64,000 nucleotides of DNA from Acidobacteriota bacterium (GTDB lineage Bacteria; Acidobacteriota; Polarisedimenticolia; SMYD01), in the NCBI GenBank assembly GCA_046757405.1, contig JBHHYE010000008.1, positions 1,944-65,943 on the forward strand, in the 5' to 3' direction. Of the stretch, positions 1-64,000 are shown piece after piece. How positions within the stretch are numbered: the stretch's first letter is position 1; the number at the start of each line of letters is the position of its first letter. Position numbers and translations under genes: made by a program. The notes below the pieces were generated by a model, which was given only the letters and a program-made list of their open reading frames with translations, was not told where the DNA came from and made no database searches.

Positions 1-1350
1 GGCCCACCTGTAATGACCCTGATACTTGGCCATCACCTGGTGTGATTTTCCCGACGGAGACACGAAGGTCCATGGCACCTCCTGCTCTTCAGGCGGCTTG
101 GTCCGCACCCATGTGTCCCGCAGGTCTGTGGTAAATTCTGAGCCAAGGATGATTGGATCGGTTGCCGCGAGCAGCCGAACTTCCAGCCGGTCCCAGTTTG
201 CTCGTATTGGTAAAGGGGTTTGCCGCCAGGATGACGTGTGGCCCGCATGATGACCACGCATCTCTATAGTAGGTGATTCGTAGCCGGTCTCAGGCACAAA
301 ACTGGCGGCGAAGAACGTAGCACCCTCCGTTATCAGGGACGGTAATACATAGGATCTGCCATATTCCAGAAACATTCTTTTTTGGAATTGTTGGGATTCC
401 CGCGGGCTTTCCCACTCTATGAAGAGGTGTGGCCTCCATTTGATGTTGCGATTGTCGCCGTGGTTGCCTGACTCCAAGCTGATCCCCGTTCCAAGGTGAT
501 CTTCATAATAGTCAGGCAGTTTCAACAGAAGAAGCAAAGGCTTGTGTTGCTGAACGCGTCTGGATATGTACTGCGCCAGATCGGAAGATGAAAATTCCAG
601 TGTTTCTTCACCTGGACGGTAACGAGCCTCCGCCAGGGGCATCGCCTTGGTATCAGCGTCCGGATCACTGTCGGAGGCAAACCCCAACCCAGGCAGCCCC
701 CAGGATCTTTCCTGGTACGCGACGTCATTCCACCACACTTCGCCCTGTTGGGGCGGGCTAGTATTGTCATGGTGGGTGCCGCCTTCTCCAGGCACCCAAT
801 CTTTATTCACCTCATAGAGAAGAACGGGCATTTCGGTCGACGGCCCGTGTTCAACGGTGATGCTCAGGCGCGCCTGCACGATGCGGGTTGAAGGGGGCAG
901 CTCGATGTGGTCCCAACGCTGTATGGATCGAAAGAGTTCGAGTTCCCCGTATCTTGGAGCTGTCATCCGGCGACCCGCGCGGAAATGCACCTGGCCCGGC
1001 TGGTTCCACCCATACTTGAAGACACCGTCAAGAAAGCCTCGCAGGTCGTTATCTTCCATGCCGGCATAGTGGCGCCCGTTGACGAAGACTGACAGGTGCC
1101 GAAGAGGCGCCTGCTGACTCACCTTGGCGTTGTCAGCGTAACAAGAAATCCGCAGTGTGCCGCGTACGGATTCTGGCGCCACGGTGATATGGGGAAGAAT
1201 CCCCAGGTTCTCCTGTCCATGCCGATGCATCCCCGCGAGACCGAGCAGGAGCATGATCATCCCCGCCAGGGATAACACTATGATTTTGCCCACCCCCAGT
1301 CTCTCGATCACCCGGCGATAGAGTGGATGACGTTGAAATGAGCGTTGCAT
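1..1350 (-). CDS. Hypothetical membrane-anchored protein, partial (3' end beyond window start); conspicuously low GC
   Basis: I checked forward frame 1 across 1-1350 for tta/cta/tca and found none, so the minus-strand frame is open for 450 codons from ATG (revcomp cat at 1348-1350) to the window edge. It is absent from the ORF track only because it has no in-window stop. The N-terminus MQRSFQRHPLYRRVIERLGVGKIIVLSLAGMIMLLLGLAGM is a single TM anchor followed by a soluble domain. Local GC is ~42-63%, well below the ~68% flanks. Confidence 0.6.
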   Translation of the reverse strand, partial: MQRSFQRHPLYRRVIERLGVGKIIVLSLAGMIMLLLGLAGMHRHGQENLGILPHITVAPESVRGTLRISCYADNAKVSQQAPLRHLSVFVNGRHYAGMEDNDLRGFLDGVFKYGWNQPGQVHFRAGRRMTAPRYGELELFRSIQRWDHIELPPSTRIVQARLSITVEHGPSTEMPVLLYEVNKDWVPGEGGTHHDNTSPPQQGEVWWNDVAYQERSWGLPGLGFASDSDPDADTKAMPLAEARYRPGEETLEFSSSDLAQYISRRVQQHKPLLLLLKLPDYYEDHLGTGISLESGNHGDNRNIKWRPHLFIEWESPRESQQFQKRMFLEYGRSYVLPSLITEGATFFAASFVPETGYESPTIEMRGHHAGHTSSWRQTPLPIRANWDRLEVRLLAATDPIILGSEFTTDLRDTWVRTKPPEEQEVPWTFVSPSGKSHQVMAKYQGHYRWA

Positions 1351-1925
1351 GAAGGGACCCTTTCTTTATGCCAGTGGAAAGTGTGCAGTTCTAGTTGGAT
1401 AATGAAGCGGCTCCAAACCCTGTGGTTCGATGACGGTACCAACCCGCATTCAGTCGCAAGAGCAAGGAGCCCAGAAGGAAAGTATCGTGTGATCTGTCCA
1501 GAAACGCAAGGAAGCCAGAGGAATGGACCTGGCCACGGCGGCCCTGCAGGGAGCACCGGCCGTGTGGCAGGATATCGATTTCTGGTTTGACAATCTTCAG
1601 CGTCTGAAGGTGGCGCCGAAGTCCGTGGGTGGCACGGTCAACGCGCCCGGTTTCGTGGCCTTGAGCTCGCTGGCTGCCGACCCTGATTCACAAGCCCTGG
1701 AGGTCTCCGTGCAAGCGGGGCTACCAGGTTGAGCCTGGCCAGATCCTCCGGCCTCACCCGTCCGCGCCGTCGCAGCAAGCCGAGAAGCGAGAGTGGGGTG
1801 AACCCGGGATCCTTGCCGCATGCGGCCCAGCACAGCGCGATCCGCCTCGAATGCCTCGGCGACGCGCTGCTCGGAGTCGTGAAAGTAGTCGAAGTCGTTG
1901 CTGTAACGCTCGGTGTTGGGCTCGA

Positions 1926-3221
1926 TCAAGATCGCGGCACCACCCGCGCCGGCCGATCCCCGAGCATCTCCGCCAGGGCCTCGGCCACCAGCCGGTTGGC
2001 CCGGGCCGTGGGATGCCCGTCGTCGCGCATGAAATCGGTCACCGGGATCCCTTCCCGGCGCGCCGCCTGGGTGAAGAGATCTCTGGTGTTGAGAACCGGG
2101 ACATGGCCCTGTTCCAGGACCCGGTCCAGGAGACGCTCCCGCCATCCGGCGGCCGGAGCGTCCAGCCGGGCCGCGAACGTCACGAACAGAAGCGGCAGGT
2201 CATGGTCGCGCGCCTCCTGGATGATGGCCTCCAGGAGCCGCCGGTTGAGGTCGATCTTCTCACGCCGGCGGTAGTCGAGCTCGTACATGTCGCCGCCGCC
2301 CGCCAGGATCCGCCAGCTCCGCAGCAGGTAAGCCAGCAGATAGCTCTTGAGGCGCGGCTGGTAGCGGGCCCGCCAGCGGGGAGAGTCTTCCTCCATGGGA
2401 GCCCCGTGCAGAACCAGCCGGCCGTCCTCGAGGACGAAGTACGGCTTGGGGCCGGTCCGGAAGGTCAGGACACTGCGGTCCAGGTCGGTGGCCATCACCC
2501 CGATGATGACGGTTGGTTTCTTGAATCGCGCGTGGGACAGCTTGAAACGCAGGTAGATCTGCCCCAGGCCGAACCCTCCCACGCCGTAGTTGAAGACCTG
2601 GAGGTCCGGCAGCAACCGGTCCAGGATCTGCGGGATGCGCGATTCCATCGGCACGGCGGATCCCGCCACGAACGAATCGCCGTAGAAGAGAACCGCTTGG
2701 GCGCCGGGATCGTACCGGTTCGGGACCGCGGCGGTGATCCCCAGGGGATTGTCCGCGGTTTCCGGTGGAGCCCAGCCCAGCATCGGATGGAAGCGCCCCA
2801 CCACGTTGTCTGATTGCTCCGGAAGCCATTTCTGGTGCAGGCGGAAATAGTCGCCGTCGGACAGGTAGTCGGCGTACAGGCCGGGCTGGCGGACCTTGGG
2901 CATCCCCAGGGCGATGCCGGCCCGGAGCCCCGCCTCGGCCAGGACCGGCGTGATGATGACGATGCTGGCCGCCATCAGGTTCAGGTTGGCCATGGCCTCG
3001 CGGCGGCGGAAGCGCAGGGTCACCAGTCCCCAGCCGGCCAGGAGCAAGCCGGCGCCCAGGAGGAGGCGCCGGCCCAGGGCGCCCCAGATCCGGTGCTCCG
3101 GAGCGATGAGTTGATGGATCAGGGGATCGCTGGCGGCCAGGAGCAGGCCAACCAGGAGATAAACGACGCCCAGCCCGGTCAGGACCTTGAGGCGGAGGGG
3201 CGGGGGAGACGGCGTCATCAT
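1926..3221 (-). CDS. SGNH/GDSL-family hydrolase, membrane-anchored (candidate polysaccharide O-acetyl esterase/transferase)
   Basis: 431-aa ORF with N-terminal hydrophobic segments. GDSL block I is FYGDSFVAG, block II-like is NYGVGG, and a C-terminal DDGHP supplies the catalytic Asp/His. It lies 10 nt downstream of the Wzx stop on the same strand. Confidence 0.7.
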   Translation of the reverse strand: MMTPSPPPLRLKVLTGLGVVYLLVGLLLAASDPLIHQLIAPEHRIWGALGRRLLLGAGLLLAGWGLVTLRFRRREAMANLNLMAASIVIITPVLAEAGLRAGIALGMPKVRQPGLYADYLSDGDYFRLHQKWLPEQSDNVVGRFHPMLGWAPPETADNPLGITAAVPNRYDPGAQAVLFYGDSFVAGSAVPMESRIPQILDRLLPDLQVFNYGVGGFGLGQIYLRFKLSHARFKKPTVIIGVMATDLDRSVLTFRTGPKPYFVLEDGRLVLHGAPMEEDSPRWRARYQPRLKSYLLAYLLRSWRILAGGGDMYELDYRRREKIDLNRRLLEAIIQEARDHDLPLLFVTFAARLDAPAAGWRERLLDRVLEQGHVPVLNTRDLFTQAARREGIPVTDFMRDDGHPTARANRLVAEALAEMLGDRPARVVPRS

Positions 3222-3231
3222 GGGAGGGTGC

Positions 3232-4707
3232 TCACGGCAGCCGCCGGAGAGCGCGGATCACCGGGAGCCGGGACAGGACAGTGCGGATCTTCTCTTTCTC
3301 CTCCTGCCGGAAGAAGCCGGAGAGCCACAATGCGGGAGGATACAGGAGCAGCAGGAGGAGCTTCGCGAGAAGACGCGCGGGCAGGGAAGGGAACGGAATC
3401 AGGAGCGAGCCCGCGCCGATGGCGGCCAGCAGAACGGCGGCCCGGGCGAGGCGGTTCCATTCCAGCCGCAGAGGGTAGAGCCGGCGGCTGACCAGGTAGA
3501 CGGCGGCGGGAACCAGGATGTAGGTGGCCAGGGTCGTGCCGGCCGCCGCCAGCATGCCGAACCTGGGGATGAGAAGCAGGTTCAGGGCGATGTTGGCACC
3601 GGCCCCTCCCAGGAACACCACCGAGAGAAGATGCATCCTGCCGGTGACATCGATCCCCAGCCCCAGAAGGGGGACCAGCCCGAAGAGAAAGTAAGCGAAC
3701 ACCGCCAGGGGAATCACACGATAGGCGGCGTGAAACTTGGGGTCGGCCACCAGAATGAGCTCCGGGGCGTAGATCGCCACCCCCGTGCAGAGATACCCGA
3801 TGCCGGCCGTGTAGTAGTTCACCAGCCGCTGGAAGAGAAGAGGCCCCTGGGGGGTCCGGGCCTCGGTGAAGAGAACCTTGGGGAAGGCAAACTTGAAGGC
3901 ATTGGTGAGGATGTAAACGCCCATGCCGAACTTGTACCCCAGGTTGTAGAGGCCGATCTCCGCACCGCTGCGGAAGATCCTGAGGATATAGATGTCGCTC
4001 AGGTTCATGGCCCACAGGGCCAGGGTGCTGGGAATGAGGGGAAGACCGTACCCCAGCAGGTCGCGGCAGATGCCGGCGGAGATTCCCCGGCGGAGCTGCC
4101 GCAAGCTCCAGGGAAGGAAGAGGGCGGCCATCACCGCCACGGAGGCCATGTTGGCGCTCATGGCGCCCCAGGCCCCCTGGCCCCGGCCCACCACCAGGTA
4201 AACGGCCAGGGCCAGGTTGAGGGCGAACGCCAGTAACGTGAAGATGGAGAAGCGGATCGACTGGTCCTGCATGCGGAAATGGGTGTTGCGGACCGCCTGG
4301 AAGATGTAGGCGAAGTTGAGCCAGGCGATGAGCACCACGAAGCCCACCTGCCGGTCCGATCCGAAGAGCCAGAAGGCCAGCGGCCGCCTGAGAACCAGGA
4401 GGAGCAGCAGAATGGCCGCGCCGGCGATCAAGAGGGCCGCTAGGCCGGTTCCCAGCACCTTGCGCTTCTCCTGGTCCGAGCGGGCCGTCAGGAGGTACGA
4501 GCGGAAGAGGGCGGTGGGGATCCCGGCCAGGCTGACGATTTTCAGGATCCCCACGGTGGCGGTGCACAGGGCCAGGACCCCGTAGTCGGCCGGGGTCAGG
4601 TACCGGGTGTAGACGGGAATGAGCAGGAATCCGAGCACCCGGGTGCCCAGGGAGCCGACGCCGTAGACCAGGGAATGCTTGCCCAGGCGGGCGATTTTTC
4701 GATACAC
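3232..4707 (-). CDS. wzx: Wzx-like oligosaccharide flippase / polysaccharide biosynthesis protein (MOP superfamily)
   Basis: Polytopic protein with 12 or more hydrophobic segments and the typical N-terminus YRKIARLGKHSLVYGVGSLGTRVLGFLLIPVYTRYLTPADYG. The track ORF extends to 4809. I place the start at GTG (forward 4705-4707), preceded by a GGGGGAAG RBS; an upstream ATG would overlap the divergent gene. Confidence 0.75.
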   Translation of the reverse strand: MYRKIARLGKHSLVYGVGSLGTRVLGFLLIPVYTRYLTPADYGVLALCTATVGILKIVSLAGIPTALFRSYLLTARSDQEKRKVLGTGLAALLIAGAAILLLLLVLRRPLAFWLFGSDRQVGFVVLIAWLNFAYIFQAVRNTHFRMQDQSIRFSIFTLLAFALNLALAVYLVVGRGQGAWGAMSANMASVAVMAALFLPWSLRQLRRGISAGICRDLLGYGLPLIPSTLALWAMNLSDIYILRIFRSGAEIGLYNLGYKFGMGVYILTNAFKFAFPKVLFTEARTPQGPLLFQRLVNYYTAGIGYLCTGVAIYAPELILVADPKFHAAYRVIPLAVFAYFLFGLVPLLGLGIDVTGRMHLLSVVFLGGAGANIALNLLLIPRFGMLAAAGTTLATYILVPAAVYLVSRRLYPLRLEWNRLARAAVLLAAIGAGSLLIPFPSLPARLLAKLLLLLLYPPALWLSGFFRQEEKEKIRTVLSRLPVIRALRRLP

Positions 4708-4868
4708 GGGCTTCCCCCGCCGGCCGCCCTCCTCCGGCCCATCCGGGGGGGGCGCGGGCGTGCTACTCCTGTGCCCGGCACAGTTTACAGGGTTTGACCC
4801 GGCGGACACCCTTGAAATGGTCCGGTTTGAGGGTATATATACGTGCGTCCATCCAGGGGGAATTCAAC

Positions 4869-5849
<981 letters not shown>

Positions 5850-5862
5850 CGGGAGGTTCCCT

Positions 5863-7677
5863 TTGCGAGCACTCGTCTCGTTCTTGGTGGCGCTGGGCGC
5901 TGCCTCCGCCCTGACGCCGCTGGTCATGGTGATGGCGCGCCGGAATGGGCTGGTCTCCCGTCCCCAGCCGGACCGCTGGCATTCCCGGGCGACGCCCCTC
6001 CTGGGAGGGGTGGCCATCTTTCTCTCCTTCATCTTCACGGCCGTCTTTCTGACTCCCTTCCATTCTCCTTCCCTTCGCCTGGGGTTCGCGGGAGTGCTCA
6101 TCGGCTCCACCGTCATGTTCTTCCTCGGGTTGCTGGACGATTTCATGCACCTGGGGGCGGCCACCAAGCTCATCGGCCAGGTGGTGGCGGCCTGTATCCT
6201 GGTTTATTGCGGCGTGTATTTCGATATTCTCGGCCGGCCCTTGCTGACCATTCCCTTGACCATCTTGTGGGTGGTGGGAATCACCAATGCCTTCAACCTC
6301 CTGGACAACATGGACGGCCTGGCATCGGGGATCGCAGCCATCTGCGCGCTCACCATCTTTGCCCTCAACCAGGTGCTGGGCATCGACCCCAGCCTCGGAC
6401 TGGTGGCGCTGAGCTTCGCGGGAGCCCTCCTGGGATTCCTGATCTTCAATTTTAACCCAGCCCGTATCTTCATGGGGGACAGCGGCTCGATGATGATCGG
6501 CTTCACGCTGGCCGGCCTCTCCATCGCCGGCACGTGGCATCAGGCTTCCAACGTTTTTCTCCTGCTCCTGGTCCCGGTCCTGATTCTCGGGGTGCCCATT
6601 TTCGATACGACCTTCGTCACGGTCACGCGGCACCTGCGCGGCCAGTCGATTGCCGTGGGGGGGCGGGACCACACATCCCACCGGCTCGTGGGGCTGGGGT
6701 TGAGCGAGAGACAGGCTGTCCTGATTCTCTACGGCATTTCCCTGGCGTTCGCGGTGATTGCGGTCCTGGCGTTGCGTTACAATGTCTTCATCGCCGGCAT
6801 CCTGGTGATCCTGCTGGCCACCGTCGCCCTGATCTTCGGGATGTTCCTGGGGCAATCCAGGCTCTCTCAAGAGGTGGCGCCTGCCGCGGCCGGGCCGGAG
6901 GGGAACGGGAAGGACGCCAGGCGCGGGTTCGTCCTGAACACCCTGGTGATGCACAAGCGCCGGATGGCGGAGGTCCTGATCGACCTGTGCCTGTTCGGGG
7001 TCGCCTTCGTGGCCGCCTATCTTCTGAGGTTTGAGGGCGCCATGCTTCCGCAAACAGAGCGCCTTCTTCTCTTTGCCCTGCCGATCGTCGTTCCGATCAA
7101 GCTGATCACCTTCTGGTCCTTCGGCCTCTACCGGCGGGTCTGGGATTTCATGGGGATCCACGACCTGGTGGTCATCACCAAGGCCGTCTTGACGTCCAGC
7201 CTGATCTGCATCATGGTCCTCTGGGGCCTGACCCGCCTGGAGACGTTCTCCCGCGCGGCCTTCCTGATGGACGGCATTCTTCTCCTCCTGCTCACCGCAG
7301 GGAGCCGCATCCTGTATCGTGTGTTCCAGGAGTCGTTTTTGGAGGAGTGTCCGGAAGGGAAACGGCTCCTCATCGTCGGGGCCGGGCAGGCGGGGGCGCT
7401 GGCCCTGCGCGAGATCCGCCGGAACCCGGCGCTGGGTTACCAGACGGTCGGTTTCCTGGATGATGATCCGGACAAGTGGGGCCGGAGGATCCAGGGTGCC
7501 CGCATCCTGGGAGGGCGCGACATGATCGCCAATCTCTCGTCCGAAGGGATCGACGAGATTCTGATCGCGATTCCCTCCCTTCCCCAGGACCAGCAGGCGG
7601 CCCTCGCTCAACTCTGTCGCGCCACCGGCAAGACCACGCGGATCATGCAGCGGGTCAGCAGCACCTTCCTTCATTGA
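5863..7677 (+). CDS. wecA: WecA/WbpL-family polyprenyl-phosphate HexNAc-1-phosphate transferase fused to a C-terminal TM + CoA_binding_3-like Rossmann domain
   Basis: MraY/WecA motifs NAFNLLDNMDGLASG and GDSGSMMIGF sit in the first ~350 aa. The extra ~240 aa carry TM helices then LLIVGAGQAGALALREIRRNPALGYQTVGFLDDDPDKWGRRIQGARILGG, which resembles the N-terminal NAD/CoA-binding-like domain of WbpM/CapD/WbaP-type proteins. Confidence 0.75.
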   Translation: MRALVSFLVALGAASALTPLVMVMARRNGLVSRPQPDRWHSRATPLLGGVAIFLSFIFTAVFLTPFHSPSLRLGFAGVLIGSTVMFFLGLLDDFMHLGAATKLIGQVVAACILVYCGVYFDILGRPLLTIPLTILWVVGITNAFNLLDNMDGLASGIAAICALTIFALNQVLGIDPSLGLVALSFAGALLGFLIFNFNPARIFMGDSGSMMIGFTLAGLSIAGTWHQASNVFLLLLVPVLILGVPIFDTTFVTVTRHLRGQSIAVGGRDHTSHRLVGLGLSERQAVLILYGISLAFAVIAVLALRYNVFIAGILVILLATVALIFGMFLGQSRLSQEVAPAAAGPEGNGKDARRGFVLNTLVMHKRRMAEVLIDLCLFGVAFVAAYLLRFEGAMLPQTERLLLFALPIVVPIKLITFWSFGLYRRVWDFMGIHDLVVITKAVLTSSLICIMVLWGLTRLETFSRAAFLMDGILLLLLTAGSRILYRVFQESFLEECPEGKRLLIVGAGQAGALALREIRRNPALGYQTVGFLDDDPDKWGRRIQGARILGGRDMIANLSSEGIDEILIAIPSLPQDQQAALAQLCRATGKTTRIMQRVSSTFLH

Positions 7678-9029
7678 TGGGCCGGACAGGCAAGTTGGCC
7701 CTCCTCCTGCTGGGCGGAGTTCTGGCAGCCGGCCAGGGGCTGATCTTCGCCCAGGGCGCGGACCAGGGGATCCCCCTGGGGAAGGGGATCTTCTACCCGG
7801 CCATCGCCATCGAGGGGGCCAGCGATGACAACCTGTTCCAGCAAGAGGATGACCGGATCTCGGTGAACTCCACGGCCATCGGCCCCGATCTGGAATGGCA
7901 TCTGCCGCTTTCCCGCAGCCTGCTCACCCTCATCTACAAGCCCCGCCTGCGTCGGTACGAGAATAACGTCATTCCCTCCACCACGTCGCACCGGTTCGAC
8001 GGCGAGTTTACCTTGGAGCTGCCCAGCGACACCCTCTTCACCGTCAAGGACAGTTTCGAGCGCGGAAACCTGGAGATCCGGGAGTTCACCGGGGGGGAGC
8101 CGACCTTCGGCGGCGACCGGTTCACGCGCAACGTCTACCAGGCCGGTTTCGAGATGCCGATCGGCCCGCGGCAGAAGGTGGAGATCGGGCTGTTCGGGGG
8201 GTCGACTCGGTTCGACGAGCTAGAGTCCGCCTCCTTCATCGACCTCTCGGACCAGGGTGTCCTGGCGAGCTGGTCCATCTCGCTGACCACGGAGCTGGAC
8301 TACCGGGTCGAGGCCCGGGGCTCCCGGGTGCGCGAGGATCGTCCCCCGGTGCGATTCCTCGATTTCCAGTCGCAGATGCCCATCCTGCTGCAAGATCTGG
8401 TGGCCGATCAGTTCGACCAGCGATCGATCCGGTCGGGTCTCGAGGGGCGCATCGGAAAGGTCCTGGAGACCCGCACCTTCCTGGGGTTCACCATCCAGGA
8501 TTTTGAGGATTCGGCGCAATCCGATTACCGGGGTCCGACCCTGGAGAGTGAGTGGAGACTGCGCCTGACATCCTCCCTGGGTGTTCGTGTGCTCGCCCGC
8601 CGCCAGCCGTTCGCTTCCGCCTTCAACGTCGCCAACTTCTTCGTCGCGGAGGACGCCAGCGCCTTCCTGGAGTGGCAGACGCCGCGCCGGCTGACAGTGA
8701 GCGTGGGGGGGAGCCGGCAGAAGAACAGCTACAAGGACCCCATCCAGACCAACCTGGACGGGAGCACCGCGACCGGGATCAACGCGGCGGGCGACGACAT
8801 TTTACCGGACCCTTCTACCGGTTTCGTAACCGGCGTCTTCCGCAAGGACCGCATCCGGCGGGTCGAGGGACGGGTGGAGTTCGCCTTCCGTCCGCACCGG
8901 CTCGCCGCCTTCGTGGAACTCATCGACGAGAGACGCGCCTCCAACATCACCTTCTCCCAGTTCAACCGCCGGGTGGTCCGTCTGGGGCTCCGTTTCGGGT
9001 GGTTCCGGTCGGGATCTGGTGGTATATAA
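7677..9029 (+). CDS. Outer-membrane beta-barrel protein (polysaccharide-export associated, uncharacterised)
   Basis: ATG 7677 overlaps the wecA stop (TGATG). Signal peptide MGRTGKLALLLLGGVLAAGQGLIFAQGA, alternating-hydrophobic beta-strand pattern, aromatic-rich C-terminal region (LGLRFGWF). It sits immediately upstream of wza. Confidence 0.55.
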   Translation: MGRTGKLALLLLGGVLAAGQGLIFAQGADQGIPLGKGIFYPAIAIEGASDDNLFQQEDDRISVNSTAIGPDLEWHLPLSRSLLTLIYKPRLRRYENNVIPSTTSHRFDGEFTLELPSDTLFTVKDSFERGNLEIREFTGGEPTFGGDRFTRNVYQAGFEMPIGPRQKVEIGLFGGSTRFDELESASFIDLSDQGVLASWSISLTTELDYRVEARGSRVREDRPPVRFLDFQSQMPILLQDLVADQFDQRSIRSGLEGRIGKVLETRTFLGFTIQDFEDSAQSDYRGPTLESEWRLRLTSSLGVRVLARRQPFASAFNVANFFVAEDASAFLEWQTPRRLTVSVGGSRQKNSYKDPIQTNLDGSTATGINAAGDDILPDPSTGFVTGVFRKDRIRRVEGRVEFAFRPHRLAAFVELIDERRASNITFSQFNRRVVRLGLRFGWFRSGSGGI

Positions 9030-9062
9030 TCATTCTCCAGATATCTGAATAGGTAGGTCGAG

Positions 9063-10214
9063 ATGACTCTTGGCAGGATGTGCCTGGTGGTGGCCACCGT
9101 TGCTGTCTGGGCGGGCGGGCCGGTCCCGGCCTGGGCGGGCCCGGGCGAAGACCAGGGCGCCGTGCCGGCCAGCCCGGTACTCCAGGTGTCGCACCATGCG
9201 GAGGGGGATCGGCAGGTGATCGAGATCCGCGGGCCCGGAGCCGGGCGGCACACGCTCGAGCGGCTCGGGAATGGCACGTTCGCCCTGCGCTTCGAGCGCG
9301 CGCGGTTGCCGGATCAGGCTCGGGCGGCCGTGGCTCCGTTGCGGTTCGGCACGGGGGATCCCCAGAGCCTGATCATTCCCGCCGGCCTGCGCCTGAGTAG
9401 CCTCCAGTCGGAGCCTTCCCTTCTGAGACTTGTGCTGGATCCCCTGACCGGCCCGGCCCCCGGGGAATACCGGCTCGGAGTGGGCGACAAGGTCCGCCTG
9501 AACATCTACGGAGATGACGAGTTCAAGAACAAGGAGATGCGCATCGTGGACGACGGCACCCTGTCCGTGCCTTATCTCGGCGCCGTCCAGATCGCGGGGC
9601 TCACTGTGACCGAGGCCGCCGCGGAGATTTCCCGGCGTCTCTCCGCCGGTTACCTGGTGGAGCCCAAGGTGGGCCTGGAGGTGGTGGAGTACCAGAGCCA
9701 GTGGGTCAACGTGTCAGGGCAGGTGGCGCGGCCCGGACGATACGTTCTCGAAGGCACGACCCGGCTCATGGACATCATCGCCCGCGCCGGAGGTCTGCGC
9801 AACGAAGCCGGCAACGAGATCCGGATCACTCGCCGGGAGACCGCGGGAGCCGGCCACCGGGTGATAGTCTTTGACCGAAACTCCCTGTACCAGGCGGACG
9901 GGCCGCATGAGAACCCGGTCCTGGAGAGCGGTGATACCATCACCGTTTCGCCGGAGGAATACTTCTTCATCAAGGGAGAGGTTCGTTCTCCCGGCCGTTA
10001 TCCTCTGGGAGCCCATACGACCATTCTCACGGCGATCTCCCTGGCCGGCGGGTTCGAGCAGTATGCCAACCAGAAGAAGATCGAGGTTCTGCGCAAGCAG
10101 GGAGACGAAACCATTCGCCTGGTGATCAACGTGGAGCGGATCGAGAACAGGAAAGACGATGATGTGCCGCTGTTGCCTGGAGACATCATCAATGTCAAGA
10201 CCCGCTTCCTCTGA
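9063..10214 (+). CDS. wza: Polysaccharide export protein Wza-like (Poly_export + SLBB domains) with N-terminal ~100-aa extension
   Basis: Signal peptide present. The core GDKVRLNIYGDDEF...LSVPYLGAVQIAGLTVTEAAAEISRRL...GQVARPGRYVL...LPGDIINV is typical of Wza/KpsD-like exporters. An unusual N-terminal region lies between the signal peptide and the Poly_export domain. Confidence 0.8.
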   Translation: MTLGRMCLVVATVAVWAGGPVPAWAGPGEDQGAVPASPVLQVSHHAEGDRQVIEIRGPGAGRHTLERLGNGTFALRFERARLPDQARAAVAPLRFGTGDPQSLIIPAGLRLSSLQSEPSLLRLVLDPLTGPAPGEYRLGVGDKVRLNIYGDDEFKNKEMRIVDDGTLSVPYLGAVQIAGLTVTEAAAEISRRLSAGYLVEPKVGLEVVEYQSQWVNVSGQVARPGRYVLEGTTRLMDIIARAGGLRNEAGNEIRITRRETAGAGHRVIVFDRNSLYQADGPHENPVLESGDTITVSPEEYFFIKGEVRSPGRYPLGAHTTILTAISLAGGFEQYANQKKIEVLRKQGDETIRLVINVERIENRKDDDVPLLPGDIINVKTRFL

Positions 10215-10232
10215 GGGAGCACGGAGTCCCGA

Positions 10233-12341
10233 ATGGAATTGACGAACGTGGCACAGAGTGATCGCCGGGAGGTGCACCTCCTCGAATACTGGCGGGTGAT
10301 CTGGTCGGGCAAGTGGACCATTGCCGCGGTCAGCGTGGTGGTCCTGGCGACGGTGGCCATCGCCACCTTTCTCCAGACTCCCGTCTACCGCGCCACGGTG
10401 CGGGTGGAGGTCTCCCCCCGCACCAAGAGTGTGGCTCCGGGGAGTGATTTCTCGCAGCTCGGGGCGGGCTGGGGCTGGCTCGCCGAGGAGCGGTACCTGA
10501 ACACCCAGCTCGAGATCCTCAAGAGCCGGGACCTGGCGGCGCGGGTGCTCCAGGATCTCGGGCTCGATCAGGTACCCGGCGCCCCCCGGGTCGGCGACCC
10601 GGTGGAAGCCCTGAGGAGCCGCATCGAGGTGGAGGCCATTCCGGACGCCAACATCCTGGAAATCAGCATGGAAGGAACCGATCCCGCGGAGATCCAGCGT
10701 CGTGTCAACACCCTGGCCCGAGTCTACGTGGACCGCAACGTGGAGATCGCGGTGGAGGCCACTTCCCGGACCCTGGACGAGCTTCTCCGCCAGATGCAGC
10801 CTCTGCGCGAAAAGATTCGCACCAGGGAGCACACCCTTCTCGCCATGGCCCGGGAGAAGAAGCTTTACATTCCCGAGAGCCAGACGACGACCATGGGCGA
10901 GCGGATCAGCCAGCTCCAGGCAGAGCTGACCAATGTCCAGATCGAACGCGGGAGGCTGGAGGCGGTCTTCCAGGAGATTTCCCGGCTGGAAAGCGAAGGG
11001 GGAGACTACCAGACCCTGCCCCAGGTGGCCGACGACGAGGCGGTCCAGGATCTCGATCGCCAGGCCAAGAGCCTGGAGAAGGACCTGGAGCGCATGTCGG
11101 TCTCCTATCTGGACAAGCATCCGAAGATGATCGAAGCGCGATCCCAGCTCGCGGAGATCCGGCGGAAGCTTGGACGGGAGATCGACCGGATCATTTCAAA
11201 GATCAAGGCCGAGCATTCCATCGCCCGGCAGAGGGAGCGCAACCTCGAGGAGCGTCTCACCCGGGCCAAGGAAGAATCTCTGGATCTGACCGTGGCCTCC
11301 ACCGACTACAAGATCCTCAAGTCGGAGATCCAGGAAGACAAGCGGATCTACGACCTGATTCTCTCCCGGATCAAGGAGATCGACCTGAATCAGGAAACCT
11401 TGAACAACAACATCAGGGTCCTCGATCAGGCGGTTCTGCCCACGGCCCCGGTGCGCCCCAGGAAGGCCCTCAATCTCCTGGCCGGCGGCCTCCTGGGGCT
11501 CCTCCTGGGCATGGGAACCGTGATCTTCATGGACTACCTGGACAACACCGTGAAATCGGCCGAGGATGTGGAACAGTACCTGGGGTTGCATATCCTGGCG
11601 GTGGTTCCCCGGAAGCGCAAGGACACCAGCAGCTCGGTGAAGGAGGCCTTCCAGACCCTGCGCACGTCGTTGCTGTTCTCCAGCAAGGCGCGCAGCCTGA
11701 ACACCTTGCTGGTCACCAGCGCCGGTCCCGGCGAGGGGAAAACCAGCACGGGGGTGGGCCTGGCCCGCAAGCTCGCCTCGGCCGGCGACCGGGTCATCCT
11801 CGTCGACGCGGATCTCCGCCGGCCCACGGTGCACACCCAGCTCGGCATCGAGAGGGGCGGCGGATTGACCAACTACCTGCTGTCCACCGAGGGAGGGCAG
11901 GCCTGGCTCCGGTACCTGAAGGAGATCCCGGCCGCACCCAACTTGAAGGCGATCACCTGCGGACCGATCCCCCCCAATCCGCCGGAGCTGTTCAGCACCG
12001 AGAAATTCATCGACCTGATGACCCAGTTGAAGAAAAACTTCGACTGGGTGGTCCTCGACTCTCCGCCGCTGGCGAGCCTCTCCGACTCGCTGGTTCTCGC
12101 ATCCCTGGTGGACATGGTCGCCCTGGTGATCAAGCACAACCAGAACGATCGGGATCTGATCAGACGATCCACGGTCAGCCTGAAAAAGATCAACGCCAAT
12201 ATCATCGGCGCGGTCCTCAACAATATCGACCTTTCCCGCAGCACCTACAAGGATTACTACTACGCCGGCTACTATTACTACGGCCGGGGCCGCGAGGAAG
12301 AAGACGTGGAAACGCCCGTGGAGGCGGGCGAGCGCGCGTGA
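10233..12341 (+). CDS. wzc: Polysaccharide co-polymerase / BY-tyrosine autokinase (Wzc-like)
   Basis: Wzz-type N-terminal region with two TM helices and a long coiled-coil periplasmic domain. The C-terminal P-loop kinase has Walker A SAGPGEGKTST, A' VILVDADLRRP and B VVLDSPP, ending in the Tyr cluster YKDYYYAGYYYYGRG. Confidence 0.85.
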   Translation: MELTNVAQSDRREVHLLEYWRVIWSGKWTIAAVSVVVLATVAIATFLQTPVYRATVRVEVSPRTKSVAPGSDFSQLGAGWGWLAEERYLNTQLEILKSRDLAARVLQDLGLDQVPGAPRVGDPVEALRSRIEVEAIPDANILEISMEGTDPAEIQRRVNTLARVYVDRNVEIAVEATSRTLDELLRQMQPLREKIRTREHTLLAMAREKKLYIPESQTTTMGERISQLQAELTNVQIERGRLEAVFQEISRLESEGGDYQTLPQVADDEAVQDLDRQAKSLEKDLERMSVSYLDKHPKMIEARSQLAEIRRKLGREIDRIISKIKAEHSIARQRERNLEERLTRAKEESLDLTVASTDYKILKSEIQEDKRIYDLILSRIKEIDLNQETLNNNIRVLDQAVLPTAPVRPRKALNLLAGGLLGLLLGMGTVIFMDYLDNTVKSAEDVEQYLGLHILAVVPRKRKDTSSSVKEAFQTLRTSLLFSSKARSLNTLLVTSAGPGEGKTSTGVGLARKLASAGDRVILVDADLRRPTVHTQLGIERGGGLTNYLLSTEGGQAWLRYLKEIPAAPNLKAITCGPIPPNPPELFSTEKFIDLMTQLKKNFDWVVLDSPPLASLSDSLVLASLVDMVALVIKHNQNDRDLIRRSTVSLKKINANIIGAVLNNIDLSRSTYKDYYYAGYYYYGRGREEEDVETPVEAGERA

Positions 12342-12769
12342 TCCCGGCGCCGGTGCGGTCGGTCCTGTGCCTGGCGGCCGCGGCCGCTCTTTCGTCCGGC
12401 TGTCAGAAGCCGGACCCCCTGGCCTGGAGTCTCGCCCAGCGCCGTCTGTACCAGGTGGCGGTGGTCACTTTCAGCCAGAGAGAGGGCGGGGATTACCTGG
12501 TGGAGCTGGAGGTCCGCACGCCGATGGGCGGGAAGCTGAAAACACTGACCGCCACGCTGCGCCAGCACGACGCGTCCCACGCCGTCCTGAGAGAAGACCG
12601 GGTGCCGCTGGATCTGACCCCCATGGATGCGACCGGGAGCTTGCGAGTCTATGCGCGGATTCCGGCCGCTAACGGGCCTGTGGATTCCCTGAGCGCCCTG
12701 GTCGAGCTCGATCCGCCGCGCTCCGACTACAATCAGTTTCCCGAGCTTGATGACCTGGTTGCTCATTAG
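12338..12769 (+). CDS. Hypothetical secreted protein / probable lipoprotein
   Basis: GTG start overlaps the wzc stop. Signal peptide with a Cys (LCLAAAAALSSGCQ). No recognisable domain. Confidence 0.5.
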   Translation: MIPAPVRSVLCLAAAAALSSGCQKPDPLAWSLAQRRLYQVAVVTFSQREGGDYLVELEVRTPMGGKLKTLTATLRQHDASHAVLREDRVPLDLTPMDATGSLRVYARIPAANGPVDSLSALVELDPPRSDYNQFPELDDLVAH

Positions 12770-12802
12770 CCCGGTGAAGTCGTAGGCGGGGCTCCCTTTT
12801 CC

Positions 12803-13468
12803 GTGGCTTCCGCTGCAGGACGCGCGTCAGGCCTTGGCGCACCGGTGATCTCCCTGGTCGCCGCCGGTTTCATCCGGCTGCTGAGATCCACCATGCGGCT
12901 GCGGCACCTGGGGCGCGAGGAGCTCGAGGAGCTGGAAGCGCAGGGCCGGGCCTGCATCCTCGCCTTCTGGCACGGGCGCTTTCTGATGATGCCGTATTGT
13001 TACCGGCGCGGGCGCATCACCATCTTGATCTCCCGGAACCGGGACGGGGAGCTGATTGCGCGCACCATGAGCTGGTTCGGTCATGACGCCACGCGGGGCT
13101 CGTCGTCCCGCGGCGGTGCGGCGGCGCTCAAGGAGGTGGTCAAGCGCCTCCGGGACGGCTGGGACGTGGCCTTCACACCGGACGGCCCCCGGGGACCCAG
13201 GTTCAGGGTTCAGCCGGGCGTCATCCAGGCGGCGCGGCTCAGCGGAGCCCCCATCATCCCCGTCGGCTTTTCGGCCCGGCCGGCCGTGAGCTTTCATTCG
13301 TGGGACCGGTTTCTCCTTCCCTTGCCGTTCTCGCGCGGGACCTTCTCCTACGGACGGTCGCTGGAGGTGCCACGCGATGCGGACGGGGCCCTCATGGAGC
13401 GGCTCCGGGTGGAGCTGGAGGCGCGCATGCGCGCTCTCAGCGGGCCCGCTGAAGGCTCCCCTGAATGA
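12803..13468 (+). CDS. DUF374-family lysophospholipid-acyltransferase-like protein
   Basis: ILAFWHGRFLMMPY...GELIARTMSWFGHDATRGSS.RGGAAALKE...DGPRGPRF.VQPG matches the DUF374/LPLAT-like family. Confidence 0.6.
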   Translation: MASAAGRASGLGAPVISLVAAGFIRLLRSTMRLRHLGREELEELEAQGRACILAFWHGRFLMMPYCYRRGRITILISRNRDGELIARTMSWFGHDATRGSSSRGGAAALKEVVKRLRDGWDVAFTPDGPRGPRFRVQPGVIQAARLSGAPIIPVGFSARPAVSFHSWDRFLLPLPFSRGTFSYGRSLEVPRDADGALMERLRVELEARMRALSGPAEGSPE

Positions 13469-13471
13469 GTC

Positions 13472-14845
13472 TCAGAACCGGCGGACCACGGCCCGGAACT
13501 TCCCGCGGCTCGTCCTGGCGATGGCGTCCACCGGGCGCACCAGGATCTCCACGGACGGCCCGAGGCGCTCGGCCAGTGCTCCGGCGAGAGCCGGCCCGGT
13601 GTCCGGTGCGAAGCCCGGTCCGGGCACGACCTTCATCACCACGCGGCCGGGCGTTTCCTGGATGATCTGAACCTCGTCGATTCCCCGCATTCCCTTGAAG
13701 ACCGGATCCAGCCGGCCCACCCGGCGGCCGTCGGGCAGGATGAGAAGATCGTCGGTCCGTCCGACCACCTTCTGGAGGACGGGATAAGGGCGGCCGCAGG
13801 CGCAGGTGCCGGAGCCGAGGGACACCGTGTCGCCGACCCGGAAGCGGATGAGCGGCATGGCCCGGTTCATGTAGCCCGTGGTGATCACTTCTCCGGTGGC
13901 CGCGCCGCCCCTGCCATCCGGGCCGAGGATCTCGGTGTAGGAGTATGCCGTATCCAGGTGGAGACAGCCCTGCCGGCAGTCCCCGGCAAAGATGCTCATC
14001 TCGGCATTTCCGTACTGGTTGAACACGGGGCAGTGGAAGGCGTCACGCAAGAGGCGCCGATCCTCCGGGACCAGGGTCTCGGCGCTCAGAAGGATGGCTC
14101 GGGGCCGGGGAAGGTCCTGTCCTGTCCGGAGGGCGAAGCGCGCCAGGGTGAGCAGCGCCGAGGGATAGGCCTGGATCTCCTCCGGCTGGAGCCGGAGCAG
14201 ATGGCGGATGTAGGCCGGCAGGGTGGCGGGGCTCATATGGTAAACGGAGAAGAGTGTGTTGTCCTGGGCCCAATCCCGGACCCAGAAGGGAGGGCGATGG
14301 CGGGCGGCCGGCCAGAGAACCCGCCCGTTGAAGGTGGCCCGCCGCCGCGCGCGGTGGGTTCCAGCCCAGATCCGGAACCGCTCGTAGTAAGCGTAGTGAA
14401 GCCGCAGCGACTCCAGATCGACCGGCACCGCCAGGGGAGAGCCGGTGGTGCCGGAGGTTTCCCGGACGGCCAGGGGGGGACGGACCGCGCGGCTGAGGAA
14501 CTGGCGGGGAGAGGAACGGACGGTGGCCTTGTCCAGGATTGGGATGTGCTCCAGGCCGGATGGGAGGGGCAGCGTCGCCGGGTCGATCCCTTCCTGGCGG
14601 AACAGGCGGCGGTAGAAAGGCACGTCCCGGCCGGCCCGCACCAGCGTCCGACGGAGCCGTTCCAGGGAGAGTTGCTCCAGGGCCTCCGGCGAGAGACGCT
14701 CCTCGGCCAGGACCGCCTGCAGGCGCCTGGCCACGCCGCCGCCGTACCGCCGGCGGTTGAGGCCCCATCCGTAGAGCGAGCACAGGATGTCCTTCAGGGG
14801 GCGGGGACTCTGGCGGAAGACCTGCTCGGAAAGGCGGGCACCCAC
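13472..14845 (-). CDS. Phenylacetate-CoA ligase-like adenylate-forming enzyme (CapK / F390-synthetase family)
   Basis: AMP-binding motif TSGTTGSP and PaaK-like architecture, as in capsule CapK proteins. Convergent with the DUF374 gene. Confidence 0.7.
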   Translation of the reverse strand: MGARLSEQVFRQSPRPLKDILCSLYGWGLNRRRYGGGVARRLQAVLAEERLSPEALEQLSLERLRRTLVRAGRDVPFYRRLFRQEGIDPATLPLPSGLEHIPILDKATVRSSPRQFLSRAVRPPLAVRETSGTTGSPLAVPVDLESLRLHYAYYERFRIWAGTHRARRRATFNGRVLWPAARHRPPFWVRDWAQDNTLFSVYHMSPATLPAYIRHLLRLQPEEIQAYPSALLTLARFALRTGQDLPRPRAILLSAETLVPEDRRLLRDAFHCPVFNQYGNAEMSIFAGDCRQGCLHLDTAYSYTEILGPDGRGGAATGEVITTGYMNRAMPLIRFRVGDTVSLGSGTCACGRPYPVLQKVVGRTDDLLILPDGRRVGRLDPVFKGMRGIDEVQIIQETPGRVVMKVVPGPGFAPDTGPALAGALAERLGPSVEILVRPVDAIARTSRGKFRAVVRRF

Positions 14846-14902
14846 CTGCGCAGTATAGGTCTTTCTTGACCTGGTGGTGGGGGGTCGCTACGATCATCTG
14901 TC

Positions 14903-15478
14903 ATGCCGATCCGCGAGATCCCATCCGATGCGCTCCGGTCGGAGCCCGGCGGTTCCGAGGCCGCCGGGTTCAAGCACCTGATGTTCACCACCCGTGTCCA
15001 GGATCTGGTCAACTGGTCGCGAAAAAACTCGCTCTGGCCCATGCCCCTGGGGCTCGCCTGCTGCGCCATCGAGATGATGGCCACGGTGGCGCCCCGGTAC
15101 GACCTGGCCCGCTTCGGCGCCGAGGCCATGCGTTTCACGCCGCGCCAGTGCGATCTGATGATCGTGGCCGGGACGCTGACCAAGAAGATGGCGGGACCGG
15201 CGCGCAAGGTTTATGACCAGATGCCGAGTCCCAAGTGGGTGATCGCCATGGGAGCGTGTGCGTCCACCGGAGGAATGTACGGCACCTATTCCACGGTCCA
15301 GGGGTGCGACTGCATCTTCCCGGTGGATGTCTACATCCCGGGCTGCCCTCCCCGGCCCGAGGCGCTGATCCATGGGGTCATGGCGATCCAGCGCCAGATC
15401 GGCGAGGGACGGCCCAGCGCCGCGGAACGCTCGGAGGCGGCGATGGAAGCCGCCATGGCCCGTCCTTCCTCCCGCTGA
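14903..15478 (+). CDS. nuoB: NADH-quinone oxidoreductase subunit B (NuoB / 20-kDa PSST), orphan copy
   Basis: Near-canonical NuoB core [17 protein letters not shown]...[42 protein letters not shown]...[17 protein letters not shown], with all four N2-cluster Cys. No other nuo genes are adjacent. The start may instead be the internal ATG at ~14981 ([12 protein letters not shown]). Confidence 0.85.
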
Positions 15479-15491
15479 CCGGGGGGCCGGG

Positions 15492-16685
15492 ATGGTTCAT
15501 CGGCCCGCTCCTCCCGATCATCCTGGAGAGCCCGGGCTGGTGGCGATCATCCTGCAGGAGATCCGAGAGAGCGGACCGCTGCCGTTTTCCCGGTTCCAGG
15601 ATCTGGCGCTCTACCACCCGGAGTTTGGTTACTACAGCCGCGGCGCCGGCCCCGGGCGCGGGGAAGGCGATTTTCTCACCGCGCCGGAGATATCGGCCGG
15701 CTTCGGCGAGCTGGTGGGCGTCCAGGTGGCCGAGATGGCCGGGAAGCTGGGCCATCCCCCCGATTTTCAGGTCGTGGAGTGCGGCGGCGGGCGGGGCTCG
15801 CTGGCGGCCTCCCTCCTGGACTCCTGGAAGCGTTCCCGGGCGCCGCTCTACCGCCCGGCCGTCTATCACCTGGTGGAACGGAGCGCCGCCCTCGAGGAGG
15901 AGCAGCGCAGGGCGCTGGCGGGCCATGGCGATGTTGTGGTGTGGGACGCCGCCCGGGAGGACGGCCCCGGCAGGAGCTCGAGCCGGCCGCCCGGAGTGAT
16001 CCTCATGAACGAGGTCCTTGACGCGCTTCCCGTGGACCGGATCGTGCGGGGCCGGGACGGCCTGGAGGAGATCTGCGTGGGGGTCCGGGATGGGCGGCTG
16101 GTGGAGGTCCGGCAACCGCTGCGGGAGGATCTCATGCGGGAGGTTTCCGCCTGCCTGCCCGCAGGGTGCGGCAGCCTGGCGCCCGGGCAGCAGGTGGAGA
16201 TCCGCCCTGGTCTGGCCCGGTTTCTGCGCCAGGCCGCGGCCCGCATCGGCAGAGGTTACCTGCTGGTGATCGATTACGGCCTGCCGGCGGCGGAGCTTTA
16301 CGGAGCCCGAAGAAAGCAGGGGACTCTGCTCGCCTACTTTCAGCATCAGGCCACGGAAGACCTCCTGTCCCGGGTGGGATGGCAGGATCTCACGGCCCAT
16401 GTGGATCTGACCCGCCTGACCCGGGCGGCGGCGGAGCTGCGGTTCCGGCGGGCGGGCGAGACGACCCAGATGCGTTTTCTCCTGGCCCTGGGCCTGGGGA
16501 CCCGGATCGAGACGCTGGCGGCCGGGGAGCAATCGCCGGCCCGGGTCCGGGAGCGGGTCGATCTGACCGCCCTCATCCGGCCGGGCGGAATGGGGGATCT
16601 GTTCCGTGTCTGGATCGGCGCGCGGCAGGCCTCGGCGGAGGTGGCGGGCCTGCGCGAGCCGGATCTGCCGTCTTCACAGCAGTGA
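15492..16685 (+). CDS. NDUFAF7/MidA-family (DUF185, Methyltransf_28) SAM-dependent methyltransferase
   Basis: GDFLTAPEISAGFGELVG...FQVVECGGGRGSL aligns with the GDFITSPEISQIFGELLG...FQLVELGPGRGTL region of NDUFAF7. The track ORF starts at 15372 inside nuoB; I place the start at ATG 15492. Confidence 0.7.
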   Translation: MVHRPAPPDHPGEPGLVAIILQEIRESGPLPFSRFQDLALYHPEFGYYSRGAGPGRGEGDFLTAPEISAGFGELVGVQVAEMAGKLGHPPDFQVVECGGGRGSLAASLLDSWKRSRAPLYRPAVYHLVERSAALEEEQRRALAGHGDVVVWDAAREDGPGRSSSRPPGVILMNEVLDALPVDRIVRGRDGLEEICVGVRDGRLVEVRQPLREDLMREVSACLPAGCGSLAPGQQVEIRPGLARFLRQAAARIGRGYLLVIDYGLPAAELYGARRKQGTLLAYFQHQATEDLLSRVGWQDLTAHVDLTRLTRAAAELRFRRAGETTQMRFLLALGLGTRIETLAAGEQSPARVRERVDLTALIRPGGMGDLFRVWIGARQASAEVAGLREPDLPSSQQ

Positions 16686-16775
16686 GGCCATGGCTTCCTC
16701 GGATCGGCTGAAGCTCCCGGTAGGCTCCCAGTCCGCGTGCCGGAGCTCGTAACGATAGGCGAAGTACTGTTCCAT

Positions 16776-17933
16776 TCAGCCAGGCCCGGGGTCCAGGAGG
16801 GTCTCGTAGACCGCCTGGACGCGGGACACGTGAAGCCTGGGAGCGAAGCGCCGGAGAGCCTGCCGGCGCGCCTGGGCCGACAGCTCCTGATACCGCCCGG
16901 GGTCGTCAAGACAGTCCATGGCGGCCCGGGCGATCTCCTCGATGTGGTCCGCCTGAACGATCCGCCCGGTGACCCCGTCCTCGACCACTTCGGGCACCCC
17001 GCCGGAGGCCACCGCGACCACCGGGATCCCGCGCGCCATGGCCTCCATGAGCACGCGGCCGAATGCCTCGTGCACGCCCGGGTGGACCAGCAGGTCGAGC
17101 TGCCGGTAGACCTCTTCCGGGTCGGGCACGAAGCCGGGCCAGTGAAAGCGGTGCTCCAGTCCCAGCGCCCGGACCCGCTCCTGGAGACGTTCCACCATCT
17201 GTTCCTCTCCGGAGGTGGGCCGCCCGGCGACGATAAAGCGCGCCCGGGGAAAACGGGCCGCCAGGAGACCGGCGACCTCGATGAAGACGCTGGTCCGTTT
17301 CTGAGGGCTGATGAACCCCAGACAGCCGATGACCGGTCCTGCGCCGGTGGCGGGCCGCCGGAGCGGCGGGCAAGACTCCAGCGCATTCGGGATCACCACG
17401 GCCTTCTGGCGGGCCGCGGGAGGGACCGAGACGCGCCGCACATATTCGCTGATGCAGATCATCCGGTCGGCCAGCCCGGCGATGATGCGGAGGCTCAGGC
17501 CGCGTCCGAACCGCAGGTCGTATCGGGCGTAATCCAGTCCCTCGCGCAGGTGCCAGACGTGGGGCACCGGGGCCAGGCGGGCGGCCAGCCCTCCGCCCAG
17601 AGGAAAGACCGTGTTGGTGTGAACCAGCCGCACGGACTCCCGCTCCATGAGCGATCCCAGGCGGACCAGGTTGAGCCCGTTGCGGGCGGCGGCCTTGGCC
17701 CGGGCCACGGCCGGTCCGGTCCGCCGGGTCAGGGTGGAGAGGGGGAGCAGGGTCCACGGGACCTCCAGGTCGCGCAGCCGGTCGAGGAACGGCCCCGGTC
17801 CCGGCGCCACGGCCAGGGGGCGAAAGCGGGCGCGATCCAGACCGGAGAGGAGCACGGCGAGGCTCCGGTTGGCCCCGCCGCTGGTGGTGCTGTTCAGGAT
17901 GTAGAGAATGGTCTGGCGCCGCGGATCGCTCAT
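16776..17933 (-). CDS. Glycosyltransferase family 4 (GT-B, RfaB/WcaL-like)
   Basis: GT4 C-terminal motifs LLVHPGVHEAFGRVLMEAMARGIPVVAVASGGVPEVVEDGVTG. I place the start at MSDPRRQTILYILNST (ATG 17933); the 5' part of the track ORF is Arg/Pro-rich and implausible. Confidence 0.75.
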   Translation of the reverse strand: MSDPRRQTILYILNSTTSGGANRSLAVLLSGLDRARFRPLAVAPGPGPFLDRLRDLEVPWTLLPLSTLTRRTGPAVARAKAAARNGLNLVRLGSLMERESVRLVHTNTVFPLGGGLAARLAPVPHVWHLREGLDYARYDLRFGRGLSLRIIAGLADRMICISEYVRRVSVPPAARQKAVVIPNALESCPPLRRPATGAGPVIGCLGFISPQKRTSVFIEVAGLLAARFPRARFIVAGRPTSGEEQMVERLQERVRALGLEHRFHWPGFVPDPEEVYRQLDLLVHPGVHEAFGRVLMEAMARGIPVVAVASGGVPEVVEDGVTGRIVQADHIEEIARAAMDCLDDPGRYQELSAQARRQALRRFAPRLHVSRVQAVYETLLDPGPG

Positions 17934-18033
17934 CTGGTCAGCCGGGGGAACGGGGGCCTGATGGAGGGGCGGGGGGAAGCCGGGGGAAAGGGCACCAGGG
18001 GAGGTCCGGGGCGATCTCCCGGCGCGGCGGCCT

Positions 18034-19188
18034 CTACGCCCGCTCGTCCAGGGGCTGGAACCTCCTGTCATGTGGGCCCACGTATTCGCACCGGGGACGG
18101 ATCAGGCGGTTGTCGGCGAGCTGCTCCATCACGTGGCTGGACCAGCCGGCGATCCGCGAGCAGGCGAAGACGGCCGGGAAAATGCGCGGCGGGATCCCCA
18201 GGGAGCGGTACGCGGACGCCGAATAGAAATCCACGTTGGGGTAGAGACCCTTCTCCTGCATCATCACCTCCCCCATGGCCGCCGACATGTCGAACCAGCG
18301 GCTGTCTCCGGCATTCCGGCCCAGGGCCTCGGCCATCTTCTTGAGGTGCACCGCCCGGGGATCCATGGTGCGGTAGACCCGGTGTCCGAAACCCATCACC
18401 CTCTCCTTGCGGCGGAGCTTTTCCTTGACCCAGGCCGGGACCCGTTCCACCGTGCCGATCTCCTCCAGGGCTTGCATCACGGCTCGGTTGGCGCCGCCGT
18501 GCAGAGGTCCCTTGAGAGTGGCAATGGCGGCCACCGTGGCGGAGTGCATGTCGGCAAGCGTCGAGGCGGCCACCCGCGCCGCGAACGTCGAAGCGTTGAA
18601 ACCGTGCTCCCCATGCAATACCAGCGCCAGATCTAAGGCTTCCACGGCCGTTCGAGACGGTTCCTCGCCCCCGAGCATGGCCAGGAAGCTGGCGGCCTGC
18701 CCGTGGCGCGGGTCCGGCGGCACGGGCTCCAGGCCCTGGGAAAGCCGTGTGTGCGCCGCGAGGATGGTGCCCATCTGCGCGGTCAGCCGGATGGCCTTGC
18801 GGTGATTCGCCTCCGGTGAGGATCGGGCGGTATCGGGGTCGAAGATCGAGGCGAGGGAGACGGCGCTTCGCAAGCTCTCCATGGCGCCGGCCGACTTCGG
18901 GAGAGAGCGCAGCATGGCCATGACGGGTGCGGCAAGCGGACGACCGGCCGCCAGGGCGTCCCGGAGCTGATCCAGCTCCTGGCGGTTGGGCAGCTCTCCC
19001 GTCCAGAGGAGGTGTGCGGTTTCCTCGAAGCTGGCCCGGCCGGCCAGCTCATGGATGTTGTAGCCGCGATAGGCCAGGATTCCCTCGGCTCCGTCGATGA
19101 AGCACCGGGAACTGGTGGTGATGACGACCCCGGCGAGACCGGCGGCGGTGTCGGGCGGGCCACTGGGAGGGGGCGGTGTCGTGCTCAT
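18034..19188 (-). CDS. Citrate synthase family (citrate / 2-methylcitrate synthase, ~380-aa type)
   Basis: Citrate-synthase signatures GFGHRVYRTMDPRA and GYNIHELA, with catalytic His/Asp context and the expected length. Confidence 0.8.
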   Translation of the reverse strand: MSTTPPPPSGPPDTAAGLAGVVITTSSRCFIDGAEGILAYRGYNIHELAGRASFEETAHLLWTGELPNRQELDQLRDALAAGRPLAAPVMAMLRSLPKSAGAMESLRSAVSLASIFDPDTARSSPEANHRKAIRLTAQMGTILAAHTRLSQGLEPVPPDPRHGQAASFLAMLGGEEPSRTAVEALDLALVLHGEHGFNASTFAARVAASTLADMHSATVAAIATLKGPLHGGANRAVMQALEEIGTVERVPAWVKEKLRRKERVMGFGHRVYRTMDPRAVHLKKMAEALGRNAGDSRWFDMSAAMGEVMMQEKGLYPNVDFYSASAYRSLGIPPRIFPAVFACSRIAGWSSHVMEQLADNRLIRPRCEYVGPHDRRFQPLDERA

Positions 19189-21908
19189 GATCCATCTTTT
19201 ACCACACGTGGCGCGAGACGGCGGCGCATCTGCTCCAGGAGCGAGAGAGCGTCCAGCGGCCTCAGAGCCTCCGGGTGGATGGAGCGCAGCTGCTCCAGGA
19301 TTTCGATTTCCGCGGGCGTCCGTTCCGGGTGCCGGGGTTCGCGCCCGCGCCGCGCCTCCGCCTGCTCCTGCACGAGAGCGGCGGCGCGCCCTCCCAGGTG
19401 CGGCGCCCGGGGACGCGGAGCAAACAGTCCCATCTGAAAGCGGTTCTTGGCGTGGCGCGCCAGCCGCGGGCGCCCATCCCGGCCGACGGCCTTGGCCTCC
19501 AGGCTGGCGAGGATCTCCCGGGCCCGGCCCACCACCTCGGGCGGGACGCCGGCCAGGGCGGCCACCTGGATGCCGTACGACTGATCGGCCGCTCCCGGCT
19601 CCAGCCGGTGCAGGAAGATGATCCGCCCGTCGTGTTCCCGGGCGGTGATGCGGTGATTGGTCACGCGCGGCAGAACCGTGGCCAGCTCGGTCAATTCGTG
19701 ATAGTGAGTGGCGAAGAGGGTTCGCGCCGCCACCGCCTCGCGCTCGTGAAGTTGTTCCACCACCGCCCAGGCGATGGAGAGGCCGTCAAAGGTTGCCGTG
19801 CCCCGGCCGATCTCGTCGAGGAGAACCAAGCTGCGGGGCGTGGCATGGTGCAGGATATTGGCCGTCTCTGTCATCTCCACCATGAAGGTGGACTGACCCT
19901 GGGCCAGGTCGTCGGACGCGCCCACCCGGCAGAAGATGCGGTCGGCGACGCCGATGCGCGCCGCCTTGGCCGGTACGAACGACCCCGCCTGCGCCAGGAG
20001 GACCATGAGGCCGGTTTGCCGGAGCAGGGTTGACTTGCCGCCCATGTTCGGTCCCGTGATGATCTGGATCTGGGAGTCGATCGCGTTCAGGTGAACATCG
20101 TTCGGCACGAACCGGTCCGATCCCACGGCAGCTTCCACCACCGGGTGGCGGCCCGCCGTGATCCGGATGGTGTCGCCGTCATCCACCTGGGGCCGGCACC
20201 ATCCGCTTCGAGACGCCACTTCCGCCAGGGTGGCGGCGACGTCCAGCTCGGCCAGCCGGGAAGCCGTCGTCCGGATCCGTCCGGCATGCTCCAGGACCTG
20301 CTGGCGCAGGGACTCGAAGAGTCTGGCCTCCAGGGCCAGACTCTGTTCCTGGGCCGAAAGGATCTTCTCCTCCATGGCCTTGAGCTCCGGCGTGGCGTAC
20401 CGCTCGGCGCTGGTCAGGGTCTGCTTGCGGATGTAGTCGCCGGGGATCTTGGCAGCATGGGTCTTGCTCGCCTCGATGAAGTAGCCGAACACCCGGTTAT
20501 AGCCCACCTTCAGCGAGCCAATGCCCGTTCGCCGCCGTTCCCGCTCCTCCAAGGCGGTCATGAACTCCTTTCCGCTGCGGGATATCTTGCGGAGCTCGTC
20601 CAGGCCGGGGTCAAAACCGCCCCGGATCAGGCCTCCTTCACGGATTCCGGCAGGGGGGGCCTCCACCAGGGCCCGTGATGTGAGGTCGCTGACCTCGGGC
20701 ACCGGGTCCAGGCTCTCCAGGAGCTCCCGCAGGGGCCGGGAGGATACCTCCCGGTGCACGAGGACCAGCGGTGGGGTGCAGGCCAGGGAAGCTCCCAGGC
20801 CCTGGAGATCGCGCGGACCCGCCGTGCCCAGGGTCAGCCGTCCCAGAAGCCGCTCCAGGTCGGCCACCGGCGACATCAGGCCCCTGATGCGGGCCCGGAG
20901 CTGGCCATGCTCCTCGAGGTCGGCCACGGCGGCCAGGCGCCGGCGGATACGCTCCGGATCCCGGAGCGGATGGAGGAGGCGTTCCTTCAGGAGCCGGCCG
21001 CCCATGCGGGTGACCGTGTGGTCTATCAATCCCAGCAAGGAACCGCGGCGGGTACCGTCGCGCTGGGTCCGCAGGATCTCCAGGTTCGCCAGCGTGGTGG
21101 AATCCAGGATGAGATGGGCGTCTTCCTGCAGGTGTGTGATCCGGTCGATGTGCTTGAGATCGGTTTTCTGGGTCTCCTGGAGGTAGGCGAGCAGGGCACC
21201 GGCGGCGCCGAGACCCAGGGTCAGTGTCTCGACACCGAACCCTGCGAGATGGGCGGTGCCAAACTGTTCCTGGAGAATCTCGCGGGCCGGGTCGGGCGCA
21301 AACCGCCAGTCCTCCAGGCGAGTGACAGAAACGCCGGCCAGCCCGCCGGAAAGCGCAACCTCGGTCTGTTCATCCAGAAGGATTTCGCGGCAGTTGAACC
21401 GGGACAGAAGATCGGTGCTTCGGGCAAGCGCGGCCTCTCCATGGAACTGGGCGAGACGGAAGTCGCCGGTGGAGAGATCCACCCAGGCCACTCCCGCCCC
21501 ATGGTCGCCGGGGTTGAGCGCACCCAGGGAACGGGCCTCGCCGGACTGGCTGTGCTCGCTCTCCGTGCAGGTTCCCGGGGTCACCACCCGGACCACGTCC
21601 CGGCGCACCAGACCCTTGGCGCATGAGGGGTCCTCCAGTTGCTCGCAGATGGCCACCTTGAACCCGGCATCCGTCAGCTTGGCGATGTAGCCGTCCACGG
21701 AGTGGTGGGGCACGCCGCACATGGGAGCTTCCGAGCGGGTCCCCTTGCCGCGCTTGGTCAAGGTGATCTCGAGCGTCTGCGCGGCGGACAGGGCGTCGTC
21801 GTAAAACATCTCGTAGAAATCGCCCATCCGGAACAAGAGAATGGCATCGTGGTAGCGCGACTTGATGTCGCGGTATTGCCTGAACATGGGCGTGACTTGG
21901 GACGACAT
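19185..21908 (-). CDS. mutS: DNA mismatch repair protein MutS
   Basis: 907 aa. N-terminal mismatch-binding MFRQYRDIKSRYHDAILLFRMGDFYEMF and C-terminal ABC ATPase GPNMGGKSTLLRQTGL...DEIGRGTATFDG. Confidence 0.95.
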   Translation of the reverse strand: MSSQVTPMFRQYRDIKSRYHDAILLFRMGDFYEMFYDDALSAAQTLEITLTKRGKGTRSEAPMCGVPHHSVDGYIAKLTDAGFKVAICEQLEDPSCAKGLVRRDVVRVVTPGTCTESEHSQSGEARSLGALNPGDHGAGVAWVDLSTGDFRLAQFHGEAALARSTDLLSRFNCREILLDEQTEVALSGGLAGVSVTRLEDWRFAPDPAREILQEQFGTAHLAGFGVETLTLGLGAAGALLAYLQETQKTDLKHIDRITHLQEDAHLILDSTTLANLEILRTQRDGTRRGSLLGLIDHTVTRMGGRLLKERLLHPLRDPERIRRRLAAVADLEEHGQLRARIRGLMSPVADLERLLGRLTLGTAGPRDLQGLGASLACTPPLVLVHREVSSRPLRELLESLDPVPEVSDLTSRALVEAPPAGIREGGLIRGGFDPGLDELRKISRSGKEFMTALEERERRRTGIGSLKVGYNRVFGYFIEASKTHAAKIPGDYIRKQTLTSAERYATPELKAMEEKILSAQEQSLALEARLFESLRQQVLEHAGRIRTTASRLAELDVAATLAEVASRSGWCRPQVDDGDTIRITAGRHPVVEAAVGSDRFVPNDVHLNAIDSQIQIITGPNMGGKSTLLRQTGLMVLLAQAGSFVPAKAARIGVADRIFCRVGASDDLAQGQSTFMVEMTETANILHHATPRSLVLLDEIGRGTATFDGLSIAWAVVEQLHEREAVAARTLFATHYHELTELATVLPRVTNHRITAREHDGRIIFLHRLEPGAADQSYGIQVAALAGVPPEVVGRAREILASLEAKAVGRDGRPRLARHAKNRFQMGLFAPRPRAPHLGGRAAALVQEQAEARRGREPRHPERTPAEIEILEQLRSIHPEALRPLDALSLLEQMRRRLAPRVVKDGS

Positions 21909-22021
21909 GAGAAACCGGGGATCGCGCCGGCACCGCCGTGCAGACGCCGACGCGTGAAAACCTCAGTCTACCACAGGCATCGCTTGACTTTTGCCCGCGG
22001 GCGCGGTATCAACCGCCGGTG

Positions 22022-22402
22022 ATGATCGAGGATGAACCGGACATCCCTTCCCCGGCCGGAACCGGCGAGCCACTCACGGATGAAGATCGAGTCCTCCTGG
22101 TTTTTTCGTATCTGGGACCGCTGGCCTTGGTCGCCTTTCTGGCGGCCAGGCGGGACTACGTCCGGTGGCACGCCCGGCAGGGGTTGGTGTTCTTCCTCGT
22201 GGCCTTCGGTGTGATTCTCGCAACGAGCACCCTGGAAGCGATCGCGGGCTCGATCCACTGGTTCCTGGGGCAGACCACCGCCATGTTCAATTCCATGATT
22301 TACCTCTGCCTGTTTGGAATCGCCTTGCTGTCCATGGTGAAGGCGCTCAAGGGTGAACGCTGGCGTCTTCCCTTCCTGCACGAACTGGCGGATCGGATCT
22401 AG
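22022..22402 (+). CDS. DUF4870-family small membrane protein
   Basis: LLVFSYLGPLALVAFLAARRDYVRWHARQGLVFFLV matches the DUF4870 pattern. Start chosen at ATG 22022 (track ORF starts at 21938). A TTGACT-N17-TATCAA sigma70-like element lies at 21984-22012. Confidence 0.55.
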   Translation: MIEDEPDIPSPAGTGEPLTDEDRVLLVFSYLGPLALVAFLAARRDYVRWHARQGLVFFLVAFGVILATSTLEAIAGSIHWFLGQTTAMFNSMIYLCLFGIALLSMVKALKGERWRLPFLHELADRI

Positions 22403-23730
22403 CGCTCGCCGTCTCCGGAGGTTTTCTGCCGGGCGGCTCGTCTCTCGCGCCGGGCTTTTTTCCGCGTCTGGATGACCCTCTTCCGTTCCCCATCCTCCGC
22501 GCTCCCAGCGGCAGTGGGGGAGGCGGCGGTCGATGCGTCGAGGAATCGCATCATGGGGAGTTTCCAGGTACGCAGGGCCGATTGCAAGCCGTTGGTGAAC
22601 GCGTAATCCCGGATGGGGTGGCCCTGGTCGATATACGCTCCGGCCACCCGGGCCAGGCGGAACTTGAGATCGCGCAACGTTTTCATCTGGATGCGTTTCG
22701 CGCTTGCTTGTTTCTTTTTTCTGGGAAGAAAGCCCCGGGCCGCCGCCTCGGGCGGCAATTCCTTGGCGATGGCGGTCATCTGAGCGGAAATCTCCCGGAG
22801 TTTCTTTTCCAGATCGGCGCGGGAGAGGGAGCTCACGTCCTCCAGCGGATGCGAGGGGTCCAGAAGCAGGTCCTTCTGCGTCAGCGTCCTCATGATGAAC
22901 TCGGCGTAGATGGCTTCCGTGGAGCGGGCCGGATCCTCCGTACGGAGGAGATGCCACTGGTTGGCTGCTTCTTTGTAATCGCCCTGGCGGTAAAGGATGC
23001 GTGCATAAAGGAGACGGGCGGCGGGCTGGGGCTGATCGGGCTGAAGGGACAGGACTTGCTCGAGGGCCTTGCGGCCCTCCGCGAGATGGTTCGCTTCCAG
23101 ATCGGCCCGGGCCACCTCCATCAGGGAACGAGCCAGGTAACGGGTATTGGGGTGTTCCTCGGCGCCCAGCCGCGCGGCGGCGTGTGAAAAGAATGAAATC
23201 TGAAGCGCGCGGTCGCCGGCGTCTGTCGCCATCCGGCCCAGCCGGAAGAGATCCTCGCTGGAGAAATTTTCTTCTTGGCCGAACTGGCCCCCTCGATACC
23301 GGTTGAGGGCTTCCTGGGCGGTGCGCCGGGCCGTGGCCGTATCGCCCACCGTGGTCGAGGCGGCCACCATGTAGTAGTAGTCCGCCAGCTCCGCTTTCGC
23401 GGGCTGAGCCTGCAGGCGCTGCCGCAGGGCTCCGATGGCCTCGTTCATGGTCTGGCGCACGAGGGCATCCGGTTTCCCCGTGGTCTGCTGGCAGAAAGCA
23501 GCTTGGTAGAGCACGCGGCCGTCCCGAACCCCGCCGGCCAGAGCCTTGTTGAATTCCACCAGGGCCTCCGCGTACTTCTCCTGGGCGTACAGTGACTGGG
23601 CCTTCCGGGCGGCGGCCTTGGCCGCGTCGGGCGGGGCGGCGACGGCCAGCTGCAGGGCCGCCACGGCCAGAACGATCGGCCCTAGGAGCGTGGCCCGCCG
23701 CGGGATGAAGGCTGGCCGCGCCTCATCCAC
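22399..23730 (-). CDS. TPR-repeat protein, secreted, with Lys/Arg-rich C-terminal tail
   Basis: Signal peptide, multiple TPR-like helical repeats, and a C-terminal KKARRERRAARQK basic tail. Confidence 0.6.
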   Translation of the reverse strand: MDEARPAFIPRRATLLGPIVLAVAALQLAVAAPPDAAKAAARKAQSLYAQEKYAEALVEFNKALAGGVRDGRVLYQAAFCQQTTGKPDALVRQTMNEAIGALRQRLQAQPAKAELADYYYMVAASTTVGDTATARRTAQEALNRYRGGQFGQEENFSSEDLFRLGRMATDAGDRALQISFFSHAAARLGAEEHPNTRYLARSLMEVARADLEANHLAEGRKALEQVLSLQPDQPQPAARLLYARILYRQGDYKEAANQWHLLRTEDPARSTEAIYAEFIMRTLTQKDLLLDPSHPLEDVSSLSRADLEKKLREISAQMTAIAKELPPEAAARGFLPRKKKQASAKRIQMKTLRDLKFRLARVAGAYIDQGHPIRDYAFTNGLQSALRTWKLPMMRFLDASTAASPTAAGSAEDGERKRVIQTRKKARRERRAARQKTSGDGER

Positions 23731-24946
23731 GGCTGGCGGCTTGCCGGATGGAGGAGAGGAAGTCCTTGTTGGAGGCGGTCTTGGACAGACGGTCGAGAAG
23801 CTTCTCCATGGCTGAGAGGGGATCCATCTTGGCGAAGGCTCGGCGCAGCAGGTGAATCGCCTGCATCTCGGTGGGATCGTACAGCTTCTCTTCCTTCCGG
23901 GTTCCCGAGCGGCTGATGTCGATGGCCGGGAATAGGCGGCGCTCGGCCAGCCGGCGGTCGAGGATGAGCTCCATGTTGCCGGTCCCCTTGAATTCCTCGA
24001 AGATCACGTCGTCCATGCGGCTTCCGGTGTCCACGAGAACCGTGCCCAGAATGGTCAGGCTTCCCCCTTCTTCGATGTTGCGGGCGGCGCCGAAAATGCG
24101 CTTGGGATGTTGGAGGGCGGTGGACTCCACGCCGCCCGAGAGGATCTTGCCGGAGCCTCGGACCTGATTGTTGTAGGCGCGGCCCAGGCGGGTGAGCGAA
24201 TCGAGAAGAACGACGACATCATGGCCGTATTCAGCCCAACGCTTGGCTTTTTCCAGCGCCATCTCGGCGACCTTGACATGCTCCGCCGTATGCCCGTCCG
24301 AAGAGGAAGCCACCACCTCACCCTGCACCGAGCGGCGCATGTCGGTGACTTCTTCCGGCCTTTCATCCACGAGCAGGATCATCTGTTGCACGTCGGGATA
24401 GTTGGTCGAGATGGCGAGGGAAATCGCCTTGAGGAGCATGGTCTTGCCGGCCTTGGGAGGCGAGACGATGAGGCCCCGTTGCCCGCGCCCCACGGGGGTG
24501 ATGAGATCCACCGCCCGGGTGGAGAGCTCCTCGGGGGTGGTTTCGAGGATGAACCGGCTCTCCGGATCCAGGCTGGTGAGCTGGCGGAACTCGGGGATCT
24601 CCAGATGTTTTTCCGGAGCATTTCCGTTGATCTGGTCGATCTCGTGGAGGCGTAAGGAGCCATTGGAACGCCCGCCTCCCGGCGCGGCCTTGCCTTCGAT
24701 CCAGGCGCCCTCGCGAACGTGCCACTTGCGCAACAGTTGCTGGCCGATGAACGGATCGTTCTTGGAAGCCAGGTAGCTGGACTGGCCGGATCGCAGGAAG
24801 CCGCTGCCGTCCTTCATGATCTCCACGGCGCCGGTGACCTGGACCAGTTCGTCCGGGTTGACGGGCCTCGGCGGACCGGACGGCCTCATTCTGCGCCGCG
24901 GATGGTCCCCACGGTTACGCCGGTGGTAATTTCTTCTTCGCCCCAT
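23723..24946 (-). CDS. rho: Transcription termination factor Rho
   Basis: OB-fold RNP motif [14 protein letters not shown], Walker [16 protein letters not shown], and Q/R loops. Start set at ATG 24946 ([13 protein letters not shown]...). The track ORF reaches 25075, which would overlap the divergent gene. Confidence 0.9.
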
Positions 24947-25052
24947 TTTTTCCAGGAAAGCTCCCGACGATCCCGTGGGACGACGTCCCACACCTTCATC
25001 AACAGTTTGACCAGCGCCGGAAGCATTCGTAATATAGCATCCTCGCCGGCAC

Positions 25053-28000
25053 GTGACAAACCATCCACAGAGCAAGGAGGCCCCGGCCGCCCGGAAGAGC
25101 CCGTTTCACGGGCCCAGGCGGTTGATTGTGGGCCTTTTCTTTCTGACCCTGGCGGCCACGGGGTGCCAGGGAGGCGCCTCCCATCCTCTAACAGATGGGC
25201 GCCAGGCGGCCCGGCGGCATGTGAGCCGCGGGGTGGCCTACCTGGCCCAGTTCTTGCCTGAAAAGGCGATTCTCGAGTTTCAGGCGGCCCTGGACCAGGA
25301 CCCGGAGAACCGGGCGGCGACGGTCGACCTGGGTATCGCCTACCGGGTGTCGTCGGATCTTCCGGCGGCGCGGGAATGGCTGGAGAAGGCCTTGTCCCGG
25401 GACCCGGACAGTCTCCCTGCACATTACAACCTGGCTCTGGTAGCGCGGCTGCAGGGCCAGCCCCGGGTCGCGCTGGAACACCTTGAGAAGGCCGTGGCGC
25501 TCGATCCCCGGGATCCGGATGTCCATTACAACCTGGCGCTGATCTATGCGCAACAGCGCGATGAGCAGCGGGCCCTGGAGGAATTCGACGCGGTCCTCGC
25601 CCGCAATCCTCTTTATGCGTCGGCTCTGTACGGGAAGGGGCGCGCGCTGCTGGCCATGGGACGCGAGGAAGAAGCCATGAAGGCCCTGGAGGCCAGCCAG
25701 GCGCTCTCGGGCGGACATCTCACCACCACCTCCGGCCAGCAGTATGGCGAACAGGGAGTGCACTCGCTGGCCATCGAGGACATGCCAGCGGATCCTGCGG
25801 CGGGCCCCCGGGTGCCGGCCGCCTTCACGGATGTGACCGCCTCCAGCGGCGTCGTGTTTCACCATGGCGGCGGACCGGTCGACCGGAACGGACGATCGAT
25901 CGGCAGTGGTGTGGCCGTGTTTGACTACGACGGCGACGGCGATCTGGATCTCTACTTCGTGAATGCGGGGGTCGGGGATTCCTCCGGCCAGGGGATGGTT
26001 CCGGCTCCGAACGGCTTGTTCCGGAACCGCGGCCATGGAAGATTCGAAGACGTGAGTCGAGAGAGCGGACTCGACGATCCGGGTGCCGGCGCGGGAGTCA
26101 CGGTGGGCGACTTCGACAACGACGGCAAGCCCGATCTCTACCTCGGGAACTGGGGAACCAACCGCCTGTTCCGAAACCGCGGAGACGGAACCTTCCAGGA
26201 CGTCACCGGCGCGGCCGGCGTGGGCCACCCGGGGCGCGCCATGTCCGTCGCGTTCGGAGATGCCGACCATGACGGGGATCTGGACCTGGTGGTGGCGAAC
26301 CGCGATGCCCGGGATTCCTTGGTTTACTACCGCAACAACGGCGACGGCACGTTCGCGGACCGGACCCGCGAGGATGGGTTCCACCATGAAGGCGGCGCCG
26401 CCCAGGTCCTGTTCCTGGATCTGGACGCCGACCGCGACATCGATCTTCTGGTGAGTGGTGCCCGCGGCGCCAGCGTGCAGCTCAACGATCGGGATGGAAG
26501 CTTTTCTGCCGGGGCAAACCGCCTGGGCCTGGCGGTCCTCCCGGAGCGGCTCGGGGTGGTGGCCCTGGATCTGCTCAAGGATGGGCGTCCCGACCTGGTC
26601 CTCACGGGACGTGATTCCTCCCGATCCATCGAGGTCTGGGCGAACGAGGGCGGCGCCTTCCGCCCGCGGGCCGACGCGCTCCCGGCGCCATCGGCGACGG
26701 TGGCTTATGGCCTTGTCGTCCTGGATTACGACCTGGACGGTTTCGCCGACCTGGGCGTGGTGGTCGGGGAAGGAGCCGCCGCACAGGTGCGGCTGTACCG
26801 CAATCTGGGGCGCGCCCGTTTTCAGGAGGTGACCGCGGCGGTCGGCCTGGACAGGGTGGCGGCCAGCGGAGCCCGGGGGCTCCAGGCCGCCGATCTGGAT
26901 GGAGACGGCGACCAGGATCTGGTGGTATCGCGCTCCGGGGAAAGCCCGCTGATTCTGCGGAACGACCTGGGTGGCGGGCATCACTGGCTGAAGGTCCGGC
27001 TGGAGGGACTGCATTCCAACCGATCCGGCGTCGGCACCCGGGTCGCGGTCCGCGCCGGGTCCCTCTGGCAGCAACGGAGCACCGCCGCGTCGGGGGGTTA
27101 TCTGGGCTCGGGGCCGGCCGAGCTCCTGCTGGGAATCGGAGAAGAAAAAGAAGCGGAGGCCGTCTCGGTCCTGTGGCCCGGCGGCGTCCTTCAGGATGAG
27201 TTGGATGTGCCGGCCGACACCAGCCGCCGCATCAAGGAACTGGACCGCAAGGGATCATCCTGTCCCACCCTGTTCGGCTGGAACGGGACACGTTTCGCCT
27301 ACGTGGCTGATTTCATCGGGGGCGGTGTCCTGGGTCTCTACCTGGCGCCGGGCGTCATCTACCAGCCGGATCCGGAGGAGCTGCACCTGATCCGGCCGGA
27401 GTTCGGCCTGCAACCGGATGCGCACGGACAGATTGCCTTCCGCCTCACCGACAATCTGGAGGAGGTGACCTACCTGGACCGGGTCTTCCTGCGGGCGGTG
27501 GACCACCCGGAGGGACGCCGGGTCCTGCCGCTTGAAGGGCTCCGTCCCCATCCTCCCTATCCTTCTCCCTCCCTCCACCTGATGCGCCATCTGCTGAACC
27601 CGGTGGAGGCTCGGGATGGAGGAGGAACGGACTGGCTCCCCGAGCTGTCCCGGATCGACCGGTCCTACCCCACCTTTCCTCTCGGCACCGCTCAGGGTTA
27701 TGCGAAACCCCACGAGCTCCGGGTCACCTTCCCGAACCCCCGCGCGGCGGGCAGGGTCTGGCTCTGGGGCCAGGGCACCCTGGAGTTTTCCAATTCCACG
27801 CCGCACTTCGGAGCGGCCCAGCACGGCGGGGGACTGATCTGGCCGTCGCTGGAGATCAGGGAAGCGGATGGCTCGTTCCGGGTCCTGGAAGAGACCATGC
27901 CGGTTCCCATGGGGGTGGACAAGCCGGTCCTGGTCGATCTGTCCGGGCGGCTGCCGGACATGGACCAGGTGACCTTGCGCATCCGCACCAGCATGGCGGT

Positions 28001-28565
28001 TTACTGGGACCGGCTCGCCCTGGCCATCGAGGATGAGACGCCGCATGCCATGCGGGTCACGGATCTGGCTCCGGCGGTGGCCCGGCTCCGCCCCCTGGGT
28101 TTTCCGCTCTGGGCCAGTGAGGATGGCCGTCGGCCGCGCACCTTCGTCTATGCGGACGCGCGGCCGGCCGACACCTGGAAGCGGATTCCGGGTCTGTATA
28201 CCCGGTTTGGCCCGGTGGGAGAGTTGCTGGGGGCCACCGACGATCGGCTGGTGGTGATGGCGCCAGGGGATGAGGTGATGCTGGCCTTCGATGCGGACTC
28301 CATACCTCCCCTTCCGAGTGGATTCATCCGCACCTGGTTCCTCTACGGTTTTGGCTGGGTGAAGGACATGGACCTCCATACTCCTGCCTCGGGCCAGGTG
28401 GATCCCCTCCCGTTCCGGGGCATGGGGCCGTTCCCACCCTCTCCCGGAGCCTACTTCTCGGATCCGGTCCGGGCGAAAACAGCGGCCCGCTACAACACAC
28501 GCCGCATCCTGGAACGCGATCCGATACGCCAGCCGCCGACAAGGTCTGCGGTAGCGGTCCCCTGA
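25053..28565 (+). CDS. TPR + FG-GAP/VCBS-repeat + ASPIC/UnbV (CRTAC1-family) lipoprotein-like protein with uncharacterised ~430-aa C-terminal region
   Basis: N-terminal signal with Cys (LAATGCQG) and a TPR block (~200 aa). Repeated FDYDGDGDLDLYFVNAG / GDFDNDGKPDLYLGNWG / GDADHDGDLDLVVAN FG-GAP-like Ca-binding repeats follow. The ASPIC/UnbV motif is GVGTRVAVRAG...GGYLGSGPAELLLGIG....VLWPGG. The C-terminal third is unannotated. Confidence 0.75.
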   Translation: MTNHPQSKEAPAARKSPFHGPRRLIVGLFFLTLAATGCQGGASHPLTDGRQAARRHVSRGVAYLAQFLPEKAILEFQAALDQDPENRAATVDLGIAYRVSSDLPAAREWLEKALSRDPDSLPAHYNLALVARLQGQPRVALEHLEKAVALDPRDPDVHYNLALIYAQQRDEQRALEEFDAVLARNPLYASALYGKGRALLAMGREEEAMKALEASQALSGGHLTTTSGQQYGEQGVHSLAIEDMPADPAAGPRVPAAFTDVTASSGVVFHHGGGPVDRNGRSIGSGVAVFDYDGDGDLDLYFVNAGVGDSSGQGMVPAPNGLFRNRGHGRFEDVSRESGLDDPGAGAGVTVGDFDNDGKPDLYLGNWGTNRLFRNRGDGTFQDVTGAAGVGHPGRAMSVAFGDADHDGDLDLVVANRDARDSLVYYRNNGDGTFADRTREDGFHHEGGAAQVLFLDLDADRDIDLLVSGARGASVQLNDRDGSFSAGANRLGLAVLPERLGVVALDLLKDGRPDLVLTGRDSSRSIEVWANEGGAFRPRADALPAPSATVAYGLVVLDYDLDGFADLGVVVGEGAAAQVRLYRNLGRARFQEVTAAVGLDRVAASGARGLQAADLDGDGDQDLVVSRSGESPLILRNDLGGGHHWLKVRLEGLHSNRSGVGTRVAVRAGSLWQQRSTAASGGYLGSGPAELLLGIGEEKEAEAVSVLWPGGVLQDELDVPADTSRRIKELDRKGSSCPTLFGWNGTRFAYVADFIGGGVLGLYLAPGVIYQPDPEELHLIRPEFGLQPDAHGQIAFRLTDNLEEVTYLDRVFLRAVDHPEGRRVLPLEGLRPHPPYPSPSLHLMRHLLNPVEARDGGGTDWLPELSRIDRSYPTFPLGTAQGYAKPHELRVTFPNPRAAGRVWLWGQGTLEFSNSTPHFGAAQHGGGLIWPSLEIREADGSFRVLEETMPVPMGVDKPVLVDLSGRLPDMDQVTLRIRTSMAVYWDRLALAIEDETPHAMRVTDLAPAVARLRPLGFPLWASEDGRRPRTFVYADARPADTWKRIPGLYTRFGPVGELLGATDDRLVVMAPGDEVMLAFDADSIPPLPSGFIRTWFLYGFGWVKDMDLHTPASGQVDPLPFRGMGPFPPSPGAYFSDPVRAKTAARYNTRRILERDPIRQPPTRSAVAVP

Positions 28566-28586
28566 GTGACCGGTTAATATCCGCGC

Positions 28587-29882
28587 GTGGCGAAACGATT
28601 CAGTGAATTCGACCTGGGCCCCGAGGTTCTGCGAGCGGTCCAGGAGGCCGGGTACACGGTGTGTACGCCCGTTCAGGAGAAGGCCATCGGACCCATCCTG
28701 GAAGGACATGACCTGACCGGCCTGGCGGAGACGGGTTCCGGAAAGACGGCGGCCTTTCTGCTGCCGATCCTGGATCGGATGAAACTGGGAGGAGAAGACC
28801 CGCGCGCCCTGGTGGTCGCTCCCACACGCGAGCTGGCCCTGCAGGTGGCGGGAGAAGCGGTCAAGCTCGGCGCGCACCGGCAAGCCCGGATTGCGGCCAT
28901 CTACGGAGGCACCGGGCTGGGCTCCCAGAAGAACCAGCTGCTGTCTGGCGTCGATCTGGTCGTGGGGACCCCCGGACGCCTCATCGATTTCATCCAGCAG
29001 ACCTATTTGCGGCTCTCGCGGGTCCGGTATCTGGTCCTGGACGAGGCCGACCGGATGCTGGACATGGGGTTCATCAAGGATGTGGAGTTCATCGTGTCCC
29101 GGGCTCCGTTGTCGCGCCAGACGCTTCTGTTCTCCGCGACGTTGCCTCCCGAAATCCTGGCGCTCGCCGATCGGTTCATGTTCGATCCGGTGCGGGTCGA
29201 GGTGGAGAGGCCGTTGCTCACGGCACAGAATATCGAACAAACCGTTTTCATGGTGGACGATGTCCGGGACAAGATGCGTGTGCTCCGGGGCATACTCAGA
29301 AACAAGGTGACCGAGCAGGCGCTGGTGTTTGTCTCCACCCGGGAGATGACCGTGGAGGTCGCCGAACAGCTGCGTCGCGACGGGGAGCAGGCGGCCTCGA
29401 TCTCGTCTCTTCTCTCACAGACCAACCGGGAGCGGGTGCTGAGCGGGTTCCGGGACCGGTCCTTCCGGGTCCTGGTGGCAACCGACGTGGCCGGGCGCGG
29501 GTTGGACATCGATTCCATCAGCCATGTGATCAATTTCGATGTTCCCGGCGTTCCTGACGACTATGTGCATCGGGTGGGCCGCACGGGCCGGGCCGGCCGG
29601 AAGGGGCGCGCTATCACGCTGGTGGGCCGCCGGGACCGGCCTTTGCTCGCCAATATCGAAGCGCATCTGGGCGTGCACCTGAGCCGTGAAACCTCGAAGG
29701 CCGCCGCTCCCTCGCCGGGCCGGGCGAAACGCGGCGGAGCGAGGGCAACGGAGGACAGGGGAAGAGGGCGAGGCGGATCGCGAGGCCCGGGCAGGCGGCG
29801 CGAAAGGGGCTCCGGAAGCGGGCGGCGGGGGCGACATGGTCGTGGACCCAAGAAGCCTGCCGGGGGGCGAACCACCCGGTAG
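28587..29882 (+). CDS. DEAD-box ATP-dependent RNA helicase with Arg/Gly-rich C-terminal tail
   Basis: Q-motif, Walker A AETGSGKT, DEAD box VLDEADRMLDMGF, SAT, HRVGRTGRAGRKG, and a C-terminal RGRGGSRGPGRRRERG tail. Confidence 0.9.
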   Translation: MAKRFSEFDLGPEVLRAVQEAGYTVCTPVQEKAIGPILEGHDLTGLAETGSGKTAAFLLPILDRMKLGGEDPRALVVAPTRELALQVAGEAVKLGAHRQARIAAIYGGTGLGSQKNQLLSGVDLVVGTPGRLIDFIQQTYLRLSRVRYLVLDEADRMLDMGFIKDVEFIVSRAPLSRQTLLFSATLPPEILALADRFMFDPVRVEVERPLLTAQNIEQTVFMVDDVRDKMRVLRGILRNKVTEQALVFVSTREMTVEVAEQLRRDGEQAASISSLLSQTNRERVLSGFRDRSFRVLVATDVAGRGLDIDSISHVINFDVPGVPDDYVHRVGRTGRAGRKGRAITLVGRRDRPLLANIEAHLGVHLSRETSKAAAPSPGRAKRGGARATEDRGRGRGGSRGPGRRRERGSGSGRRGRHGRGPKKPAGGRTTR

Positions 29883-29943
29883 GAGAGGCGAACGCGGGTT
29901 CGATTGATGGCTTGAAATGATTGCATGGAAAGGAGTTCGCGTC

Positions 29944-29972
29944 TTGACACCTCTTCTGGGCCGTGATATAAG
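29944..29972 (+). promoter_or_regulatory. Sigma70-type promoter for tRNA-Gln (TTGACA-N17-TATAAG)
   Basis: Perfect -35 hexamer TTGACA at 29944-29949, a 17-nt spacer, and -10 TATAAG at 29967-29972, ~47 nt upstream of the tRNA 5' end. Confidence 0.5.
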
Positions 29973-30018
29973 TCACCGCCCCGCGGAGCTCTTGAGAGGT
30001 CGAGGGAAGGGTTTCTCG

Positions 30019-30093
30019 TGGGGCGTCGACAAGTGGTAAGTCACCGGTCTTTGGAACCGGCCATCGGAGGTTCGAATCCTCCCGCCCCAGCCA
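30019..30093 (+). tRNA. tRNA-Gln (anticodon UUG), CCA encoded
   Basis: TGGGGCGTCGACAAGTGGTAAGTCACCGGTCTTTGGAACCGGCCATCGGAGGTTCGAATCCTCCCGCCCCAGCCA. Cloverleaf with 7-bp acceptor (TGGGGCG/CGCCCCA), anticodon stem CCGGT/ACCGG, loop CTTTGGA (anticodon TTG), T-arm GGAGG-TTCGAATC-CCTCC. Closely parallels E. coli tRNA-Gln. Confidence 0.9.
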
Positions 30094-30154
30094 GCCGCTT
30101 GTTTTTGGCCCATGAGCCGGGTTTCCGGCCGGCCGTATCGAGGATGACAAGGTC

Positions 30155-31105
30155 ATGTCACTGAGAGGCGCGCAGATCAAGATCTTCTCCGGCCAGGCTC
30201 ATCCGGATCTGGCCAGGGACATTCTCAACTACCTGGATTTGCCCATGGGCCGCGTGAACCTGGTCCGATTCCCGGACGGGGAGTCCTATTGCCAGTTTCA
30301 GGAGAATGTCCGGGGTGCCGATCTTTTCATCATCCAGCCGACCTGTTTTCCTGTCAACGAGAACCTGATGGAGCTGCTGCTGATGCTGGATGCAGCCAAG
30401 CGCGCTTCGGCGGAGCGGATCACGGCCGTGATGCCTTACTATGGGTATGCCCGCCAGGATCGCAAGGACAAGCCCAGGGTCCCCATCTCGTCCAAGCTGG
30501 TGGCCGATCTGCTCGCTGCGGCCGGCGCCAATCGCATCCTGGCCATGGACCTGCATGCTCCGGCCATCCAGGGGTTCTTCGATATCCCCGTGGATCACCT
30601 CTTCGCCTCCCCCGTTCTGGTGGAGGAGGTCCAGAAGATGAAGCTGAAGGACCTGTCTGTGGTGTCCCCTGATGCCGGCGGCGTGGAGCGGGCCCGCGCC
30701 TACGCCAAGCGTCTGGGTGCGGACCTTGTCATCGTGGATAAGCGCCGGGCGGGAGCCGCCACCAGCAAGGTGATGCACGTGATCGGCGAGGTCGAGGGCC
30801 GGACGTGCCTCATCGTGGACGATATCATTGCCACGGCGGGAACTCTGGTCGGAACCTCCCGGGCTCTCATCGAGAACGGCGCCGCCAGGGTCCTGGGATG
30901 CTTCTCGCACGCGGTCTTGGCCGGGCCGGCCATGGAACGTATCCGGGAGGCCAAACTGTCCGAGTTGATTGTGACCAACACCATTCCACTGGCCGAAGAA
31001 AAGGTGCAGGCGGCCCAGATCCATGTGGTGAACATCGCGTCATTGCTGGGTGAGGCGATCGTGCGGATCCACAACAATTCATCCGTTTCCAGCCTTTTCG
31101 TGTGA
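30155..31105 (+). CDS. prs: Ribose-phosphate pyrophosphokinase (PRPP synthetase)
   Basis: Full-length Prs: IKIFSGQAHPDLARDI...NLVRFPDGE, the PRPP-binding loop VDDIIATAGTL, and a 316-aa length. Confidence 0.95.
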   Translation: MSLRGAQIKIFSGQAHPDLARDILNYLDLPMGRVNLVRFPDGESYCQFQENVRGADLFIIQPTCFPVNENLMELLLMLDAAKRASAERITAVMPYYGYARQDRKDKPRVPISSKLVADLLAAAGANRILAMDLHAPAIQGFFDIPVDHLFASPVLVEEVQKMKLKDLSVVSPDAGGVERARAYAKRLGADLVIVDKRRAGAATSKVMHVIGEVEGRTCLIVDDIIATAGTLVGTSRALIENGAARVLGCFSHAVLAGPAMERIREAKLSELIVTNTIPLAEEKVQAAQIHVVNIASLLGEAIVRIHNNSSVSSLFV

Positions 31106-31136
31106 CCAGGGAAGAGACCCTTCCAGCGGAGGAGAG

Positions 31137-31838
31137 ATGGGCAGCGTTGTCATCGAGGTGGAGGAAAGAAGCGCGCGGGGGAAGAATGCATCGCGCCGCT
31201 TGCGCCGCAGTGGAAGAATTCCCGCGGTTCTCTATGGCTCCGGGAAACCGGTCCTCTCCGTGACCGTGGATCCGAAGGCCATCGAGGGTGTGCTGTACTC
31301 GGGAGCTGGCGAGAATGCCTTGATCGAGCTGCACCTCAAGGGCAAGAACCTGCAGCGTCAAGCCATGATCAAGGAGTATCAAACGGATCCCGTCTCGGGA
31401 GATGTCCTGCACGCTGATTTTGTCCGCATCGATCTGGACACGCGGGTGGAGGTCTCGGTGCCGGTGGCGGTCCGCGGCACGGCGCCCGGCGTGAAGGAGC
31501 AGGGGGGCCTGCTCGAGATGGTCCATCGGCAGCTGAAGATCCAGTGCCTCCCGGGCGATATTCCCGAGCATGTGGATGTCGATATCAGCACTCTTCGGAT
31601 CGGCGACCAGGTGCGAGTGCAGGACCTGAAGATGGGTGGAACCATCGTCCTGCAGGAAAAGCCCGACACGGTCGTGGTCACGGTGACGCCGCCCAGGCTG
31701 GCCGAGGAAGTGGAAACAGAGGCCGAGGCGGCTGAGGTGGCCGCTGAGCCGGAAGTCATCCTCAAGGGAAAGAAGGAGGACGCAGAGAAGGGCAAGGCAG
31801 AGGGGGAGGGCAAGGCAGAGGGAAAGGGCGCCAAGTAG
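31137..31838 (+). CDS. rplY: 50S ribosomal protein L25 / general stress protein Ctc (long form with acidic/lysine-rich C-terminal extension)
   Basis: ERSARGKNASRRLRRSGRIPAVLYG...; the conserved prs-ctc-pth order supports the call. Start at ATG 31137 (track ORF starts at 31050). Confidence 0.85.
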   Translation: MGSVVIEVEERSARGKNASRRLRRSGRIPAVLYGSGKPVLSVTVDPKAIEGVLYSGAGENALIELHLKGKNLQRQAMIKEYQTDPVSGDVLHADFVRIDLDTRVEVSVPVAVRGTAPGVKEQGGLLEMVHRQLKIQCLPGDIPEHVDVDISTLRIGDQVRVQDLKMGGTIVLQEKPDTVVVTVTPPRLAEEVETEAEAAEVAAEPEVILKGKKEDAEKGKAEGEGKAEGKGAK

Positions 31839-31877
31839 GTCCCCTTCCGGCGTTCTCCTGGTGATGCAGGGAGTTTC

Positions 31878-32468
31878 GTGTGGATCCTCCTGGGGCTCGG
31901 GAATCCCGGCTCGTCCTACGCAAACAACCGCCATAACATCGGTTTCTGGTGCGCCGATGAGCTCGCCCGGCGGGCCGGCGTCCGCTTGCGGCGGGCCGGA
32001 GAGCACGCGCGGGAGGCGGTCGGGCAGGTGGCCGGTGAACCCGTTGTGCTGGTCGAGCCGAGAACCTTCATGAACCGTTCCGGATTGGCCGCCCGCTGGG
32101 CGCTATCCTGGCATGGGATGTGTGTCCAGGACCTGATTGCCGTGCACGATGACGTGGATCTGCCGCTGGGAACCCTGCGCATCAAGCAAGGAGGTGGGCA
32201 TGGAGGGCATAACGGGCTGCGCTCCATCATCGATGAGCTGACAGCGGATTTCATCCGGGTCCGGCTGGGGATCGGTCGGCCTTCTTCCCGCCGGGAGGAT
32301 TTGGCGGAGTGGGTTCTGTCTGATTTCGACGCGGCTGAACATCAACACGGCCGCGAACTCGCCGTAAGAGGAGCCGACGCGGTGGAGACCATCTTGATCT
32401 CCGGCGTGACGGCCGCCATGAACCGATTCAACGCCTCCTCAGGACAGGAGCAAGTGAGGACCGACTAG
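31878..32468 (+). CDS. pth: Peptidyl-tRNA hydrolase
   Basis: GLGNPGSSYANNRHNIGFW...HGGHNGLRSI signature; GTG start. Confidence 0.9.
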   Translation: MWILLGLGNPGSSYANNRHNIGFWCADELARRAGVRLRRAGEHAREAVGQVAGEPVVLVEPRTFMNRSGLAARWALSWHGMCVQDLIAVHDDVDLPLGTLRIKQGGGHGGHNGLRSIIDELTADFIRVRLGIGRPSSRREDLAEWVLSDFDAAEHQHGRELAVRGADAVETILISGVTAAMNRFNASSGQEQVRTD

Positions 32469-34607
32469 ATGAGTACTCAAGAGCTGTTGATGAACCTGGT
32501 ACCCGTGCTTGGCGGAGTCGGCTTGGCCATCGCCGGCATCCTCTACATGGTGGTCCGGCGCGCCCCGGTGGGAACCGATCGCATGAGAGAGATCTCGGAC
32601 GCGATTCACCAGGGGGCCATGGTGTTCCTGCGCCGCGAATATACCATCCTCCTGGTCTTCATCTCGCTGGTGTTCGTGCTCCTGTCCGGAGCCGTGGGCA
32701 TGAAGACCGGCGTCGCCTTTCTCGCCGGAGCCATTTCTTCGATGCTGGCCGGCTTCATCGGCATGAAGGCGGCCACCCGCGCCAATGTCCGGACATCGGA
32801 AGCGGCTCGTTCCACAGGCCAGGCGATGGCTCTGGAAGTGGCGTTCACCGGCGGATCGGTCATGGGGCTTGCGGTGGCCAGCCTCGGCCTTCTCGGGGTC
32901 GGAGGGTTCTTTCTTCTCTACGGCCATCCGGACACCGCCAGCATCATCAACGGGTTTGCCATGGGGGCGTCCTCGATTGCTCTCTTCGCGCGGGTCGGGG
33001 GCGGCATCTACACCAAGGCGGCGGACGTGGGAGCCGATCTCGTCGGCAAGATCGAGGCCGGCATTCCCGAGGATGATCCGCGCAATCCCGGCGTCATTGC
33101 CGACAACGTGGGCGACAACGTGGGCGATGTGGCGGGTATGGGCGCGGATATCTTCGAGTCATATGTCGGTTCCATCGTCGCCACCATCGCCATCGGGGCG
33201 ACCCTTTTCGGCGGCGCACTCAAGCGTTTGCTGGACCCGGGCCGGGCCGACCTGGGGGATGCGGTGCTCAAGGAGGCGCTCATGGCCCTGCCCCTGCTTC
33301 TCGCCGCCATCGGGCTGCTGGCCTCCCTGGTGGGCATTGCCTCCATGCGCCTGCTCAAGAACATCAATCCGGCCGGGGCTCTGCGCTACGCAACGTTCAT
33401 CGCCGCGGGCCTGTTTCTGGCGGCATCGTGGGTGGTCATCGATCTTCAGCCCATATCCAATCGCATCTTCTGGGCCGTTTTCTGGGGAACCCTGGGCGGA
33501 GTGCTCATCGGCCTGTTCACCGAGTACTACACGTCCATGGCGCCCATCCGGCGCATTGCCCACGCTTCCCGCACCGGTCCCGCCACCAATATCATCAACG
33601 GGCTCGCGGTCGGTCTGGAGTCCACTGCCCTGCCCGTGCTCGCCATCTGTGCGGTCATCATGGTGGCGAACCATGTGGCCGGCCTTTACGGCATCGGCCT
33701 TGCCGCGGTCGGCATGCTGGCAACGGTGGGCATCACCATGAGTGTGGATGCCTACGGGCCTGTGGCCGACAACGCCGGTGGTATCGCGGAGATGGCCGGC
33801 CTGGGTCCCGATGTCCGCAGGATCACCGACGGTCTCGATGCGCTGGGCAACACCACCGCCGCCATGGGAAAGGGGTTCGCGATCGGGTCGGCTGCCTTGA
33901 CGGCGCTGGCCCTCTTCTCAGCCTATGCCCAGGCCGTGAACCTGGCCATTATCCACCGGCTGAAGACCCTGGGCGGCCAGGCTCCCGCCGGCCGCTACGT
34001 TGAGTACGCAGCCGCTGTCGCCCGCGGAGATGCGCCGCTTCAGGTGGTGATCACGAACCCACCGGTGGTCATTGGCCTCTTTCTCGGCGGCATCCTGCCG
34101 TTCTTGATCGCGGCGATGACCATGACGTCGGTGGGGCGCGCGGCAGGCCGCATGGTGGGGGAGATCCGGCGCCAGTTCCGGGAGATCCCCGGACTCCTGG
34201 CCGGTGAACCGGGAGTGTTCCCCGATTCAGCCCGGTGCGTGGAGATTTCCACGGCGGCGGCGCTGCGCGAAATGATTGTGCCCGGGCTGACAGCGGTCGC
34301 CTCGCCGGTGGCGGTCGGCTTTCTTCTGGGTCCCGAGGCGCTGGGGGGGATGCTGGCGGGCGCCACCCTGGCGGGCGTTCTTCTGGCGCTCATGATGGCC
34401 AATGCCGGTGGCGCCTGGGACAACGCCAAGAAAGCCATTGAAAAAGGCGAGATCAAGGGGGAGCAGAAGGGGAGCGAGGCCCATATGGCGGCCGTGGTGG
34501 GCGATACGGTGGGTGATCCCTTCAAGGACACTTCGGGCCCGTCCATGAATATTCTCATCAAGCTCATGTCCGTGGTCTCCCTGGTCATTGCTCCGCTCCT
34601 GGCCTAA
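32469..34607 (+). CDS. hppA: Membrane-bound H+(or Na+)-translocating pyrophosphatase, K+-dependent subtype
   Basis: 712 aa with ~16 TM segments. M-PPase motifs [26 protein letters not shown] and [15 protein letters not shown]; the Ala in GNTTAA marks the K+-dependent class. Confidence 0.9.
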
Positions 34608-34731
34608 GGGGGACACGGACCGCATGGACACCGCGCCGGGAGACCTGCTAAGATAAATGTTTCTCACACTCCTTGCTCCGTCCAAGGACGCCTTGCCCGA
34701 AGAGACGGGGTTTCAGCCAGAGGGAGATCGA

Positions 34732-35193
34732 ATGCGCCGTTACGAAACCATCTTCGTTGCTGATCCTGGCCTTCCCGACGAGGACGTCGAAGCTCTTCAT
34801 GGGGTCTTCGCGGATGCCATCACGGGCCGGAACGGAGCCGTGCTCAAGGTGGAGAACTGGGGCAAGAGGAAGCTGGCCTACGAGGTCCGCAAGCAAAGAG
34901 AGGGGCACTATTTGCTTCTCGAGTATTCCTGCCCTGATGCCTCACTCCCCCACGAGATTGAACGGCGCCTTCGCCTCCATGAGAAGGTGTTCAAGTTCCT
35001 CACGGTGCGCATCGACAACGACAAGAAGCGCCTGGCCTGGGAGGTCAAACAGGCGGAGAAAGAGAAGGAGCGCGCCGCGCGCCGCGAGGCGGAAAGGCAT
35101 CTCGAGGACAGGAAACCCTCCCCGGGCGCCGCACCCGCCGCCCCGGTGCCGGCCGCGCCGCCGTCCCATCCTGTGGAGGAGGTCGAGACATGA
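34732..35193 (+). CDS. rpsF: 30S ribosomal protein S6
   Basis: [14 protein letters not shown]...[11 protein letters not shown], plus a Pro/Ala-rich C-terminal tail. Confidence 0.9.
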
Positions 35194-35453
35194 AGAGATC
35201 TCCCGCGGCCAAGAAGCGCAAGTCCTCGCGGAGCAAGCTGCTATTCAAGCGCCGGAAGTTCTGCAAGTTCTGTGATGACAAGGTTTCCTGGATTGATTAC
35301 CGAGAGCCTCGCTTGCTGAATAACTACATTCCCGAGCGGGCCAAGATCCAGCCGCGGCGCACCTCGGGCACCTGTGCAACTCACCAGCGCCAGTTGCGTC
35401 AGGCCATCCAGCGGGCTCGGAATATCGCGCTCCTTCCGTTCACGATGGAATGA
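35190..35453 (+). CDS. rpsR: 30S ribosomal protein S18
   Basis: KRRKFCKFC...[42 protein letters not shown]. Its start overlaps the rpsF stop (ATGA). Confidence 0.9.
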
Positions 35454-35475
35454 CGGGGCAGCCGGGAGAGCGAGC

Positions 35476-35925
35476 ATGAGAATCCTGCTCAAGGAGACCG
35501 TGGACAACCTGGGGAAGGCAGGCGAGCTGGTCGAGGTGGCGAACGGCTACGCGCGCAATTTCTTGCTTCCCAAGGGGCTGGCATTGACGGCCACGCCGGG
35601 CAACCTGAAAAATTTCGAGGCCTGGCGCAAACGCCGTGAGGTGCTCAAGCTCAAGGAGAAAGAAGCTGCTGAGGCCCTGGCCCAGAAGATGACCCGGATA
35701 CCTTTGCAACTGGCCCACAGGGCCGGTGATACAGAGACTATCTATGGGGCGGTCACGTCCGCCGAGATTGCCTATGCTCTGGAGGAGAAGGGGATCGAGA
35801 TCGACCGCCGTTGCATCCGCCTGGAAAACCCCATCAAGTCTCTCGGGACCTATCACGTTGCCGTCAAGCTGCACCCGGAAGTGACGGCCCAGTTGACGGT
35901 CGACGTGATCAGGGAAGAAGTCTGA
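35476..35925 (+). CDS. rplI: 50S ribosomal protein L9
   Basis: MRILLKETVDNLGKAGELVEVANGYARNFLLPKGLA; 149 aa. No ssb gene lies between rpsF and rpsR. Confidence 0.9.
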   Translation: MRILLKETVDNLGKAGELVEVANGYARNFLLPKGLALTATPGNLKNFEAWRKRREVLKLKEKEAAEALAQKMTRIPLQLAHRAGDTETIYGAVTSAEIAYALEEKGIEIDRRCIRLENPIKSLGTYHVAVKLHPEVTAQLTVDVIREEV

Positions 35926-35929
35926 GGAC

Positions 35930-36478
35930 ATGGCGGCGCCTGCTTCCGCCCGGTCAGAGCCCGGCCATCGATTGAGCCCGGCCGAGACCAGGGCGCCCTT
36001 CATTCCCTGCTTCATCGCCTGGCTGGTGCCCGGGGCGGGCCATCTGATGCTGGGCCGCGTGACCCAGGCTCTTGTCTTTGCCGCGGTCGTCGGCTTGACC
36101 TTCTTCACCGGTCTGGCTCTTGAAGGGACGGTTTACGCGTTTGATCGAGAGCAGCCGCTGTCCTATCTGGCGACCCTGGCTGACCTGGGGGTGGGGCCTC
36201 TGGATCTTTGGGCCCGGGCGGATACCTACGGTTCCCTGCGCTTCCGGGTGCCGGATTCCCAGGTCGATCCCGTCACCCGGGCCAAGATTCTCCGCCGGCT
36301 CCGGCAGCGGGTCAGCGCTCAGACTCACACCTATGGACGGACCTTTCTCCTGACGGCGGGTCTCATGAACCTCCTCCTGGTCCTCGATGTCTACGATTAC
36401 TGCATCGGGCGGAAGGGCGCGCTTCTCCGCCCCGAAGCCGGTCCCCAGGATACCGCCCCGGCCCAGGGCGGAGGGTAG
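35930..36478 (+). CDS. Hypothetical integral membrane protein
   Basis: 182-aa ORF with about three TM helices (FIPCFIAWLVPGAGHLMLG...). It follows rplI on the same strand with a 4-nt gap. Confidence 0.5.
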   Translation: MAAPASARSEPGHRLSPAETRAPFIPCFIAWLVPGAGHLMLGRVTQALVFAAVVGLTFFTGLALEGTVYAFDREQPLSYLATLADLGVGPLDLWARADTYGSLRFRVPDSQVDPVTRAKILRRLRQRVSAQTHTYGRTFLLTAGLMNLLLVLDVYDYCIGRKGALLRPEAGPQDTAPAQGGG

Positions 36479-36482
36479 GGGC

Positions 36483-36665
36483 GTGAGTCACCTTCTCTTG
36501 ATGGGGCTGCATGCCCTGCTGGTGGGGGTCTTTTTTGCCTTTCTCACCCAGACCCGTCCGGCCAGGCGATGGAAGGTTTTTCTGTTCATCTTCTGTGGAA
36601 TGTTGCTGGGCGCCCTGGCCCTGGCCTGGTTCATGTATCCGTACCCGGTCCAGGGTGCGCCCTGA
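36483..36665 (+). CDS. Small hypothetical membrane protein (2 TM)
   Basis: GTG 36483 (or ATG 36501) gives ~54-60 aa: LLMGLHALLVGVFFAFL...VFLFIFCGMLLGALALAWFM. It is tightly packed between neighbouring genes. Confidence 0.35.
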   Translation: MSHLLLMGLHALLVGVFFAFLTQTRPARRWKVFLFIFCGMLLGALALAWFMYPYPVQGAP

Positions 36666-36667
36666 CC

Positions 36668-37312
36668 ATGCGCTGGATCAAGCTGTGGGCGCCGGTGGCC
36701 GGCATCGCTCTCTTCATGGTTCTGCTCTCCCACATGTCCCACCCCCCCAGACCATCGGGGGTGGCGGACTGGCTCCTGCACGGGCTGGAATACGCCGCCC
36801 TGGGATTCGCACTCCTCCGGGCCCTCGGTGGAGGGCTTCGGCTGCGGGTCCCGTGGAAGATCCTTCCCTGGGCACTGGCGCTGGGGATCCTGTTCGGAGC
36901 CCTGGATGAATTCCATCAGTCGTTTATCCCCTTCCGGCAGGCCGATCTCAAGGATCTGGCCGCCGACGCGGCAGGCACTTTGGCGGGGGCCGTGATTGCG
37001 GTTTTCGTTTCCGGCTCGCTCGCCGGCGCGCGAACCGAATCACGCGCGGCGGCGCCGGCCCTCTCCCTCACGCTGGTCACCGGGCCGGGATGCCCTCTCT
37101 GTGAAGAAGCCCGTGTGATCCTGGAACGGATCAGACAGCGCATCTCCCTGTGCCTGGAGGAACGTTCCATTGCTGACGAACCCGAGCTCATGTCGCTGTA
37201 TGGAGAACAAATCCCGGTCGTACTGGTGAATGGCCGCCGTGTCGCAAACGGACGGGTCGACGAAGGCAGGCTGGTGGCCAGTTTGAAGTCCCGTGTGGGA
37301 CGGCCGGCATGA
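36668..37312 (+). CDS. VanZ-like membrane domain fused to C-terminal glutaredoxin-like (CxxC thioredoxin-fold) domain
   Basis: VanZ-like TM helices with LDEFHQSFIPFRQADLKDLAADAAGTLAG, then GCPLCEEARVILE...EQIPVVLVNGRRV, a Grx/DUF836-like CPxC motif. Start at ATG 36668. Confidence 0.6.
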   Translation: MRWIKLWAPVAGIALFMVLLSHMSHPPRPSGVADWLLHGLEYAALGFALLRALGGGLRLRVPWKILPWALALGILFGALDEFHQSFIPFRQADLKDLAADAAGTLAGAVIAVFVSGSLAGARTESRAAAPALSLTLVTGPGCPLCEEARVILERIRQRISLCLEERSIADEPELMSLYGEQIPVVLVNGRRVANGRVDEGRLVASLKSRVGRPA

Positions 37313-38367
37313 CCCGGGCCTTGAGAATCGCCGTCGTGGCCGGTGACGGCATCGGTCCGGAGGTCACCCGTGTTGCGCTCAGGGTGTTGCAGCAGGTGTC
37401 CGCCTCCAGCGGCCGGGAGATTCAGTTCCAGGAATTTCCGTTCGGCGCAGATCATTATTTGCGCACCGGAGTGACTCTGCCCCCGGAGACGCTGGAGGAA
37501 TGGAAGGGGTTCGATGCGATCTTCATGGGGGCATTCGGCGACCCACGTGTTCCGGATATGCGGCACGCTGCCGATATTCTGCTCGGGACCCGCTTTCAGC
37601 TCGACCTGTACGCAAATGTCAGACCTGTGCGCTGCCTGGATGACCGCCTTTGCCCCCTGAAGGGGAAGACCTCCGGCGATGTGGATATGGTGGTGTTCCG
37701 GGAGAACACCGAAGGCCTCTATGTGGGCATGGGCGGGAACTTCAAGAAGGGGTCGGCCGATGAAATCGCCATCCAGGAGGACCTGAACACCCGCAAGGGT
37801 GTGGAGCGAATCATTCGGAAGGCCTTCGATCATGCCGTGGCTCACCAGAAGTCCAAGGTCGTCATGTCGGACAAGGCCAATGTTCTCACCTATGGCCACG
37901 ATCTCTGGCAGCGGGTTTTCAGGGACGTGGGCGCCCAGTATCCGGGAATCGAAGCCTCACACCTCTACGTGGATGTTCTGGCCATGCAGATGCTGCGCCG
38001 GCCCGAAGCTTTCCAGGTGATTGTCACCTGCAACATGTTCGGAGACATTGTCACGGACCTCGGCGCGGCGCTCCAGGGCGGCCTGGGCATGGCGGCCAGC
38101 GGCAACATTCATCCCGGACAGATATCCATGTTCGAGCCGGTTCACGGCTCGGCGCCCAAGTATGCGGGCGAGGATGTGGCGAATCCCATGGGAGCTGTCC
38201 TCACGGCGGCGCTGATGGTGGAACACCTGGGCGAGGAGACGATGGCGGCGCACATCGAGAGAGCCGTGAAGAAGTGCATTCAGTCGGGCCGCACCACCCG
38301 GGATCTGGGCGGCGTCCTGGGAACGCGCGCGGTGGGCGAGGCGATCTGTTCGGCCCTGGAGGATTAG
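37309..38367 (+). CDS. Isocitrate/isopropylmalate dehydrogenase family protein (tartrate-dehydrogenase-like / LeuB-like)
   Basis: GDGIGPEV, VVFRENTEGLY and SMFEPVHGSAPKYAGEDVANPMGA, the beta-decarboxylating dehydrogenase signature. 352 aa. Confidence 0.8.
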   Translation: MTRALRIAVVAGDGIGPEVTRVALRVLQQVSASSGREIQFQEFPFGADHYLRTGVTLPPETLEEWKGFDAIFMGAFGDPRVPDMRHAADILLGTRFQLDLYANVRPVRCLDDRLCPLKGKTSGDVDMVVFRENTEGLYVGMGGNFKKGSADEIAIQEDLNTRKGVERIIRKAFDHAVAHQKSKVVMSDKANVLTYGHDLWQRVFRDVGAQYPGIEASHLYVDVLAMQMLRRPEAFQVIVTCNMFGDIVTDLGAALQGGLGMAASGNIHPGQISMFEPVHGSAPKYAGEDVANPMGAVLTAALMVEHLGEETMAAHIERAVKKCIQSGRTTRDLGGVLGTRAVGEAICSALED

Positions 38368-38765
38368 CCTTTTTTCGGCGCCAGCGCGCGCACGGAAACG
38401 GCGACTCCGGTTTCCGAATTCACCGTGACCTTGACGGTCATGCCCGCCTTGAGGGAGGAGACCAGGTCCAGGCCGCCCTTCTGCTTTTTCACCCGGATCT
38501 TGGTTTTCGGGCTGAGGTTGACCTTGACCTTCTTCTCCGTCTTGGACTCGCTCAGGTAGAGGATCTTTTCTTCGGCGTCTGCACGGACGACCGTTCCGAT
38601 CACGGTCTTGAAGGCGGATGCATGCTCTGAAACCGTGCTGTGGGGGTTGGCCCTGTCCTTAGAATGGTCCGTTCCGTAGTCGCGCATCTGAGCCGGGGCC
38701 AGCGTGGCCACGGGGAGGAGGACGACACTCAGAAAGGCGAGGCGGCTCAGGAGGGGCGTTTTCAT
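38364..38765 (-). CDS. Hypothetical secreted Lys-rich protein
   Basis: Signal peptide MKTPLLSRLAFLSVVLLPVATLAPA followed by a lysine-rich ~105-aa domain. No known domain. Confidence 0.5.
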   Translation of the reverse strand: MKTPLLSRLAFLSVVLLPVATLAPAQMRDYGTDHSKDRANPHSTVSEHASAFKTVIGTVVRADAEEKILYLSESKTEKKVKVNLSPKTKIRVKKQKGGLDLVSSLKAGMTVKVTVNSETGVAVSVRALAPKKG

Positions 38766-38905
38766 GGAAGCTCCTTTCTCAGGGACACGATAAGCACTCC
38801 AGATGTTAGCATCTCCTATCCGGGCGGACTGGACGGAAGGGAATGTCCGGCCGGCCTGGAAGCGTTGAAGGGATCCATGGTGGACCTGATGTCGGGTGCC
38901 TGGTC

Positions 38906-39838
38906 ATGAGAGAGAAGAGATGGCTGGGTGTCGCCTTGGGTGCGGCGGTGTTGCTGGGCGCGCTGCTGGGCGCTGCGCCTCCCCGGCAGACGGAGCGCCA
39001 TCGCCACCCGCCCCTCGAGTGGCGGGTGGCGGAAGGCGTGGAGGGCCTCGAGCCGGCCGCGCCGGTGCGGGTGCTGGTGGCCGACAGCATTCCGATCAGT
39101 GCCGTGAACGAGAGGTACGGCTTGGTGCAATCGGTGGTGTACCTGTATCACCACCGGCAGCCCGGCGCCGACCGGATCGATGGGGTGGCGCAGCGCTCCG
39201 GCTTGACGTTGACGCGGGCCGGGCCGGAGACCCAGGATCCGGTTCTTTCCGGCGAGATGCGCGTGAGCCTGGAGATCCCGGGAATGGAAGACGACGACTA
39301 TGCGGTGGGCATCTTTCTGGGGCGTCCCGTGAAGGTCAACGGCGTGCCCGAGACCCGGGTGGACGGCGTGGAGTCCGACACCATCCAGCCCGGGGCTTTG
39401 CGGGTGGACCAGGATGATCTCGAAGATCGGAGGAGGTGGGCCCCCGACACGCTCATTCTTCCCGGTCAAGAACGGATCGTCTGGGAGGGCACCTTGCCTC
39501 TCCGCGTGGACCGCATTTACGCGGATTACCTGGCCATCCGGGCCGGGAGCCGGAACGGTTCGTCCGCGCCCGAGCGGAGGGGTGTCCGCCTGGACACACC
39601 GGAAGGCGGAATCCTGGACATCCCTCCCACCTTGACGCCGAAGAGCGGCCTCGAGAGACTGGTCAGCACGGGTGTCGCGGTGGTGCGCCCGGAGGGTGCC
39701 CGGCTCCGCTCCATCAAGCTTCTCCAGGGCCATCTCAATCTGATCCGGATCGAGGCGGCCTTGGATGCCACCGGCGGGTACGGGATCGAGGTGACTCTGG
39801 AAACCGAGCCCCTGCCGCCGCCGGGAGAAGGACTCTAG
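38906..39838 (+). CDS. Hypothetical secreted protein
   Basis: Signal peptide MREKRWLGVALGAAVLLGALLGAAPP; balanced composition rich in D/E/V/L. Preferred over the antisense Arg/His/Pro-rich 400-aa ORF at 38816-40018. Confidence 0.5.
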   Translation: MREKRWLGVALGAAVLLGALLGAAPPRQTERHRHPPLEWRVAEGVEGLEPAAPVRVLVADSIPISAVNERYGLVQSVVYLYHHRQPGADRIDGVAQRSGLTLTRAGPETQDPVLSGEMRVSLEIPGMEDDDYAVGIFLGRPVKVNGVPETRVDGVESDTIQPGALRVDQDDLEDRRRWAPDTLILPGQERIVWEGTLPLRVDRIYADYLAIRAGSRNGSSAPERRGVRLDTPEGGILDIPPTLTPKSGLERLVSTGVAVVRPEGARLRSIKLLQGHLNLIRIEAALDATGGYGIEVTLETEPLPPPGEGL

Positions 39839-41058
39839 TCGTAGTAACCCGAAGGAGCGTGCACGCGCAAGCCACGGCGGGCCATCCTGAAGTGCAGCCG
39901 ATGCCGCCGGGGCGGCCCTTCTTTCTCCGGTGCGAAGACGACTCGGTAGCGTCCCTTGAGGTGGCTGGCCAGTTTCTCGAATGTGGGCACAATGTCGCTG
40001 GGATCCCGGATGGTCCACTCCTCCCCCCCGGTGTCCCGGACCAGGGTTCGCATGCGCTTCAGCAGCCGTGTGGAATAGGACCAGTCTCCGGCCGGTCTGC
40101 GGCCGAAGCGGATCAGGTCGATGCGGATGTTGGCCCGCTGGATGACTTCGGCGACCTTCTTGTAGGAGAGCTCGCTGCCGGTGTCGAAAGTATCTGTGAA
40201 GACGGCGATGGAGCGCTGGCCCGGTTGCACATTGATGGATTCCACCGACCGCGCCAGGGCGTCGTAGAGATGGGAGCCGTATGGTCTCAGGTCCGGCAAG
40301 TCGTCCTGAAACCGGAACGTCAAGATGGTGGATCGATTCCCGATGTGGTCGGTGCCGAAGGGGGCGATCGTCTGGGTGGAACCGGCGAAAACGCTGACCT
40401 CCGTGCCGTCATCCGAGCTCATGAAAGAAATGAAACGGCTGGCAGCCCGGCGGATCTCGGGAAAATAGGGCACCGTGCTGCCGGACACATCCAGGAGAAG
40501 CTCGACCGCCAGGGGACGCTGGTCGAGAGCCACCTGAACCAGCGCTTCCTTGGCCCCATCGACTCTCATTTCGAAATCGCTGCGTTGAAGATCCCTGACG
40601 GGATTCTTGCGCCGATCGAGCACTCCAACCAGGAGGAGTTCCTTGGCGACGCGCCCCGTCCGCACATCCATTTCTTCGATGAAGCTCACGTACCGGGTGG
40701 TCGCGAAATCAGCGGCCAGGCGGCCCTGGTCATCCACGGCCTCCGCCCTCAAGGTATGCGACCTGAAAGACTGGCCGGCGTCGAAGGTGGTCTCGTAAGG
40801 CGGCGAGGCGAGGACCGCCACCTTCCGTCCGTTCACGAACAATCGCACCTGGACAATGCGCCGGCCGGTGGCGGCCTCCGCCTTGACGGCAAACCGGGTC
40901 GGGCCCGCGACGACCTGGTGTGGCGGCGGGGCGATGATCTGGACCCGGAGGGCGGAAGAGGACGGCTGCGTGGTTTCCTCTTGTGGGCGGGCGCTCCCAT
41001 CGGGCGCGGTTGCAAGAAGAACCAGGAGCAGGAGGCTGGATGCCATGGGGCGGCTCAT
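39835..41058 (-). CDS. von Willebrand factor A (VWA) domain protein with N-terminal Ig-like domain, secreted
   Basis: Signal peptide MSRPMASSLLLLVLLATAP, Ig-like stretch, and a VWA MIDAS motif LLLDVSGST. Start set at ATG 41058; the upstream part of the track ORF is Arg/Pro/Gly-rich. Confidence 0.65.
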   Translation of the reverse strand: MSRPMASSLLLLVLLATAPDGSARPQEETTQPSSSALRVQIIAPPPHQVVAGPTRFAVKAEAATGRRIVQVRLFVNGRKVAVLASPPYETTFDAGQSFRSHTLRAEAVDDQGRLAADFATTRYVSFIEEMDVRTGRVAKELLLVGVLDRRKNPVRDLQRSDFEMRVDGAKEALVQVALDQRPLAVELLLDVSGSTVPYFPEIRRAASRFISFMSSDDGTEVSVFAGSTQTIAPFGTDHIGNRSTILTFRFQDDLPDLRPYGSHLYDALARSVESINVQPGQRSIAVFTDTFDTGSELSYKKVAEVIQRANIRIDLIRFGRRPAGDWSYSTRLLKRMRTLVRDTGGEEWTIRDPSDIVPTFEKLASHLKGRYRVVFAPEKEGPPRRHRLHFRMARRGLRVHAPSGYYD

Positions 41059-41792
41059 CCTGGCGCGACCTCCTTGCGGCGCCCGATCGGCGGCCCGGCC
41101 GCCTCCAGCACGGGGTTCTGGCCCGGAAGGAGGCGGCCACCGGAGAGGGCCAGCAGGTTCTGGCGGACCGTTTCTGCAAACTCGCGGTCGGTCCGCCGTC
41201 CCTCTCCGGGCGGTAGATGAGATGGGCCCGGCGAGAAGAGGGTCTGGCCGAAGAGAACCTCCACGGGACGGGCTCTCGGCAGGGCGCACCCCGGAGGCCA
41301 GGCATCGAATGCGCCCAGCAAGGCGATGGGAAGCACCGGGGATCCGGTGACACGGGCCAGGTGGGCGAAGCCGCGCCTGAAGGGCAGGACGCGGCCGTCA
41401 GGGCTTCGCTGCCCCTCGGGGAAAAGTTCCAGAATGTCGCCGGCGCGGAGCAGGCGGAGAACGGTCTTCACCGTTCGCACCGGAAAATCGTCTCCAACGG
41501 GCATTCCGCCGAAGTACCGGATCCCCGGGCCCAGGAGAGGATGGTCCATGTACGGGCGATAGACCAGGTAGCGCGGCCGGAGACGCAAGGCGGCGCCGAT
41601 GAGAAAGGGGTCCAGGTATGACGGGTGGTTGGCAACCAGAAGGAGAGGGCCGCTCTCGGGGACGCGCTCCAGACCGCGGTACCGAACGCGAAAAACCATG
41701 CCCGACACGGCACGAACCAGCCCGCGCAGCAGAGGGTAGGCAAGGCGTGAGCGGGCAGCACGGGATCTGGAATACGGATGGCCCAAGGGCAT
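41055..41792 (-). CDS. plsC: 1-acyl-sn-glycerol-3-phosphate acyltransferase (PlsC/LPLAT family)
   Basis: Acyltransferase motifs I NHPSYLDP (HX4D), III FPEGQRS and IV VLPIALLG. Confidence 0.8.
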   Translation of the reverse strand: MPLGHPYSRSRAARSRLAYPLLRGLVRAVSGMVFRVRYRGLERVPESGPLLLVANHPSYLDPFLIGAALRLRPRYLVYRPYMDHPLLGPGIRYFGGMPVGDDFPVRTVKTVLRLLRAGDILELFPEGQRSPDGRVLPFRRGFAHLARVTGSPVLPIALLGAFDAWPPGCALPRARPVEVLFGQTLFSPGPSHLPPGEGRRTDREFAETVRQNLLALSGGRLLPGQNPVLEAAGPPIGRRKEVAPG

Positions 41793-41959
41793 GAGTCTCC
41801 AAACGCCTCCCCCCTCCGAAAGCAAGCGTAAGCGGGCCCCGGTTGCCTTGTCAACGGAACATGCCGGGGAACATGCCGGGCCTGCGAGATTGATTCGCCC
41901 CGAGAGGACGTGTTAGGCTTCGTCGCCCGCCGGTCACGCCGGGGCCGAAGGGCGGGTCT

Positions 41960-42460
<501 letters not shown>

Positions 42461-42495
42461 ACATCGACCCGGCGATCCATGCGGATGGGCTCGGC

Positions 42496-43893
42496 ATGTT
42501 CAAGAAGATCCTAATTGCCAATCGCGGAGAAATTGCCCTGCGGGTCATCTGGGCCTGCCGGGAACTGGGCATCAAGACCGTCGCCGTGCATTCGGAGGCC
42601 GACAATGATTCGCTGCATGTCAAGTTCGCCGATGATGACGTGTGCATTGGGCCGGCACGCGCGTCGGAGTCGTATCTGAACGTGAGCGCGCTCATCGCCG
42701 CGGCCGAGATCACGGGCGCCGACGCGATTCACCCTGGCTACGGCTTTCTGGCGGAATCCGCCCATTTCGCCGAGGTGTGCGACGCTTGCAATCTGACGTT
42801 CATCGGTCCCAGCCCGAAAGTGATGTGGTTGATGGGGGACAAGGCCCGGGCGCGGGAAACCATGGCTCGCGCCGGAGTCGTCTGTGTTCCCGGCTCCGGG
42901 ATCATCGAGCGCGAGGCCGAGGCCGAGGCAGCCGCCGAGCGGTTCGGGTTTCCGTTGCTGATCAAGGCGGCGGCGGGCGGCGGCGGGAAAGGGATGCGGG
43001 TGGTGGGCAGCCGCGAGGAGCTGCTCCACCGCCTTCCCCAGGTCAGGAACGAAGCCGGACAGGCCTTTGGCTCCGACGCGGTCTACCTGGAGAAGTATCT
43101 GGATCGCCCGCGCCACGTGGAGTTCCAGATCTTCGGCGACGGGACGGGGCGCGTGGTCCACCTGGGCGAGCGGGAATGTTCCATCCAGAGACGCCACCAG
43201 AAGCTCATCGAGGAGTCGCCGTCGCCGGCGCTGGACGACGTCCTCCGGCGGAAGATGGCAACCGCAGCCGTCAAGGCGGCGCGGACCGTTCACTATACCA
43301 ATGCGGGTACGGTGGAGTTTCTCTTGGATGAAAACCGAGATTTTTTCTTCATCGAGATGAATACGCGTATCCAGGTGGAGCATCCGGTGACGGAGGGGGT
43401 CACGGGGACCGACCTGGTGAAGGAGCAGATCCAGGTGGCCAGTGGCGAACCGCTGTCATTCCGGCAGGAGGATGTCAGCCTGCACGGACATGCCATGGAG
43501 TGCCGGATCAATGCCGAGGACCCGGAGACCTTCGTTCCCAGCCCCGGCAGGATCACGGCCTTTCACATTCCCGGGGGCCCCGGCCTGCGGGTGGACACGG
43601 CGGCCCACACCGACTGCGTGATCTCCCCTTATTACGATTCCATGATTGCCAAGGTCATCACCCGGGGCGGCAGCCGGGAGGAAGCGCTGTCGCGCATGCG
43701 GCGTGCCCTGGACTCCTTCATTGTCGAGGGCATCAAGACCAGCATGTCTCTGCAGCTCCGCATTCTTTCCGATCCCGACTTCATCGCCGGCCGGTTCGAT
43801 ATTCATTTCCTGGAGCGCTTCCTCGCCCGCTCAGGCGCCCGAGGTGGCCTTGAAGGAGGAGAGGGCGGGAAGACGTCCACCCCGGCAGTGTGA
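42496..43893 (+). CDS. accC: Acetyl-CoA carboxylase biotin carboxylase subunit
   Basis: [25 protein letters not shown]...; ATP-grasp fold throughout. Confidence 0.95.
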
Positions 43894-43917
43894 ACCGCCC
43901 ACGGGTGGGGAGGCGAG

Positions 43918-45369
43918 GTGGCAAGAAGACGTGAGGAGTTCAGCAGCCGGTGGGGCCTGATCCTCGCCTCCCTGGGAATGGCCGTGGGGACGGGAAATAT
44001 CTGGCGCTTCCCTCGGGTCGTGGCGGAGAACGGCGGTGGATCCTTTCTTCTTCCCTGGCTCCTGGCCCTTTTCTTCTGGTCGATTCCTCTCCTCATGGTG
44101 GAGTTCGCCATCGGGAAGACGACCCGGAAGGGAACCATCGGGGCGTTCGCCCGGCTGCTGGGGAAGCGGTTCGCGTGGATGGGAGGTTTCGTCGGCGTTT
44201 GTACCCTGGCCATTCTCTTTTACTACTCGGTGGTGACGGGCTGGTGCCTGCGTTACTTCTTGTCAGCGGCCCTGGGCCGCCTGAGTGGAGACACGGAGTC
44301 TTTCTGGACCTCCTTCGCCGACGCCGGGGGATGGGAGCCCGTGCTGTTCCATGGCCTGGCGCTGGGGCTGGGCCTGATCATCATCGACCGGGGAGTGGTC
44401 AGGGGCATCGAGAGGGCGAACCGGGTGCTGATCCCGGCTCTCTTCCTCTTGCTCGGCGTGGCAGCGTTCCGTGCCGTGACGCTGGAGGGCGCGGCCCGCG
44501 GGCTGGAGTTCTTGTTCCGCCCCGAGCTCCACCGCCTCGCCGACCACCGGATCTGGCTGGCGGCTCTCTCCCAGTCGGCATGGTCCACGGGAGCGGGGTG
44601 GGGGCTGATCCTGACCTATGCGTGCTACATGCGCCGGGACGAGGACATCCCGCTGAATTCCCTGGTGGCGGGGCTGGGAAACAATTCGGCCTCCCTCCTG
44701 GCGGCCATGGCCATCCTCCCCACGGTCTTTGCGTTTCTCTCCACCCAGGAGGCCCTCTCGGTCATGAAATCGGGCAACAACGGGCTGGCTTTCATCTGGA
44801 TTCCCCGCCTCTTCGCCCGGATCCCCGCCGGAGGCGTCTTCGTGACCGTGTTCTTTCTGGCCCTGAGCGTGGCGGCTCTCTCTTCCCTCATCGCCATGCT
44901 CGAGCTGGGCGTCCGACTGTTCATGGACGCGGGGTTGAGCCGCCGGCGGGGGATCGTCGTGGTGGGATCGACCGCGTTCCTGCTGGGAATTCCCTCGGCC
45001 CTGTGGATGTCCGTGTTCGAGAATCAGGACTGGGTTTGGAGCGTCGGCCTGATCGTGTCGGGCGCCTTCGTGGCGTTCGCGGCGTTGCGCTACGGCGTGG
45101 ATCGCTTCCGGCAAGAGTGTATCAACGGTTTGGGCTCCGACCTGCGGGTCGGCAAGTGGTTCAATATTCTGCTGGTCGCGGTGATTCCCCTGGAATTCGG
45201 AGCAATGCTAGCCTGGTGGTTCTTTCTTTCGGTGACCGACTTCGATCGAACAGGATGGTGGAACCCATTTCATGTCAGTTCTGTGGGAACCTGCCTCTTG
45301 CAGTGGGGAGTGGTTCTCTCCTTGCTGGGGCTGTTCAACGCCCGGCTGGCGCGCTGGAGCCATTCATGA
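43918..45369 (+). CDS. Sodium-dependent transporter, NSS (SNF) family, copy 1
   Basis: NSS signature WGLILASLGMAVGTGNIWRFP...GGGSFLLPW and 11-12 TM segments. Confidence 0.85.
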   Translation: MARRREEFSSRWGLILASLGMAVGTGNIWRFPRVVAENGGGSFLLPWLLALFFWSIPLLMVEFAIGKTTRKGTIGAFARLLGKRFAWMGGFVGVCTLAILFYYSVVTGWCLRYFLSAALGRLSGDTESFWTSFADAGGWEPVLFHGLALGLGLIIIDRGVVRGIERANRVLIPALFLLLGVAAFRAVTLEGAARGLEFLFRPELHRLADHRIWLAALSQSAWSTGAGWGLILTYACYMRRDEDIPLNSLVAGLGNNSASLLAAMAILPTVFAFLSTQEALSVMKSGNNGLAFIWIPRLFARIPAGGVFVTVFFLALSVAALSSLIAMLELGVRLFMDAGLSRRRGIVVVGSTAFLLGIPSALWMSVFENQDWVWSVGLIVSGAFVAFAALRYGVDRFRQECINGLGSDLRVGKWFNILLVAVIPLEFGAMLAWWFFLSVTDFDRTGWWNPFHVSSVGTCLLQWGVVLSLLGLFNARLARWSHS

Positions 45370-45530
45370 GTCGTTCCGCCTGGATCGCCATGGGGACCAT
45401 CCTGGTCCTGGTGTGGGGGGGGTTCGCGGCCGCCGTGGGGCTGGCGATTTCGTACGAACGGAGAAAACATGAAAACCGCGCCCCGCGGACCTGTCCTCCC
45501 GGGCCGCCCGTTCCAGGGAAAGGGAGCTGA
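45366..45530 (+). CDS. Small single-TM protein between the NSS transporters (candidate MetS-like small subunit)
   Basis: 54 aa: MSRSAWIAMGTILVLVWGGFAAAVGLAISYERRKHEN.... Its ATG overlaps the stop of NSS copy 1 (ATGA) and its TGA overlaps the ATG of copy 2 (TGATG). Confidence 0.45.
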   Translation: MSRSAWIAMGTILVLVWGGFAAAVGLAISYERRKHENRAPRTCPPGPPVPGKGS

Positions 45531-46939
45531 TGGTGGAACGAGACGGGTCGGCTGCGGGACGAGGCGAATGGCGTAACCGCGCGGGTTTTGTGCTCGCGGC
45601 CGCCGGTTCCGCGATTGGCCTGGGGAACATCTGGCGTTTTCCTTCCGAGACCGCGCGCAACGGCGGGGCGGCTTTTCTGGTGGTTTATCTGGCCTGCGTG
45701 GCCTTGGTTGGCGTGCCGGTGATGCTTGCCGAGCTATCCATCGGCCGCCGCACGCGGCGGAATCCCGTCGGAGCCTTCATGATGCTGCGGCCGCGCACGG
45801 CCTGGCCGCTCCTGGGAGGACTTGGAGTCTTGACCGGGATTGCCATCCTTTCGTTCTATTCGGTGGTGGCCGGGTGGACGATCGGCTATCTGCTCAAGGC
45901 GGTCCGCGGGGATTTTTCCACGGTGGAGAAGGCTTCCCATGCCGAGAGCTTCTTCCGCCAGGCCGTGGGCAACGGGCACTGGAACCTTCTGCTCCACGGT
46001 CTGTTTCTCGCCTTGACGGTTTTCATCGTGGTCGGGGGGATCAAGAAGGGGATCGAGCTTGCCTCCCGGATCATGATGCCTGTGTTGCTGGTCCTGCTTC
46101 TGGGCCTGGTGTTTTTTTCCATCAGCCTGGAGGGCTCCGGGTCGGGCCTGTCGTTCTACCTGAAGCCGCACTGGAGCGATATCACGCCACAGGTCGTCGT
46201 CGCGGCAATGGGGCAGGCCTTCTTTTCTCTTTCCCTGGGAATGGGAGCCATGATCACCTACGGCTCGTACCTGAACCGGAAGGAGAACCTGCTCTCCTCC
46301 GCTTGTCTCGTGGCGGGGATGGACACTCTCATCGCTTTCCTGGCCGGGCTGGCCATCTTCCCCGCCTTCGCGGCGGCGGGAGCCAACCTGGAAGGTCTCG
46401 AGGGGGGAGCGGGCCTGATTTTTGTCGTGCTGCCCACGATCTTCTCCTCCATTCCGTTCCAGCCAATCGGCGGCATTCTGTTCGGCGGCGCCTTTTTTCT
46501 CCTGCTTTCCCTGGCTGCCCTCACCTCCACCATCTCGCTCCTGGAGGTGGGAGTTTCCTGGGCGGTGGACGAGTTGCGCTGGACCCGGCTCAAGGCGTCG
46601 ATTCTCCTGGGCCTGGCCGCCTTCATGCTGGGGATCCCATCGGCCTTCGCCAATGGCGGAAGCCGGTTGTTCAGCGGAAAGCACTGGCTGGGCATGAATT
46701 TCATGGATGCCATGGCCATGATCTTTATCACGTACAGCCTCACGGTGGGCGCCTGGTTGATCTGCATCTTTGCCGGCTGGGTCTGGGGGACCAAGGCAGC
46801 CGCCGAGGAGGTGCGGGCCGGCTGCGAGAACGTGTCCCTGGTGCGTGCGTGGACCGTCCTGGTGCGCTATCTCTGTCCCCTTGCCATCGCCATCATCCTG
46901 GCGGTGATCTATTTCCGGCCCGGTGTCATCCCCACCTGA
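45530..46939 (+). CDS. Sodium-dependent transporter, NSS (SNF) family, copy 2
   Basis: NSS signature FVLAAAGSAIGLGNIWRFP...GGAAFLVVY; polytopic. Confidence 0.85.
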   Translation: MVERDGSAAGRGEWRNRAGFVLAAAGSAIGLGNIWRFPSETARNGGAAFLVVYLACVALVGVPVMLAELSIGRRTRRNPVGAFMMLRPRTAWPLLGGLGVLTGIAILSFYSVVAGWTIGYLLKAVRGDFSTVEKASHAESFFRQAVGNGHWNLLLHGLFLALTVFIVVGGIKKGIELASRIMMPVLLVLLLGLVFFSISLEGSGSGLSFYLKPHWSDITPQVVVAAMGQAFFSLSLGMGAMITYGSYLNRKENLLSSACLVAGMDTLIAFLAGLAIFPAFAAAGANLEGLEGGAGLIFVVLPTIFSSIPFQPIGGILFGGAFFLLLSLAALTSTISLLEVGVSWAVDELRWTRLKASILLGLAAFMLGIPSAFANGGSRLFSGKHWLGMNFMDAMAMIFITYSLTVGAWLICIFAGWVWGTKAAAEEVRAGCENVSLVRAWTVLVRYLCPLAIAIILAVIYFRPGVIPT

Positions 46940-47447
46940 TGGCCCCGTCTGGCTGATTGGCTTTCCGGGGGCCGGAAAGACCACCGTGGGCCGGCTGCTG
47001 GCTCGCTTGCTCGAGCGTCCCTTCGTCGACCTCGATACCCTCATCGAGGAGCAGGCGGGCTGTAGCATCGCACTCCTCTTTTCCCGGGAGGGCGAAGAGC
47101 AGTTCCGTCGGCACGAGATGCGGGCGGTGGCCGGCATCGTCCAGGGGAAAGGCCCGTCTCCGGTGGTGGCGTGCGGCGGCGGCCTGGTGAGCCGCAAGGC
47201 CAACCGGGAGCGGCTGGCGGCTTCCGGTCCCGTGTTCTGGCTGGATGTTCCGTGGGAAGAGGCGGCCCGGCGTTGCGCCCTCCAGGCCTCCCCCAGACCG
47301 TTGCTCGGCGACCCGGCCGCATTCCGCCGGCGTCTCCCGCGGCGCCTGTTCCACTACCGCGCCCTGGGGAGGCGGGTCGATGCGCGCCTGCCTCCCGGGG
47401 AGATTGCCGGACGGATCATGGAACTGCTCCAGCATCCTGGCGATTGA
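46923..47447 (+). CDS. aroK: Shikimate kinase
   Basis: P-loop LIGFPGAGKTTVGRLLA and the shikimate-binding region. GTG start overlaps the end of NSS copy 2. Confidence 0.8.
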   Translation: MSSPPDGPVWLIGFPGAGKTTVGRLLARLLERPFVDLDTLIEEQAGCSIALLFSREGEEQFRRHEMRAVAGIVQGKGPSPVVACGGGLVSRKANRERLAASGPVFWLDVPWEEAARRCALQASPRPLLGDPAAFRRRLPRRLFHYRALGRRVDARLPPGEIAGRIMELLQHPGD

Positions 47448-47555
47448 GACCGTCTCTGTCTCTTCATGGGACAGAGGGGCACCTGCACTGTCCTCTTCCG
47501 GGTCAGGGGAATCGACGCCCGCTCCGCCGCACGGGATACTGAGGAACGGACTCGC

Positions 47556-47571
47556 CTGGCATCCGGTTTGC
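47556..47571 (+). promoter_or_regulatory. Sigma54 (-24/-12) promoter candidate upstream of minor-pilin operon
   Basis: cTGGCATccggtTTGCt matches the TGGCAC-N5-TTGCW consensus with GG and GC correctly spaced. Confidence 0.5.
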
Positions 47572-47587
47572 TCACCCTCCGGCCGGC

Positions 47588-48109
47588 ATGCAAAGGATCT
47601 CGAAACCGCGGACGGGCCGCTGGAGTCCCCCCGGGAGGGTCTTCTCCGGCCGGTTCCCGGCAAGACGCCGCCTGGGCGGGCCCCGCGGTCCTGGCCGGGT
47701 GGCGCCCACGGGGCAGAGGGGCTTCACGCTTCTGGAGACCTTGGTGGCCATGGTTGTTCTCAGCCTGGCCCTCATGTCGGCAGCTCGGCTCACGGTCGAG
47801 GCCGCACAGATCGTGGAGCGTGCGGTTCGGGGCACCGAGGCGCTGGCCCTTGCGTCCTCGGTGAGCGAGGTGCTGCAGGCGGCCCCGGCAGACGCTCCCT
47901 GGGTCGCTCCGGGAGGGGCGCTCGACCGGCCGGTCTCCTCCTCGGATGGCAAGTGGTTCCTGGATGCCGGCCGGTTTCAGGTCCGCTGGCGCGTCGAGAG
48001 CGCCGGGCCCTCCCTGCGACGCATTCATCTCGCCGTGGTGGACCGGTCCGCCAGCCGGGCCGCCGCGTCCATGGTCATCGAGAGTGTGCTTCTCAGGTCT
48101 TCCCGGTGA
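47588..48109 (+). CDS. Prepilin-type N-terminal cleavage/methylation domain protein (minor pilin/pseudopilin 1)
   Basis: GQRG|FTLLETLVAMVVLSLAL carries the class III signal motif with E at +5. ATG 47588 gives an unusually long 45-aa leader; the in-frame GTG 47699 (VAPTGQRG|F...) would give a typical 8-aa leader. Confidence 0.65.
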   Translation: MQRISKPRTGRWSPPGRVFSGRFPARRRLGGPRGPGRVAPTGQRGFTLLETLVAMVVLSLALMSAARLTVEAAQIVERAVRGTEALALASSVSEVLQAAPADAPWVAPGGALDRPVSSSDGKWFLDAGRFQVRWRVESAGPSLRRIHLAVVDRSASRAAASMVIESVLLRSSR

Positions 48110-48960
48110 AGCCGGACAGAACGAGACAGGCCCAGTCCGGCTCGGTGCTCCTGGAGTCCCTGGTCTCCCTCGCCCTGGGGCTGATCGTGATCGCCGTGGC
48201 CTTGCCTTTGCTCCTCTGGTCGCGCTGTGCGGCAGCCGACACGGCGGATCGCGCCGCGCGGGCCGATGGCGCGCGGCTGTCCGTGCTGCGATTGATCCGC
48301 GAATCGCGACGGGCCGGGTTCGGACTGGCGGGCGAGATGGAGGCCTTCAGGGTCGCGGAGACCGGTGACCGGGTCTCCTTGGTTTTTCTCGAAGGGGGTT
48401 TCCGTGGCGGCCTTCCCGTGTTGGAGCCCGCCCCCTCCGGGGCCCGCTCGATCGTCCTGGGCGCCCTGGGGACGCTCCGCGCCGGGGACGAGGTGGCCCT
48501 GCGGGATCGGGAGGGGCGCTTCGCCTCCGGGAGGATCGAGAGATTGACCCGGGATCCGCTCACGGTGGTTCTGGCGGCGGGTCTTCCTTTTCCGGTGTCG
48601 CCCGAGAGTGGCGCGCGCCTTTATCGCGTGTGCCGGAGGGAATGGCTTCTGGCAGGCGGCGTCTTGCGAAGGGATGGACAGCCCATCCTGGATCCTCCCG
48701 TCGGTTTCTCCCTCACCGCCGGGGCCGGCGCCCCGGACGAGGCCTTATCCTGGGTGGTCGCCAGGGGGCTTGCCGGTTCGCCGGGAAGTGTGGCCGGGCC
48801 GCTCCTGATGGCACAGCTGACGGTGGGGAGCGGCCGCCCAGGCCAAGCGGCTCCAGGATCTCCGTGCGCCGGCCATGCGCTCCGGGAAGTCCGCCTTCCG
48901 GTGGTGGTCCAGCCCCAGCATGGCTGGCCGGAGAATCTCGCTGCGAGTCCGTTGCCATGA
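48106..48960 (+). CDS. Prepilin-type minor pilin 2 (PilW-like)
   Basis: GTG start overlaps the upstream stop (GTGA). QSG|SVLLESLVSLALGLIVIAVAL has E at +5. Confidence 0.6.
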   Translation: MKPDRTRQAQSGSVLLESLVSLALGLIVIAVALPLLLWSRCAAADTADRAARADGARLSVLRLIRESRRAGFGLAGEMEAFRVAETGDRVSLVFLEGGFRGGLPVLEPAPSGARSIVLGALGTLRAGDEVALRDREGRFASGRIERLTRDPLTVVLAAGLPFPVSPESGARLYRVCRREWLLAGGVLRRDGQPILDPPVGFSLTAGAGAPDEALSWVVARGLAGSPGSVAGPLLMAQLTVGSGRPGQAAPGSPCAGHALREVRLPVVVQPQHGWPENLAASPLP

Positions 48961-50369
48961 AACCGCCGGGTGCCGCGGGTGGAGCGCTTCCGGCGGCCCT
49001 GGTCCTGCTCCTGGTCTTGACCCTGGTGGCGACGCATCTGTCGTTGATGGCGCTGACCGCCCGGCTCGGCGTTGCCCGCGCCGCGGCCGGGGACCAGAGC
49101 TACCGGATCGCGGAGGGGCTGATCCTCCTGGCGGCCACCAAGAACGCGGGGGCGCTGGCCGCTTCCCTTGCGGATGGCACGCCTCTTGGCCTGGACATGG
49201 GGGTTCTGGGTCAACCGAGGTCCGCCGGGTCGGTCCGGGTCATGGATGACCTGGATGGTGACGGGGATCCGGCCGTGGACGCCAACGGAAGACTCTTCCT
49301 GACAGCGGAAGGCCGGTTTCCAGTGGGCGGGGTGATCCGCGCCAGCCGCCGGGTTCTGAGCCAGGAGGCCCTGGTGGGCGGGTTGACTCCCTTGCCGGCC
49401 GCCATCGTGGACTGCCAGGGCCTCGCGGCGATGTGCGGGGGGACGGCCGGGTGCCCGGTCCCGGCTTCCCGCGTGGACGGCGGCTCACGGCCCGCCCTGG
49501 CGGCGACCGCCACCGGGCAAGACCGCCTCCGGCAGCGCCTGTTCCTCCTCTATCGGGAGATCCTCCGCGCCGCCGATCTCAGGTGCGGCACCGGGTCGTC
49601 AGCCTGCACCCCAGACGATGAGGACCTGAGGCGGGCCGCCAGCACCGACGTGCTCCGGGCGATGGAGGATCCGTCCGCAGATGCGCTGGGCCTTGACTCC
49701 CTGGAAATGAGCCGGCTCATTTCCAACCTCTTGATGCTGTCCGGGGATGAATCGGGAGCCGGCACCGCCGTCTGGTTCGACGGATCGGCGCGGCCGGTCA
49801 CCGATCGAGCTTTGCTGGTGGCTGCCACGGAGAATCTCGGCCGGCCGGCGGGGCATGTCCCCGATCTGGCCGGGCATCCCGTGACCCTCCTTCTGGAGGC
49901 GGGCAAACCGCTGGGTTCCGATGGCGGGCTCTGCCGCCGTCTCGCGGCCCTGTTGCCGGCCGCCATGGTCCGCGCCATGGAGATCCCGGCCGCGGCCATC
50001 GGCCCGGCTCCGGGGCCGCCTCCCGCGAGAGGCACCTTCGTTCTGAGCCGCGACCTCCGCCTGGAGCCGGGCCAGGCCCTGGCTGGAGAAGGGCTCCTGG
50101 TGGTGGAGGCCACCCTGCGGATCGATACGGGCGCGGAAATCCACTGGTCGGGCGCTCTCGTGCTCGCCGGCGGGCGCATCCAGGGCCCCGGAATCGTGCA
50201 GGTGGAAGGCGGTGTCCTGGACAGCGGCCGGCGGGCGGATGGCTCCCCGGGGCTCGACCTGTCGGCAAGCCAGTGGCAGGTGCAGGCCGACCCGGCGCGA
50301 AACGCGGCCGCCTGGGCTCCGGCCGGAACGGTTCTCCTGTCGTCGTGGGAGGAGGTGCCGGGAGAATGA
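48957..50369 (+). CDS. PilX-like minor pilin with large C-terminal domain
   Basis: ATG overlaps the upstream stop (ATGA). N-terminal hydrophobic helix MKPPGAAGGALPAALVLLLVLTLVATHLSLMAL; a ~420-aa soluble domain follows. Confidence 0.55.
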   Translation: MKPPGAAGGALPAALVLLLVLTLVATHLSLMALTARLGVARAAAGDQSYRIAEGLILLAATKNAGALAASLADGTPLGLDMGVLGQPRSAGSVRVMDDLDGDGDPAVDANGRLFLTAEGRFPVGGVIRASRRVLSQEALVGGLTPLPAAIVDCQGLAAMCGGTAGCPVPASRVDGGSRPALAATATGQDRLRQRLFLLYREILRAADLRCGTGSSACTPDDEDLRRAASTDVLRAMEDPSADALGLDSLEMSRLISNLLMLSGDESGAGTAVWFDGSARPVTDRALLVAATENLGRPAGHVPDLAGHPVTLLLEAGKPLGSDGGLCRRLAALLPAAMVRAMEIPAAAIGPAPGPPPARGTFVLSRDLRLEPGQALAGEGLLVVEATLRIDTGAEIHWSGALVLAGGRIQGPGIVQVEGGVLDSGRRADGSPGLDLSASQWQVQADPARNAAAWAPAGTVLLSSWEEVPGE

Positions 50370-50538
50370 GGGGGTCCAGTTCCCGCGCCGGCAGTCGGCG
50401 GAGCGGGCGTTCAGAAACTTGATTCCCTGGATCGCGAAACCCATATTGATCCCGGTCTCCGGCCGGGCAAAAACCCGCGGGTTGACCGGAAACCGGCGCC
50501 ACGGACTCGCCTGTCGGGCCGTCAGAAGGGGAAACTCC

Positions 50539-52254
50539 ATGGCTATAAAGCTGGGCTGGATGCTAGTGAATGCCAATATCATCACCGATGCCCAGCTGCA
50601 GGAGACCCTGGAATACCAGAAGAAGAACGGCGGAAAGCTCGGCTTCAACCTGGTCAAGCTGGGTTTTTGTACGGAAGAGGAGATCACCGAGTTCCTCTCC
50701 CAGCAGTACGGCGTTCCCAGCGTCAACCTGCGCCACTTCGAGACCGATGAGGAAGTTTACAAGCTGATCCCGGCGGAAGTGGCGCAGAAATATCTCATCA
50801 TGCCCCTGTCCCGGACGGGGGCCACCCTCACCATCGCCATGGTGGATCCCACCAATGTCTTCGCCATGGATGACATCAAGTTCATGACCGGTTACAACGT
50901 GGAACCGGTGGTTGCCTCCGAGATGGCGATCAAGGAAGCCATCGAGAAGTACTACGGATCCAGCCATTCTCTCGAGCTCAAGAAGGTCATGGATGAAATG
51001 GCCGCCAGCACCACCGAGGAGCTCGAGGTTCTGGACGAGGACGAGGAGCTCGATCTCAGAAGCCTCGAACAGGCTTCCGAAGAAGCCCCCGTCGTCAAGC
51101 TGGTGAATATCATCCTGACCGATTCCATCAAACGCGGCGCCTCGGACATCCACATCGAGCCGTACGAGAAGGATTTCCGCGTCCGGTTTCGTATTGACGG
51201 CGTCTTGTACGAGATCATGCACCCACCGCTGAAACTACGGGATGCCATTCTTTCGCGGCTCAAGATCATGTCCAAGCTCGACATCTCTGAGAAGCGATTG
51301 CCGCAGGATGGGCGCATCAAGATCAAGATGAAGGTGGCGGGACGGAACAAGGAGATGGACTTCCGTGTCTCGGTGCTGCCGACTCTTTATGGTGAAAAGA
51401 TCGTCCTGCGTCTCCTCGACAAGGATAACCTGGTCCTGGACATGCGCCGCCTGGGCTTCGACGACGAATCCCTGGAAAAGTTCGAGCGCGCCATCTTTCG
51501 TCCGTATGGAATGGTCCTGGTCACGGGGCCGACGGGATCGGGGAAAACGAACACGCTGTACTCGGCCATTCATACGGTGAACACTCCCGAGACCAACATC
51601 ATGACGGCCGAGGATCCGGTGGAGTTCAACCTGCACGGGGTCAACCAGGTGCAGGTCAGAGAGGCCATCGGGCTGACCTTCGCGGCCTCTCTGCGGTCTT
51701 TCTTGCGCCAGGACCCCAACATCGTTCTGGTCGGAGAGATCCGCGACTTCGAGACCGCGGAAATCGCGGTGAAGGCGGCCTTGACCGGGCACCTGGTTCT
51801 CTCCACCTTGCACACCAATGATGCTCCCTCCACCATCAACCGCCTGATGAACATGGGGATCGAGCCGTTCATGGTTTCCACCTCGGTCCATCTGATCTGC
51901 GCACAGAGGCTCGTGCGGCGGATCTGCAAGGAGTGCAAGGAGCCGTTCCGCCTGGCCCCGCAGGCGTTGATCGATATCGGCCTGGACGAGACAGAGGCGG
52001 CGAAGCTCAAGCTCTTCAAAGGGGCAGGCTGTCAGACATGCAACAACACGGGATACAAGGGCCGTGTTGGACTGTATGAAGTCATGGAAATCGGCGAGGG
52101 TCTCAGGGAGATGATTCTTTGCGGCGCGTCGTCGGTCGAGCTCAAGAAAAAGGCCATCGAGGACGGGATGATGACCTTGCGTGCCAGCGGACTTCAAAAG
52201 ATCAAGATGGGAATCACGACGGTGGAAGAGGTCATTCGGGAGACCGTCCAGTAA
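50539..52254 (+). CDS. pilB: Type IV pilus assembly ATPase PilB (GspE family)
   Basis: N-terminal GSPII domain, Walker A VTGPTGSGKTNTLYSAI, Asp/His boxes, and the tetracysteine CKECKE...CQTCNNTGYKGR. Confidence 0.9.
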   Translation: MAIKLGWMLVNANIITDAQLQETLEYQKKNGGKLGFNLVKLGFCTEEEITEFLSQQYGVPSVNLRHFETDEEVYKLIPAEVAQKYLIMPLSRTGATLTIAMVDPTNVFAMDDIKFMTGYNVEPVVASEMAIKEAIEKYYGSSHSLELKKVMDEMAASTTEELEVLDEDEELDLRSLEQASEEAPVVKLVNIILTDSIKRGASDIHIEPYEKDFRVRFRIDGVLYEIMHPPLKLRDAILSRLKIMSKLDISEKRLPQDGRIKIKMKVAGRNKEMDFRVSVLPTLYGEKIVLRLLDKDNLVLDMRRLGFDDESLEKFERAIFRPYGMVLVTGPTGSGKTNTLYSAIHTVNTPETNIMTAEDPVEFNLHGVNQVQVREAIGLTFAASLRSFLRQDPNIVLVGEIRDFETAEIAVKAALTGHLVLSTLHTNDAPSTINRLMNMGIEPFMVSTSVHLICAQRLVRRICKECKEPFRLAPQALIDIGLDETEAAKLKLFKGAGCQTCNNTGYKGRVGLYEVMEIGEGLREMILCGASSVELKKKAIEDGMMTLRASGLQKIKMGITTVEEVIRETVQ

Positions 52255-52280
52255 CCGCGCTGCCAGGAGGAAGAGCGCAG

Positions 52281-53402
52281 ATGGCAATCACATTGCACCA
52301 GCTCCTGAAGACTCTCGTGGAACAGGGTGGCACTGATTTGCATGTCACCACCAATTCCCCGCCCCAGATCCGTATCAATGGCCGTCTGGTCCCCTTGCAA
52401 CTGCCGCCCATGACGGCTTCCGAGACGAAGCAGCTCATCTATTCGGTGCTCACGGATAACCAGAAGCACCGGTTCGAGGAGAACCTGGAGCTCGACCTGT
52501 CGTTCGGGGTGAAGGGGCTCGCCCGGTTCCGTGCCAACGTTTTCCTGCAACGGGGAGCCGTGTGCGCCGCCTTCCGGACCATCCCCTGGGAAATCAAGGG
52601 GTTCAAGGAGCTCGGCCTTCCCGACATCGTCGAGAAGCTCAGCGACAGGCCGCGCGGACTGGTCCTGGTGACGGGCCCGACGGGATCGGGGAAATCCACC
52701 ACGCTGGCCGCCATGCTCGACAGGATCAACACGGAGCGCAACAGCCACATCGTCACCATCGAGGATCCAGTCGAGTTTCTTCACTCCCACAAGAAATGCA
52801 TTGTCAATCAGCGCGAGCTCAATGCCGATACGTTGTCATTCAGCAACGCCCTGCGCTCTGTTCTGCGCCAGGATCCCGATGTTGTTCTCATCGGCGAGAT
52901 GCGTGATCTTGAAACCATCGAGGCGGCGCTGAGAATTGCAGAGACCGGGCACCTGACATTCGCGACTCTGCACACCAATTCCACGGTTCAGACCATCAAC
53001 CGGATCATCGACGTCTTTCCGGCGTACCAGCAAAGCCAGGTGCGGGCCCAGCTCTCCTTTGTGCTCGAGGGGATTCTCTGCCAGACGTTGCTGCCCATGT
53101 CCACCAATGCGGGGCGGGTCATGAGCATGGAAATCATGGTTCCCAACGCCGCCATCCGGAACCTCATCCGGGAAGACAAGATCCATCAGATCTACTCCAT
53201 CATGCAGACGGGGCAGGCCAAATTCGGTATGCAAACTTTCAACCAGTCGCTGGCCTCCTTGTTCCTCAAGAAGAAGATCACTCTGGAGGTCGCGCGCAGC
53301 GCGTCGTCCAAGCCCGAAGAACTCGACGACATGATCAGCCGGGGCTCCGGGCTTATCTATGAGACCCGGCCCAATGCCGCGGCCCGCAGGGCCCGGCGGT
53401 AG
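52281..53402 (+). CDS. pilT: Twitching-motility retraction ATPase PilT
   Basis: Walker A VTGPTGSGKSTT, the PilT-specific AIRNLIRE motif, ~370 aa. It lacks the long N-terminal extension of PilB. Confidence 0.9.
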   Translation: MAITLHQLLKTLVEQGGTDLHVTTNSPPQIRINGRLVPLQLPPMTASETKQLIYSVLTDNQKHRFEENLELDLSFGVKGLARFRANVFLQRGAVCAAFRTIPWEIKGFKELGLPDIVEKLSDRPRGLVLVTGPTGSGKSTTLAAMLDRINTERNSHIVTIEDPVEFLHSHKKCIVNQRELNADTLSFSNALRSVLRQDPDVVLIGEMRDLETIEAALRIAETGHLTFATLHTNSTVQTINRIIDVFPAYQQSQVRAQLSFVLEGILCQTLLPMSTNAGRVMSMEIMVPNAAIRNLIREDKIHQIYSIMQTGQAKFGMQTFNQSLASLFLKKKITLEVARSASSKPEELDDMISRGSGLIYETRPNAAARRARR

Positions 53403-53435
53403 GCCAGCCCGGAACCGGCCCGAAGGAGGTACCTG

Positions 53436-54638
53436 ATGCCGACCTATTCATGGAAAGGGCGCAACCCCGCAGGTGTCATGCAGGAAGGCGTCCTGTCCGC
53501 GGACAGCAAGGAAGCGCTGGTGGGCATGCTGCGCAAGCAGCAAATCCTGGTCACGGCCGTGACCGAGAAGGGGAAGGAATTCGCCCTGCCCAAGTTCGGG
53601 GGCGGAGTCAAGCAAAAAGAGATCGCCATCTTCACCCGGCAGTTCAGTGTCATGATCGATGCAGGTTTGCCACTGGTCCAGTGCTTGGAAATCCTGGCTG
53701 GACAGCAGGTCAACCGGGTCTTCAAGAAGGTTCTGGTCAATGTCCGGCAGGATGTGGAAGCCGGGGCTACCTTGGCCGATTCCCTACGGAAACATCCGAA
53801 AGTCTTCAACGCTCTGTACTCCAACATGGTGGCCGCCGGCGAGACCGGCGGTATTCTTGACACGATCCTGCAGCGCCTTTCCACCTACATTGAGAAGATT
53901 GTCAAGCTGCGCGGCGCGGTGCGCTCAGCCTCCGTCTATCCGGTCGCCGTGATTACCATCGCCGTGGGGGTGGTGACGATCATTCTGTGGAGAGTCATCC
54001 CGACTTTCGCGACTCTCTTCGAGGGGCTAGGCGCCCAGCTGCCGCTGCCGACGCGGATCACCATCGCCATTTCCGAGTTCCTGGGACGATGGATGCCGGT
54101 GCTGGTTCTCATGGTCGGCCTGCTCATTTTCGCGATCTTCCGTTACCACAAGACCCATTCGGGCAGGCGGTGGATCGACCGCTTGGTCCTCAAGATACCC
54201 GTGCTCGGCTCCCTGTTGCGAAAGATCGCCGTGGCGCGATTTTGCCGGACTCTCGGGACGTTGATCTCATCGGGTGTTCCGATCCTCGAGGGGCTGGAAG
54301 TCACGGCCAAGACGGCCGGCAACTCGATCGTCGAGGATGCCATCATGGCGACCCGGAAGAGCGTGGAGGAGGGGAAGAATCTGGCGGTGCCCCTGGGAGA
54401 CACCAAGGTCTTCCCTTCCATGGTCGTGCAGATGATCGCCGTGGGCGAACAGACGGGCGCCATGGACGCCATGCTGGCCAAGATCGCGGACTTTTACGAG
54501 GACGAAGTGGACGAGGCAGTGGCCAATCTTCTTGCCCTGATGGAACCGGTGATGATAGTCTTCCTGGGGACGATCATCGGCGGCATCGTGATTTCCATGT
54601 ATATGCCGCTGTTCTCGCTGATCAACAAGATCGGGTGA
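53436..54638 (+). CDS. pilC: Type IV pilus inner-membrane platform protein PilC (GspF family)
   Basis: Two GspF repeats (FTRQFSVMIDAGLPLVQCLEIL... and ...FCRTLGTLISSGVPILEGLEV), ~400 aa. Confidence 0.9.
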   Translation: MPTYSWKGRNPAGVMQEGVLSADSKEALVGMLRKQQILVTAVTEKGKEFALPKFGGGVKQKEIAIFTRQFSVMIDAGLPLVQCLEILAGQQVNRVFKKVLVNVRQDVEAGATLADSLRKHPKVFNALYSNMVAAGETGGILDTILQRLSTYIEKIVKLRGAVRSASVYPVAVITIAVGVVTIILWRVIPTFATLFEGLGAQLPLPTRITIAISEFLGRWMPVLVLMVGLLIFAIFRYHKTHSGRRWIDRLVLKIPVLGSLLRKIAVARFCRTLGTLISSGVPILEGLEVTAKTAGNSIVEDAIMATRKSVEEGKNLAVPLGDTKVFPSMVVQMIAVGEQTGAMDAMLAKIADFYEDEVDEAVANLLALMEPVMIVFLGTIIGGIVISMYMPLFSLINKIG

Positions 54639-54751
54639 GAGAGACGAATCGTCTCCGGCTCGGATGGGGAGCTTGAACCAGTCAGGCGGTGCGCCTCGAC
54701 GGCTGAGAGCGCATTGATGCCATTGGGCGCGCGACTCCGCATACCGGCTCT

Positions 54752-56446
54752 ATGACAGACACCCTCTACAAAATCCGGCTCTTGATGGTGGTCCGGGTGG
54801 TGGCGGTGACGGCCCTGCTCGTGGTGGCCTTCCTGGTAGAGTTATGGTTCCAGCCGGCACGCTCGCTTCGCCCTCTTTATATTCTCACCGCGGCCACTTA
54901 CTCCCTCACCATCATCTATGGATTGCTCTATGCGACTCTCCGCGAGCAGCAGGTCTTCATCCATTTACAGCTGATCGGCGACATCCTGGCCAGTTCGGCT
55001 TTTGTCTACATAACGGGCGGGACGACCAGCCCTTTTTCATTTCTCTATGTTCCGGTCATTCTCGCCGCGGGCATGCTGCTCTACCAGCGGGGCGCGTACA
55101 CCTTCGCCTGTCTCTCCTCCCTGGCCTACGGAACCCTGGTTGTGGCCATCTTGACGGGAGTGCTCCCGGTGTATCCCCCCGGGTCGATGCAGATCTCCGC
55201 AGCGGAGTTCAAGCGCGCCAGTTTTGCACTTATGGTCCACTTCCTGGGGTTCGGACTGGTGGCCATCCTGGCCTCGGCCCTGTCGGAAAGTCTCCGTCGG
55301 ACCGGCGAGGAGCTGGGAACCACCCGCGAGAATCTGGAAGACCTGCAGGTGTTCAATGCCCTGATCATTGATTCGGTGAATTCGGGCCTGATCACCGCCG
55401 ATCCGGCCGGCCGGATTACCTTCCTGAACCGCGCCGCCCGGGAAATAACGGGGCTCATGGAATCATTCGCCCGGGAGCGATCCATTCAGGATCTTTTTGA
55501 TTTGCCGGATGATTTCATCGAACGCCTCAACCGATGCCTGGCGCGGGCCCGCCGTTTTCGATTCGAGGTGCGCTACCAGGTAGCGGCGGGCGTCAACCGG
55601 ATCCTTGGATTCACCGCGGGACTGCTTCGCGACAAGGAGCGCATGCCACTGGGCTATATCTTCACCTTCCAGGATCTCACGGAGATCAAGGCTCTGGAAA
55701 AAGAAGTGCTGGTACGTGAGAGAATGGCAGCCGTGGGAGAGATGGCGGCCGGGATGGCCCATGAGCTGCGGAATCCACTGGCATCCATGAGTGGTTCGGT
55801 ACAAGTTCTCGGAACCGGTATTCCCACGGAGCGGCGCGACCAGATGGAGCTCCTGGAAATCATCCAGAGGGAGTCCCTGCGCCTTGACCAGGTGTTGAAA
55901 GATTTTCTTTCCTTCGCCCGGCCGCGGCCTTTCAATCCAGAATTGACCGATCTGGTCGGTCTCCTGACCGATCTTGTCCGCTTGCTCAAGAATTCTCCAG
56001 GATTGCTTCCCGCCCACCAGGTCGTGACCACCTTTGCATGCCAGTCGCTTCCCTGTCACGTGGATGTCGATCGCATCAAACAGGTTTTCTGGAACCTTGC
56101 CAGTAATGCTCTGCGGGCCATGCCCGCGGGCGGACGCCTGGAGATCTCCGCCGGCCCCGCCCGGGATGGCATGGTGGCCTTCTCGTTCACGGACACGGGC
56201 CACGGGATGACCGCCGAAGAGATGAGGAATTTTTTCAGGCCGTTCCGCTCCCGGTTTGACGGGGGGACCGGGCTCGGAACCGCCATCGTCTACCGTATTG
56301 TGCAGGAGCACAACGGACGCACGACCGTTGACTCGGAACCGGGGCGCGGCACCAAGGTCGTGGTGTCGATCCCGGCGCAGCCCGTAGGGACGACCGATTA
56401 TCGTGAGGAGAATCGATGGGAGCAATTGGTCGAGCACGTGTCCTGA
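54752..56446 (+). CDS. pilS: Sensor histidine kinase PilS-like (polytopic N-terminus, PAS, HisKA, HATPase_c)
   Basis: Six N-terminal TM helices, then the H-box MAAGMAHELRNPL and N/G boxes (GGRLEISAG..., GTGLGTAIV). It is adjacent and co-oriented with pilR. Confidence 0.8.
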   Translation: MTDTLYKIRLLMVVRVVAVTALLVVAFLVELWFQPARSLRPLYILTAATYSLTIIYGLLYATLREQQVFIHLQLIGDILASSAFVYITGGTTSPFSFLYVPVILAAGMLLYQRGAYTFACLSSLAYGTLVVAILTGVLPVYPPGSMQISAAEFKRASFALMVHFLGFGLVAILASALSESLRRTGEELGTTRENLEDLQVFNALIIDSVNSGLITADPAGRITFLNRAAREITGLMESFARERSIQDLFDLPDDFIERLNRCLARARRFRFEVRYQVAAGVNRILGFTAGLLRDKERMPLGYIFTFQDLTEIKALEKEVLVRERMAAVGEMAAGMAHELRNPLASMSGSVQVLGTGIPTERRDQMELLEIIQRESLRLDQVLKDFLSFARPRPFNPELTDLVGLLTDLVRLLKNSPGLLPAHQVVTTFACQSLPCHVDVDRIKQVFWNLASNALRAMPAGGRLEISAGPARDGMVAFSFTDTGHGMTAEEMRNFFRPFRSRFDGGTGLGTAIVYRIVQEHNGRTTVDSEPGRGTKVVVSIPAQPVGTTDYREENRWEQLVEHVS

Positions 56447-57876
56447 TCGTCGACGACGAGAAGTCGATGCGGGAATTGCTGGCGATTGCCCTGGAGCCTG
56501 ACCAGCTCGAGGTGAAGGCGGTTGCCTCGGTGGCCGATGCCCGGAGGGCGATGCAGGAAAGTCCTTTTGACCTGGTGGTGTCTGACATCGCCATGCCCGG
56601 AGAAAGCGGCATGGAGCTCCTGGCCGAGCTCCGCCGGTCCAGCCCCCAGCTCCCTGTCATTCTCATCACCGCCTACGCATCCATGGAGTCGGCGAAACGC
56701 GCTTTTTCATTGGGTGTTTATGATTGCGTCGACAAGGGCGCGAGCTTCAACATCGAGGAATTCCGCGCGACGGTGCGCAACGCCATCCAGTCGCGCCAGG
56801 TGCTTCAAGAGAACCAGATCCTCAAGAAGCAGCTCAAGAACCGGCATGGACCCGGGACCCTGGTGGCCCGCTCCCGGAAAATGCAAGCCGTCTGCGATCT
56901 CATTGATCGGGTGGCGCCGACGCGCTCCACGCTGTTGATCACCGGCGAGAGCGGCACAGGCAAGGAAGTGGTGGCCCGGACCATTCATTATTCCGGCCCA
57001 GGGGCCGAGGCCCCCTTTGTCTCCATTAACTGCGGCGCCATGCCCTCGGAATTGCTGGAGAGCGAGCTGTTCGGCCACATGAAGGGTGCGTTCACCGGCG
57101 CCCTGGCGGCCAAGCAAGGATTGTTTCAAGCGGCCCGCGAGGGTACGGTCTTTCTGGATGAGATCGGAGAGATGCCGCCGTCAGCGCAGGTGAGACTCCT
57201 CCGGGTCTTGCAGGAACGGACCATCCGGATGGTGGGTGGGACCGAGGAGATCGAAGTCGAGGCGCGGGTGGTGGCGGCCACCAACGCAGACCTGGCCGCC
57301 AAGGTCGAGCAGGGTGCCTTCCGGGCGGACCTTTACTACCGGATCAATGTCATTCCCATTCATCTACCGCCTCTCCGTGAGCGCCTGGAAGACATCTCGG
57401 CTCTTGCCCAGCTCTTCGTCCGGAGATTCGCCCGCGAGCTCGGCCGTGAGGCGCCTGAGTTTTCGCCGGAGTCCCTGCGCGCGCTGGAAGAGTACGCCTG
57501 GCCCGGGAACGTGCGCGAGCTGGAGAATGCGATCCAGCGGGCCGTGACCCTGGCCGGTGAGGGGGCCATCACGCCGGATGTGCTGCCGGCGGCGATCACG
57601 GAAAAAGACGCCGTGGGCGCTCCACCAGGAGAAGGGCGCCTGGAGACCGTCTCGCCCACGCTGATCCCGGAAGGACAGAACCTGGACCAGTACCTGGGAA
57701 CCATCAAGGCCTCGCTCATGGAGCGGGCCCTGGAGGAGTCCAACCATGTCCAGGTGGAGGCGGCGCGGCGCCTGGGCATGTCGTTCCGGTCGTTCCGGTA
57801 CTTCGCCAAGCAGCTGGGAGTTCACGTTCATCCGGAGAGCCGTGAGCGAGAGGGCGGACGAGGGTCCAAAGGGTGA
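56416..57876 (+). CDS. pilR: Sigma54-dependent response regulator PilR (NtrC family)
   Basis: REC domain (VLIVDDE...D at the phospho-site), AAA+ sigma54-activator core (GESGTGKE, GAFRADLYYRINVIPIHLPPLRER), and a C-terminal Fis-type HTH. Confidence 0.9.
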   Translation: MGAIGRARVLIVDDEKSMRELLAIALEPDQLEVKAVASVADARRAMQESPFDLVVSDIAMPGESGMELLAELRRSSPQLPVILITAYASMESAKRAFSLGVYDCVDKGASFNIEEFRATVRNAIQSRQVLQENQILKKQLKNRHGPGTLVARSRKMQAVCDLIDRVAPTRSTLLITGESGTGKEVVARTIHYSGPGAEAPFVSINCGAMPSELLESELFGHMKGAFTGALAAKQGLFQAAREGTVFLDEIGEMPPSAQVRLLRVLQERTIRMVGGTEEIEVEARVVAATNADLAAKVEQGAFRADLYYRINVIPIHLPPLRERLEDISALAQLFVRRFARELGREAPEFSPESLRALEEYAWPGNVRELENAIQRAVTLAGEGAITPDVLPAAITEKDAVGAPPGEGRLETVSPTLIPEGQNLDQYLGTIKASLMERALEESNHVQVEAARRLGMSFRSFRYFAKQLGVHVHPESREREGGRGSKG

Positions 57877-60347
57877 CGGTCACTTCCGGCAGGGGCCGGT
57901 TCATGGCCCCGCCGATCCTGGGCGTTACCCTGGCGGCCTTCGCCGGAGCCCTGAGCGGCGGCACCCTCTATTTTCGAGACCTGATTCTTCTTCACCGTCC
58001 TGTCCGCGTGGCCATCCGCCGCCTGTGGAGAGCGGGAATCGTGCCTCTCTGGGATCCCTGGCAGGATGGTGGGCGCGTTCTCCTCGCCAACCCGAACCAC
58101 CAGGTTCTCCATCCGACGGCTCTCCTGGACCTCTTCTTCTCGGTGGACACCGCCCTTGCCGCCGCCATGGTCGTGCAGGTTTTCCTGGCCGGCTGGGGAC
58201 TGGCCCTGTTCCTCAAGGACCGGGGCGCGACCCCCGCCGCGGCCCGGATGGGAGGGATGACCTACGCGCTTTCCGGCCCCGTGCTGTCGCTGGGCAATCT
58301 TCCCAACCTGATGGGGTCGATTGCCTGGGTGCCCCTGGTGCTCTGGGCCGGCTGCCGGGCGTTCCGATCGCCGGGGCTCTGGGTCCCGCTCGCCGCGTTC
58401 CTGGCCGCGATTCCGGCCTTGAGCGGCGGCGTCGAATCTCTCGGAGTGGCCGCGCTGATCCTCGGGGCTTTGGCCCTCTGGCACCCGGACCGGTTGCGGC
58501 GGCTCGGTATCACCGCGAGCATCACCGTGGGGGGACTCATGCTGGCGGCGGTGCAGCTTCTTCCCGCCTGGGAGACCTTGCGCGACTCCGAGCGCGGGCT
58601 GGGATTCCAGCCGGACCAGATCTTTTACTGGTCCTTTTCTCCCATTCGTTTCCTGGAAGCCGCCATCCCCCGGCTCTGGGGCCTGCCCACCGACCGGGCC
58701 GCCTGGTGGGGCGAGGCGGTGTTCGACGGGGGATGGCCTCTCATCCTCTCGACGTACCTGGGGGCCGGTGTGCTGGTCCTGGCCGGGGTTGGCGGCAGCG
58801 TGGCCATCGGACGTTTCGTCGGGCGCGCCGGACGCTTCCGGCGAATGGCCGCGGCGCGGTTGCCGGACGAGATGTGGCAGTCCACGCTGGTCGCAGGATG
58901 GACCGGGACCGGTCTCATGCTGCTGGCTCTGGGACGTCACAATCCGCTCCTGACGCTCTGGGGCGGCCTGCCCAGGGCAGGGGGGGCCATTCTTCGTTAT
59001 CCGGAGCGACTGGTCCCGCTGGCTGTGCTGGCCGTTGCGGTGGCTGCCGCAGCCGGCTGGCAGGTGCTGGCGGCGGCGAGACAGGAAAAGGAGGCTCTGC
59101 CACGGAGCTGGTGGATGGCGGCCGCCACCATGGTCCTCCTGCTCGGTCTGGCCGGAGCCATGGCGCGGTGGGCCGGCCTCCATCCCGTCGGACTGTACCA
59201 GCCGGCGCTTTCGGCGCGGGCTGCGGCTGCCCTGGTCCTCCCCGTGGTCAAGGCCGTGGCAGGGCTCTGGGTGGTGGCCGTGTGTGTCTGGATGGCCGGC
59301 CGGCCGCGGCGCGAATCTCTTGCCGCGGGCCTTCTGTTCCTTGCCCTGTCGGCGGATCTCCTGGCTGCGAACGGAGCACTGAATCCCACCATGGATCCAG
59401 GGCTGATGGCGTCCGAGCCCGCGGCGGCCAGGTTCCTTGCCTCGCTGGAGAGCAGCGATCGTCCGGAGGAGAGGCCCTGTGTCGTGCGTGGTGTCGAGCC
59501 CCGTGGGCCGTGGGCCGCGGCTCCGTCCGGCGAGGCGGCCGTCTGGTCCCGCCACAGCCTGGCTCTCAGGATCCCGGAGGAGTTCGGGTTGGCGACCTCC
59601 TTGACCCGGGACGTGGACCGCTCCACCCCCCTGGGCAACGCGTATCTGCGTGTCGCCCACCGGCAAGCCACGGGTGCATCCCGGGAGCGGCTGGCGGATC
59701 GTGCCGGAGCCTCCTGGGAGCTGGGATTCGATCCCGGGCCGTCCCCGATTCCCGCGGGCGCTCCCTTCCACCAGAAGGTCCTGCCCGGGGCTCCGGCCGT
59801 GGTCCTCTGGCCGCGGCCCGACGCGGCGCCGCGGATCAGCATCGTGCCCCGCGGGATCGCCCTGGGAAGGCTTGCCGCGCCGGGAGGGCTTCAACGGCTC
59901 CTGGCCCGGCTCGGCGACCCCGGCTCCGACCCGCGGCGCGAGGTTTTTCTCTCAGGGCGCCAGTCCCGCCCCGTGGAGGGACACTGGGAGCCCGCGGCGG
60001 GACGCGCCGACCTGGTCGTGGAGACGCCGCTCCACCTCGAGATCGCCACGCAGGCGCCCGGCCCCGGGGTTCTGGTGGTCCGCGATTCACTGGCGCGCGG
60101 CTGGCAGGCGCGTCTGGACGGGCGCCGGGTCGAGGTTGTGCGCGCTGACCTGGCCTGGCGGGGAGTCGTCCTGCCGGCCGGCCTCCACCGGGTAAGCTTC
60201 GTGTACCGCCAGCCGGGCCTGGTTGCCGGGACCGCGTGCAGCGCGATGGCCCTGGCGGTTCTCCTGGGCGTGGCCGGCCGATCGGTACGCCGTCACGGGC
60301 GGTGGCAGGCAGCCCGCCAGGCCGAGAACGGCCGGAGGGCCGCTTGA
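57873..60347 (+). CDS. YfhO-family-like polytopic membrane protein (GT-C-fold glycosyltransferase candidate)
   Basis: About 13 N-terminal TM helices and a ~300-aa extracytoplasmic C-terminal domain. It ends GWQARLDGRRVEVVRADLAWRGVVLPAGLHRVSFVYRQPG plus a terminal TM helix, closely resembling the conserved YfhO C-terminus (..W.A.VDGK.V...AN.AFRGV.LPAG.H.V.F.Y.P). Confidence 0.6.
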   Translation: MTVTSGRGRFMAPPILGVTLAAFAGALSGGTLYFRDLILLHRPVRVAIRRLWRAGIVPLWDPWQDGGRVLLANPNHQVLHPTALLDLFFSVDTALAAAMVVQVFLAGWGLALFLKDRGATPAAARMGGMTYALSGPVLSLGNLPNLMGSIAWVPLVLWAGCRAFRSPGLWVPLAAFLAAIPALSGGVESLGVAALILGALALWHPDRLRRLGITASITVGGLMLAAVQLLPAWETLRDSERGLGFQPDQIFYWSFSPIRFLEAAIPRLWGLPTDRAAWWGEAVFDGGWPLILSTYLGAGVLVLAGVGGSVAIGRFVGRAGRFRRMAAARLPDEMWQSTLVAGWTGTGLMLLALGRHNPLLTLWGGLPRAGGAILRYPERLVPLAVLAVAVAAAAGWQVLAAARQEKEALPRSWWMAAATMVLLLGLAGAMARWAGLHPVGLYQPALSARAAAALVLPVVKAVAGLWVVAVCVWMAGRPRRESLAAGLLFLALSADLLAANGALNPTMDPGLMASEPAAARFLASLESSDRPEERPCVVRGVEPRGPWAAAPSGEAAVWSRHSLALRIPEEFGLATSLTRDVDRSTPLGNAYLRVAHRQATGASRERLADRAGASWELGFDPGPSPIPAGAPFHQKVLPGAPAVVLWPRPDAAPRISIVPRGIALGRLAAPGGLQRLLARLGDPGSDPRREVFLSGRQSRPVEGHWEPAAGRADLVVETPLHLEIATQAPGPGVLVVRDSLARGWQARLDGRRVEVVRADLAWRGVVLPAGLHRVSFVYRQPGLVAGTACSAMALAVLLGVAGRSVRRHGRWQAARQAENGRRAA

Positions 60348-62098
60348 GAAGGTGGGCCACGATTCTGGTTCTTGCCGCGTTAGGATGCGCCGCTCTCTCT
60401 GCGGGAAGCGGCGCCATACGCTCGTTTGACTTCGGCTGGCACCTGCGCGCCGGAGAGTCGATTCTCGAGCATCATGGGCGGCCTCCTCGGGCCGACCCCA
60501 TTGCTTATACCAGCGGATCCGCCGAGTGGATCGACCACGAGTGGCTTTTCCAGCTGATCCTGGCTCTCCTGGTCCAGGCGGGAGGTCTGAAGGGGGCGTG
60601 GCTGCTGAAACAGACTCTCATCCTGGTCGGGGTGCTGGTTCCGGCCGCCTGGCTGTTGCGGATGAATCACTCTCCCTTGGCGGTGGCCTCCTTGGGGGTT
60701 CTGGCTCTGGCGGGCGGCCGGTTCCGTTTTTCTGCGCGGCCGGAGATGGTCGCCGTCGCCTTCTTGCCCGCTCTCCTGATCGTCCTGGTGGTCGCCCACC
60801 GACGCGCACGGCGGGGAGCGCGGATGGTCCCACTCCTGGCGCTGGTCCCGATCCTGGTGCTGGGCTGGGTGAACCTGCATCTTTCCGCCTTGCTGGCAGC
60901 TCTCCTGGTTGTCGTCTTCGCCCTGGCCGTGCTCATCGAGCAACGGGGAACCGATCGGATCAGCCGGCCGTTCCTGGTGACGGCTGTTCTGGCGGGGGCC
61001 GCTCTCCTGGCCAACCCGTACGGGACCCGTCTCCTGGCGGTTCCTTTTTCCATTCATACAGCCCTCACCAGCGGGGGATTGACCAACCCCGAGTGGGGAA
61101 GTGCACTGCACAGCCGTTTCGGGCTTTTCTGGACGGTCTTGCTCGCCGCCGGCACCGGCCTCCTCCTGGCCCGCCGGGCAGGCAGGAGAATGGTCCTGCC
61201 GGTGGCGGCCTGTGCGGCGGTTCTGGCTGTCGCCGGGGGTGCTGCCGCTCGCACCCTGAGTTGCTTCTACATGGCCTTGCCGGTCTGCGCCCTCGCCGTC
61301 ACCACCGGCAAGCAGTCCGGTGCGGCACAGGAAGTGCGGGCGGGATGGCGTGGCCGGGTTTCGGCCGGGGCGGCCGTCGGTCTTCCGCTCCTGGCAGCGG
61401 GTCTCTTCATGCTCTTTCCCGGGGGAGCTCCAGGGGGAGTCGGACTGGCCCCGGGACGCTTTCCCGAGGCGATGGCGTCCACCTACCAGGAGATGGGACT
61501 GCGCGGCCCGATCTACAATCCGGTCCGTTTCGGTGGATATCTTTCCTGGGCCCTGGCGCCCCAGAAGGTGTTCATCGATGGACGCAACGAGGTCCACGGA
61601 GAGCTCCTCTCCCGCCTGGCGGCCTGCCGGATGGCGACCCGACTGGAGTGCTGGGATCGGCTCGTGGAGCGATGGGATACTCAGGCGGCGTTCGTGGAAT
61701 ATGATCCACGCCGCATTCCGGTCCGCCTGCCTGATGGACGCTTCATCTCACGCAGCGTGTCATCGGTCTACTTCAGGCGGGATTCCTGGGCGCTGGTGGA
61801 CTGGGATGACGTCGCCATGCTTCTGGTCCGGCGAGGCGGCCGGAACGCCGAGCGGATCGACGGCCAGGAGGACCGGGTACTGATGCCCGAGGATCCAGAA
61901 TATTTTTACCGGGAGCTCAGAGCGGGGCGGATCGACTGGCGGGAAGCCCAGCGAGAGGTGAGCCGGCGGCTGGCCCGGCATCCAGATTCCCGGAAGGCCC
62001 GCCTGCTCCAGGAGATCGTGCGCCGGCTGGAGGTTGAGGTGAATGAGGGGAAAAATCGTCCACCGGTGGTCCGGGTGACGGGCAGTGGCGGGGACTGA
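60344..62098 (+). CDS. Polytopic membrane protein with acidic first-loop motif (GT-C-like glycosyltransferase candidate) and ~190-aa C-terminal soluble domain
   Basis: TTG 60344 overlaps the upstream stop. TM1 is followed by a periplasmic-loop motif SAEWIDHEWLFQ (GT-C-like DxD/ExD position), then 10 or more TM helices and an Arg/Glu-rich soluble C-terminus. Confidence 0.55.
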   Translation: MRRWATILVLAALGCAALSAGSGAIRSFDFGWHLRAGESILEHHGRPPRADPIAYTSGSAEWIDHEWLFQLILALLVQAGGLKGAWLLKQTLILVGVLVPAAWLLRMNHSPLAVASLGVLALAGGRFRFSARPEMVAVAFLPALLIVLVVAHRRARRGARMVPLLALVPILVLGWVNLHLSALLAALLVVVFALAVLIEQRGTDRISRPFLVTAVLAGAALLANPYGTRLLAVPFSIHTALTSGGLTNPEWGSALHSRFGLFWTVLLAAGTGLLLARRAGRRMVLPVAACAAVLAVAGGAAARTLSCFYMALPVCALAVTTGKQSGAAQEVRAGWRGRVSAGAAVGLPLLAAGLFMLFPGGAPGGVGLAPGRFPEAMASTYQEMGLRGPIYNPVRFGGYLSWALAPQKVFIDGRNEVHGELLSRLAACRMATRLECWDRLVERWDTQAAFVEYDPRRIPVRLPDGRFISRSVSSVYFRRDSWALVDWDDVAMLLVRRGGRNAERIDGQEDRVLMPEDPEYFYRELRAGRIDWREAQREVSRRLARHPDSRKARLLQEIVRRLEVEVNEGKNRPPVVRVTGSGGD

Positions 62099-62259
62099 CA
62101 TCGAGTGTCCACAAAGCTGACAATATCTGGCAGGTCCGGGAGCCCTCGGGAGTCTCGCCTGGGAATGGGCCCAGGCAGACAAGCACTCGTAAAATGTAAG
62201 TTACTGAATACAATGTACTTATAATTCTAACCTGCTCTCCCCGGCCCGCTCGGGTCGGC

Positions 62260-62275
62260 TGGCATTCCCTTTGCG
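62260..62275 (+). promoter_or_regulatory. Sigma54 (-24/-12) promoter candidate for pilA
   Basis: cTGGCATtccctTTGCg matches TGGCAC-N5-TTGCW, ~37 nt upstream of the pilA start, with an AAGGAGG RBS at 62297-62303. An AT-rich stretch at 62190-62235 is a possible UAS/IHF region. Confidence 0.55.
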
Positions 62276-62311
62276 ACAGGGTCAAGCCAAACTCTAAAGG
62301 AGGTGACTGTG

Positions 62312-62785
62312 GTGAACAGAAAGCAAGAAGGATTCACACTGATCGAGCTGCTGATTGTCGTGGCGATTATCGGTATCATCGCCGCCATCGCCATCCCGAA
62401 CCTGCTCAATGCCATCGATCGCGGCAAGCAGAAGCGGAGCATGGCTGATCTTCGGTCCGTCGGAACAGCCGTGGAAGAGTATGCCATTGACAACTCTTTC
62501 TATCCCAACGTGGCTGCCGAGGCCAACATCGCCGGTTCCGCCGTGGAGACCTCGATCGAGCCGGTCTATATCCGCAATGCTCCGACCGAGGATGGGTGGG
62601 GCTTCAACATGCGGTATATCAGCGACACGACCGTCTACACGGTTGGTTCCCTGGCCAAGGATGGTGCGGCGGGCGGCAATCTCACCATCAACAGCACCAA
62701 CGGTCGGACCACCGACTTTGACTGCGACATCATTTTCTCCAACGGCTCCTTTGTCCAGTGGCCGGAAGGAACGCAGGCTGACTGA
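62312..62785 (+). CDS. pilA: Type IV major pilin PilA (T4a, GspG-like fold)
   Basis: A short leader precedes G|FTLIELLIVVAIIGIIAAIAIPN (E+5). GTG starts are possible at 62303, 62309 or 62312, downstream of a strong RBS. C-terminal disulfide-pair Cys (DFDCD). Confidence 0.85.
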   Translation: MNRKQEGFTLIELLIVVAIIGIIAAIAIPNLLNAIDRGKQKRSMADLRSVGTAVEEYAIDNSFYPNVAAEANIAGSAVETSIEPVYIRNAPTEDGWGFNMRYISDTTVYTVGSLAKDGAAGGNLTINSTNGRTTDFDCDIIFSNGSFVQWPEGTQAD

Positions 62786-62806
62786 GCCTGATAGGCCGTG
62801 AGGAAT

Positions 62807-62850
62807 AGCGGCGGTGGCCTCGAGGGAGTCCACCGCCGCTTTCCCTTTCT
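62807..62850 (+). terminator. Intrinsic terminator-like hairpin after pilA
   Basis: 11-bp GC-rich stem AGCGGCGGTGG/CCACCGCCGCT with a 12-nt loop, followed by TTCCCTTTCT. Confidence 0.5.
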
Positions 62851-62879
62851 CGCGCCAGGGATCCAGGAGGGCCGCCAGG

Positions 62880-63335
62880 ATGTTCGAGACCCGGGGGAAC
62901 AATCATCGTGCGGAGGGGTTCACCCTCATCGAGCTTCTGGTCGCGGTCACCATCATCGGGATCGTTGCCACCATCGCGGTGCCGGCGCTGAACACGGCCA
63001 TGGAGAAATCCCGCCAGCGCGCGACCGTCGCCAACATGCGCGCCGTGGGGAACGCGCTCCAGATCTACCAGAACGATCTGACGTCGTTCCCCCCGGGCAC
63101 GCTGGATATCAACCAGCTGGCGGTCGCCCTCCTGGGAGTCACCAAACGGCCGATCCCGGTACACGATTCATGGGGCCGGGATTTCGACTATCGTTCGGAC
63201 GGGCTGGTGGAGTATTCAGTGGAGAGCTTTGGCCGCGACGGGGTGCCTGGAGCCGACATTTCTCCCGCGCAAGCCAATAACTTTGACCTGGATATCGTCC
63301 TGAGCGACGGTATCTTCGTCGCCTCGGTCAACTGA
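62880..63335 (+). CDS. Second type IV pilin (PilA paralogue, GspG-like)
   Basis: MFETRGNNHRAEG|FTLIELLVAVTIIGIVATIAVP (E+5). It is paralogous to pilA (SMADLRSVGTAVEEY vs TVANMRAVGNALQIY). Start at ATG 62880. Confidence 0.8.
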   Translation: MFETRGNNHRAEGFTLIELLVAVTIIGIVATIAVPALNTAMEKSRQRATVANMRAVGNALQIYQNDLTSFPPGTLDINQLAVALLGVTKRPIPVHDSWGRDFDYRSDGLVEYSVESFGRDGVPGADISPAQANNFDLDIVLSDGIFVASVN

Positions 63336-63393
63336 CCGGAGTCCGGGCGGCTCCGCCGGCCGCCGGTCGTGACCGAAACCGGGGAACCGGGCG

Positions 63394-64000
63394 CATGGTC
63401 GCCGACGCCGGAGAGAAACCTTCTCTCCTCTTTTTTCTTCTTTGCGGTTTACTGGGCACGCTCTGGGTCGCTCCGCCGGAGATTTACCCCGGGGCCGCGT
63501 TTCTCGCCGCCTTGCTGCTTCCCGCCCTGGGGGGAACGCTCCTCTGGACCGGCTGGTTGCCGGACCGCGGCCAGAGATGGTTCCTGGCGGCGCTCGTCTT
63601 GCCGCTGGCGATCTCCCACCATTTCGCCCTGGACAACGGTGGATCTCTGCACAGCATGATCCGGTTGGCCGGGGCTCTGATCCTGTTTGCGGCCGCACGG
63701 CGGGTCTCCCCGGCGGAGGCGCGTGGCTTGCTGATGCTCCTGGCGGGAGGGATGGCGGTTCTTTCCCTCCATGGTCTCTGGCAGTACCTGGTGGGCTTCG
63801 ATCGCCTTCTGGCGGACCGGGGCCTGCCGGCCGGCGTGGTGGAACGGCTGCAGACCTACCGGGTCTTCGGCCGCTCGGTTCTGCCATCGGTGTTCGCGTC
63901 CCTGCTTTTCCTGGCTCTTCCGGTCTCTGTGGGCCTTGCTTCCGCCGCCCGTGGTCTGGCCCGGCTCGCCTGGGGAATGGCCGCCCTTCTCTCCGGCGTG
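63394..64000 (+). CDS. O-antigen ligase (Wzy_C) family-like membrane protein, partial (candidate pilin O-oligosaccharyltransferase, PglL/TfpO-like)
   Basis: ATG 63394 opens a frame without stops to the window end (not in the track because it has no stop). Multiple TM helices, and RVFGRSVLPSVFASLLFLALPV resembles the Wzy_C motif R..G...NPN..A..L....P. Confidence 0.5.

Follow-up and report, generated by a model that had tools for sequence, protein, structure and literature searches.

Near its 3' end, the window (the whole stretch of DNA analysed, 64 kb) carries a set of type IV pilus genes in which two genes for large membrane proteins are embedded. The features of this locus are listed in Table 1, where gene 1 denotes the YfhO-like gene under study and gene 2 its 3' neighbour. 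The source organism is an uncultured MAG. The initial annotation of gene 1 did not mention three of its neighbours, namely gene 2, the two pilin genes with their own promoter, and the Wzy_C-like gene. An EPS or O-antigen-type cluster is found in another part of the window, at 2–18 kb.

Table 1. Genes and elements at the pilus locus (positions in the window)
Feature	Position	Strand	Basis
pilB, extension ATPase, 571 aa	50539..52254 (ORF opens 50212)	+	tblastn against L001 and L004
pilT, retraction ATPase, 373 aa	52281..53402	+	~85% identity to L001 T2SSE gene
pilC, platform protein, 400 aa	53436..54638	+	orthologue in T2SSF family
pilS, sensor kinase, 564 aa	54752..56446	+	Pfam PF25323 6TM_PilS, PAS, HisKA, HATPase_c
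pilR, sigma-54-dependent response regulator, 486 aa	56416..57876	+	Pfam Response_reg, Sigma54_activat, AAA_lid_14, HTH_8
gene 1, divergent YfhO-family GT-C glycosyltransferase (predicted)	57873..60347	+	ORF, Pfam, homologues, profile-profile, AlphaFold model, hydropathy
gene 2, second GT-C-fold membrane protein (predicted), 584 aa	60344..62098	+	TTG start, fold, homologues
sigma-54 promoter-like element TGGCAT-N5-TTGC	62260..62274	+	motif
pilA1, type IVa major-pilin-like	62303..62785	+	Pfam N_methyl, T2SSG
pilA2, second pilin, 151 aa from ATG	62880..63335	+	Pfam, alignment
Wzy_C/O-antigen-ligase-like membrane protein, 5' part, reaches window end	63395..64000	+	open frame from ATG
GC-rich hairpin and T-run, terminator-like (predicted)	63410..63428	+	sequence scan

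An exact-sequence look-up of the gene 1 protein gave no matching record; its genomic context was taken instead from the loci of homologues, and the related-locus searches with the close alignment A3 gave four and seven loci. pilB is 84–88% identical to the T2SSE/MshEN genes at the matching position in the related loci L001 and L004. The pilS and pilR frames overlap by 31 nt.

Read from the GTG at 57873–57875, gene 1 encodes 824 residues. The alternative is the ATG at 57903, which gives 814 residues, lies 26 nt past the pilR stop, and is the start used in the public MAG annotation (ACE5HD_03770). The GTG start is favoured, because the homologues of gene 1 bear an N-terminal extension of 10–12 residues. 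The junction reads ...AAAGGGTGACGG..., and the GTG overlaps the TGA stop of pilR (57874–57876) to form GTGA. This overlap, to which the initial annotation had drawn attention, is also kept in the loci of all seven close relatives retrieved. Whichever start applies, the interval before gene 1 is too short to hold a promoter region of its own with the usual extent.

Long spurious ORFs overlap gene 1 on both strands (57746–60148 on the plus strand and 57828–59894 on the minus strand), which would be compatible with gene 1 itself being a high-GC artefact or a pseudogene. The probability of this is, however, negligible, because the frame of gene 1 has the highest GC3 (0.82) among the competing frames, and because 160 homologues (E ≤ 1e-3), a confident fold, and conserved synteny already refute it. 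The GC content of gene 1 (0.715) and gene 2 (0.684) is raised in comparison with that of pilB to pilR (0.59–0.64), which prompted consideration of a horizontal insertion of the two genes. This was set aside, because the synteny is kept across deep divergence and because membrane proteins rich in Ala, Gly, and Arg raise the GC content in any case.

The TTG start of gene 2 overlaps the stop of gene 1 to form TTGA, and a scan for sigma-70 promoters and terminators from pilR to gene 2 found nothing beyond chance. Gene 1 would share a transcript with pilS-pilR and gene 2, and its translation is probably coupled to theirs. The pilins have a separate predicted sigma-54 promoter. Its element lies about 30–40 nt 5' of the pilA1 start with an AT-rich stretch further upstream, and the same motif occurs just 5' of pilA in six related loci (L001, L002, L004, L007, L012, and L013). 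It appears that genes 1 and 2 belong to the regulator operon and stand off the sigma-54-driven pilA transcript, and hence their expression need not follow that of the pilins.

Translation of pilA1 probably starts at one of two GTG codons (62309 or 62312), 3' of an AAAGGAGG ribosome-binding site. In the alignment, the C-terminal tail of PilA1 (QWPEGTQAD) is conserved among the orthologues; the pilA2 product has no tail of this type. Neither pilin has an obvious Ser/Thr-rich tract like those of the streptococcal acceptors, and only the short conserved tail and scattered Ser/Thr residues are present. The frame that begins at 63395 shares 52% identity with the N-terminal part of an L001 gene bearing PF04932 (Wzy_C), a domain that is present in the orthologues in L001, L013, L015, and L017. 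The 202 codons within the window end before the Wzy_C domain and give no Pfam match. The terminator-like hairpin lies 3' of pilA2, within the first codons of this gene.

The Pfam family PF09586 (YfhO) matches gene 1 over residues 741–790 only, corresponding to profile positions 786–835 of 835, with a score of 30.0 bits against a cut-off of 28.5 bits (E 2.3e-7). The match is likewise confined to the C-terminus in 30 of the 31 relatives. When the clade profile A1 was compared by hhalign with the profile A4 (P0087, P0102, P0049, and P0097), a probability of 100% and an E value of 4.8e-89 were obtained over 736 aligned columns. Within A4, the best PF09586 stretch falls on the membrane domain (profile positions 78–602) in P0087, P0102, and P0049, and on the C-terminus in P0097. 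As judged from these profiles, the YfhO homology of gene 1 extends over the membrane domain, beyond the C-terminal motif.

Searches of PDB chains with the gene 1 sequence and the family profile yielded nothing useful. To our knowledge, no YfhO structure has been solved, and the fold was therefore tested through a predicted model. In the AlphaFold2 model (pLDDT 90.9, pTM 0.92), the helices extend to about residue 493, a beta-rich domain continues to about 770, and the final helix spans 773–809. By hydropathy, a hydrophilic stretch of 281 residues precedes the last membrane segment, and the tail beyond it is basic. The predicted layout is thus a membrane domain (~1–500), an external beta-rich domain of about 280 residues, a last membrane helix, and the tail. 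The model displays a GT-C membrane fold, and its architecture matches that described for Bacillus subtilis YfhO, in which a large extracytoplasmic domain separates the last two of about 13 membrane helices (PMC5836110). The initial annotation had taken the C-terminal motif for the YfhO signature and had named a profile search and the predicted topology as checks; the motif scores above the Pfam cut-off, and both checks point to the same family. On the profile-profile and model evidence, gene 1 is predicted to be a divergent, full-length member of the YfhO family of GT-C glycosyltransferases.

An Asp (D26 in the 814-residue numbering, D36 in the 824-residue numbering), within the motif YFRD, is invariant in 31 of 31 sequences. 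By hydropathy it lies in the loop of 53 residues that follows the first membrane helix, and the motifs RD...HxP, PLW(N/D)P, and GG..LLANPN around it are conserved across these 31 diverse relatives. Judging from hydropathy, charge, and likeness to other GT-C enzymes, D26 probably faces the periplasm. A conserved acidic residue in the predicted first extracytoplasmic loop, as in GT-C enzymes, is found in both genes; gene 2 has a nearly invariant D29 and, in addition, an invariant W32 and D51.

It is conceivable that gene 1 is not a transferase, whether through loss of the activity or because it was never present, and serves the pilin or PilS as a membrane scaffold, chaperone, or signal modulator, for instance by acting on the pool of inner-membrane pilin sensed by PilS. 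Its position in the regulator operon, off the pilA transcript, would suit such a role, and the structural matches to the model include PIG-U and GAB1 of the GPI transamidase, which have the GT-C fold and are not transferases. This explanation is nevertheless improbable, because the invariant Asp and the conserved motifs form the pattern expected for an active site, and the full YfhO architecture is retained.

Gene 2 has no Pfam or NCBIfam match. It stands outside YfhO, in a separate and very large family of about 39,600 cluster representatives, the members of which often carry fused TPR repeats. The genes that follow the YfhO-like gene in two related loci, L013 and L016, were considered as homologues of gene 2 and ruled out (hhalign probability about 0.1%); the one in L013 encodes a sulfatase-family protein.

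In relatives as distant as 29–30% identity, the order pilBTC-pilSR-YfhO-like-X-pilA-Wzy_C is retained, and another YfhO-like clade is found beside pilD and genes for minor pilins. The non-pilus paralogues of gene 1 occur in envelope-glycan-like contexts, beside a GT2-GtrA fusion. No GT2 polyprenyl-phosphate sugar synthase or GtrA-type flippase was found in the 64-kb window by Pfam scans of plausible ORFs, although such genes do flank the non-pilus paralogues in other genomes. Nor is a CsbB-like GT-A or GtcA/GtrA-type flippase gene adjacent to gene 1, a contextual feature that is not a strict criterion of the YfhO family.

Genes 1 and 2 most likely encode membrane enzymes that transfer sugars and that probably decorate a pilus protein. 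Gene order alone cannot separate the pilin from another pilus-related acceptor or from an envelope acceptor. Together with gene 2, gene 1 may instead place single sugars on a non-protein polymer of the envelope (the O-antigen or core of LPS, capsule, or EPS), as YfhO does on teichoic acids and GtrC on O-antigen, and may be co-regulated with the pili through a joint role in adhesion, motility, or phage resistance. The founding characterised YfhO members act on teichoic acids (PMC5836110, PMC8035078), the non-pilus paralogues have the contexts noted above, the window does contain the EPS/O-antigen-type cluster, and Wzy_C proteins are mostly O-antigen ligases or polymerases. However, that cluster is 40 kb away and no glycan-synthesis genes flank gene 1, which lies exactly between pilR and pilA throughout the range of identity given above; moreover, the association with pilD and minor pilin genes is an independent one. 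An envelope acceptor is therefore considered unlikely.

A general periplasmic O-glycosylation, in the style of Neisseria PglL or streptococcal GtrB/PgtC2, would overlap with modification of the pilin and differ from it only in the breadth of substrates, the pilin being one of many or none of them. PgtC2 and PgfM1 target many membrane-associated proteins, PglL-type Wzy_C enzymes are broad-spectrum (PMC9239064), and relatives of gene 2 commonly carry protein-binding TPR domains. It is not obvious, however, why such a system should remain fixed between pilR and pilA over deep divergence, and the probability assigned to it is low, slightly below that of an envelope acceptor.

The interpretation favoured here, with a probability somewhat better than even, is that the locus is a periplasmic pilin-glycosylation module. 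Gene 1 would be a catalytically competent, periplasm-facing GT-C glycosyltransferase and would form, with gene 2 and the Wzy_C-type enzyme 3' of the pilins, one pilin-modification module. In the cytoplasm, an enzyme encoded elsewhere would synthesise a polyprenyl-phosphate-linked sugar, which would be flipped to the periplasmic side. There, the invariant Asp in the first loop of gene 1 would activate the acceptor. The sugar would go to a Ser or Thr of the membrane-embedded pilin before pilus assembly or, alternatively, to a glycan already placed on the pilin by the Wzy_C enzyme, also before assembly. Gene 2 would add or extend a further sugar, like PgfM1/PgfM2 in Streptococcus mutans. Counting against this interpretation are the absence of a GT2 synthase or GtrA-type flippase gene from the window, the pilins' want of an obvious Ser/Thr-rich tract, and the place of genes 1 and 2 in the regulator operon, off the pilA transcript. 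More tentatively, the locus may represent an undescribed three-enzyme pilin-glycosylation island (YfhO-type GT-C, gene 2 GT-C, and Wzy_C) with both GT-C enzymes translationally coupled to PilS/PilR. If so, the system that senses the inner-membrane pilin would also set the capacity for glycosylating it.

The sugars on type IV pilins influence phage resistance, adhesion, and immune recognition, and we know of pilin glycosylation only from a few proteobacterial systems (PilO/TfpO, TfpW, and PglL). Acidobacteriota are abundant in soil and sediment and are hard to culture. A literature search found no link between YfhO and pilins, the few papers containing both terms drawing no connection, and nothing relevant on acidobacterial pilin glycosylation. 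If the pilin is modified as proposed, YfhO-type enzymes would serve pili besides teichoic acids and streptococcal surface proteins, and YfhO-family protein O-glycosylation would extend from Firmicutes to Gram-negative-type bacteria and type IV pili. Acidobacteriota would then hold a conserved pilin-modification cassette within a regulator operon, and a first functional handle would be gained on the very large family of gene 2, whose tested proteins have no Pfam or NCBIfam match. If the pilin is not modified, two 'hypothetical proteins' are still cleanly upgraded to predicted GT-C glycosyltransferases.

Among the known systems, YfhO itself transfers GlcNAc onto lipoteichoic acid in B. subtilis and Staphylococcus aureus, and onto wall teichoic acid in Listeria monocytogenes. 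Gene 1 resembles it in family, by profile-profile comparison and the C-terminal signature, and in the predicted many helices, large extracytoplasmic domain between the last two, and GT-C fold. In contrast, gene 1 belongs to an acidobacterium of Gram-negative type, which has no teichoic acids. Its match to the Pfam model is limited to the last 50 residues, no CsbB-type GT-A or GtcA flippase gene is adjacent, and the gene lies in a pilSR operon adjoining pilin genes. The Gtr system (GtrA flippase, GtrB GT2, and GtrC GT-C) follows the same logic as that proposed here, a lipid-phosphate sugar being made inside, flipped, and transferred outside, but its GT2 and flippase partners are absent from the gene 1 locus and the whole window.

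PgfM1/PgfM2 of S. mutans and PgtC2 of S. pyogenes and S. pneumoniae are YfhO-family enzymes that transfer sugars from undecaprenyl-phosphate to Ser/Thr of extracytoplasmic proteins, and the pgf locus encodes two GT-C enzymes beside their adhesin substrates (PMC12041528). The NCBIfam models of PgfM2 and PgfM1 match the C-terminus of gene 1 weakly, with 18–19 bits against equivalog cut-offs of 1400–1500, and therefore gene 1 is not an orthologue of either. The acceptors in those systems are long disordered regions rich in Ser/Thr; the pilins here have no such regions, and the second GT-C enzyme here is not a YfhO protein.

With PilO/TfpO of Pseudomonas aeruginosa 1244 and PglL of Neisseria, which are Wzy_C-family pilin O-oligosaccharyltransferases, the locus would share a Wzy_C-family gene directly after the pilins, although the copy in the window ends before that domain. 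The target of PilO is the C-terminal Ser of its pilin, and the PilA1 orthologues keep a short C-terminal tail with Thr or Ser. This likeness concerns the neighbour at 63395 and not gene 1, and the Wzy_C domain cannot tell protein O-oligosaccharyltransferases from ordinary O-antigen ligases.

TfpW of P. aeruginosa group IV strains, compared here by description, is a GT-C pilin D-arabinofuranosyltransferase. The name TfpW is absent among the homologue matches of genes 1 and 2, and the window showed no genes for the biosynthesis of D-Araf. TfpW is encoded 3' of pilA, whereas genes 1 and 2 lie 5' of it in the pilSR operon; gene 1 ends in a beta-rich domain, and TPR repeats occur only in distant relatives of gene 2. 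The two systems would nevertheless be alike in several respects: TfpW is a membrane enzyme of GT-C fold encoded beside pilA, glycosylates the pilin on the periplasmic side with a polyprenyl-phosphate sugar as donor, bears an acidic motif on its periplasmic loop 1, and ends in a TPR domain, to which the TPR fusions in the gene 2 family may be compared.

The most economical reading of the YfhO-like gene and its flanking enzymes, with a probability slightly better than even, is that they form a pilin-modification module: the gene has a fixed place between those for the pilin regulators and those for the pilins, with two more enzymes of the same classes on its flanks. The gene immediately upstream encodes a sigma-54 response regulator and is itself preceded by a kinase gene whose product has the PilS-specific domain 6TM_PilS, which justifies the names pilR and pilS; pilB, pilT and pilC also lie upstream in the window.

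The window is part of a MAG from an uncultured member of the Acidobacteriota, and NCBI ACE5HD_03770 is identical to the product of the YfhO-like ORF. This frame is plainly a coding one: its GC3 (0.82) is the highest among the competing frames, it has 160 homologues, and its structure is predicted with confidence (pLDDT 90.9, pTM 0.92); that the ORF is an artefact is hardly conceivable. In the deposited MAG annotation the gene begins at ATG 57903 (814 aa). The sequence comparison favours the GTG at 57873 as the start over this ATG, because the GTG overlaps the pilR TGA likewise in all seven close relatives, whose products have an extension of 10-12 residues ahead of the first membrane helix. 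The overlap described in the initial annotation is present in the sequence (AAAGGGTGACGG, the GTG beginning one base before the TGA) and in these relatives, and would be consistent with co-transcription with pilS and pilR. In more distant pilus-linked relatives, the gap between the two genes is 2-25 nt.

Pfam matches the product to YfhO at 30.0 bits (cut-off 28.5) over the last 50 residues only, which is exactly the C-terminal motif on which the initial annotation relied; the match is likewise C-terminal only in 30 of 31 relatives. In NCBIfam the only matches are weak C-terminal ones, to the PgfM2 and PgfM1 models from streptococci. For the membrane domain, four homologues with PF09586 matches on more than one stretch (in three of them, the best stretch being on the membrane domain) were aligned and compared, profile to profile, with the clade of the window protein. 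The alignment runs end to end over 736 columns (probability 100%, E 4.8e-89). D26 of the 814-residue form, in the motif YFRD, is invariant across 31 sequences with identities to the window protein down to 23%, and lies in a 53-residue loop following the first helix, which is, by analogy, the site where GT-C enzymes hold their catalytic acid. Beside this invariant residue, a non-catalytic scaffold or signalling role appears improbable. Neither a lack of profile homology nor a different topology, either of which, according to the initial annotation, would refute the YfhO assignment, was found, since the homology is full-length and D26 is placed in the loop after the first helix. Judged by profiles and predicted fold, the protein belongs to the YfhO family, broadly defined: the Pfam match, full-length homology, architecture and fold all agree. 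The sole family feature that it lacks is contextual, no adjacent GT-A partner being found.

Coordinates of the features in the window and in homologous loci of other genomes (L001, L012, L013)
Feature	Position	Strand	Remarks
Wzx-like flippase	3232-4809	-	polysaccharide cluster
Sugar epimerase/dehydratase	4794-5849		polysaccharide cluster
WecA-like GT4-family phosphoglycosyltransferase	5863-7677		polysaccharide cluster; CoA_binding_3 domain
Wza	9063-10214		polysaccharide cluster
Wzc	10233-12341		polysaccharide cluster
GT1-family (Glycos_transf_1) glycosyltransferase	16776-18071	-	polysaccharide cluster
YfhO-like ORF	57873-60347	+	ORF call; GTG to TGA, 824 codons
Second GT-C-fold membrane protein	60344-62098	+	no Pfam/NCBIfam match
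Sigma-54 promoter-like element TGGCATTCCCTTTGC	62260-62274	+	200-nt gap precedes
Wzy_C-like ORF	63395-64000	+	60 nt past pilA2; runs off window
Wzy_C gene, L001	13747-15381		O-antigen-ligase family
Sulfatase/alkaline-phosphatase-superfamily gene (PF00884)	L012 ~8330-9900; L013 12151-13722		between YfhO-like gene and pilA

Downstream of the promoter-like element come a strong ribosome-binding site and then two genes for type IV pilins. TGGCAY-N5-TTGC occurs once per locus covering the pilA region, each time just 5' of pilA; the element is kept in six further distinct loci (L001, L002, L004, L007, L012, L013). L001 encodes a 544-aa Wzy_C protein in the same place, and the Wzy_C-like ORF is 52% identical to its start. 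A hairpin with a T-run that resembles a terminator (63410-63428, +) lies right past pilA2, within the first Wzy_C-like codons, and may dampen read-through out of the pilin genes, which are highly expressed. The GC content of the two GT-C genes (57873-62098) is 0.68-0.72, versus 0.59-0.64 in 50539-57876 and 62303-63335.

Between aroK and pilB (~47450-50400, +), a region of strongly negative AT skew, there are ORFs that gave no Pfam match and that encode prepilin-like and PilX-like N-terminal hydrophobic segments (e.g. ...QSGSVLLESLVSLALGLIVIAV... and ...LVLLLVLTLVATHLSLMAL...), and may be divergent minor pilin genes. Another sigma-54 promoter-like element, TGGCAT-N5-TTGC, is found at 47557-47571 (+), upstream of the unannotated region before pilB.

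Synteny was assessed in the 11 distinct loci that an alignment of close homologues retrieved, and the order pilS-pilR, YfhO-like gene, pilA is found in all of them, at 62-48% and 29-30% identity. Two more relatives, on long contigs, show the complete order pilB-pilT-pilC-pilS-pilR-YfhO-like-second GT-C-like-pilA-Wzy_C-Wzy_C(-TPR)-asparagine-synthase-like. In the relatives, pilA is followed by one or two Wzy_C genes, one with TPR, and then by the asparagine-synthase-like gene (loci L015 and L017). In two pilus-linked relatives at ~30% identity (L012 and L013), the second GT-C gene is replaced by a sulfatase-superfamily gene, and pilA is followed by two Wzy_C genes. The sulfatase/alkaline-phosphatase superfamily includes pilin phospho-form transferases, PptA among them. 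Downstream of the pilus locus in L013 is a spermine-synthase/MFS fusion (18400-21021).

Two non-pilus paralogues (L014, 8001-13430; L018, 7001-12402) have as neighbours a GT2-GtrA fusion and a PMT_2 GT-C gene, which is the classic lipid-sugar layout, as well as a large spermine-synthase-domain membrane protein. One family member is in an unrelated context. Two other YfhO-like genes (L019, 7001-9379; L020, 7001-9394) have pilin-like genes on one side and pilD, for the prepilin peptidase, on the other, with genes resembling pilW, pilX and pilY1 after it; they form a separate clade and link the family to type IV pilus genes a second time, independently. In a rough neighbour-joining tree, computed without support values, the pilSR-linked proteins cluster together.

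Comparison of the window with its close relatives gives identities of 84-88% for PilB, PilT and PilC, 80-86% for PilA1, 64-72% for PilS and PilR, and just 47-57% for both GT-C proteins. Divergence is therefore much more rapid in the GT-C enzymes than in the pilin or the pilus machinery. The profile of the second GT-C protein matched 39,557 cluster representatives, 16,257 of them at E<=1e-30; longer members have C-terminal TPR repeats. The family looks very large, with no Pfam match among the proteins tested.

In the proposed module, sugar would be attached to membrane-embedded pilin by the Wzy_C enzyme and/or the GT-C enzymes, the latter adding or extending monosaccharides. What the analysis shows is the gene structure, the family, the fold, the conserved Asp, the synteny and the promoter motif; co-transcription, the orientation of the enzymes in the membrane, their order of action, the lipid-linked donor and pilin as the acceptor are presumed. 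The conserved PilA1 tail QWPEGTQ(A/S)D, which PilA2 lacks, may speculatively be proposed as the sugar acceptor. The main weaknesses of this reading are that no lipid-sugar synthase or flippase gene was found in the 64-kb window, that the pilins have no Ser/Thr-rich tract, and that the GT-C genes lie outside the pilA transcript driven by sigma-54. General O-glycosylation of many different proteins, a system that would overlap with pilin modification, is rather unlikely. The window also contains a polysaccharide cluster of EPS or O-antigen type (1926-18071, including a GDSL-like gene), which could supply a lipid-linked glycan for the Wzy_C enzyme; modification of LPS or EPS instead, co-regulated with the pili, is the less doubtful of these two alternatives, though still an unlikely one. 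The case for a pilin-modification module is well supported and testable, unsurprising in principle and wholly computational.

Characterised members of the YfhO family take their sugar from undecaprenyl-phosphate monosaccharides, which a GT-A partner synthesises and a GtrA-type protein flips. Transfer takes place outside the membrane, to teichoic acids by some members (PMC8035078, PMC5836110) and to protein Ser/Thr by PgfM1 and PgtC2 (PMC12041528). The window protein is orthologous to neither PgfM1 nor PgfM2, its scores being 18-19 bits where the cut-offs are 1400-1500. Pilin glycosylation in Pseudomonas takes place in the periplasm, through either Wzy_C-type enzymes or TfpW, a GT-C enzyme. Both GT-C products of the window are 'hypothetical' in public records, and no paper was found in the literature searched that ties YfhO to pilins or describes a pilSR-GT-C cassette. 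Periplasmic glycosylation of pilins or other proteins that depends on a lipid-linked sugar is the known part, while the YfhO-type enzyme, a further GT-C family lacking any Pfam match and the placement in the pilSR operon are the new elements.

Follow-up and report, generated by a model that had tools for sequence, protein, structure and literature searches.

The locus and its genes

The window, meaning the whole stretch of 64,000 nucleotides that was analysed, carries a type IV pilus operon in which a gene for a 584-residue membrane protein lies between a YfhO-like gene and pilA (Table 1). The NCBI annotation of the same MAG uses the same TTG start, and its product, ACE5HD_03775 (584 aa), is identical to the protein described here (100% identity over 100% of the length) and is named "hypothetical protein". 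The start has a GGAGG 5 nt on its 5' side and overlaps the TGA that ends the upstream 824-aa gene. In three homologous loci (L001, L004, and L005; 31-37% identity), the gene calls likewise overlap the preceding gene by 4 nt. The first-pass annotation had read the junction (cTTGAg) as translational coupling to the YfhO-like gene and had placed the gene upstream of pilA; the overlap, the NCBI start, and the homologous loci bear out the former, and the pilin domains encoded downstream bear out the latter.

Judged from the sequence, pilS, pilR, the YfhO-like gene, and the gene of interest are one tightly packed transcription unit. The two predicted control elements ahead of pilA, TGACATCGAGTGTC and TGGCATTCCCTTTGC, are both conserved 5' of pilA in nine related loci, and the gene is predicted to belong to the pilSR transcript rather than to lie behind the sigma-54 promoter of pilA. 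Its upstream partner gives a weak match to Pfam YfhO (30 bits against a cut-off of 28.5, in the C-terminal 50 aa), and the match is stronger in orthologues of this partner (L004 and L005). On the other side, pilA2 is present in the closest relatives, and the polytopic ORF that leaves the window shares 47-51% identity with its counterparts in L008, L009, and L010; the L010 orthologues carry Wzy_C. Two Wzy_C genes also follow the pilins in L004 and L005, and sugar-biosynthesis genes occur downstream of the pilins in related loci. Genes for donor synthesis (DPM1/GtrB-like GT2 or a GtrA/ArnEF-like flippase) were not found beside the gene here or in relatives.

Table 1. Features of the pilS-pilA region (window coordinates; residue numbers refer to the 584-aa protein)
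Feature	Position	Strand	Description
pilS	54752-56446	+	Pfam 6TM_PilS/PAS/HisKA/HATPase_c; overlaps pilR
pilR	56416-57876	+	Pfam Response_reg/Sigma54_activat/HTH_8; overlaps YfhO-like gene
YfhO-like gene, upstream partner	57873-60347	+	824 aa, polytopic; start overlaps pilR stop
Translational coupling element	60334-60347	+	GGAGG 60334-60338; TTG 60344-60346 overlapping TGA 60345-60347; read from sequence
Gene of interest	60344-62098	+	584-aa membrane protein, predicted GT-C fold; ORF ends 62098
Membrane domain, aa 1-357	60344-61414	+	11 TM helices; DSSP of model, hydropathy, positive-inside counts
First periplasmic loop (predicted), aa 22-66	60407-60541	+	D29, H33, G37, D51, W62, D64, H65, E66; conservation in 210 sequences, topology
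D29 codon	60428-60430	+	D-x-x-W-H-L-x-x-G; candidate canonical GT-C loop-1 Asp; 94% conserved
D51 codon	60494-60496	+	P-x-x-D-P-F-S-F-T; loop-1 acidic residue with the most uniform conservation
EWIDHEW, aa 61-67	60524-60544	+	N-terminal end of second loop-1 helix; family form W-[IV]-[DN]-[HG]-E-W
N177-L-H179	60872-60880	+	Periplasmic end of TM5; N 99%, H 98% conserved
E250-W251	61091-61096	+	Long periplasmic loop following TM7; E 95%, W 89% conserved
R303 codon	61250-61252	+	Immediately before TM10; 99% conserved; candidate binder of lipid-carrier phosphate
C-terminal domain, aa 358-567	61415-62044	+	Alpha/beta and helical, predicted periplasmic
F-G-G-Y-L, aa 396-400	61529-61543	+	Invariant in C-terminal domain
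D-G-R-N-E, aa 412-416	61577-61591	+	Invariant in C-terminal domain
pilA control region	62096-62274	+	TGACATCGAGTGTC 62096-62109, overlapping the stop of the gene of interest; sigma-54-type promoter TGGCATTCCCTTTGC 62260-62274
pilA	62303-62785	+	Type IV pilin, presumed acceptor; N_methyl and T2SSG domains
pilA2	62880-63335	+	Second pilin-like gene; N_methyl and T2SSG; ORF could begin at GTG 62814
Polytopic ORF	63395-64000	+	Start only, runs off window; related loci have two Wzy_C (O-antigen-ligase-like) genes, of which the first is its orthologue

Predicted fold and conserved residues

Sequence libraries are silent about this protein. Against Pfam-A 2025 and NCBIfam 20.0 it gives no match at E<=0.1 and reaches no curated cut-off; PDB chains show no significant sequence similarity, the sole match at E<=10 being a capsid protein (E 5.7); and 39 homologues yield sub-threshold hits only, to PMT_2 (three members, best E 0.006) and WsfD (two members, best E 0.019). 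Clustering at 50% identity nevertheless leaves about 41,000 clusters in this very large family, which is spread over several phyla, among them Acidobacteriota, Sumerlaeota, and other poorly studied ones, and TPR repeats are frequent at the C-terminus of its members.

The predicted structure is more informative. In the AF2 model (pLDDT 92.9), a polytopic N-terminal module is followed by a soluble part, aa 358-584. Some 195 residues of this part are ordered in the model, and the earlier estimate of a soluble domain of about 190 aa was therefore correct, as was the description of the protein as polytopic. TM1 (aa 2-20) leads into a loop of some 45 residues that ends at EWIDHEW, and juxtamembrane helices are found in this long first extracytoplasmic loop (aa 30-42 and 67-80) and in loop 4 (aa 227-242). 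All of the top 30 Foldseek matches are GT-C proteins, and the C-terminal domain alone matches domains of AglB-S2, AftA, AglB, and STT3B. A GT-C fold is thus well supported as a model prediction. At the level of predicted fold, the Foldseek result, the C-terminal matches, and the topology also support the earlier suggestion of a second lipid-linked-sugar transferase at this locus.

Positive-inside counts over 210 family sequences point to 11 TM helices with the N-terminus inside and the C-terminus outside, so that loop 1, and EWIDHEW with it, is predicted to face the periplasm. At least 14 polar or aromatic residues (D29, H33, D51, R132, N177, H179, N224, E250, R303, D412, R414, and D488 among them) are 90-100% conserved at an overall identity of about 30%, and in the membrane part every residue conserved at 90% or more sits either in a periplasmic loop or at the periplasmic end of a helix. 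Might the protein be a catalytically inactive GT-C-like scaffold or chaperone, serving pilin processing, pilus assembly, or the YfhO-like enzyme much as PIG-U/GAB1 serves in the GPI transamidase? This one-sided conservation of polar residues speaks against such a role, as does the fact that the best structural matches, with higher Z, are enzymes, and we consider it improbable.

Which of these residues would do the chemistry? The first-pass annotation had taken EWIDHEW for the catalytic signature position of GT-C enzymes. It does lie in loop 1 after TM1, and its conservation is more than chance in the sequences compared: W62 (93%), E66 (80%), and W67 (99%) are kept across the 210 sequences, and Acidobacteriota relatives show W-[IV]-D-H-E-W with hardly any variation. 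However, the motif sits at the distal end of the loop, against the second loop-1 helix; E61 is found in only 11% of members, the family consensus there being P, while D64 reaches 54% (N in 26%) and H65 64%. The canonical catalytic Asp of GT-C enzymes lies shortly after TM1 (PMC7801869), and by this position D29 is the better candidate. EWIDHEW is probably not the canonical motif, since D29, D51, and R303 suit the GT-C hallmarks better, but its potential ligands D64, H65, and E66 may contribute, by analogy with E84/K85 in ArnT. D29 is a candidate only, since Ser takes its place in 13 of the 36 stand-alone homologues (those away from pilus genes). D51 is Asp in 93% of the 210 sequences, in 33 of 39 pil-linked homologues (the others having three E and three gaps), and in 33 of the 36 stand-alone ones. 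An acidic pair of the DD, DE, or DxD kind (DxD/DDx/DEx) occurs nowhere in loop 1.

A further hallmark of the class is an Arg at the start of TM10 that holds the lipid carrier by its phosphate, such as R375 of PglB, R426 of AglB, and R404/R405/R459 of STT3 proteins (PMC7801869). R303 directly precedes helix 302-318, the tenth of the 11 TM helices, and may be equivalent to these residues, an equivalence drawn by position only.

This Arg, the high structural matches to STT3B, AglB, and PglB over 419-440 residues with the C-terminal domain included, and the sequons NLT, NST, and NGS in the PilA of the window would all fit an oligosaccharyltransferase (OST) of the GT66 kind, moving a preassembled glycan from undecaprenyl-diphosphate to a pilin Asn. 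This form of N-glycosylation is nonetheless very unlikely here: WWDYG, also in its wider form WWD[YWFN]G, is present in 0 of 219 family sequences, an STT3 Pfam match is lacking, orthologous pilins do not retain the sequons, and the locus already has Wzy_C-type candidates for en-bloc O-transfer.

Genomic context and the proposed acceptor

A Polarisedimenticolia subgroup keeps the gene order pilS-pilR-YfhO-like-gene of interest-pilA(-pilA2)-Wzy_C x2 even at 31% identity, and the longer order pilB-pilT-pilC-pilS-pilR-YfhO-like-gene of interest-pilA is found at 31-37% identity. Both flanks are covered in 54 loci. Of these, 17 pair an upstream YfhO-like gene with a downstream pilin, one (L081) has a pilin only, and 36 have neither; a YfhO-like gene without a pilin occurs in none of the 54. 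The 36 stand-alone members, two thirds of the loci, have housekeeping neighbours, so pilin specificity is not a property of the whole family. The nearest neighbour has the same genomic context for 71 of the 75 homologues compared (39 pil-linked and 36 stand-alone).

The reading that we prefer, with a probability of roughly 55%, is a periplasm-facing GT-C transferase that uses a polyprenyl-phosphate-linked sugar and, as part of a pilin glycosylation module, acts on a type IV pilin or on its glycan. [quoted passage not shown] It would be made from the pilS-pilR transcript and coupled in translation to a second, unrelated GT-C, the YfhO-like protein. Its active site would open toward the periplasm and comprise D29, H33, D51, D64-H65-E66, R128/R132, N177/H179, E250, and R303. 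If it works as solved GT-C enzymes do, the polyprenyl-phosphate-sugar would lie in a groove of the membrane domain with its phosphate bound by R303 and probably R132; the residue positioning or activating the hydroxyl of the acceptor would be a loop-1 Asp, D29 being the likeliest, and the C-terminal domain would bind the acceptor itself. The gene, its motifs and their conservation, the recurring gene order, and the resemblance of the predicted fold to GT-C enzymes are observed; topology, catalysis, the parts played by single residues, and the identity of donor and acceptor are points that we infer. Several observations count against this reading: no donor-synthesis genes were found alongside, two thirds of the related loci examined are remote from pilus genes, the gene does not follow the sigma-54 pilA promoter, D29 is often Ser in stand-alone homologues, and loop 1 has no classical acidic pair.

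The pilin, or a glycan already on it, is the likeliest acceptor because the gene is on the pilS-pilR transcript and pilA, pilA2, and two Wzy_C-type genes come straight after it; in the pilin comparison, a variable Ser/Thr/Gly-rich loop lies between KDG and DFDCD. Fold and location in a type IV pilus operon together make it most likely that the protein takes part in glycosylating the pilin.

An active GT-C could also serve another acceptor, such as exopolysaccharide, LPS or lipid, a peptidoglycan-linked glycan, or a different secreted protein, its place at pilSR then reflecting co-regulation with piliation. The 36 loci that lack a nearby pilin or YfhO-like gene, the size and multi-phylum spread of a family with frequent C-terminal TPR, which suggests a general role, transcription with the regulators and not from the pilA promoter, and the action of the structurally close AftA and ArnT on glycans or lipids all lend this some weight. 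Against it, the pil-linked subgroup holds the exact pilR-pilA position down to 31% identity, is always accompanied by a pilin in the sampled loci and by the YfhO-like partner in all but L081, and has Wzy_C-type genes after the pilins, comparable to tfpO adjoining pilA in P. aeruginosa. A non-pilin acceptor is a real possibility, though it has less to recommend it than transfer to the pilin.

A bolder and quite tentative extension of the pilin reading would make the protein a founding member of a new GT-C family without counterpart in Pfam, NCBIfam, or the PDB. Its loop-1 chemistry would rely on separate single acids (D29, D51, and D64/E66) together with His33, His65, and His179, not on a DxD-type pair. 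With the YfhO-type GT-C and two Wzy_C-type enzymes, it could form a four-enzyme periplasmic machine, encoded in the pilSR-pilA locus of Polarisedimenticolia, for assembling a complex O-glycan on type IV pilins.

The predicted structure thus offers a fold and a likely chemistry for a protein called hypothetical by every sequence library. The fold assignment covers a family whose sequence clusters number in the tens of thousands and come from poorly studied phyla; because it spans the whole family, characterising one member biochemically could lead to a curated family model and to a CAZy family. Within the pil-linked subgroup, the neighbouring pilin is a concrete acceptor candidate.

Comparison with known GT-C systems

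The protein can be set against each of the known families. For GT66 enzymes, its 11 computed TM helices compare with 13 in PglB/STT3. GT39 protein mannosyltransferases (Pmt4, 9e61; Pmt1/Pmt2, 6p2r) are set apart: the protein has no PMT or PMT_2 match at threshold, no DE pair after TM1, and no MIR domain, and its C-terminal domain resembles those of OST and AftA enzymes. ArnT (GT83), which transfers 4-amino-4-deoxy-L-arabinose to lipid A and has the signature DExRYA...GxW...YFEKP....W, differs in that none of the 219 family sequences contains DE.RY or YFEKP and the acceptor chemistry is unrelated. The only hhalign match between the family and E. coli ArnT pairs loop 1 with loop 1 (A1 profile positions 41-81 with ArnT 43-82); it is weak and non-significant (E 0.09, probability 0.6%) and aligns only G-x-W and W...W-L-F.

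AftA, the galactan 5-O-arabinofuranosyltransferase of GT85 (PDB 8if8), shares 10-14% sequence identity with the protein, and AftA_N and AftA_C have no Pfam match in it or in 39 homologues. AftA acts on cell-wall galactan in Mycobacteriales, whereas a decaprenyl-P-arabinose pathway is not evident at the present locus. Wzy_C (PF04932), the domain of PglL and TfpO, gives no match in the protein, and the Wzy_C proteins are encoded by separate genes downstream of the pilins. The YfhO and PgfM1-PgfM2 family is alike in being polytopic, of GT-C type, and active on the outer face of the membrane, and one of its members is the coupled upstream partner; yet YfhO (PF09586) has no match in the protein or in 39 homologues, and BLASTP against the YfhO-like neighbour gives a best E of 0.18.

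In function, the proposed role comes closest to that of TfpW of P. aeruginosa group IV strains, a pilin D-arabinofuranosyltransferase and, like the present protein, a polytopic GT-C encoded beside pilA. TfpW has 11 predicted TM helices, a periplasmic C-terminal domain with TPR, DDx in periplasmic loop 1, and Y-x6-P-F-x7-P in loop 4, and its gene lies downstream of pilA (bioRxiv 10.1101/2020.04.19.049825). Measured against this description, the present protein is not of TfpW type: its gene is upstream of pilA on the pilSR transcript, it lacks the loop-1 DD pair and the TPR, its C-terminal domain is AglB/AftA-like, Y-x6-PF-x7-P occurs in 0 of 219 family sequences, and genes for D-Araf biosynthesis were not seen with it. 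Pilin glycans influence pilus stability and function as well as phage and surface interactions. If the pilin reading holds, the protein would be, after TfpW, a second independent GT-C dedicated to type IV pilin glycosylation, this time in an environmental lineage.

The gene and its surroundings

The 584-aa target protein is encoded by a genuine open reading frame, as read from the sequence. Its TTG start shares bases with the TGA stop (60345-60347) that ends the 824-aa YfhO-like gene upstream, and a GGAGG (60334-60338) precedes this start by 5 nt. The NCBI annotation of the same MAG uses the identical start (584 aa, 100% identity; [quoted passage not shown]), and the 4-nt overlap is also called in homologous loci, where the target proteins are just 31-37% identical. 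The translational coupling to the YfhO-like gene proposed in the first-pass annotation is borne out, and so is the position before pilA. From pilS through pilR and the YfhO-like gene to the target, each gene overlaps the next, giving a single compact unit. The YfhO-like protein and the target are not paralogues of each other (best BLASTP E 0.18), no second copy of the target occurs elsewhere in the window, and no Rfam family was detected between 46 and 64 kb.

As for pilA, it has its own predicted sigma-54-type promoter, TGGCATTCCCTTTGC, of a form (TGGCA-N7-TTGC) that nine related loci keep ahead of pilA; TGACA-N5-TGTC elements upstream of the promoter are likewise kept in these nine. The two elements in the window, TGACATCGAGTGTC, overlapping the target's stop codon, and CTGACA...TGGCAG, are candidate PilR enhancer sites. 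Between them and the promoter there is an AT-rich patch, gtaaaatgtaagttactgaatacaatgtacttataattctaacc, in a genome of 65% GC; the patch might serve for DNA bending or as an IHF-type site.

Beyond the pilin genes, the window ends within a polytopic ORF. In the closest loci the pilins are followed by two Wzy_C genes, the first of which shares 47-51% identity with this ORF; the region past base 64000 was judged from orthologous loci. In related loci, the Wzy_C pair is succeeded by genes for sugar modification and glycosyl transfer (DegT aminotransferase, GT4, GT2/GT9 fusion, asparagine synthase).

Features of the target, the pilus locus and the rest of the window (nucleotide positions unless marked aa)
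Feature	Position	Remarks
Exopolysaccharide cluster, Wzx/Wzy type	1926-18071	40 kb from the pilus locus
Two tandem sodium:neurotransmitter symporter (SNF) family genes	43918-46939	downstream of biotin carboxyl carrier and biotin carboxylase genes; unrelated to target
GC-rich stretch, ~3 kb	47245-50369	just upstream of pilB; 71% GC (window as a whole, 65%); possibly a gene that is frameshifted or of low complexity
Two long overlapping + strand ORFs	47245-48960, 48630-50369	no Pfam match
pilB	50212-52254	annotated start of this 680-aa ORF may be over-extended
pilT ORF	52119-53402	
pilC	53436-54638	
pilS	54752-56446	
pilR	56416-57876	
YfhO-like gene	57873-60347	
Target	60344-62098	+ strand
EWIDHEW	60524-60544	aa 61-67
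First candidate PilR element	62096-62109	
Second candidate PilR element	about 62116-62132	
AT-rich patch	62180-62240	
Predicted sigma-54-type promoter	62260-62274	
pilA	62303-62785	
Second pilin gene (pilA2)	to 63335	
Polytopic ORF	63395-64000	continues past window end; orthologue of first Wzy_C gene
Terminator-like hairpin and T-run	63410-63428	inside first codons of the 63395 ORF
Target, 11 predicted TM helices	about aa 2-20, 82-106, 111-128, 134-151, 162-176, 182-199, 206-223, 257-278, 285-300, 302-318, 339-357	
Juxtamembrane helices	aa 30-42, 67-80; aa 227-242	loop 1; loop after TM7
Conserved, loop 1	D29 94%, W32 87%, H33 91%, G37 98%, P48 88%, D51 93%	210 sequences
Conserved, end of loop 1	W62 93%, E66 80%, W67 99%	210 sequences
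Conserved, membrane part	R128 85%, R132 98%, P133 96%, N177 99%, H179 98%, N224 92%, P225 100%, E250 95%, W251 89%, R303 99%	210 sequences
Conserved, soluble domain	N392, G397-G398-Y399-L400, D412-G-R414, W482, D488-D489, P515	

Predicted fold and candidate active site

Sequence libraries say little about this protein. A Pfam-A and NCBIfam scan of the target gave zero matches, 39 homologues scanned singly gave just sub-threshold PMT_2 (3 members, best E 0.006) and WsfD (2, best E 0.019), and the family profile found no relevant chain among PDB sequences. The named homologues are all called "hypothetical protein" or "tetratricopeptide repeat protein", many of the longer members carrying C-terminal TPR repeats. 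Yet the family has very many members: its profile, run against 1.84 billion cluster representatives, matched 40,942 of them at E<=1e-3 (18,059 at E<=1e-30), and Acidobacteriota, Sumerlaeota and Hydrogenedentota are among its taxa.

The predicted structure is more informative. The AlphaFold2 model (39 homologues as input; mean pLDDT 92.9, pTM 0.91) is polytopic in its N-terminal part (aa 1-357); the C-terminal remainder (aa 358-584) is soluble and ordered as far as about residue 567. Comparison with known folds, a check suggested in the first-pass annotation, returned GT-C matches: the best 30 Foldseek hits in the PDB libraries all belong to this class, with AftA first (E 1.6e-6) and STT3 matching at a TM-score of 0.54. 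Structural alignments with STT3B, AglB, DPY19, PglB and ArnT span 407-440 residues, more than the 357 of the membrane part, so that the soluble domain contributes to the match. These matches point to a GT-C_A architecture, in which a polytopic module is joined to an OST/AftA-type extracytoplasmic domain. In the model, the target is a GT-C protein at the level of fold, and very probably a GT-C enzyme.

Model helices and K+R counts averaged over 210 family sequences give a consistent topology, with the N-terminus in, 11 TM helices and the C-terminal domain out. K+R residues number 12.3 in the N-terminus and cytoplasmic loops vs 3.5 in the short periplasmic loops, where they fall at the conserved R128, R132 and R303. 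Under this topology, all of the strongly conserved polar and aromatic residues of the membrane part are predicted to face the periplasm. The earlier proposal of a second GT-C-type transferase for lipid-linked sugars gains support from predictions of fold, topology and hallmark residues.

Where is the active site? The same proposal took EWIDHEW as the catalytic signature. The motif is indeed predicted in periplasmic loop 1 rather than in the cytoplasm, by both the model helices and the K+R counts, but it lies at the far end of this loop, where the second loop-1 helix begins, and is conserved only in part: E61 occurs in 11% of 210 sequences (consensus Pro), D64 in 54% (Asn 26%) and H65 in 64%. 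In Acidobacteriota relatives D-H-E is nearly invariant. It is probably an accessory active-site element, with the canonical catalytic motif elsewhere.

Solved GT-C enzymes have a universal catalytic or acceptor-binding Asp soon after TM1 (D55 in ArnT, D77 in Pmt1, D281 in the Emb structure 7bvf; PglB 5ogl and STT3 are cited by entry alone, residue numbers being absent), a metal or phosphate ligand pair close to where the second loop-1 helix starts (E84/K85 in ArnT), and an Arg that binds the lipid phosphate just N-terminal of TM10 (R375 in PglB, R426 in AglB, R404/R405/R459 in STT3) (PMC7801869). Judged by position relative to the helices and by this literature, D29 and R303 would occupy the post-TM1 Asp and pre-TM10 Arg positions, and D51 or D64-H65-E66 would roughly correspond to the ligand pair of the ArnT E84/K85 type. 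Of 36 stand-alone homologues (those away from pilus genes), 13 have Ser in place of D29 while D51 is retained, which leaves more than one candidate for the catalytic acid. No DD, DE or DxD pair occurs anywhere in loop 1, and in this the family differs from the textbook GT-C motif. Profile-profile comparison with E. coli ArnT aligned loop 1 with loop 1 only (probability 0.6%, E 0.09), pairing G37-x-W/G46-x-W48, W62/W67 and W67-L-F/W74-L-F; the result is not significant, the ArnT relatives listed all being at least 76% identical, and is a hint only.

Genomic context and a possible role in pilin glycosylation

Related loci were searched with two peptide patterns from a narrower alignment (A2), and 86 were fetched. 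Both flanks are covered in 54: a YfhO-like gene lies upstream and a pilin downstream in 17, a pilin only in one and neither in 36, a ratio that is no census given the resulting bias towards Acidobacteriota. A YfhO-like gene without a pilin was found in none of the 54. In 71 of 75 cases, a locus and its closest neighbour by sequence have the same context. Placement between pilR and pilA is conserved in one lineage, and the target is coupled to a second GT-C gene. The locus with a pilin only (L081, 8001-9569 and flanks) runs from pilR directly to the GT-C homologue and then to pilA, so partnership with the YfhO-like protein is not obligatory. An apparent YfhO::GT-C fusion of 1114 aa (P0220, locus L087, 1039-4383) was considered as a Rosetta-stone case and rejected: the C-terminal half of the YfhO-like protein is joined to the homologue at IRSYDFGWH, with a pilin gene next, but the junction lacks the GT-C TM1 and the upstream ORF is split on the contig, which makes an artefact of assembly or frameshift the probable explanation.

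Four loci labelled Patescibacteria, Verrucomicrobiia, Dongiaceae and Binatia (L018, L019, L022 and L032) hold pilR, the YfhO-like gene, the GT-C gene and pilA; in L019 and L032, which also cover pilC, PilC is 76-78% identical to that of the window. All four are likely mis-binned Polarisedimenticolia contigs.

Stand-alone homologues are mostly from Thermoanaerobaculia and Sulfomarinibacteraceae, amid housekeeping genes (SLT transglycosylase, thioredoxin reductase, polA, deformylase, ABC transporters). In seven of these loci (L072, 4019-5245, and six more), a PIG-V-type mannosyltransferase (Mannosyl_trans2, another GT-C family) is encoded about 2 kb upstream.

What would such an enzyme act on? 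R303 and R132 would hold a polyprenyl-phosphate (or -diphosphate) carrier, the enzyme would take its sugar, and a loop-1 Asp, D29 or alternatively D51, would act on an acceptor presented by the AglB/AftA-like domain. That acceptor would most likely be PilA/PilA2 or a glycan carried by either. Common to the pilins is a surface loop, variable and rich in Ser/Thr/Gly, that lies between KDG and DFDCD; it is the obvious candidate for the glycosylation site. Against a pilin role are the target's place on a regulator transcript, a wider family that is mostly not pilus-linked, and the fact that donor-synthesis or flippase genes were not found adjacent to the target. Direction towards pilins, taken by itself, has close to an even chance at best; a GT-C enzyme directed at pilins is still the best of the alternatives, with a probability of roughly 0.55. 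N-glycosylation of the pilins, raised by NLT/NST/NGS sequons and OST-like matches, is unlikely, since WWDYG is missing and the sequons are unconserved.

Elsewhere in the window, the exopolysaccharide cluster encodes a GDSL hydrolase, a Polysacc_synt flippase, an NAD-dependent epimerase/dehydratase, a Wza-like exporter, a Wzc-like chain-length/tyrosine-kinase protein, DUF374 and GT4. It is a possible source of lipid-linked glycans.

Comparison with known systems

The result is unsurprising in kind. Still, a very large uncharacterised family gains a fold and a testable active site and, in the lineage of the window, a specific candidate substrate as well.

By the sequence tests run, the target belongs to none of the curated families. 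The WWDYG of GT66 and the DExRY and YFEKP of GT83 are missing from its family; the target itself lacks the DE pair and MIR domain of GT39, the DDx, Y-x6-PF-x7-P and TPR of TfpW, and the YfhO and Wzy_C domains. The most fitting description is a new sequence family within the known GT-C fold class, for a putative enzyme that works like TfpW, PMT or AftA. In P. aeruginosa, PilA is glycosylated by the GT-C TfpW and the Wzy_C-type TfpO, both encoded beside pilA; in the lineage of the window, GT-C and Wzy_C-type genes are both present in a single locus.

Follow-up and report, generated by a model that had tools for sequence, protein, structure and literature searches.

Control of the major pilin by sigma-54 and PilR is textbook knowledge in Proteobacteria and Myxococcota. 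In Pseudomonas aeruginosa, pilA is reportedly controlled by PilS, PilR and RpoN (Ishimoto and Lory 1989/1992; Jin et al. 1994), and TGTC is reported to form the core of the PilR site (Jin et al. 1994). The minor pilins of the best-studied systems are under sigma-70-type control, or are preceded by sigma-54 motifs that fail binding tests. The Acidobacteriota, a phylum plentiful in soils and sediments, are largely uncultured; a literature search on their pilus regulation found no paper. In Geobacter sulfurreducens, the genes follow the order pilB-T-C-S-R-pilA, and a PilR- and RpoN-dependent pilA promoter was demonstrated by experiment (Juarez et al. 2009, as relayed in PMC2725144). In silico work in Geobacter, in the summary given by PMC6058289, predicted PilR sites and sigma-54 promoters at further pilus genes. 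For the Pseudomonas PilR site, GTCT elements and a NifA-like TGT-N11-AGA are mentioned (PMC6058289), and the fimU-pilVWXY1E operon is controlled by FimS-AlgR and Vfr, with a response to pilR that is indirect only (PMC6058289, PMC5979040).

The stretch analysed here, a 64-kb window of Acidobacteriota DNA, shares with G. sulfurreducens the gene order, an activator gene just 5′ of its target and a -24/-12 promoter at pilA (compared through Juarez et al. 2009; Leang et al. 2009, PMC2725144; and Krushkal et al. 2010). It belongs to a different phylum and has two large membrane-protein genes between pilR and pilA; the Geobacter pilA start was mapped by 5′-RACE, whereas the starts given here are predictions. 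Like P. aeruginosa, the locus combines a six-helix PilS membrane domain (6TM_PilS), an NtrC-type PilR and an enhancer 5′ of a sigma-54 pilA promoter. In Xanthomonas oryzae, the RpoN2-PilRX system resembles the window in having GG-N10-GC motifs 5′ of several pilus units, minor-pilin ones included, and gel shifts showed RpoN2 binding at the pilR, pilA and pilC promoters only (PMC7170775). The minor-pilin motif of the window differs from these in being close to the full consensus and conserved across lineages, and the pilB promoter of the window is sigma-70-like. The pilSR-pilA locus of Myxococcus xanthus is also similar, with a sigma-54- and PilR-dependent pilA, and a second enhancer-binding protein, NmpR, acts there at another sigma-54 promoter of the pilus cluster (PMC6211767). 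NmpR thereby shows that two activators can serve a single pilus locus, although its target promoter lies inside pilS and drives pilR, whereas the second promoter of the window precedes a minor-pilin operon. We propose that the window carries two functional sigma-54 promoters of a type IV pilus locus that are wired differently, a reading to which we assign a probability of about 0.72.

A scan of both strands of the window for TGGCATNNNNNTTGC returns two exact matches, at 47557-47571 (+) and 62260-62274 (+). The expected count of TGGCAT-N5-TTGC in dinucleotide-preserving shuffles is 0.07 per window, and no shuffle reached two. The original prediction of two such copies thus stands, although in the positions it gave one end of each site is a base off (47556 and 62275). 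In both sites GG and GC are 10 nt apart within TGGCA(C/T)-N5-TTGC(W), the form of a sigma-54 promoter, and both are intergenic, on the + strand and co-oriented with a downstream prepilin gene. The first follows aroK (stop 47447) and precedes a prepilin-like open reading frame (ORF), the second lies between a 620-aa ORF without assigned function (stop 62098) and pilA, and pilB-pilT-pilC-pilS-pilR are placed between the two. With a sigma-54 matrix that is our own approximation of the published consensus, so that its bit scores are relative only, the sites rank first (47557, 16.6 bits) and third (62260, 14.4 bits) in the window. Chance alone should give this matrix about 1.6 matches of 13 bits or more per window, and a relaxed consensus, TGGCACGNNNNTTGCW allowing three mismatches at most, shows no enrichment (71 matches where 85 are expected), so the case for sigma-54 rests on position and conservation rather than on score alone. 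Another strong match, at 52281 (ATGGCAATCACATTGCA), coincides with the pilT start codon and the codons for M-A-I-T-L-H; it was rejected because any transcript from it would start inside pilT. Phylogenetic footprinting supports the view that both intergenic motifs behave as real sigma-54 promoters, and from it we infer sigma-54 dependence and the transcription starts given below.

The two-component pair that the original prediction had placed between the promoters is encoded there. The sensor kinase gene pilS (54752-56446, +) gives Pfam matches to 6TM_PilS, PAS, HisKA and HATPase_c, and pilR (56416-57876, +) to a receiver, Sigma54_activat and HTH_8. With its receiver Asp, Walker A motif, ESELFGH, GAFTGA at residue 224 and HTH_8 domain, the predicted PilR is a complete NtrC-type enhancer-binding protein; rpoN was looked for in the 64-kb window and not found. 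The synteny pilB-T-C-S-R-(pilA) is kept in 80 related loci. The gap between the last minor-pilin gene and pilB holds a predicted sigma-70-like promoter (50419-50447, +; TTGATT, 17 nt, CATATT), and TTGACC-N17-CATATT is conserved in the related loci L081, L082 and L083, with flanks that are not. Since pilB-pilT-pilC and the later genes would have this separate conserved promoter, the upstream sigma-54 promoter need serve only three minor-pilin genes.

The predicted pilA promoter (62260-62274, +) has the -24/-12 element TGGCATTCCCTTTGC, with transcription predicted to start at about 62286. The -12 C lies 35 nt before GTG 62309, with a Shine-Dalgarno sequence, AAGGAGG (62297-62303), in between. 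The major pilin gene itself (62309-62785, +) matches Pfam N_methyl and T2SSG and, in NCBIfam, GspG-like and Myxococcus PilA N-terminus profiles; it starts at GTG 62309 (or 62312) with the leader M(V)NRKQEG/FTLIELLIVVAIIG, where the slash marks the cleavage site. Downstream, a terminator-like hairpin (62807-62840, +) has a G+C-rich stem of 11 bp and then a U-rich tail, and the 78-nt stretch 62783-62860 folds at -43 kcal/mol (z = -4.0; 0 of 200 shuffles as stable). Counting sigma-54 matches of at least 12.5 bits located 40-200 nt before the cleavage-site codon, 26 of 53 pilin genes have one, in 21 of the 25 related pilin-bearing loci of an Acidobacteriota set of 80 loci, against a background of 0.0048 per stretch (binomial P ~1e-46). 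The relatives' elements lie 62-176 nt 5′ of that codon. The predicted sigma-54/PilR design of pilA, as this conservation shows, extends across Acidobacteriota.

Upstream of the relatives' pilin promoters we find a palindrome, TGACA-N5-TGTCA, whose core GACA-N5-TGTC is about 77-fold enriched there (9 copies in 7.3 kb versus 22 in 1.38 Mb). A box matrix built from the relatives, with the window left out, ranks two sites in the window first (62116, 15.2) and third (62094, 10.3). Together they form a candidate PilR enhancer of two tandem palindromic boxes (62094-62134), ACTGACATCGAGTGTCCAC at 62094-62112 and GCTGACAATATCTGGCAGG at 62116-62134, which are 22 bp apart, start 166 and 144 nt 5′ of the pilA -24 element and contain a direct repeat of CTGACA at 22-nt spacing. 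The preceding ORF (stop 62098) ends inside the first box. The boxes share the TGTC core attributed to the Pseudomonas PilR site and differ in being palindromes, where the Pseudomonas sites are tandem repeats; the motif is derived from Acidobacteriota only. PilR repeats had been expected within the AT-rich 62190-62235. The candidate sites lie farther 5′, and the AT-rich stretch (62185-62235; 29% G+C versus ~65% in the genome) is instead their spacer to the promoter. This spacer carries a direct repeat, TAAAATGTA / TACAATGTA, and may be a bend or an IHF/HU site; its only matches to the IHF consensus have two mismatches, so any role of IHF is putative. The proposed control of pilA by PilR is backed by these conserved putative sites, and the pilA site is, in its predicted architecture, an ordinary PilR/sigma-54 promoter. 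In the mechanism that we envisage, phosphorylated PilR would bind the two tandem boxes, the DNA would loop by way of the AT-rich spacer, and the AAA+ domain of PilR, via its GAFTGA loop, would remodel the sigma-54 holoenzyme on 62260-62274. The product would be a short monocistronic mRNA that carries a strong Shine-Dalgarno sequence and ends at a terminator of its own.

The second promoter is predicted at 47557-47571 (+), with the -24/-12 element TGGCATCCGGTTTGC and a predicted transcription start at ~47583, ahead of a cassette of three genes, mp1-mp2-mp3 (47699-50369). The mp1 gene (47699-48109, +) encodes a PilV/GspI-like prepilin with an N_methyl motif and, from GTG 47699, the leader MAPTGQRG/FTLLE; it scores above the cut-off of TIGR02532, and at 32 bits it falls under that of PilV TIGR02523 (52.2). 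The starts of mp2 (48106-48960, +; leader ...AQSG/SVLLESLV) and mp3 (48957-50369, +; GG/ALPAAL) overlap the preceding stop codons. A class III prepilin signal is present in mp1 (QRG/FTLLE) and mp2 (QSG/SVLLE), and mp3 is without Glu5, as we take to be the case in GspK/PilX-type proteins. Orthologues of mp1 are 41-45% identical and keep G/xxLxE after leaders of 9-20 aa. The cassette otherwise has few detectable relatives: mp2 and mp3 gave no match to Pfam or NCBIfam profiles, a protein search with mp1 returned only itself, mp3 has only three homologues in 5.8 billion clusters, and two metagenome scans, one with the mp3 alignment and one with P0002, gave no match. The AlphaFold model of mp3 is poor (pLDDT 56.7, from a 4-sequence alignment), and Foldseek against the PDB found no match with E < 1. 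A tblastn search with mp1-3, aroK and SNF against 80 PilC-anchored loci gave no match, from which we take the cassette to be absent there; in one locus (L002), pilB is preceded by pilO/P/Q-like genes and accB-accC.

The original prediction placed the -12 element ~18 nt before ATG 47588, and the measured distance is 17 nt (C at 47571), with 128 nt to GTG 47699. It also held that the promoter bears on the choice between these starts. The promoter is indeed pertinent; we favour GTG 47699 as the putative start. The alternative ATG 47588 would give mp1 a 45-aa leader. In the orthologues the distance from the -12 C to the mp1 start is 16, 47 or 49 nt, and L089 has just one in-frame start codon, 16-17 nt after the -12 C, where ATG 47588 also lies in the window. 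A start at that distance would mean a nearly leaderless sigma-54 transcript. Shuffled sequences fold as well as the putative 116-nt 5′UTR of mp1 (z = +0.94), and an Rfam search found only a tRNA, with no known riboswitch or leader RNA in either 5′ region.

A -24/-12 element precedes the orthologous mp1 in L083/84/85, L088 and L089. Three diverged lineages, with aroK 52-58% identical, keep GGCA(C/T)-N5-TTGCT while the rest of the spacer is unalignable. In a MAFFT alignment of six spacers the motif aligns in the window, L083 and L088; L089 and L087 were anchored by pattern, the L087 contig ending inside the motif at GGCATCCCCATTG, and L081 and L082 stop short of this promoter. The aroK-mp1 spacers are 111-251 nt long, and the best + strand match in each is the aligned motif (window 16.6, L083 15.6, L088 13.2 and L089 12.7 bits). 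By our own arithmetic, the joint chance of finding it in the three non-window lineages is ~1e-7 (background 3e-5 per nt). Two JGI contigs from sample 3300042731, one of 7377 nt with P0002 and one of 3787 nt with P0007, show the same synteny.

Upstream of this promoter lies an inverted repeat, GGACAG-N13-CTGTCC (47469-47493), a candidate enhancer centred 77 nt 5′ of the -24 GG. It is overlapped by a second inverted repeat, CTCTGTC-N9-GACAGAG (47454-47476), directly after the aroK stop. The window has a single copy of the pattern ACAG-N12/13-CTGT, whose frequency in L001-L080 is 0.015 per kb, and the pattern is common to four lineages (the window, L083, L086 and L087) at an equivalent position. 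Where measurable, its centre is 77, 77.5 and 87.5 nt from GG, that is, fixed or helically phased; L088 and L089 keep the promoter and do not have the repeat. An ECF-type -35/-10 promoter was considered for the repeat and dropped, the spacing being ~20 nt rather than 16-17. The best score of the pilA-type box matrix in this spacer is 4.3, and the orthologous minor-pilin spacers contain no match of at least 7 bits.

It is very improbable that the 47557 motif resembles a sigma-54 promoter by chance only, or binds sigma-54 silently, and that the minor-pilin genes owe their transcription to read-through from aroK or to a sigma-70 promoter that escaped recognition. High matrix scores do arise by chance, the match in pilT being clearly a product of coding sequence, and aroK is co-oriented with the operon with no canonical terminator between them; yet the motif is the sole conserved island of a diverged spacer in at least four lineages, and every copy is on the correct strand, 16-49 nt 5′ of a start codon. 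The inverted repeat could also act as RNA, as a hairpin at the aroK 3′ end or a stability element, with the true enhancer elsewhere, perhaps within aroK. Its start 22 nt past the aroK stop would suit such a role, as would the paired change of its arms between the window (GGGACAG/CTGTCC) and L086 (GGAACAG/CTGTTCC) and the two loci that keep the promoter without it. We consider this unlikely: there is no U-tract behind the repeat, a stem of only 6-7 bp encloses a loop of 12-13 nt, and the three promoter distances differ by one helical turn, a fixed helical spacing that fits a protein site on one helix face and that a 3′-end hairpin would not give.

The original prediction was that PilR drives both operons. 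It agrees with the tandem boxes at pilA; at the minor-pilin promoter it is unsupported, since no minor-pilin spacer has a pilA-type box and a different repeat is conserved instead. PilR alone could nonetheless activate both, so that the PilS signal would induce the major pilin together with the minor ones, and we hold this to be possible at somewhat below even odds. Neither the window nor the orthologous loci of 15-18 kb encode an enhancer-binding protein besides PilR, and activator genes usually adjoin their targets (PMC2725144). TGTC/GACA tetramers are enriched 5′ of the minor-pilin promoters (10 observed versus 2.9 expected, P ~9e-4), and the window repeat can be read as GACA-N15-TGTC, the tetramers of the pilA box with one more helical turn between them. 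The enrichment, taken with the TGTC core reported for Pseudomonas, makes PilR a possible activator of the second promoter. Against it, the repeat is conserved in its core as ACAG/CTGT rather than GAC/GTC, with AACA...TGTT in relatives, and the minor-pilin spacer is G+C-rich, lacks an AT-rich bend and gave no match to the IHF consensus. The indirect effect of PilR on Pseudomonas minor pilins (PMC6058289) and the failure of RpoN2 to bind most GGN10GC motifs of X. oryzae (PMC7170775) point the same way.

We consider it slightly more likely that the repeat is bound by another enhancer-binding protein, or by PilR in a non-canonical mode, than by PilR as at pilA. The GGACAG-N13-CTGTCC repeat is most likely the enhancer through which mp1-mp2-mp3 would be transcribed from their own sigma-54 promoter. 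More specifically, and only tentatively, the pilus-priming cassette may be under sigma-54 by way of its own enhancer, GGnACAG-N12/13-CTGTnCC, and an activator other than PilR. For both promoters, we infer the pairing of protein with box and the looping of DNA from these arrangements.

The results offer TGACA-N5-TGTCA as a candidate PilR box that is open to test, correct gene starts in public annotations and supply motifs for regulon prediction in metagenome-assembled genomes. They open or close no major question. A conserved sigma-54 promoter before a minor-pilin cassette is the less usual feature of the locus. Should a second activator act there, the cell could use two separate sigma-54 signalling inputs, one to set how many pilus initiation complexes form and one to set how much major pilin is supplied; the two processes would then be tunable independently of each other.

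The 64-kb window has exactly two copies of the motif TGGCAT-N5-TTGC, both on the + strand: at 47557–47571, upstream of a putative minor-pilin cassette (mp1–mp3), and at 62260–62274, upstream of the major pilin gene pilA. Dinucleotide-preserving shuffles give a mean of 0.07 matches per window, and no shuffle reached two. The two near-consensus sigma-54 promoter motifs of the original prediction are thus borne out, with each site shifted by one base at one end. Both keep the 10-nt GG-to-GC spacing of the sigma-54 consensus, TGGCAC-N5-TTGCW. At up to three mismatches to a looser sigma-54 consensus, the window shows no enrichment (71 observed versus 85 expected). An approximate sigma-54 matrix, which we wrote from the published consensus, ranks the minor-pilin site first and the pilA site third (14.4 bits) in the window, where chance alone would give about 1.6 matches scoring 13 bits or more. 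Ranked second is 52281–52297 (ATGGCAATCACATTGCA, 14.7 bits), a coding look-alike formed by the pilT start codon and codons M-A-I-T-L-H, with a weaker counterpart at the pilT start of one related locus (L022). Motif score by itself is therefore insufficient to carry the promoter case.

Pfam and NCBIfam scans, combined with reading of the translations, give the following order on the + strand: accB-accC (41960–43893), two SNF-type transporters (43950–46939), aroK (46923–47447), mp1 (47699 or 47588 to 48109), mp2 (48106–48960), mp3 (48957–50369), pilB (about 50540–52254), pilT (to 53402), pilC (53436–54638), pilS (54752–56446; 6TM_PilS, PAS, HisKA, HATPase_c), pilR (56416–57876; receiver, Sigma54_activat, HTH_8), a YfhO-like membrane protein (57873–60347), an unknown 620-aa membrane protein (60236–62098), pilA (62309–62785) and a second, GspG-like pilin (62880–63335). 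The PilS/PilR pair therefore lies between the two sites, as originally noted. In PilR the receiver aspartate, Walker A, ESELFGH and GAFTGA (residue 224) are all present, which makes it a complete sigma-54 activator; neither rpoN nor an activator other than PilR was found within the 64-kb window. The gene order of the pil locus is the same in Geobacter sulfurreducens, whose pilA promoter has been mapped and is PilR-dependent, as summarized in PMC2725144 with reference to Juarez 2009.

The two proteins encoded between pilR and pilA (57873–62098) are large and polytopic. The YfhO-like protein has weak matches to PgfM1/PgfM2 glycosyltransferases, and YfhO-like genes also adjoin pilus genes in L030, L031, L033 and L054; the 620-aa protein has a homologue in L006, likewise between pilR and pilA. 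Both may be pilin glycosylation enzymes. The window also holds a cluster for polysaccharide biosynthesis and export at 1926–12341 (Wzx-like flippase, epimerase, GT4-family transferase, Poly_export/SLBB and a Wzz/GNVR tyrosine-kinase-type protein) and a lone tRNA gene at 30019–30090.

We compared the locus of this uncultured Acidobacteriota bacterium with 80 loci, each comprising a PilC homologue and its 10-kb flanks (L001–L080). The nearest PilC proteins are 61–78% identical and come from Acidobacteriota, mostly Thermoanaerobaculia and Terriglobia; pilB-pilT-pilC-pilS synteny holds throughout, with pilR mostly next. Major-pilin genes (G↓F[TS]LIELLIVVAII) lie downstream of pilR in 25 of the 80 loci. 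A sigma-54 match of at least 12.5 bits is found 40–200 nt upstream of the cleavage-site codon (median 83.5 nt) in 21 of these 25 loci and at 26 of 53 pilin genes, against a background of 0.0048 matches per such stretch (binomial P ~1e-46). Terriglobia-type loci (L046–L050, L059, L069, L073, L077) carry 2–5 tandem pilin paralogues downstream of pilR, several with their own sigma-54-like element (three in L048, for example). The second pilin of the window (62880–63335), downstream of the pilA terminator, is without a sigma-54-like element of its own, as are most second pilins in relatives. Many Thermoanaerobaculia (L008–L021, L023, L026) have pilB-T-C-S and a different regulatory layout: tblastn detected neither a PilR homologue past pilS nor a pilin gene inside the flank.

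When the upstream regions of the relatives' pilin genes are anchored on their promoters, a recurrent palindrome is visible, TGACA-N5-TGTCA, a candidate PilR site. The 7.3 kb preceding these promoters contain nine copies of GACA-N5-TGTC, compared with 22 in all 1.38 Mb, a ~77-fold enrichment limited to the 5-nt spacing, and with up to one mismatch 23 sites lie 65–163 nt upstream of the promoters. A matrix built from 19 of these sites, none taken from the window, finds its best match of the whole 64 kb at 62116 (GCTGACAATATCTGGCAGG, 15.2) and its third-best window match at 62094 (ACTGACATCGAGTGTCCAC, 10.3). The two boxes, whose CTGACA repeat was confirmed by a repeat search, are spaced by 22 bp, or two helical turns. 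They begin 144 and 166 nt upstream of the pilA −24 element. A search for PilR-type tandem repeats had been proposed for AT-rich 62190–62235; the candidate boxes lie upstream of that stretch and not in it. Between boxes and promoter, 62185–62235 has 29% G+C in a genome of ~65% G+C. AT-rich regions between enhancer and promoter are the usual site of a bend or of IHF/HU binding; an IHF consensus search of the pilA spacer returned nothing better than 2-mismatch matches. The gene itself has a strong Shine–Dalgarno sequence (AAGGAGG, 62297–62303), a GTG start at 62309 and a 3′ terminator hairpin (62807–62840, z = −4.0). By its sequence, the pilA promoter is a classical PilS–PilR–sigma-54 pilin module, in which PilR would bind the boxes, the DNA between boxes and promoter would loop, and transcription would start near 62286.

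The minor-pilin cassette has a much narrower distribution, with no counterpart of mp1–mp3 in any of the 80 PilC-anchored loci. Relative to most Acidobacteriota and to L002 (4898–7078), where accB-accC is immediately 5′ of pilB, SNF-SNF-aroK-mp1-mp2-mp3 (window 43950–50369) is an insert between accC and pilB, restricted to a small clade of the window, the related contigs L083–L089 and two JGI 3300042731 contigs. A hypothetical protein in an NCBI Acidobacteriota assembly has the same sequence as mp3. Just three homologues of mp3 were found among 5.8 billion protein clusters, one on a JGI contig ordered as in the window (SNF-aroK-116aa-287aa-471aa-pilB-pilT), and an aroK search returned six close relatives with a clear gap to the remaining matches. 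L083, L084 and L085 read accB-accC-SNF-SNF-aroK-136aa-286aa-457aa-pilB-pilT-pilC-pilS-pilR and share one identical aroK-mp1 spacer; L088 and L089 extend to the first pilin gene, L087 stops within the motif and L086 just short of it. The mp1 orthologues are 41–45% and aroK 51–58% identical to those of the window, and the aroK-mp1 spacers (111–251 nt) are essentially unalignable. In every scored spacer the same sigma-54 element is the top + strand matrix match: CTGGCATCCGGTTTGCT in the window (16.6 bits), CTGGCACACCGGTTGCT in L083 (15.6 bits), ATGGCATCCGGGTTGCT in L088 (13.2 bits) and CCGGCACGGGTGTTGCT in L089 (12.7 bits), while L087 reads GTGGCATCCCCATTG, where the contig ends, and was not scored. 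With a background of 3e-5 per nt from L001–L080, the probability of meeting the element by chance in all three independent lineages other than the window is about 1e-7. On these comparative grounds, we conclude that 47557–47571 is probably a functional sigma-54 promoter.

The original prediction had PilR driving both promoters, which the boxes support at pilA and not at the minor-pilin promoter: the box matrix peaks at 4.3 in the window's minor-pilin spacer and gives no match of at least 7 bits in any orthologous aroK-mp1 spacer. Upstream of 47556, where a search for PilR-type repeats had been proposed, the pilA-type box is not found and a different inverted repeat is present, GGACAG-N13-CTGTCC (47469–47493), with GGAACAG-N12-CTGTCC in L083, GGAACAG-N12-CTGTTCC in L086 and ACAG-N12-CTGT in L087. 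ACAG-N12/13-CTGT has a single occurrence in the whole window and a frequency of 0.015 per kb in L001–L080; the aroK-mp1 spacers of L088 and L089 are without it. The repeat centre lies 77 (window), 77.5 (L083) and 87.5 nt (L087) upstream of the GG, a constant distance, or that plus one helical turn, as would fit a protein binding to a single face of the helix. From repeat to promoter the spacer has 68% G+C, without an AT-rich segment.

Activation by PilR is somewhat less likely than activation by another protein: PilR is the sole activator nearby, the window repeat contains GACA-N15-TGTC, and TGTC/GACA tetramers number 10 in five minor-pilin spacers versus 2.9 expected (P ~9e-4), but the conserved core of the repeat is unlike the pilA box. 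There is also precedent for a second activator in NmpR of M. xanthus, which works at another sigma-54 promoter inside the pilus cluster (PMC6211767). We put an activator other than PilR at the minor-pilin promoter at about 45–50%, somewhat ahead of PilR. The small share left after these two falls to a rather unlikely reading in which the repeat is a hairpin at the 3′ end of aroK and the enhancer lies at another place.

The promoter also bears on the start of mp1. With a predicted transcription start at ~47583, ATG 47588 would fall at about +6, without a Shine–Dalgarno sequence, and encode a 45-aa leader; GTG 47699 would leave a 116-nt 5′UTR and a classical 8-aa leader, MAPTGQRG↓F. Orthologue leaders of 9, 17 and 20 aa favour GTG 47699, as do orthologue lengths of 116–142 aa (short form 136 aa, long form 173 aa). 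The 37-codon extension is Arg/Gly/Pro-rich (23/37 residues), and its G+C by codon position (0.65/0.78/0.81) gives a GC3 minus GC2 of 0.03, versus 0.25 ± 0.10 for the three minor-pilin genes and −0.16 ± 0.13 for wrong frames. Against GTG 47699, it too is without a Shine–Dalgarno sequence, whereas L083 has GAAGGAGGG; the sole in-frame start of L089 is an ATG 16 nt past the −12 C, a geometry like that of ATG 47588; and the 116-nt 5′UTR shows no notable structure on folding and no Rfam match. We consider GTG 47699 the probable start. The public gene call P0005 (47750–48109, 119 aa), which starts mp1 at internal Met55, loses the prepilin signal and part of the hydrophobic helix, and its start is likely a mis-annotation.

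mp1 has an N-methylation motif and a PilV match below threshold; mp2 carries a class III signal, QSG↓SVLLE; mp3, whose N-terminal helix is hydrophobic and lacks Glu5, resembles GspK/PilX-type proteins in this respect, and its structure model is poor (pLDDT 56.7), with no Foldseek match. Signal peptides and position make "minor-pilin operon" a reasonable label, with mp2 and mp3 as putative minor pilins that have no family match. Successive genes of the cassette have start/stop overlaps, and the 170-nt mp3–pilB gap contains no terminator-like site. It does contain a sigma-70-like promoter, TTGATT-17 nt-CATATT (50419–50447), with a counterpart, TTGACC-N17-CATATT, in L083 (about 13430–13470), L081 and L082, where the flanks diverge. 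Since this element is conserved before pilB, the pilB-pilT-pilC block and the genes after it would have their own promoter, and read-through from the sigma-54 promoter may occur without being required. In relatives without the cassette, the pilB promoter is TTGACA-N17-TAxxTT, whose −35 together with the spacer makes up a palindrome resembling the PilR box, perfect in L006 (TGACAGAATGTGTCA, about 7030–7060) and present upstream of pilB in L001 and L002 (TGACAATAATTTTCA); it is possibly a PilR operator overlapping a sigma-70 promoter.

That sigma-54 and PilR control the major pilin has long been established in Pseudomonas, Myxococcus, Geobacter, Kingella, Xanthomonas and others (PMC6058289, PMC6211767, PMC2725144, PMC7170775); our literature search turned up no publication describing such control in Acidobacteria. 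The original remark that minor pilins are less commonly sigma-54-controlled agrees with published work: sigma-54 motifs before minor-pilin units of Xanthomonas oryzae were noted and RpoN binding tests were negative (PMC7170775), and the PilR effect on minor pilins in Pseudomonas is indirect (PMC6058289). Whereas the Xanthomonas motifs failed RpoN binding, that of the window is near-consensus and lineage-conserved, and in view of these two cases a conserved near-consensus sigma-54 promoter before a minor-pilin cassette is mildly unusual. Overall, the motif observation is confirmed and its interpretation partly supported. The significance is modest; the pilA half represents the established sigma-54/PilR design, here in Acidobacteriota.
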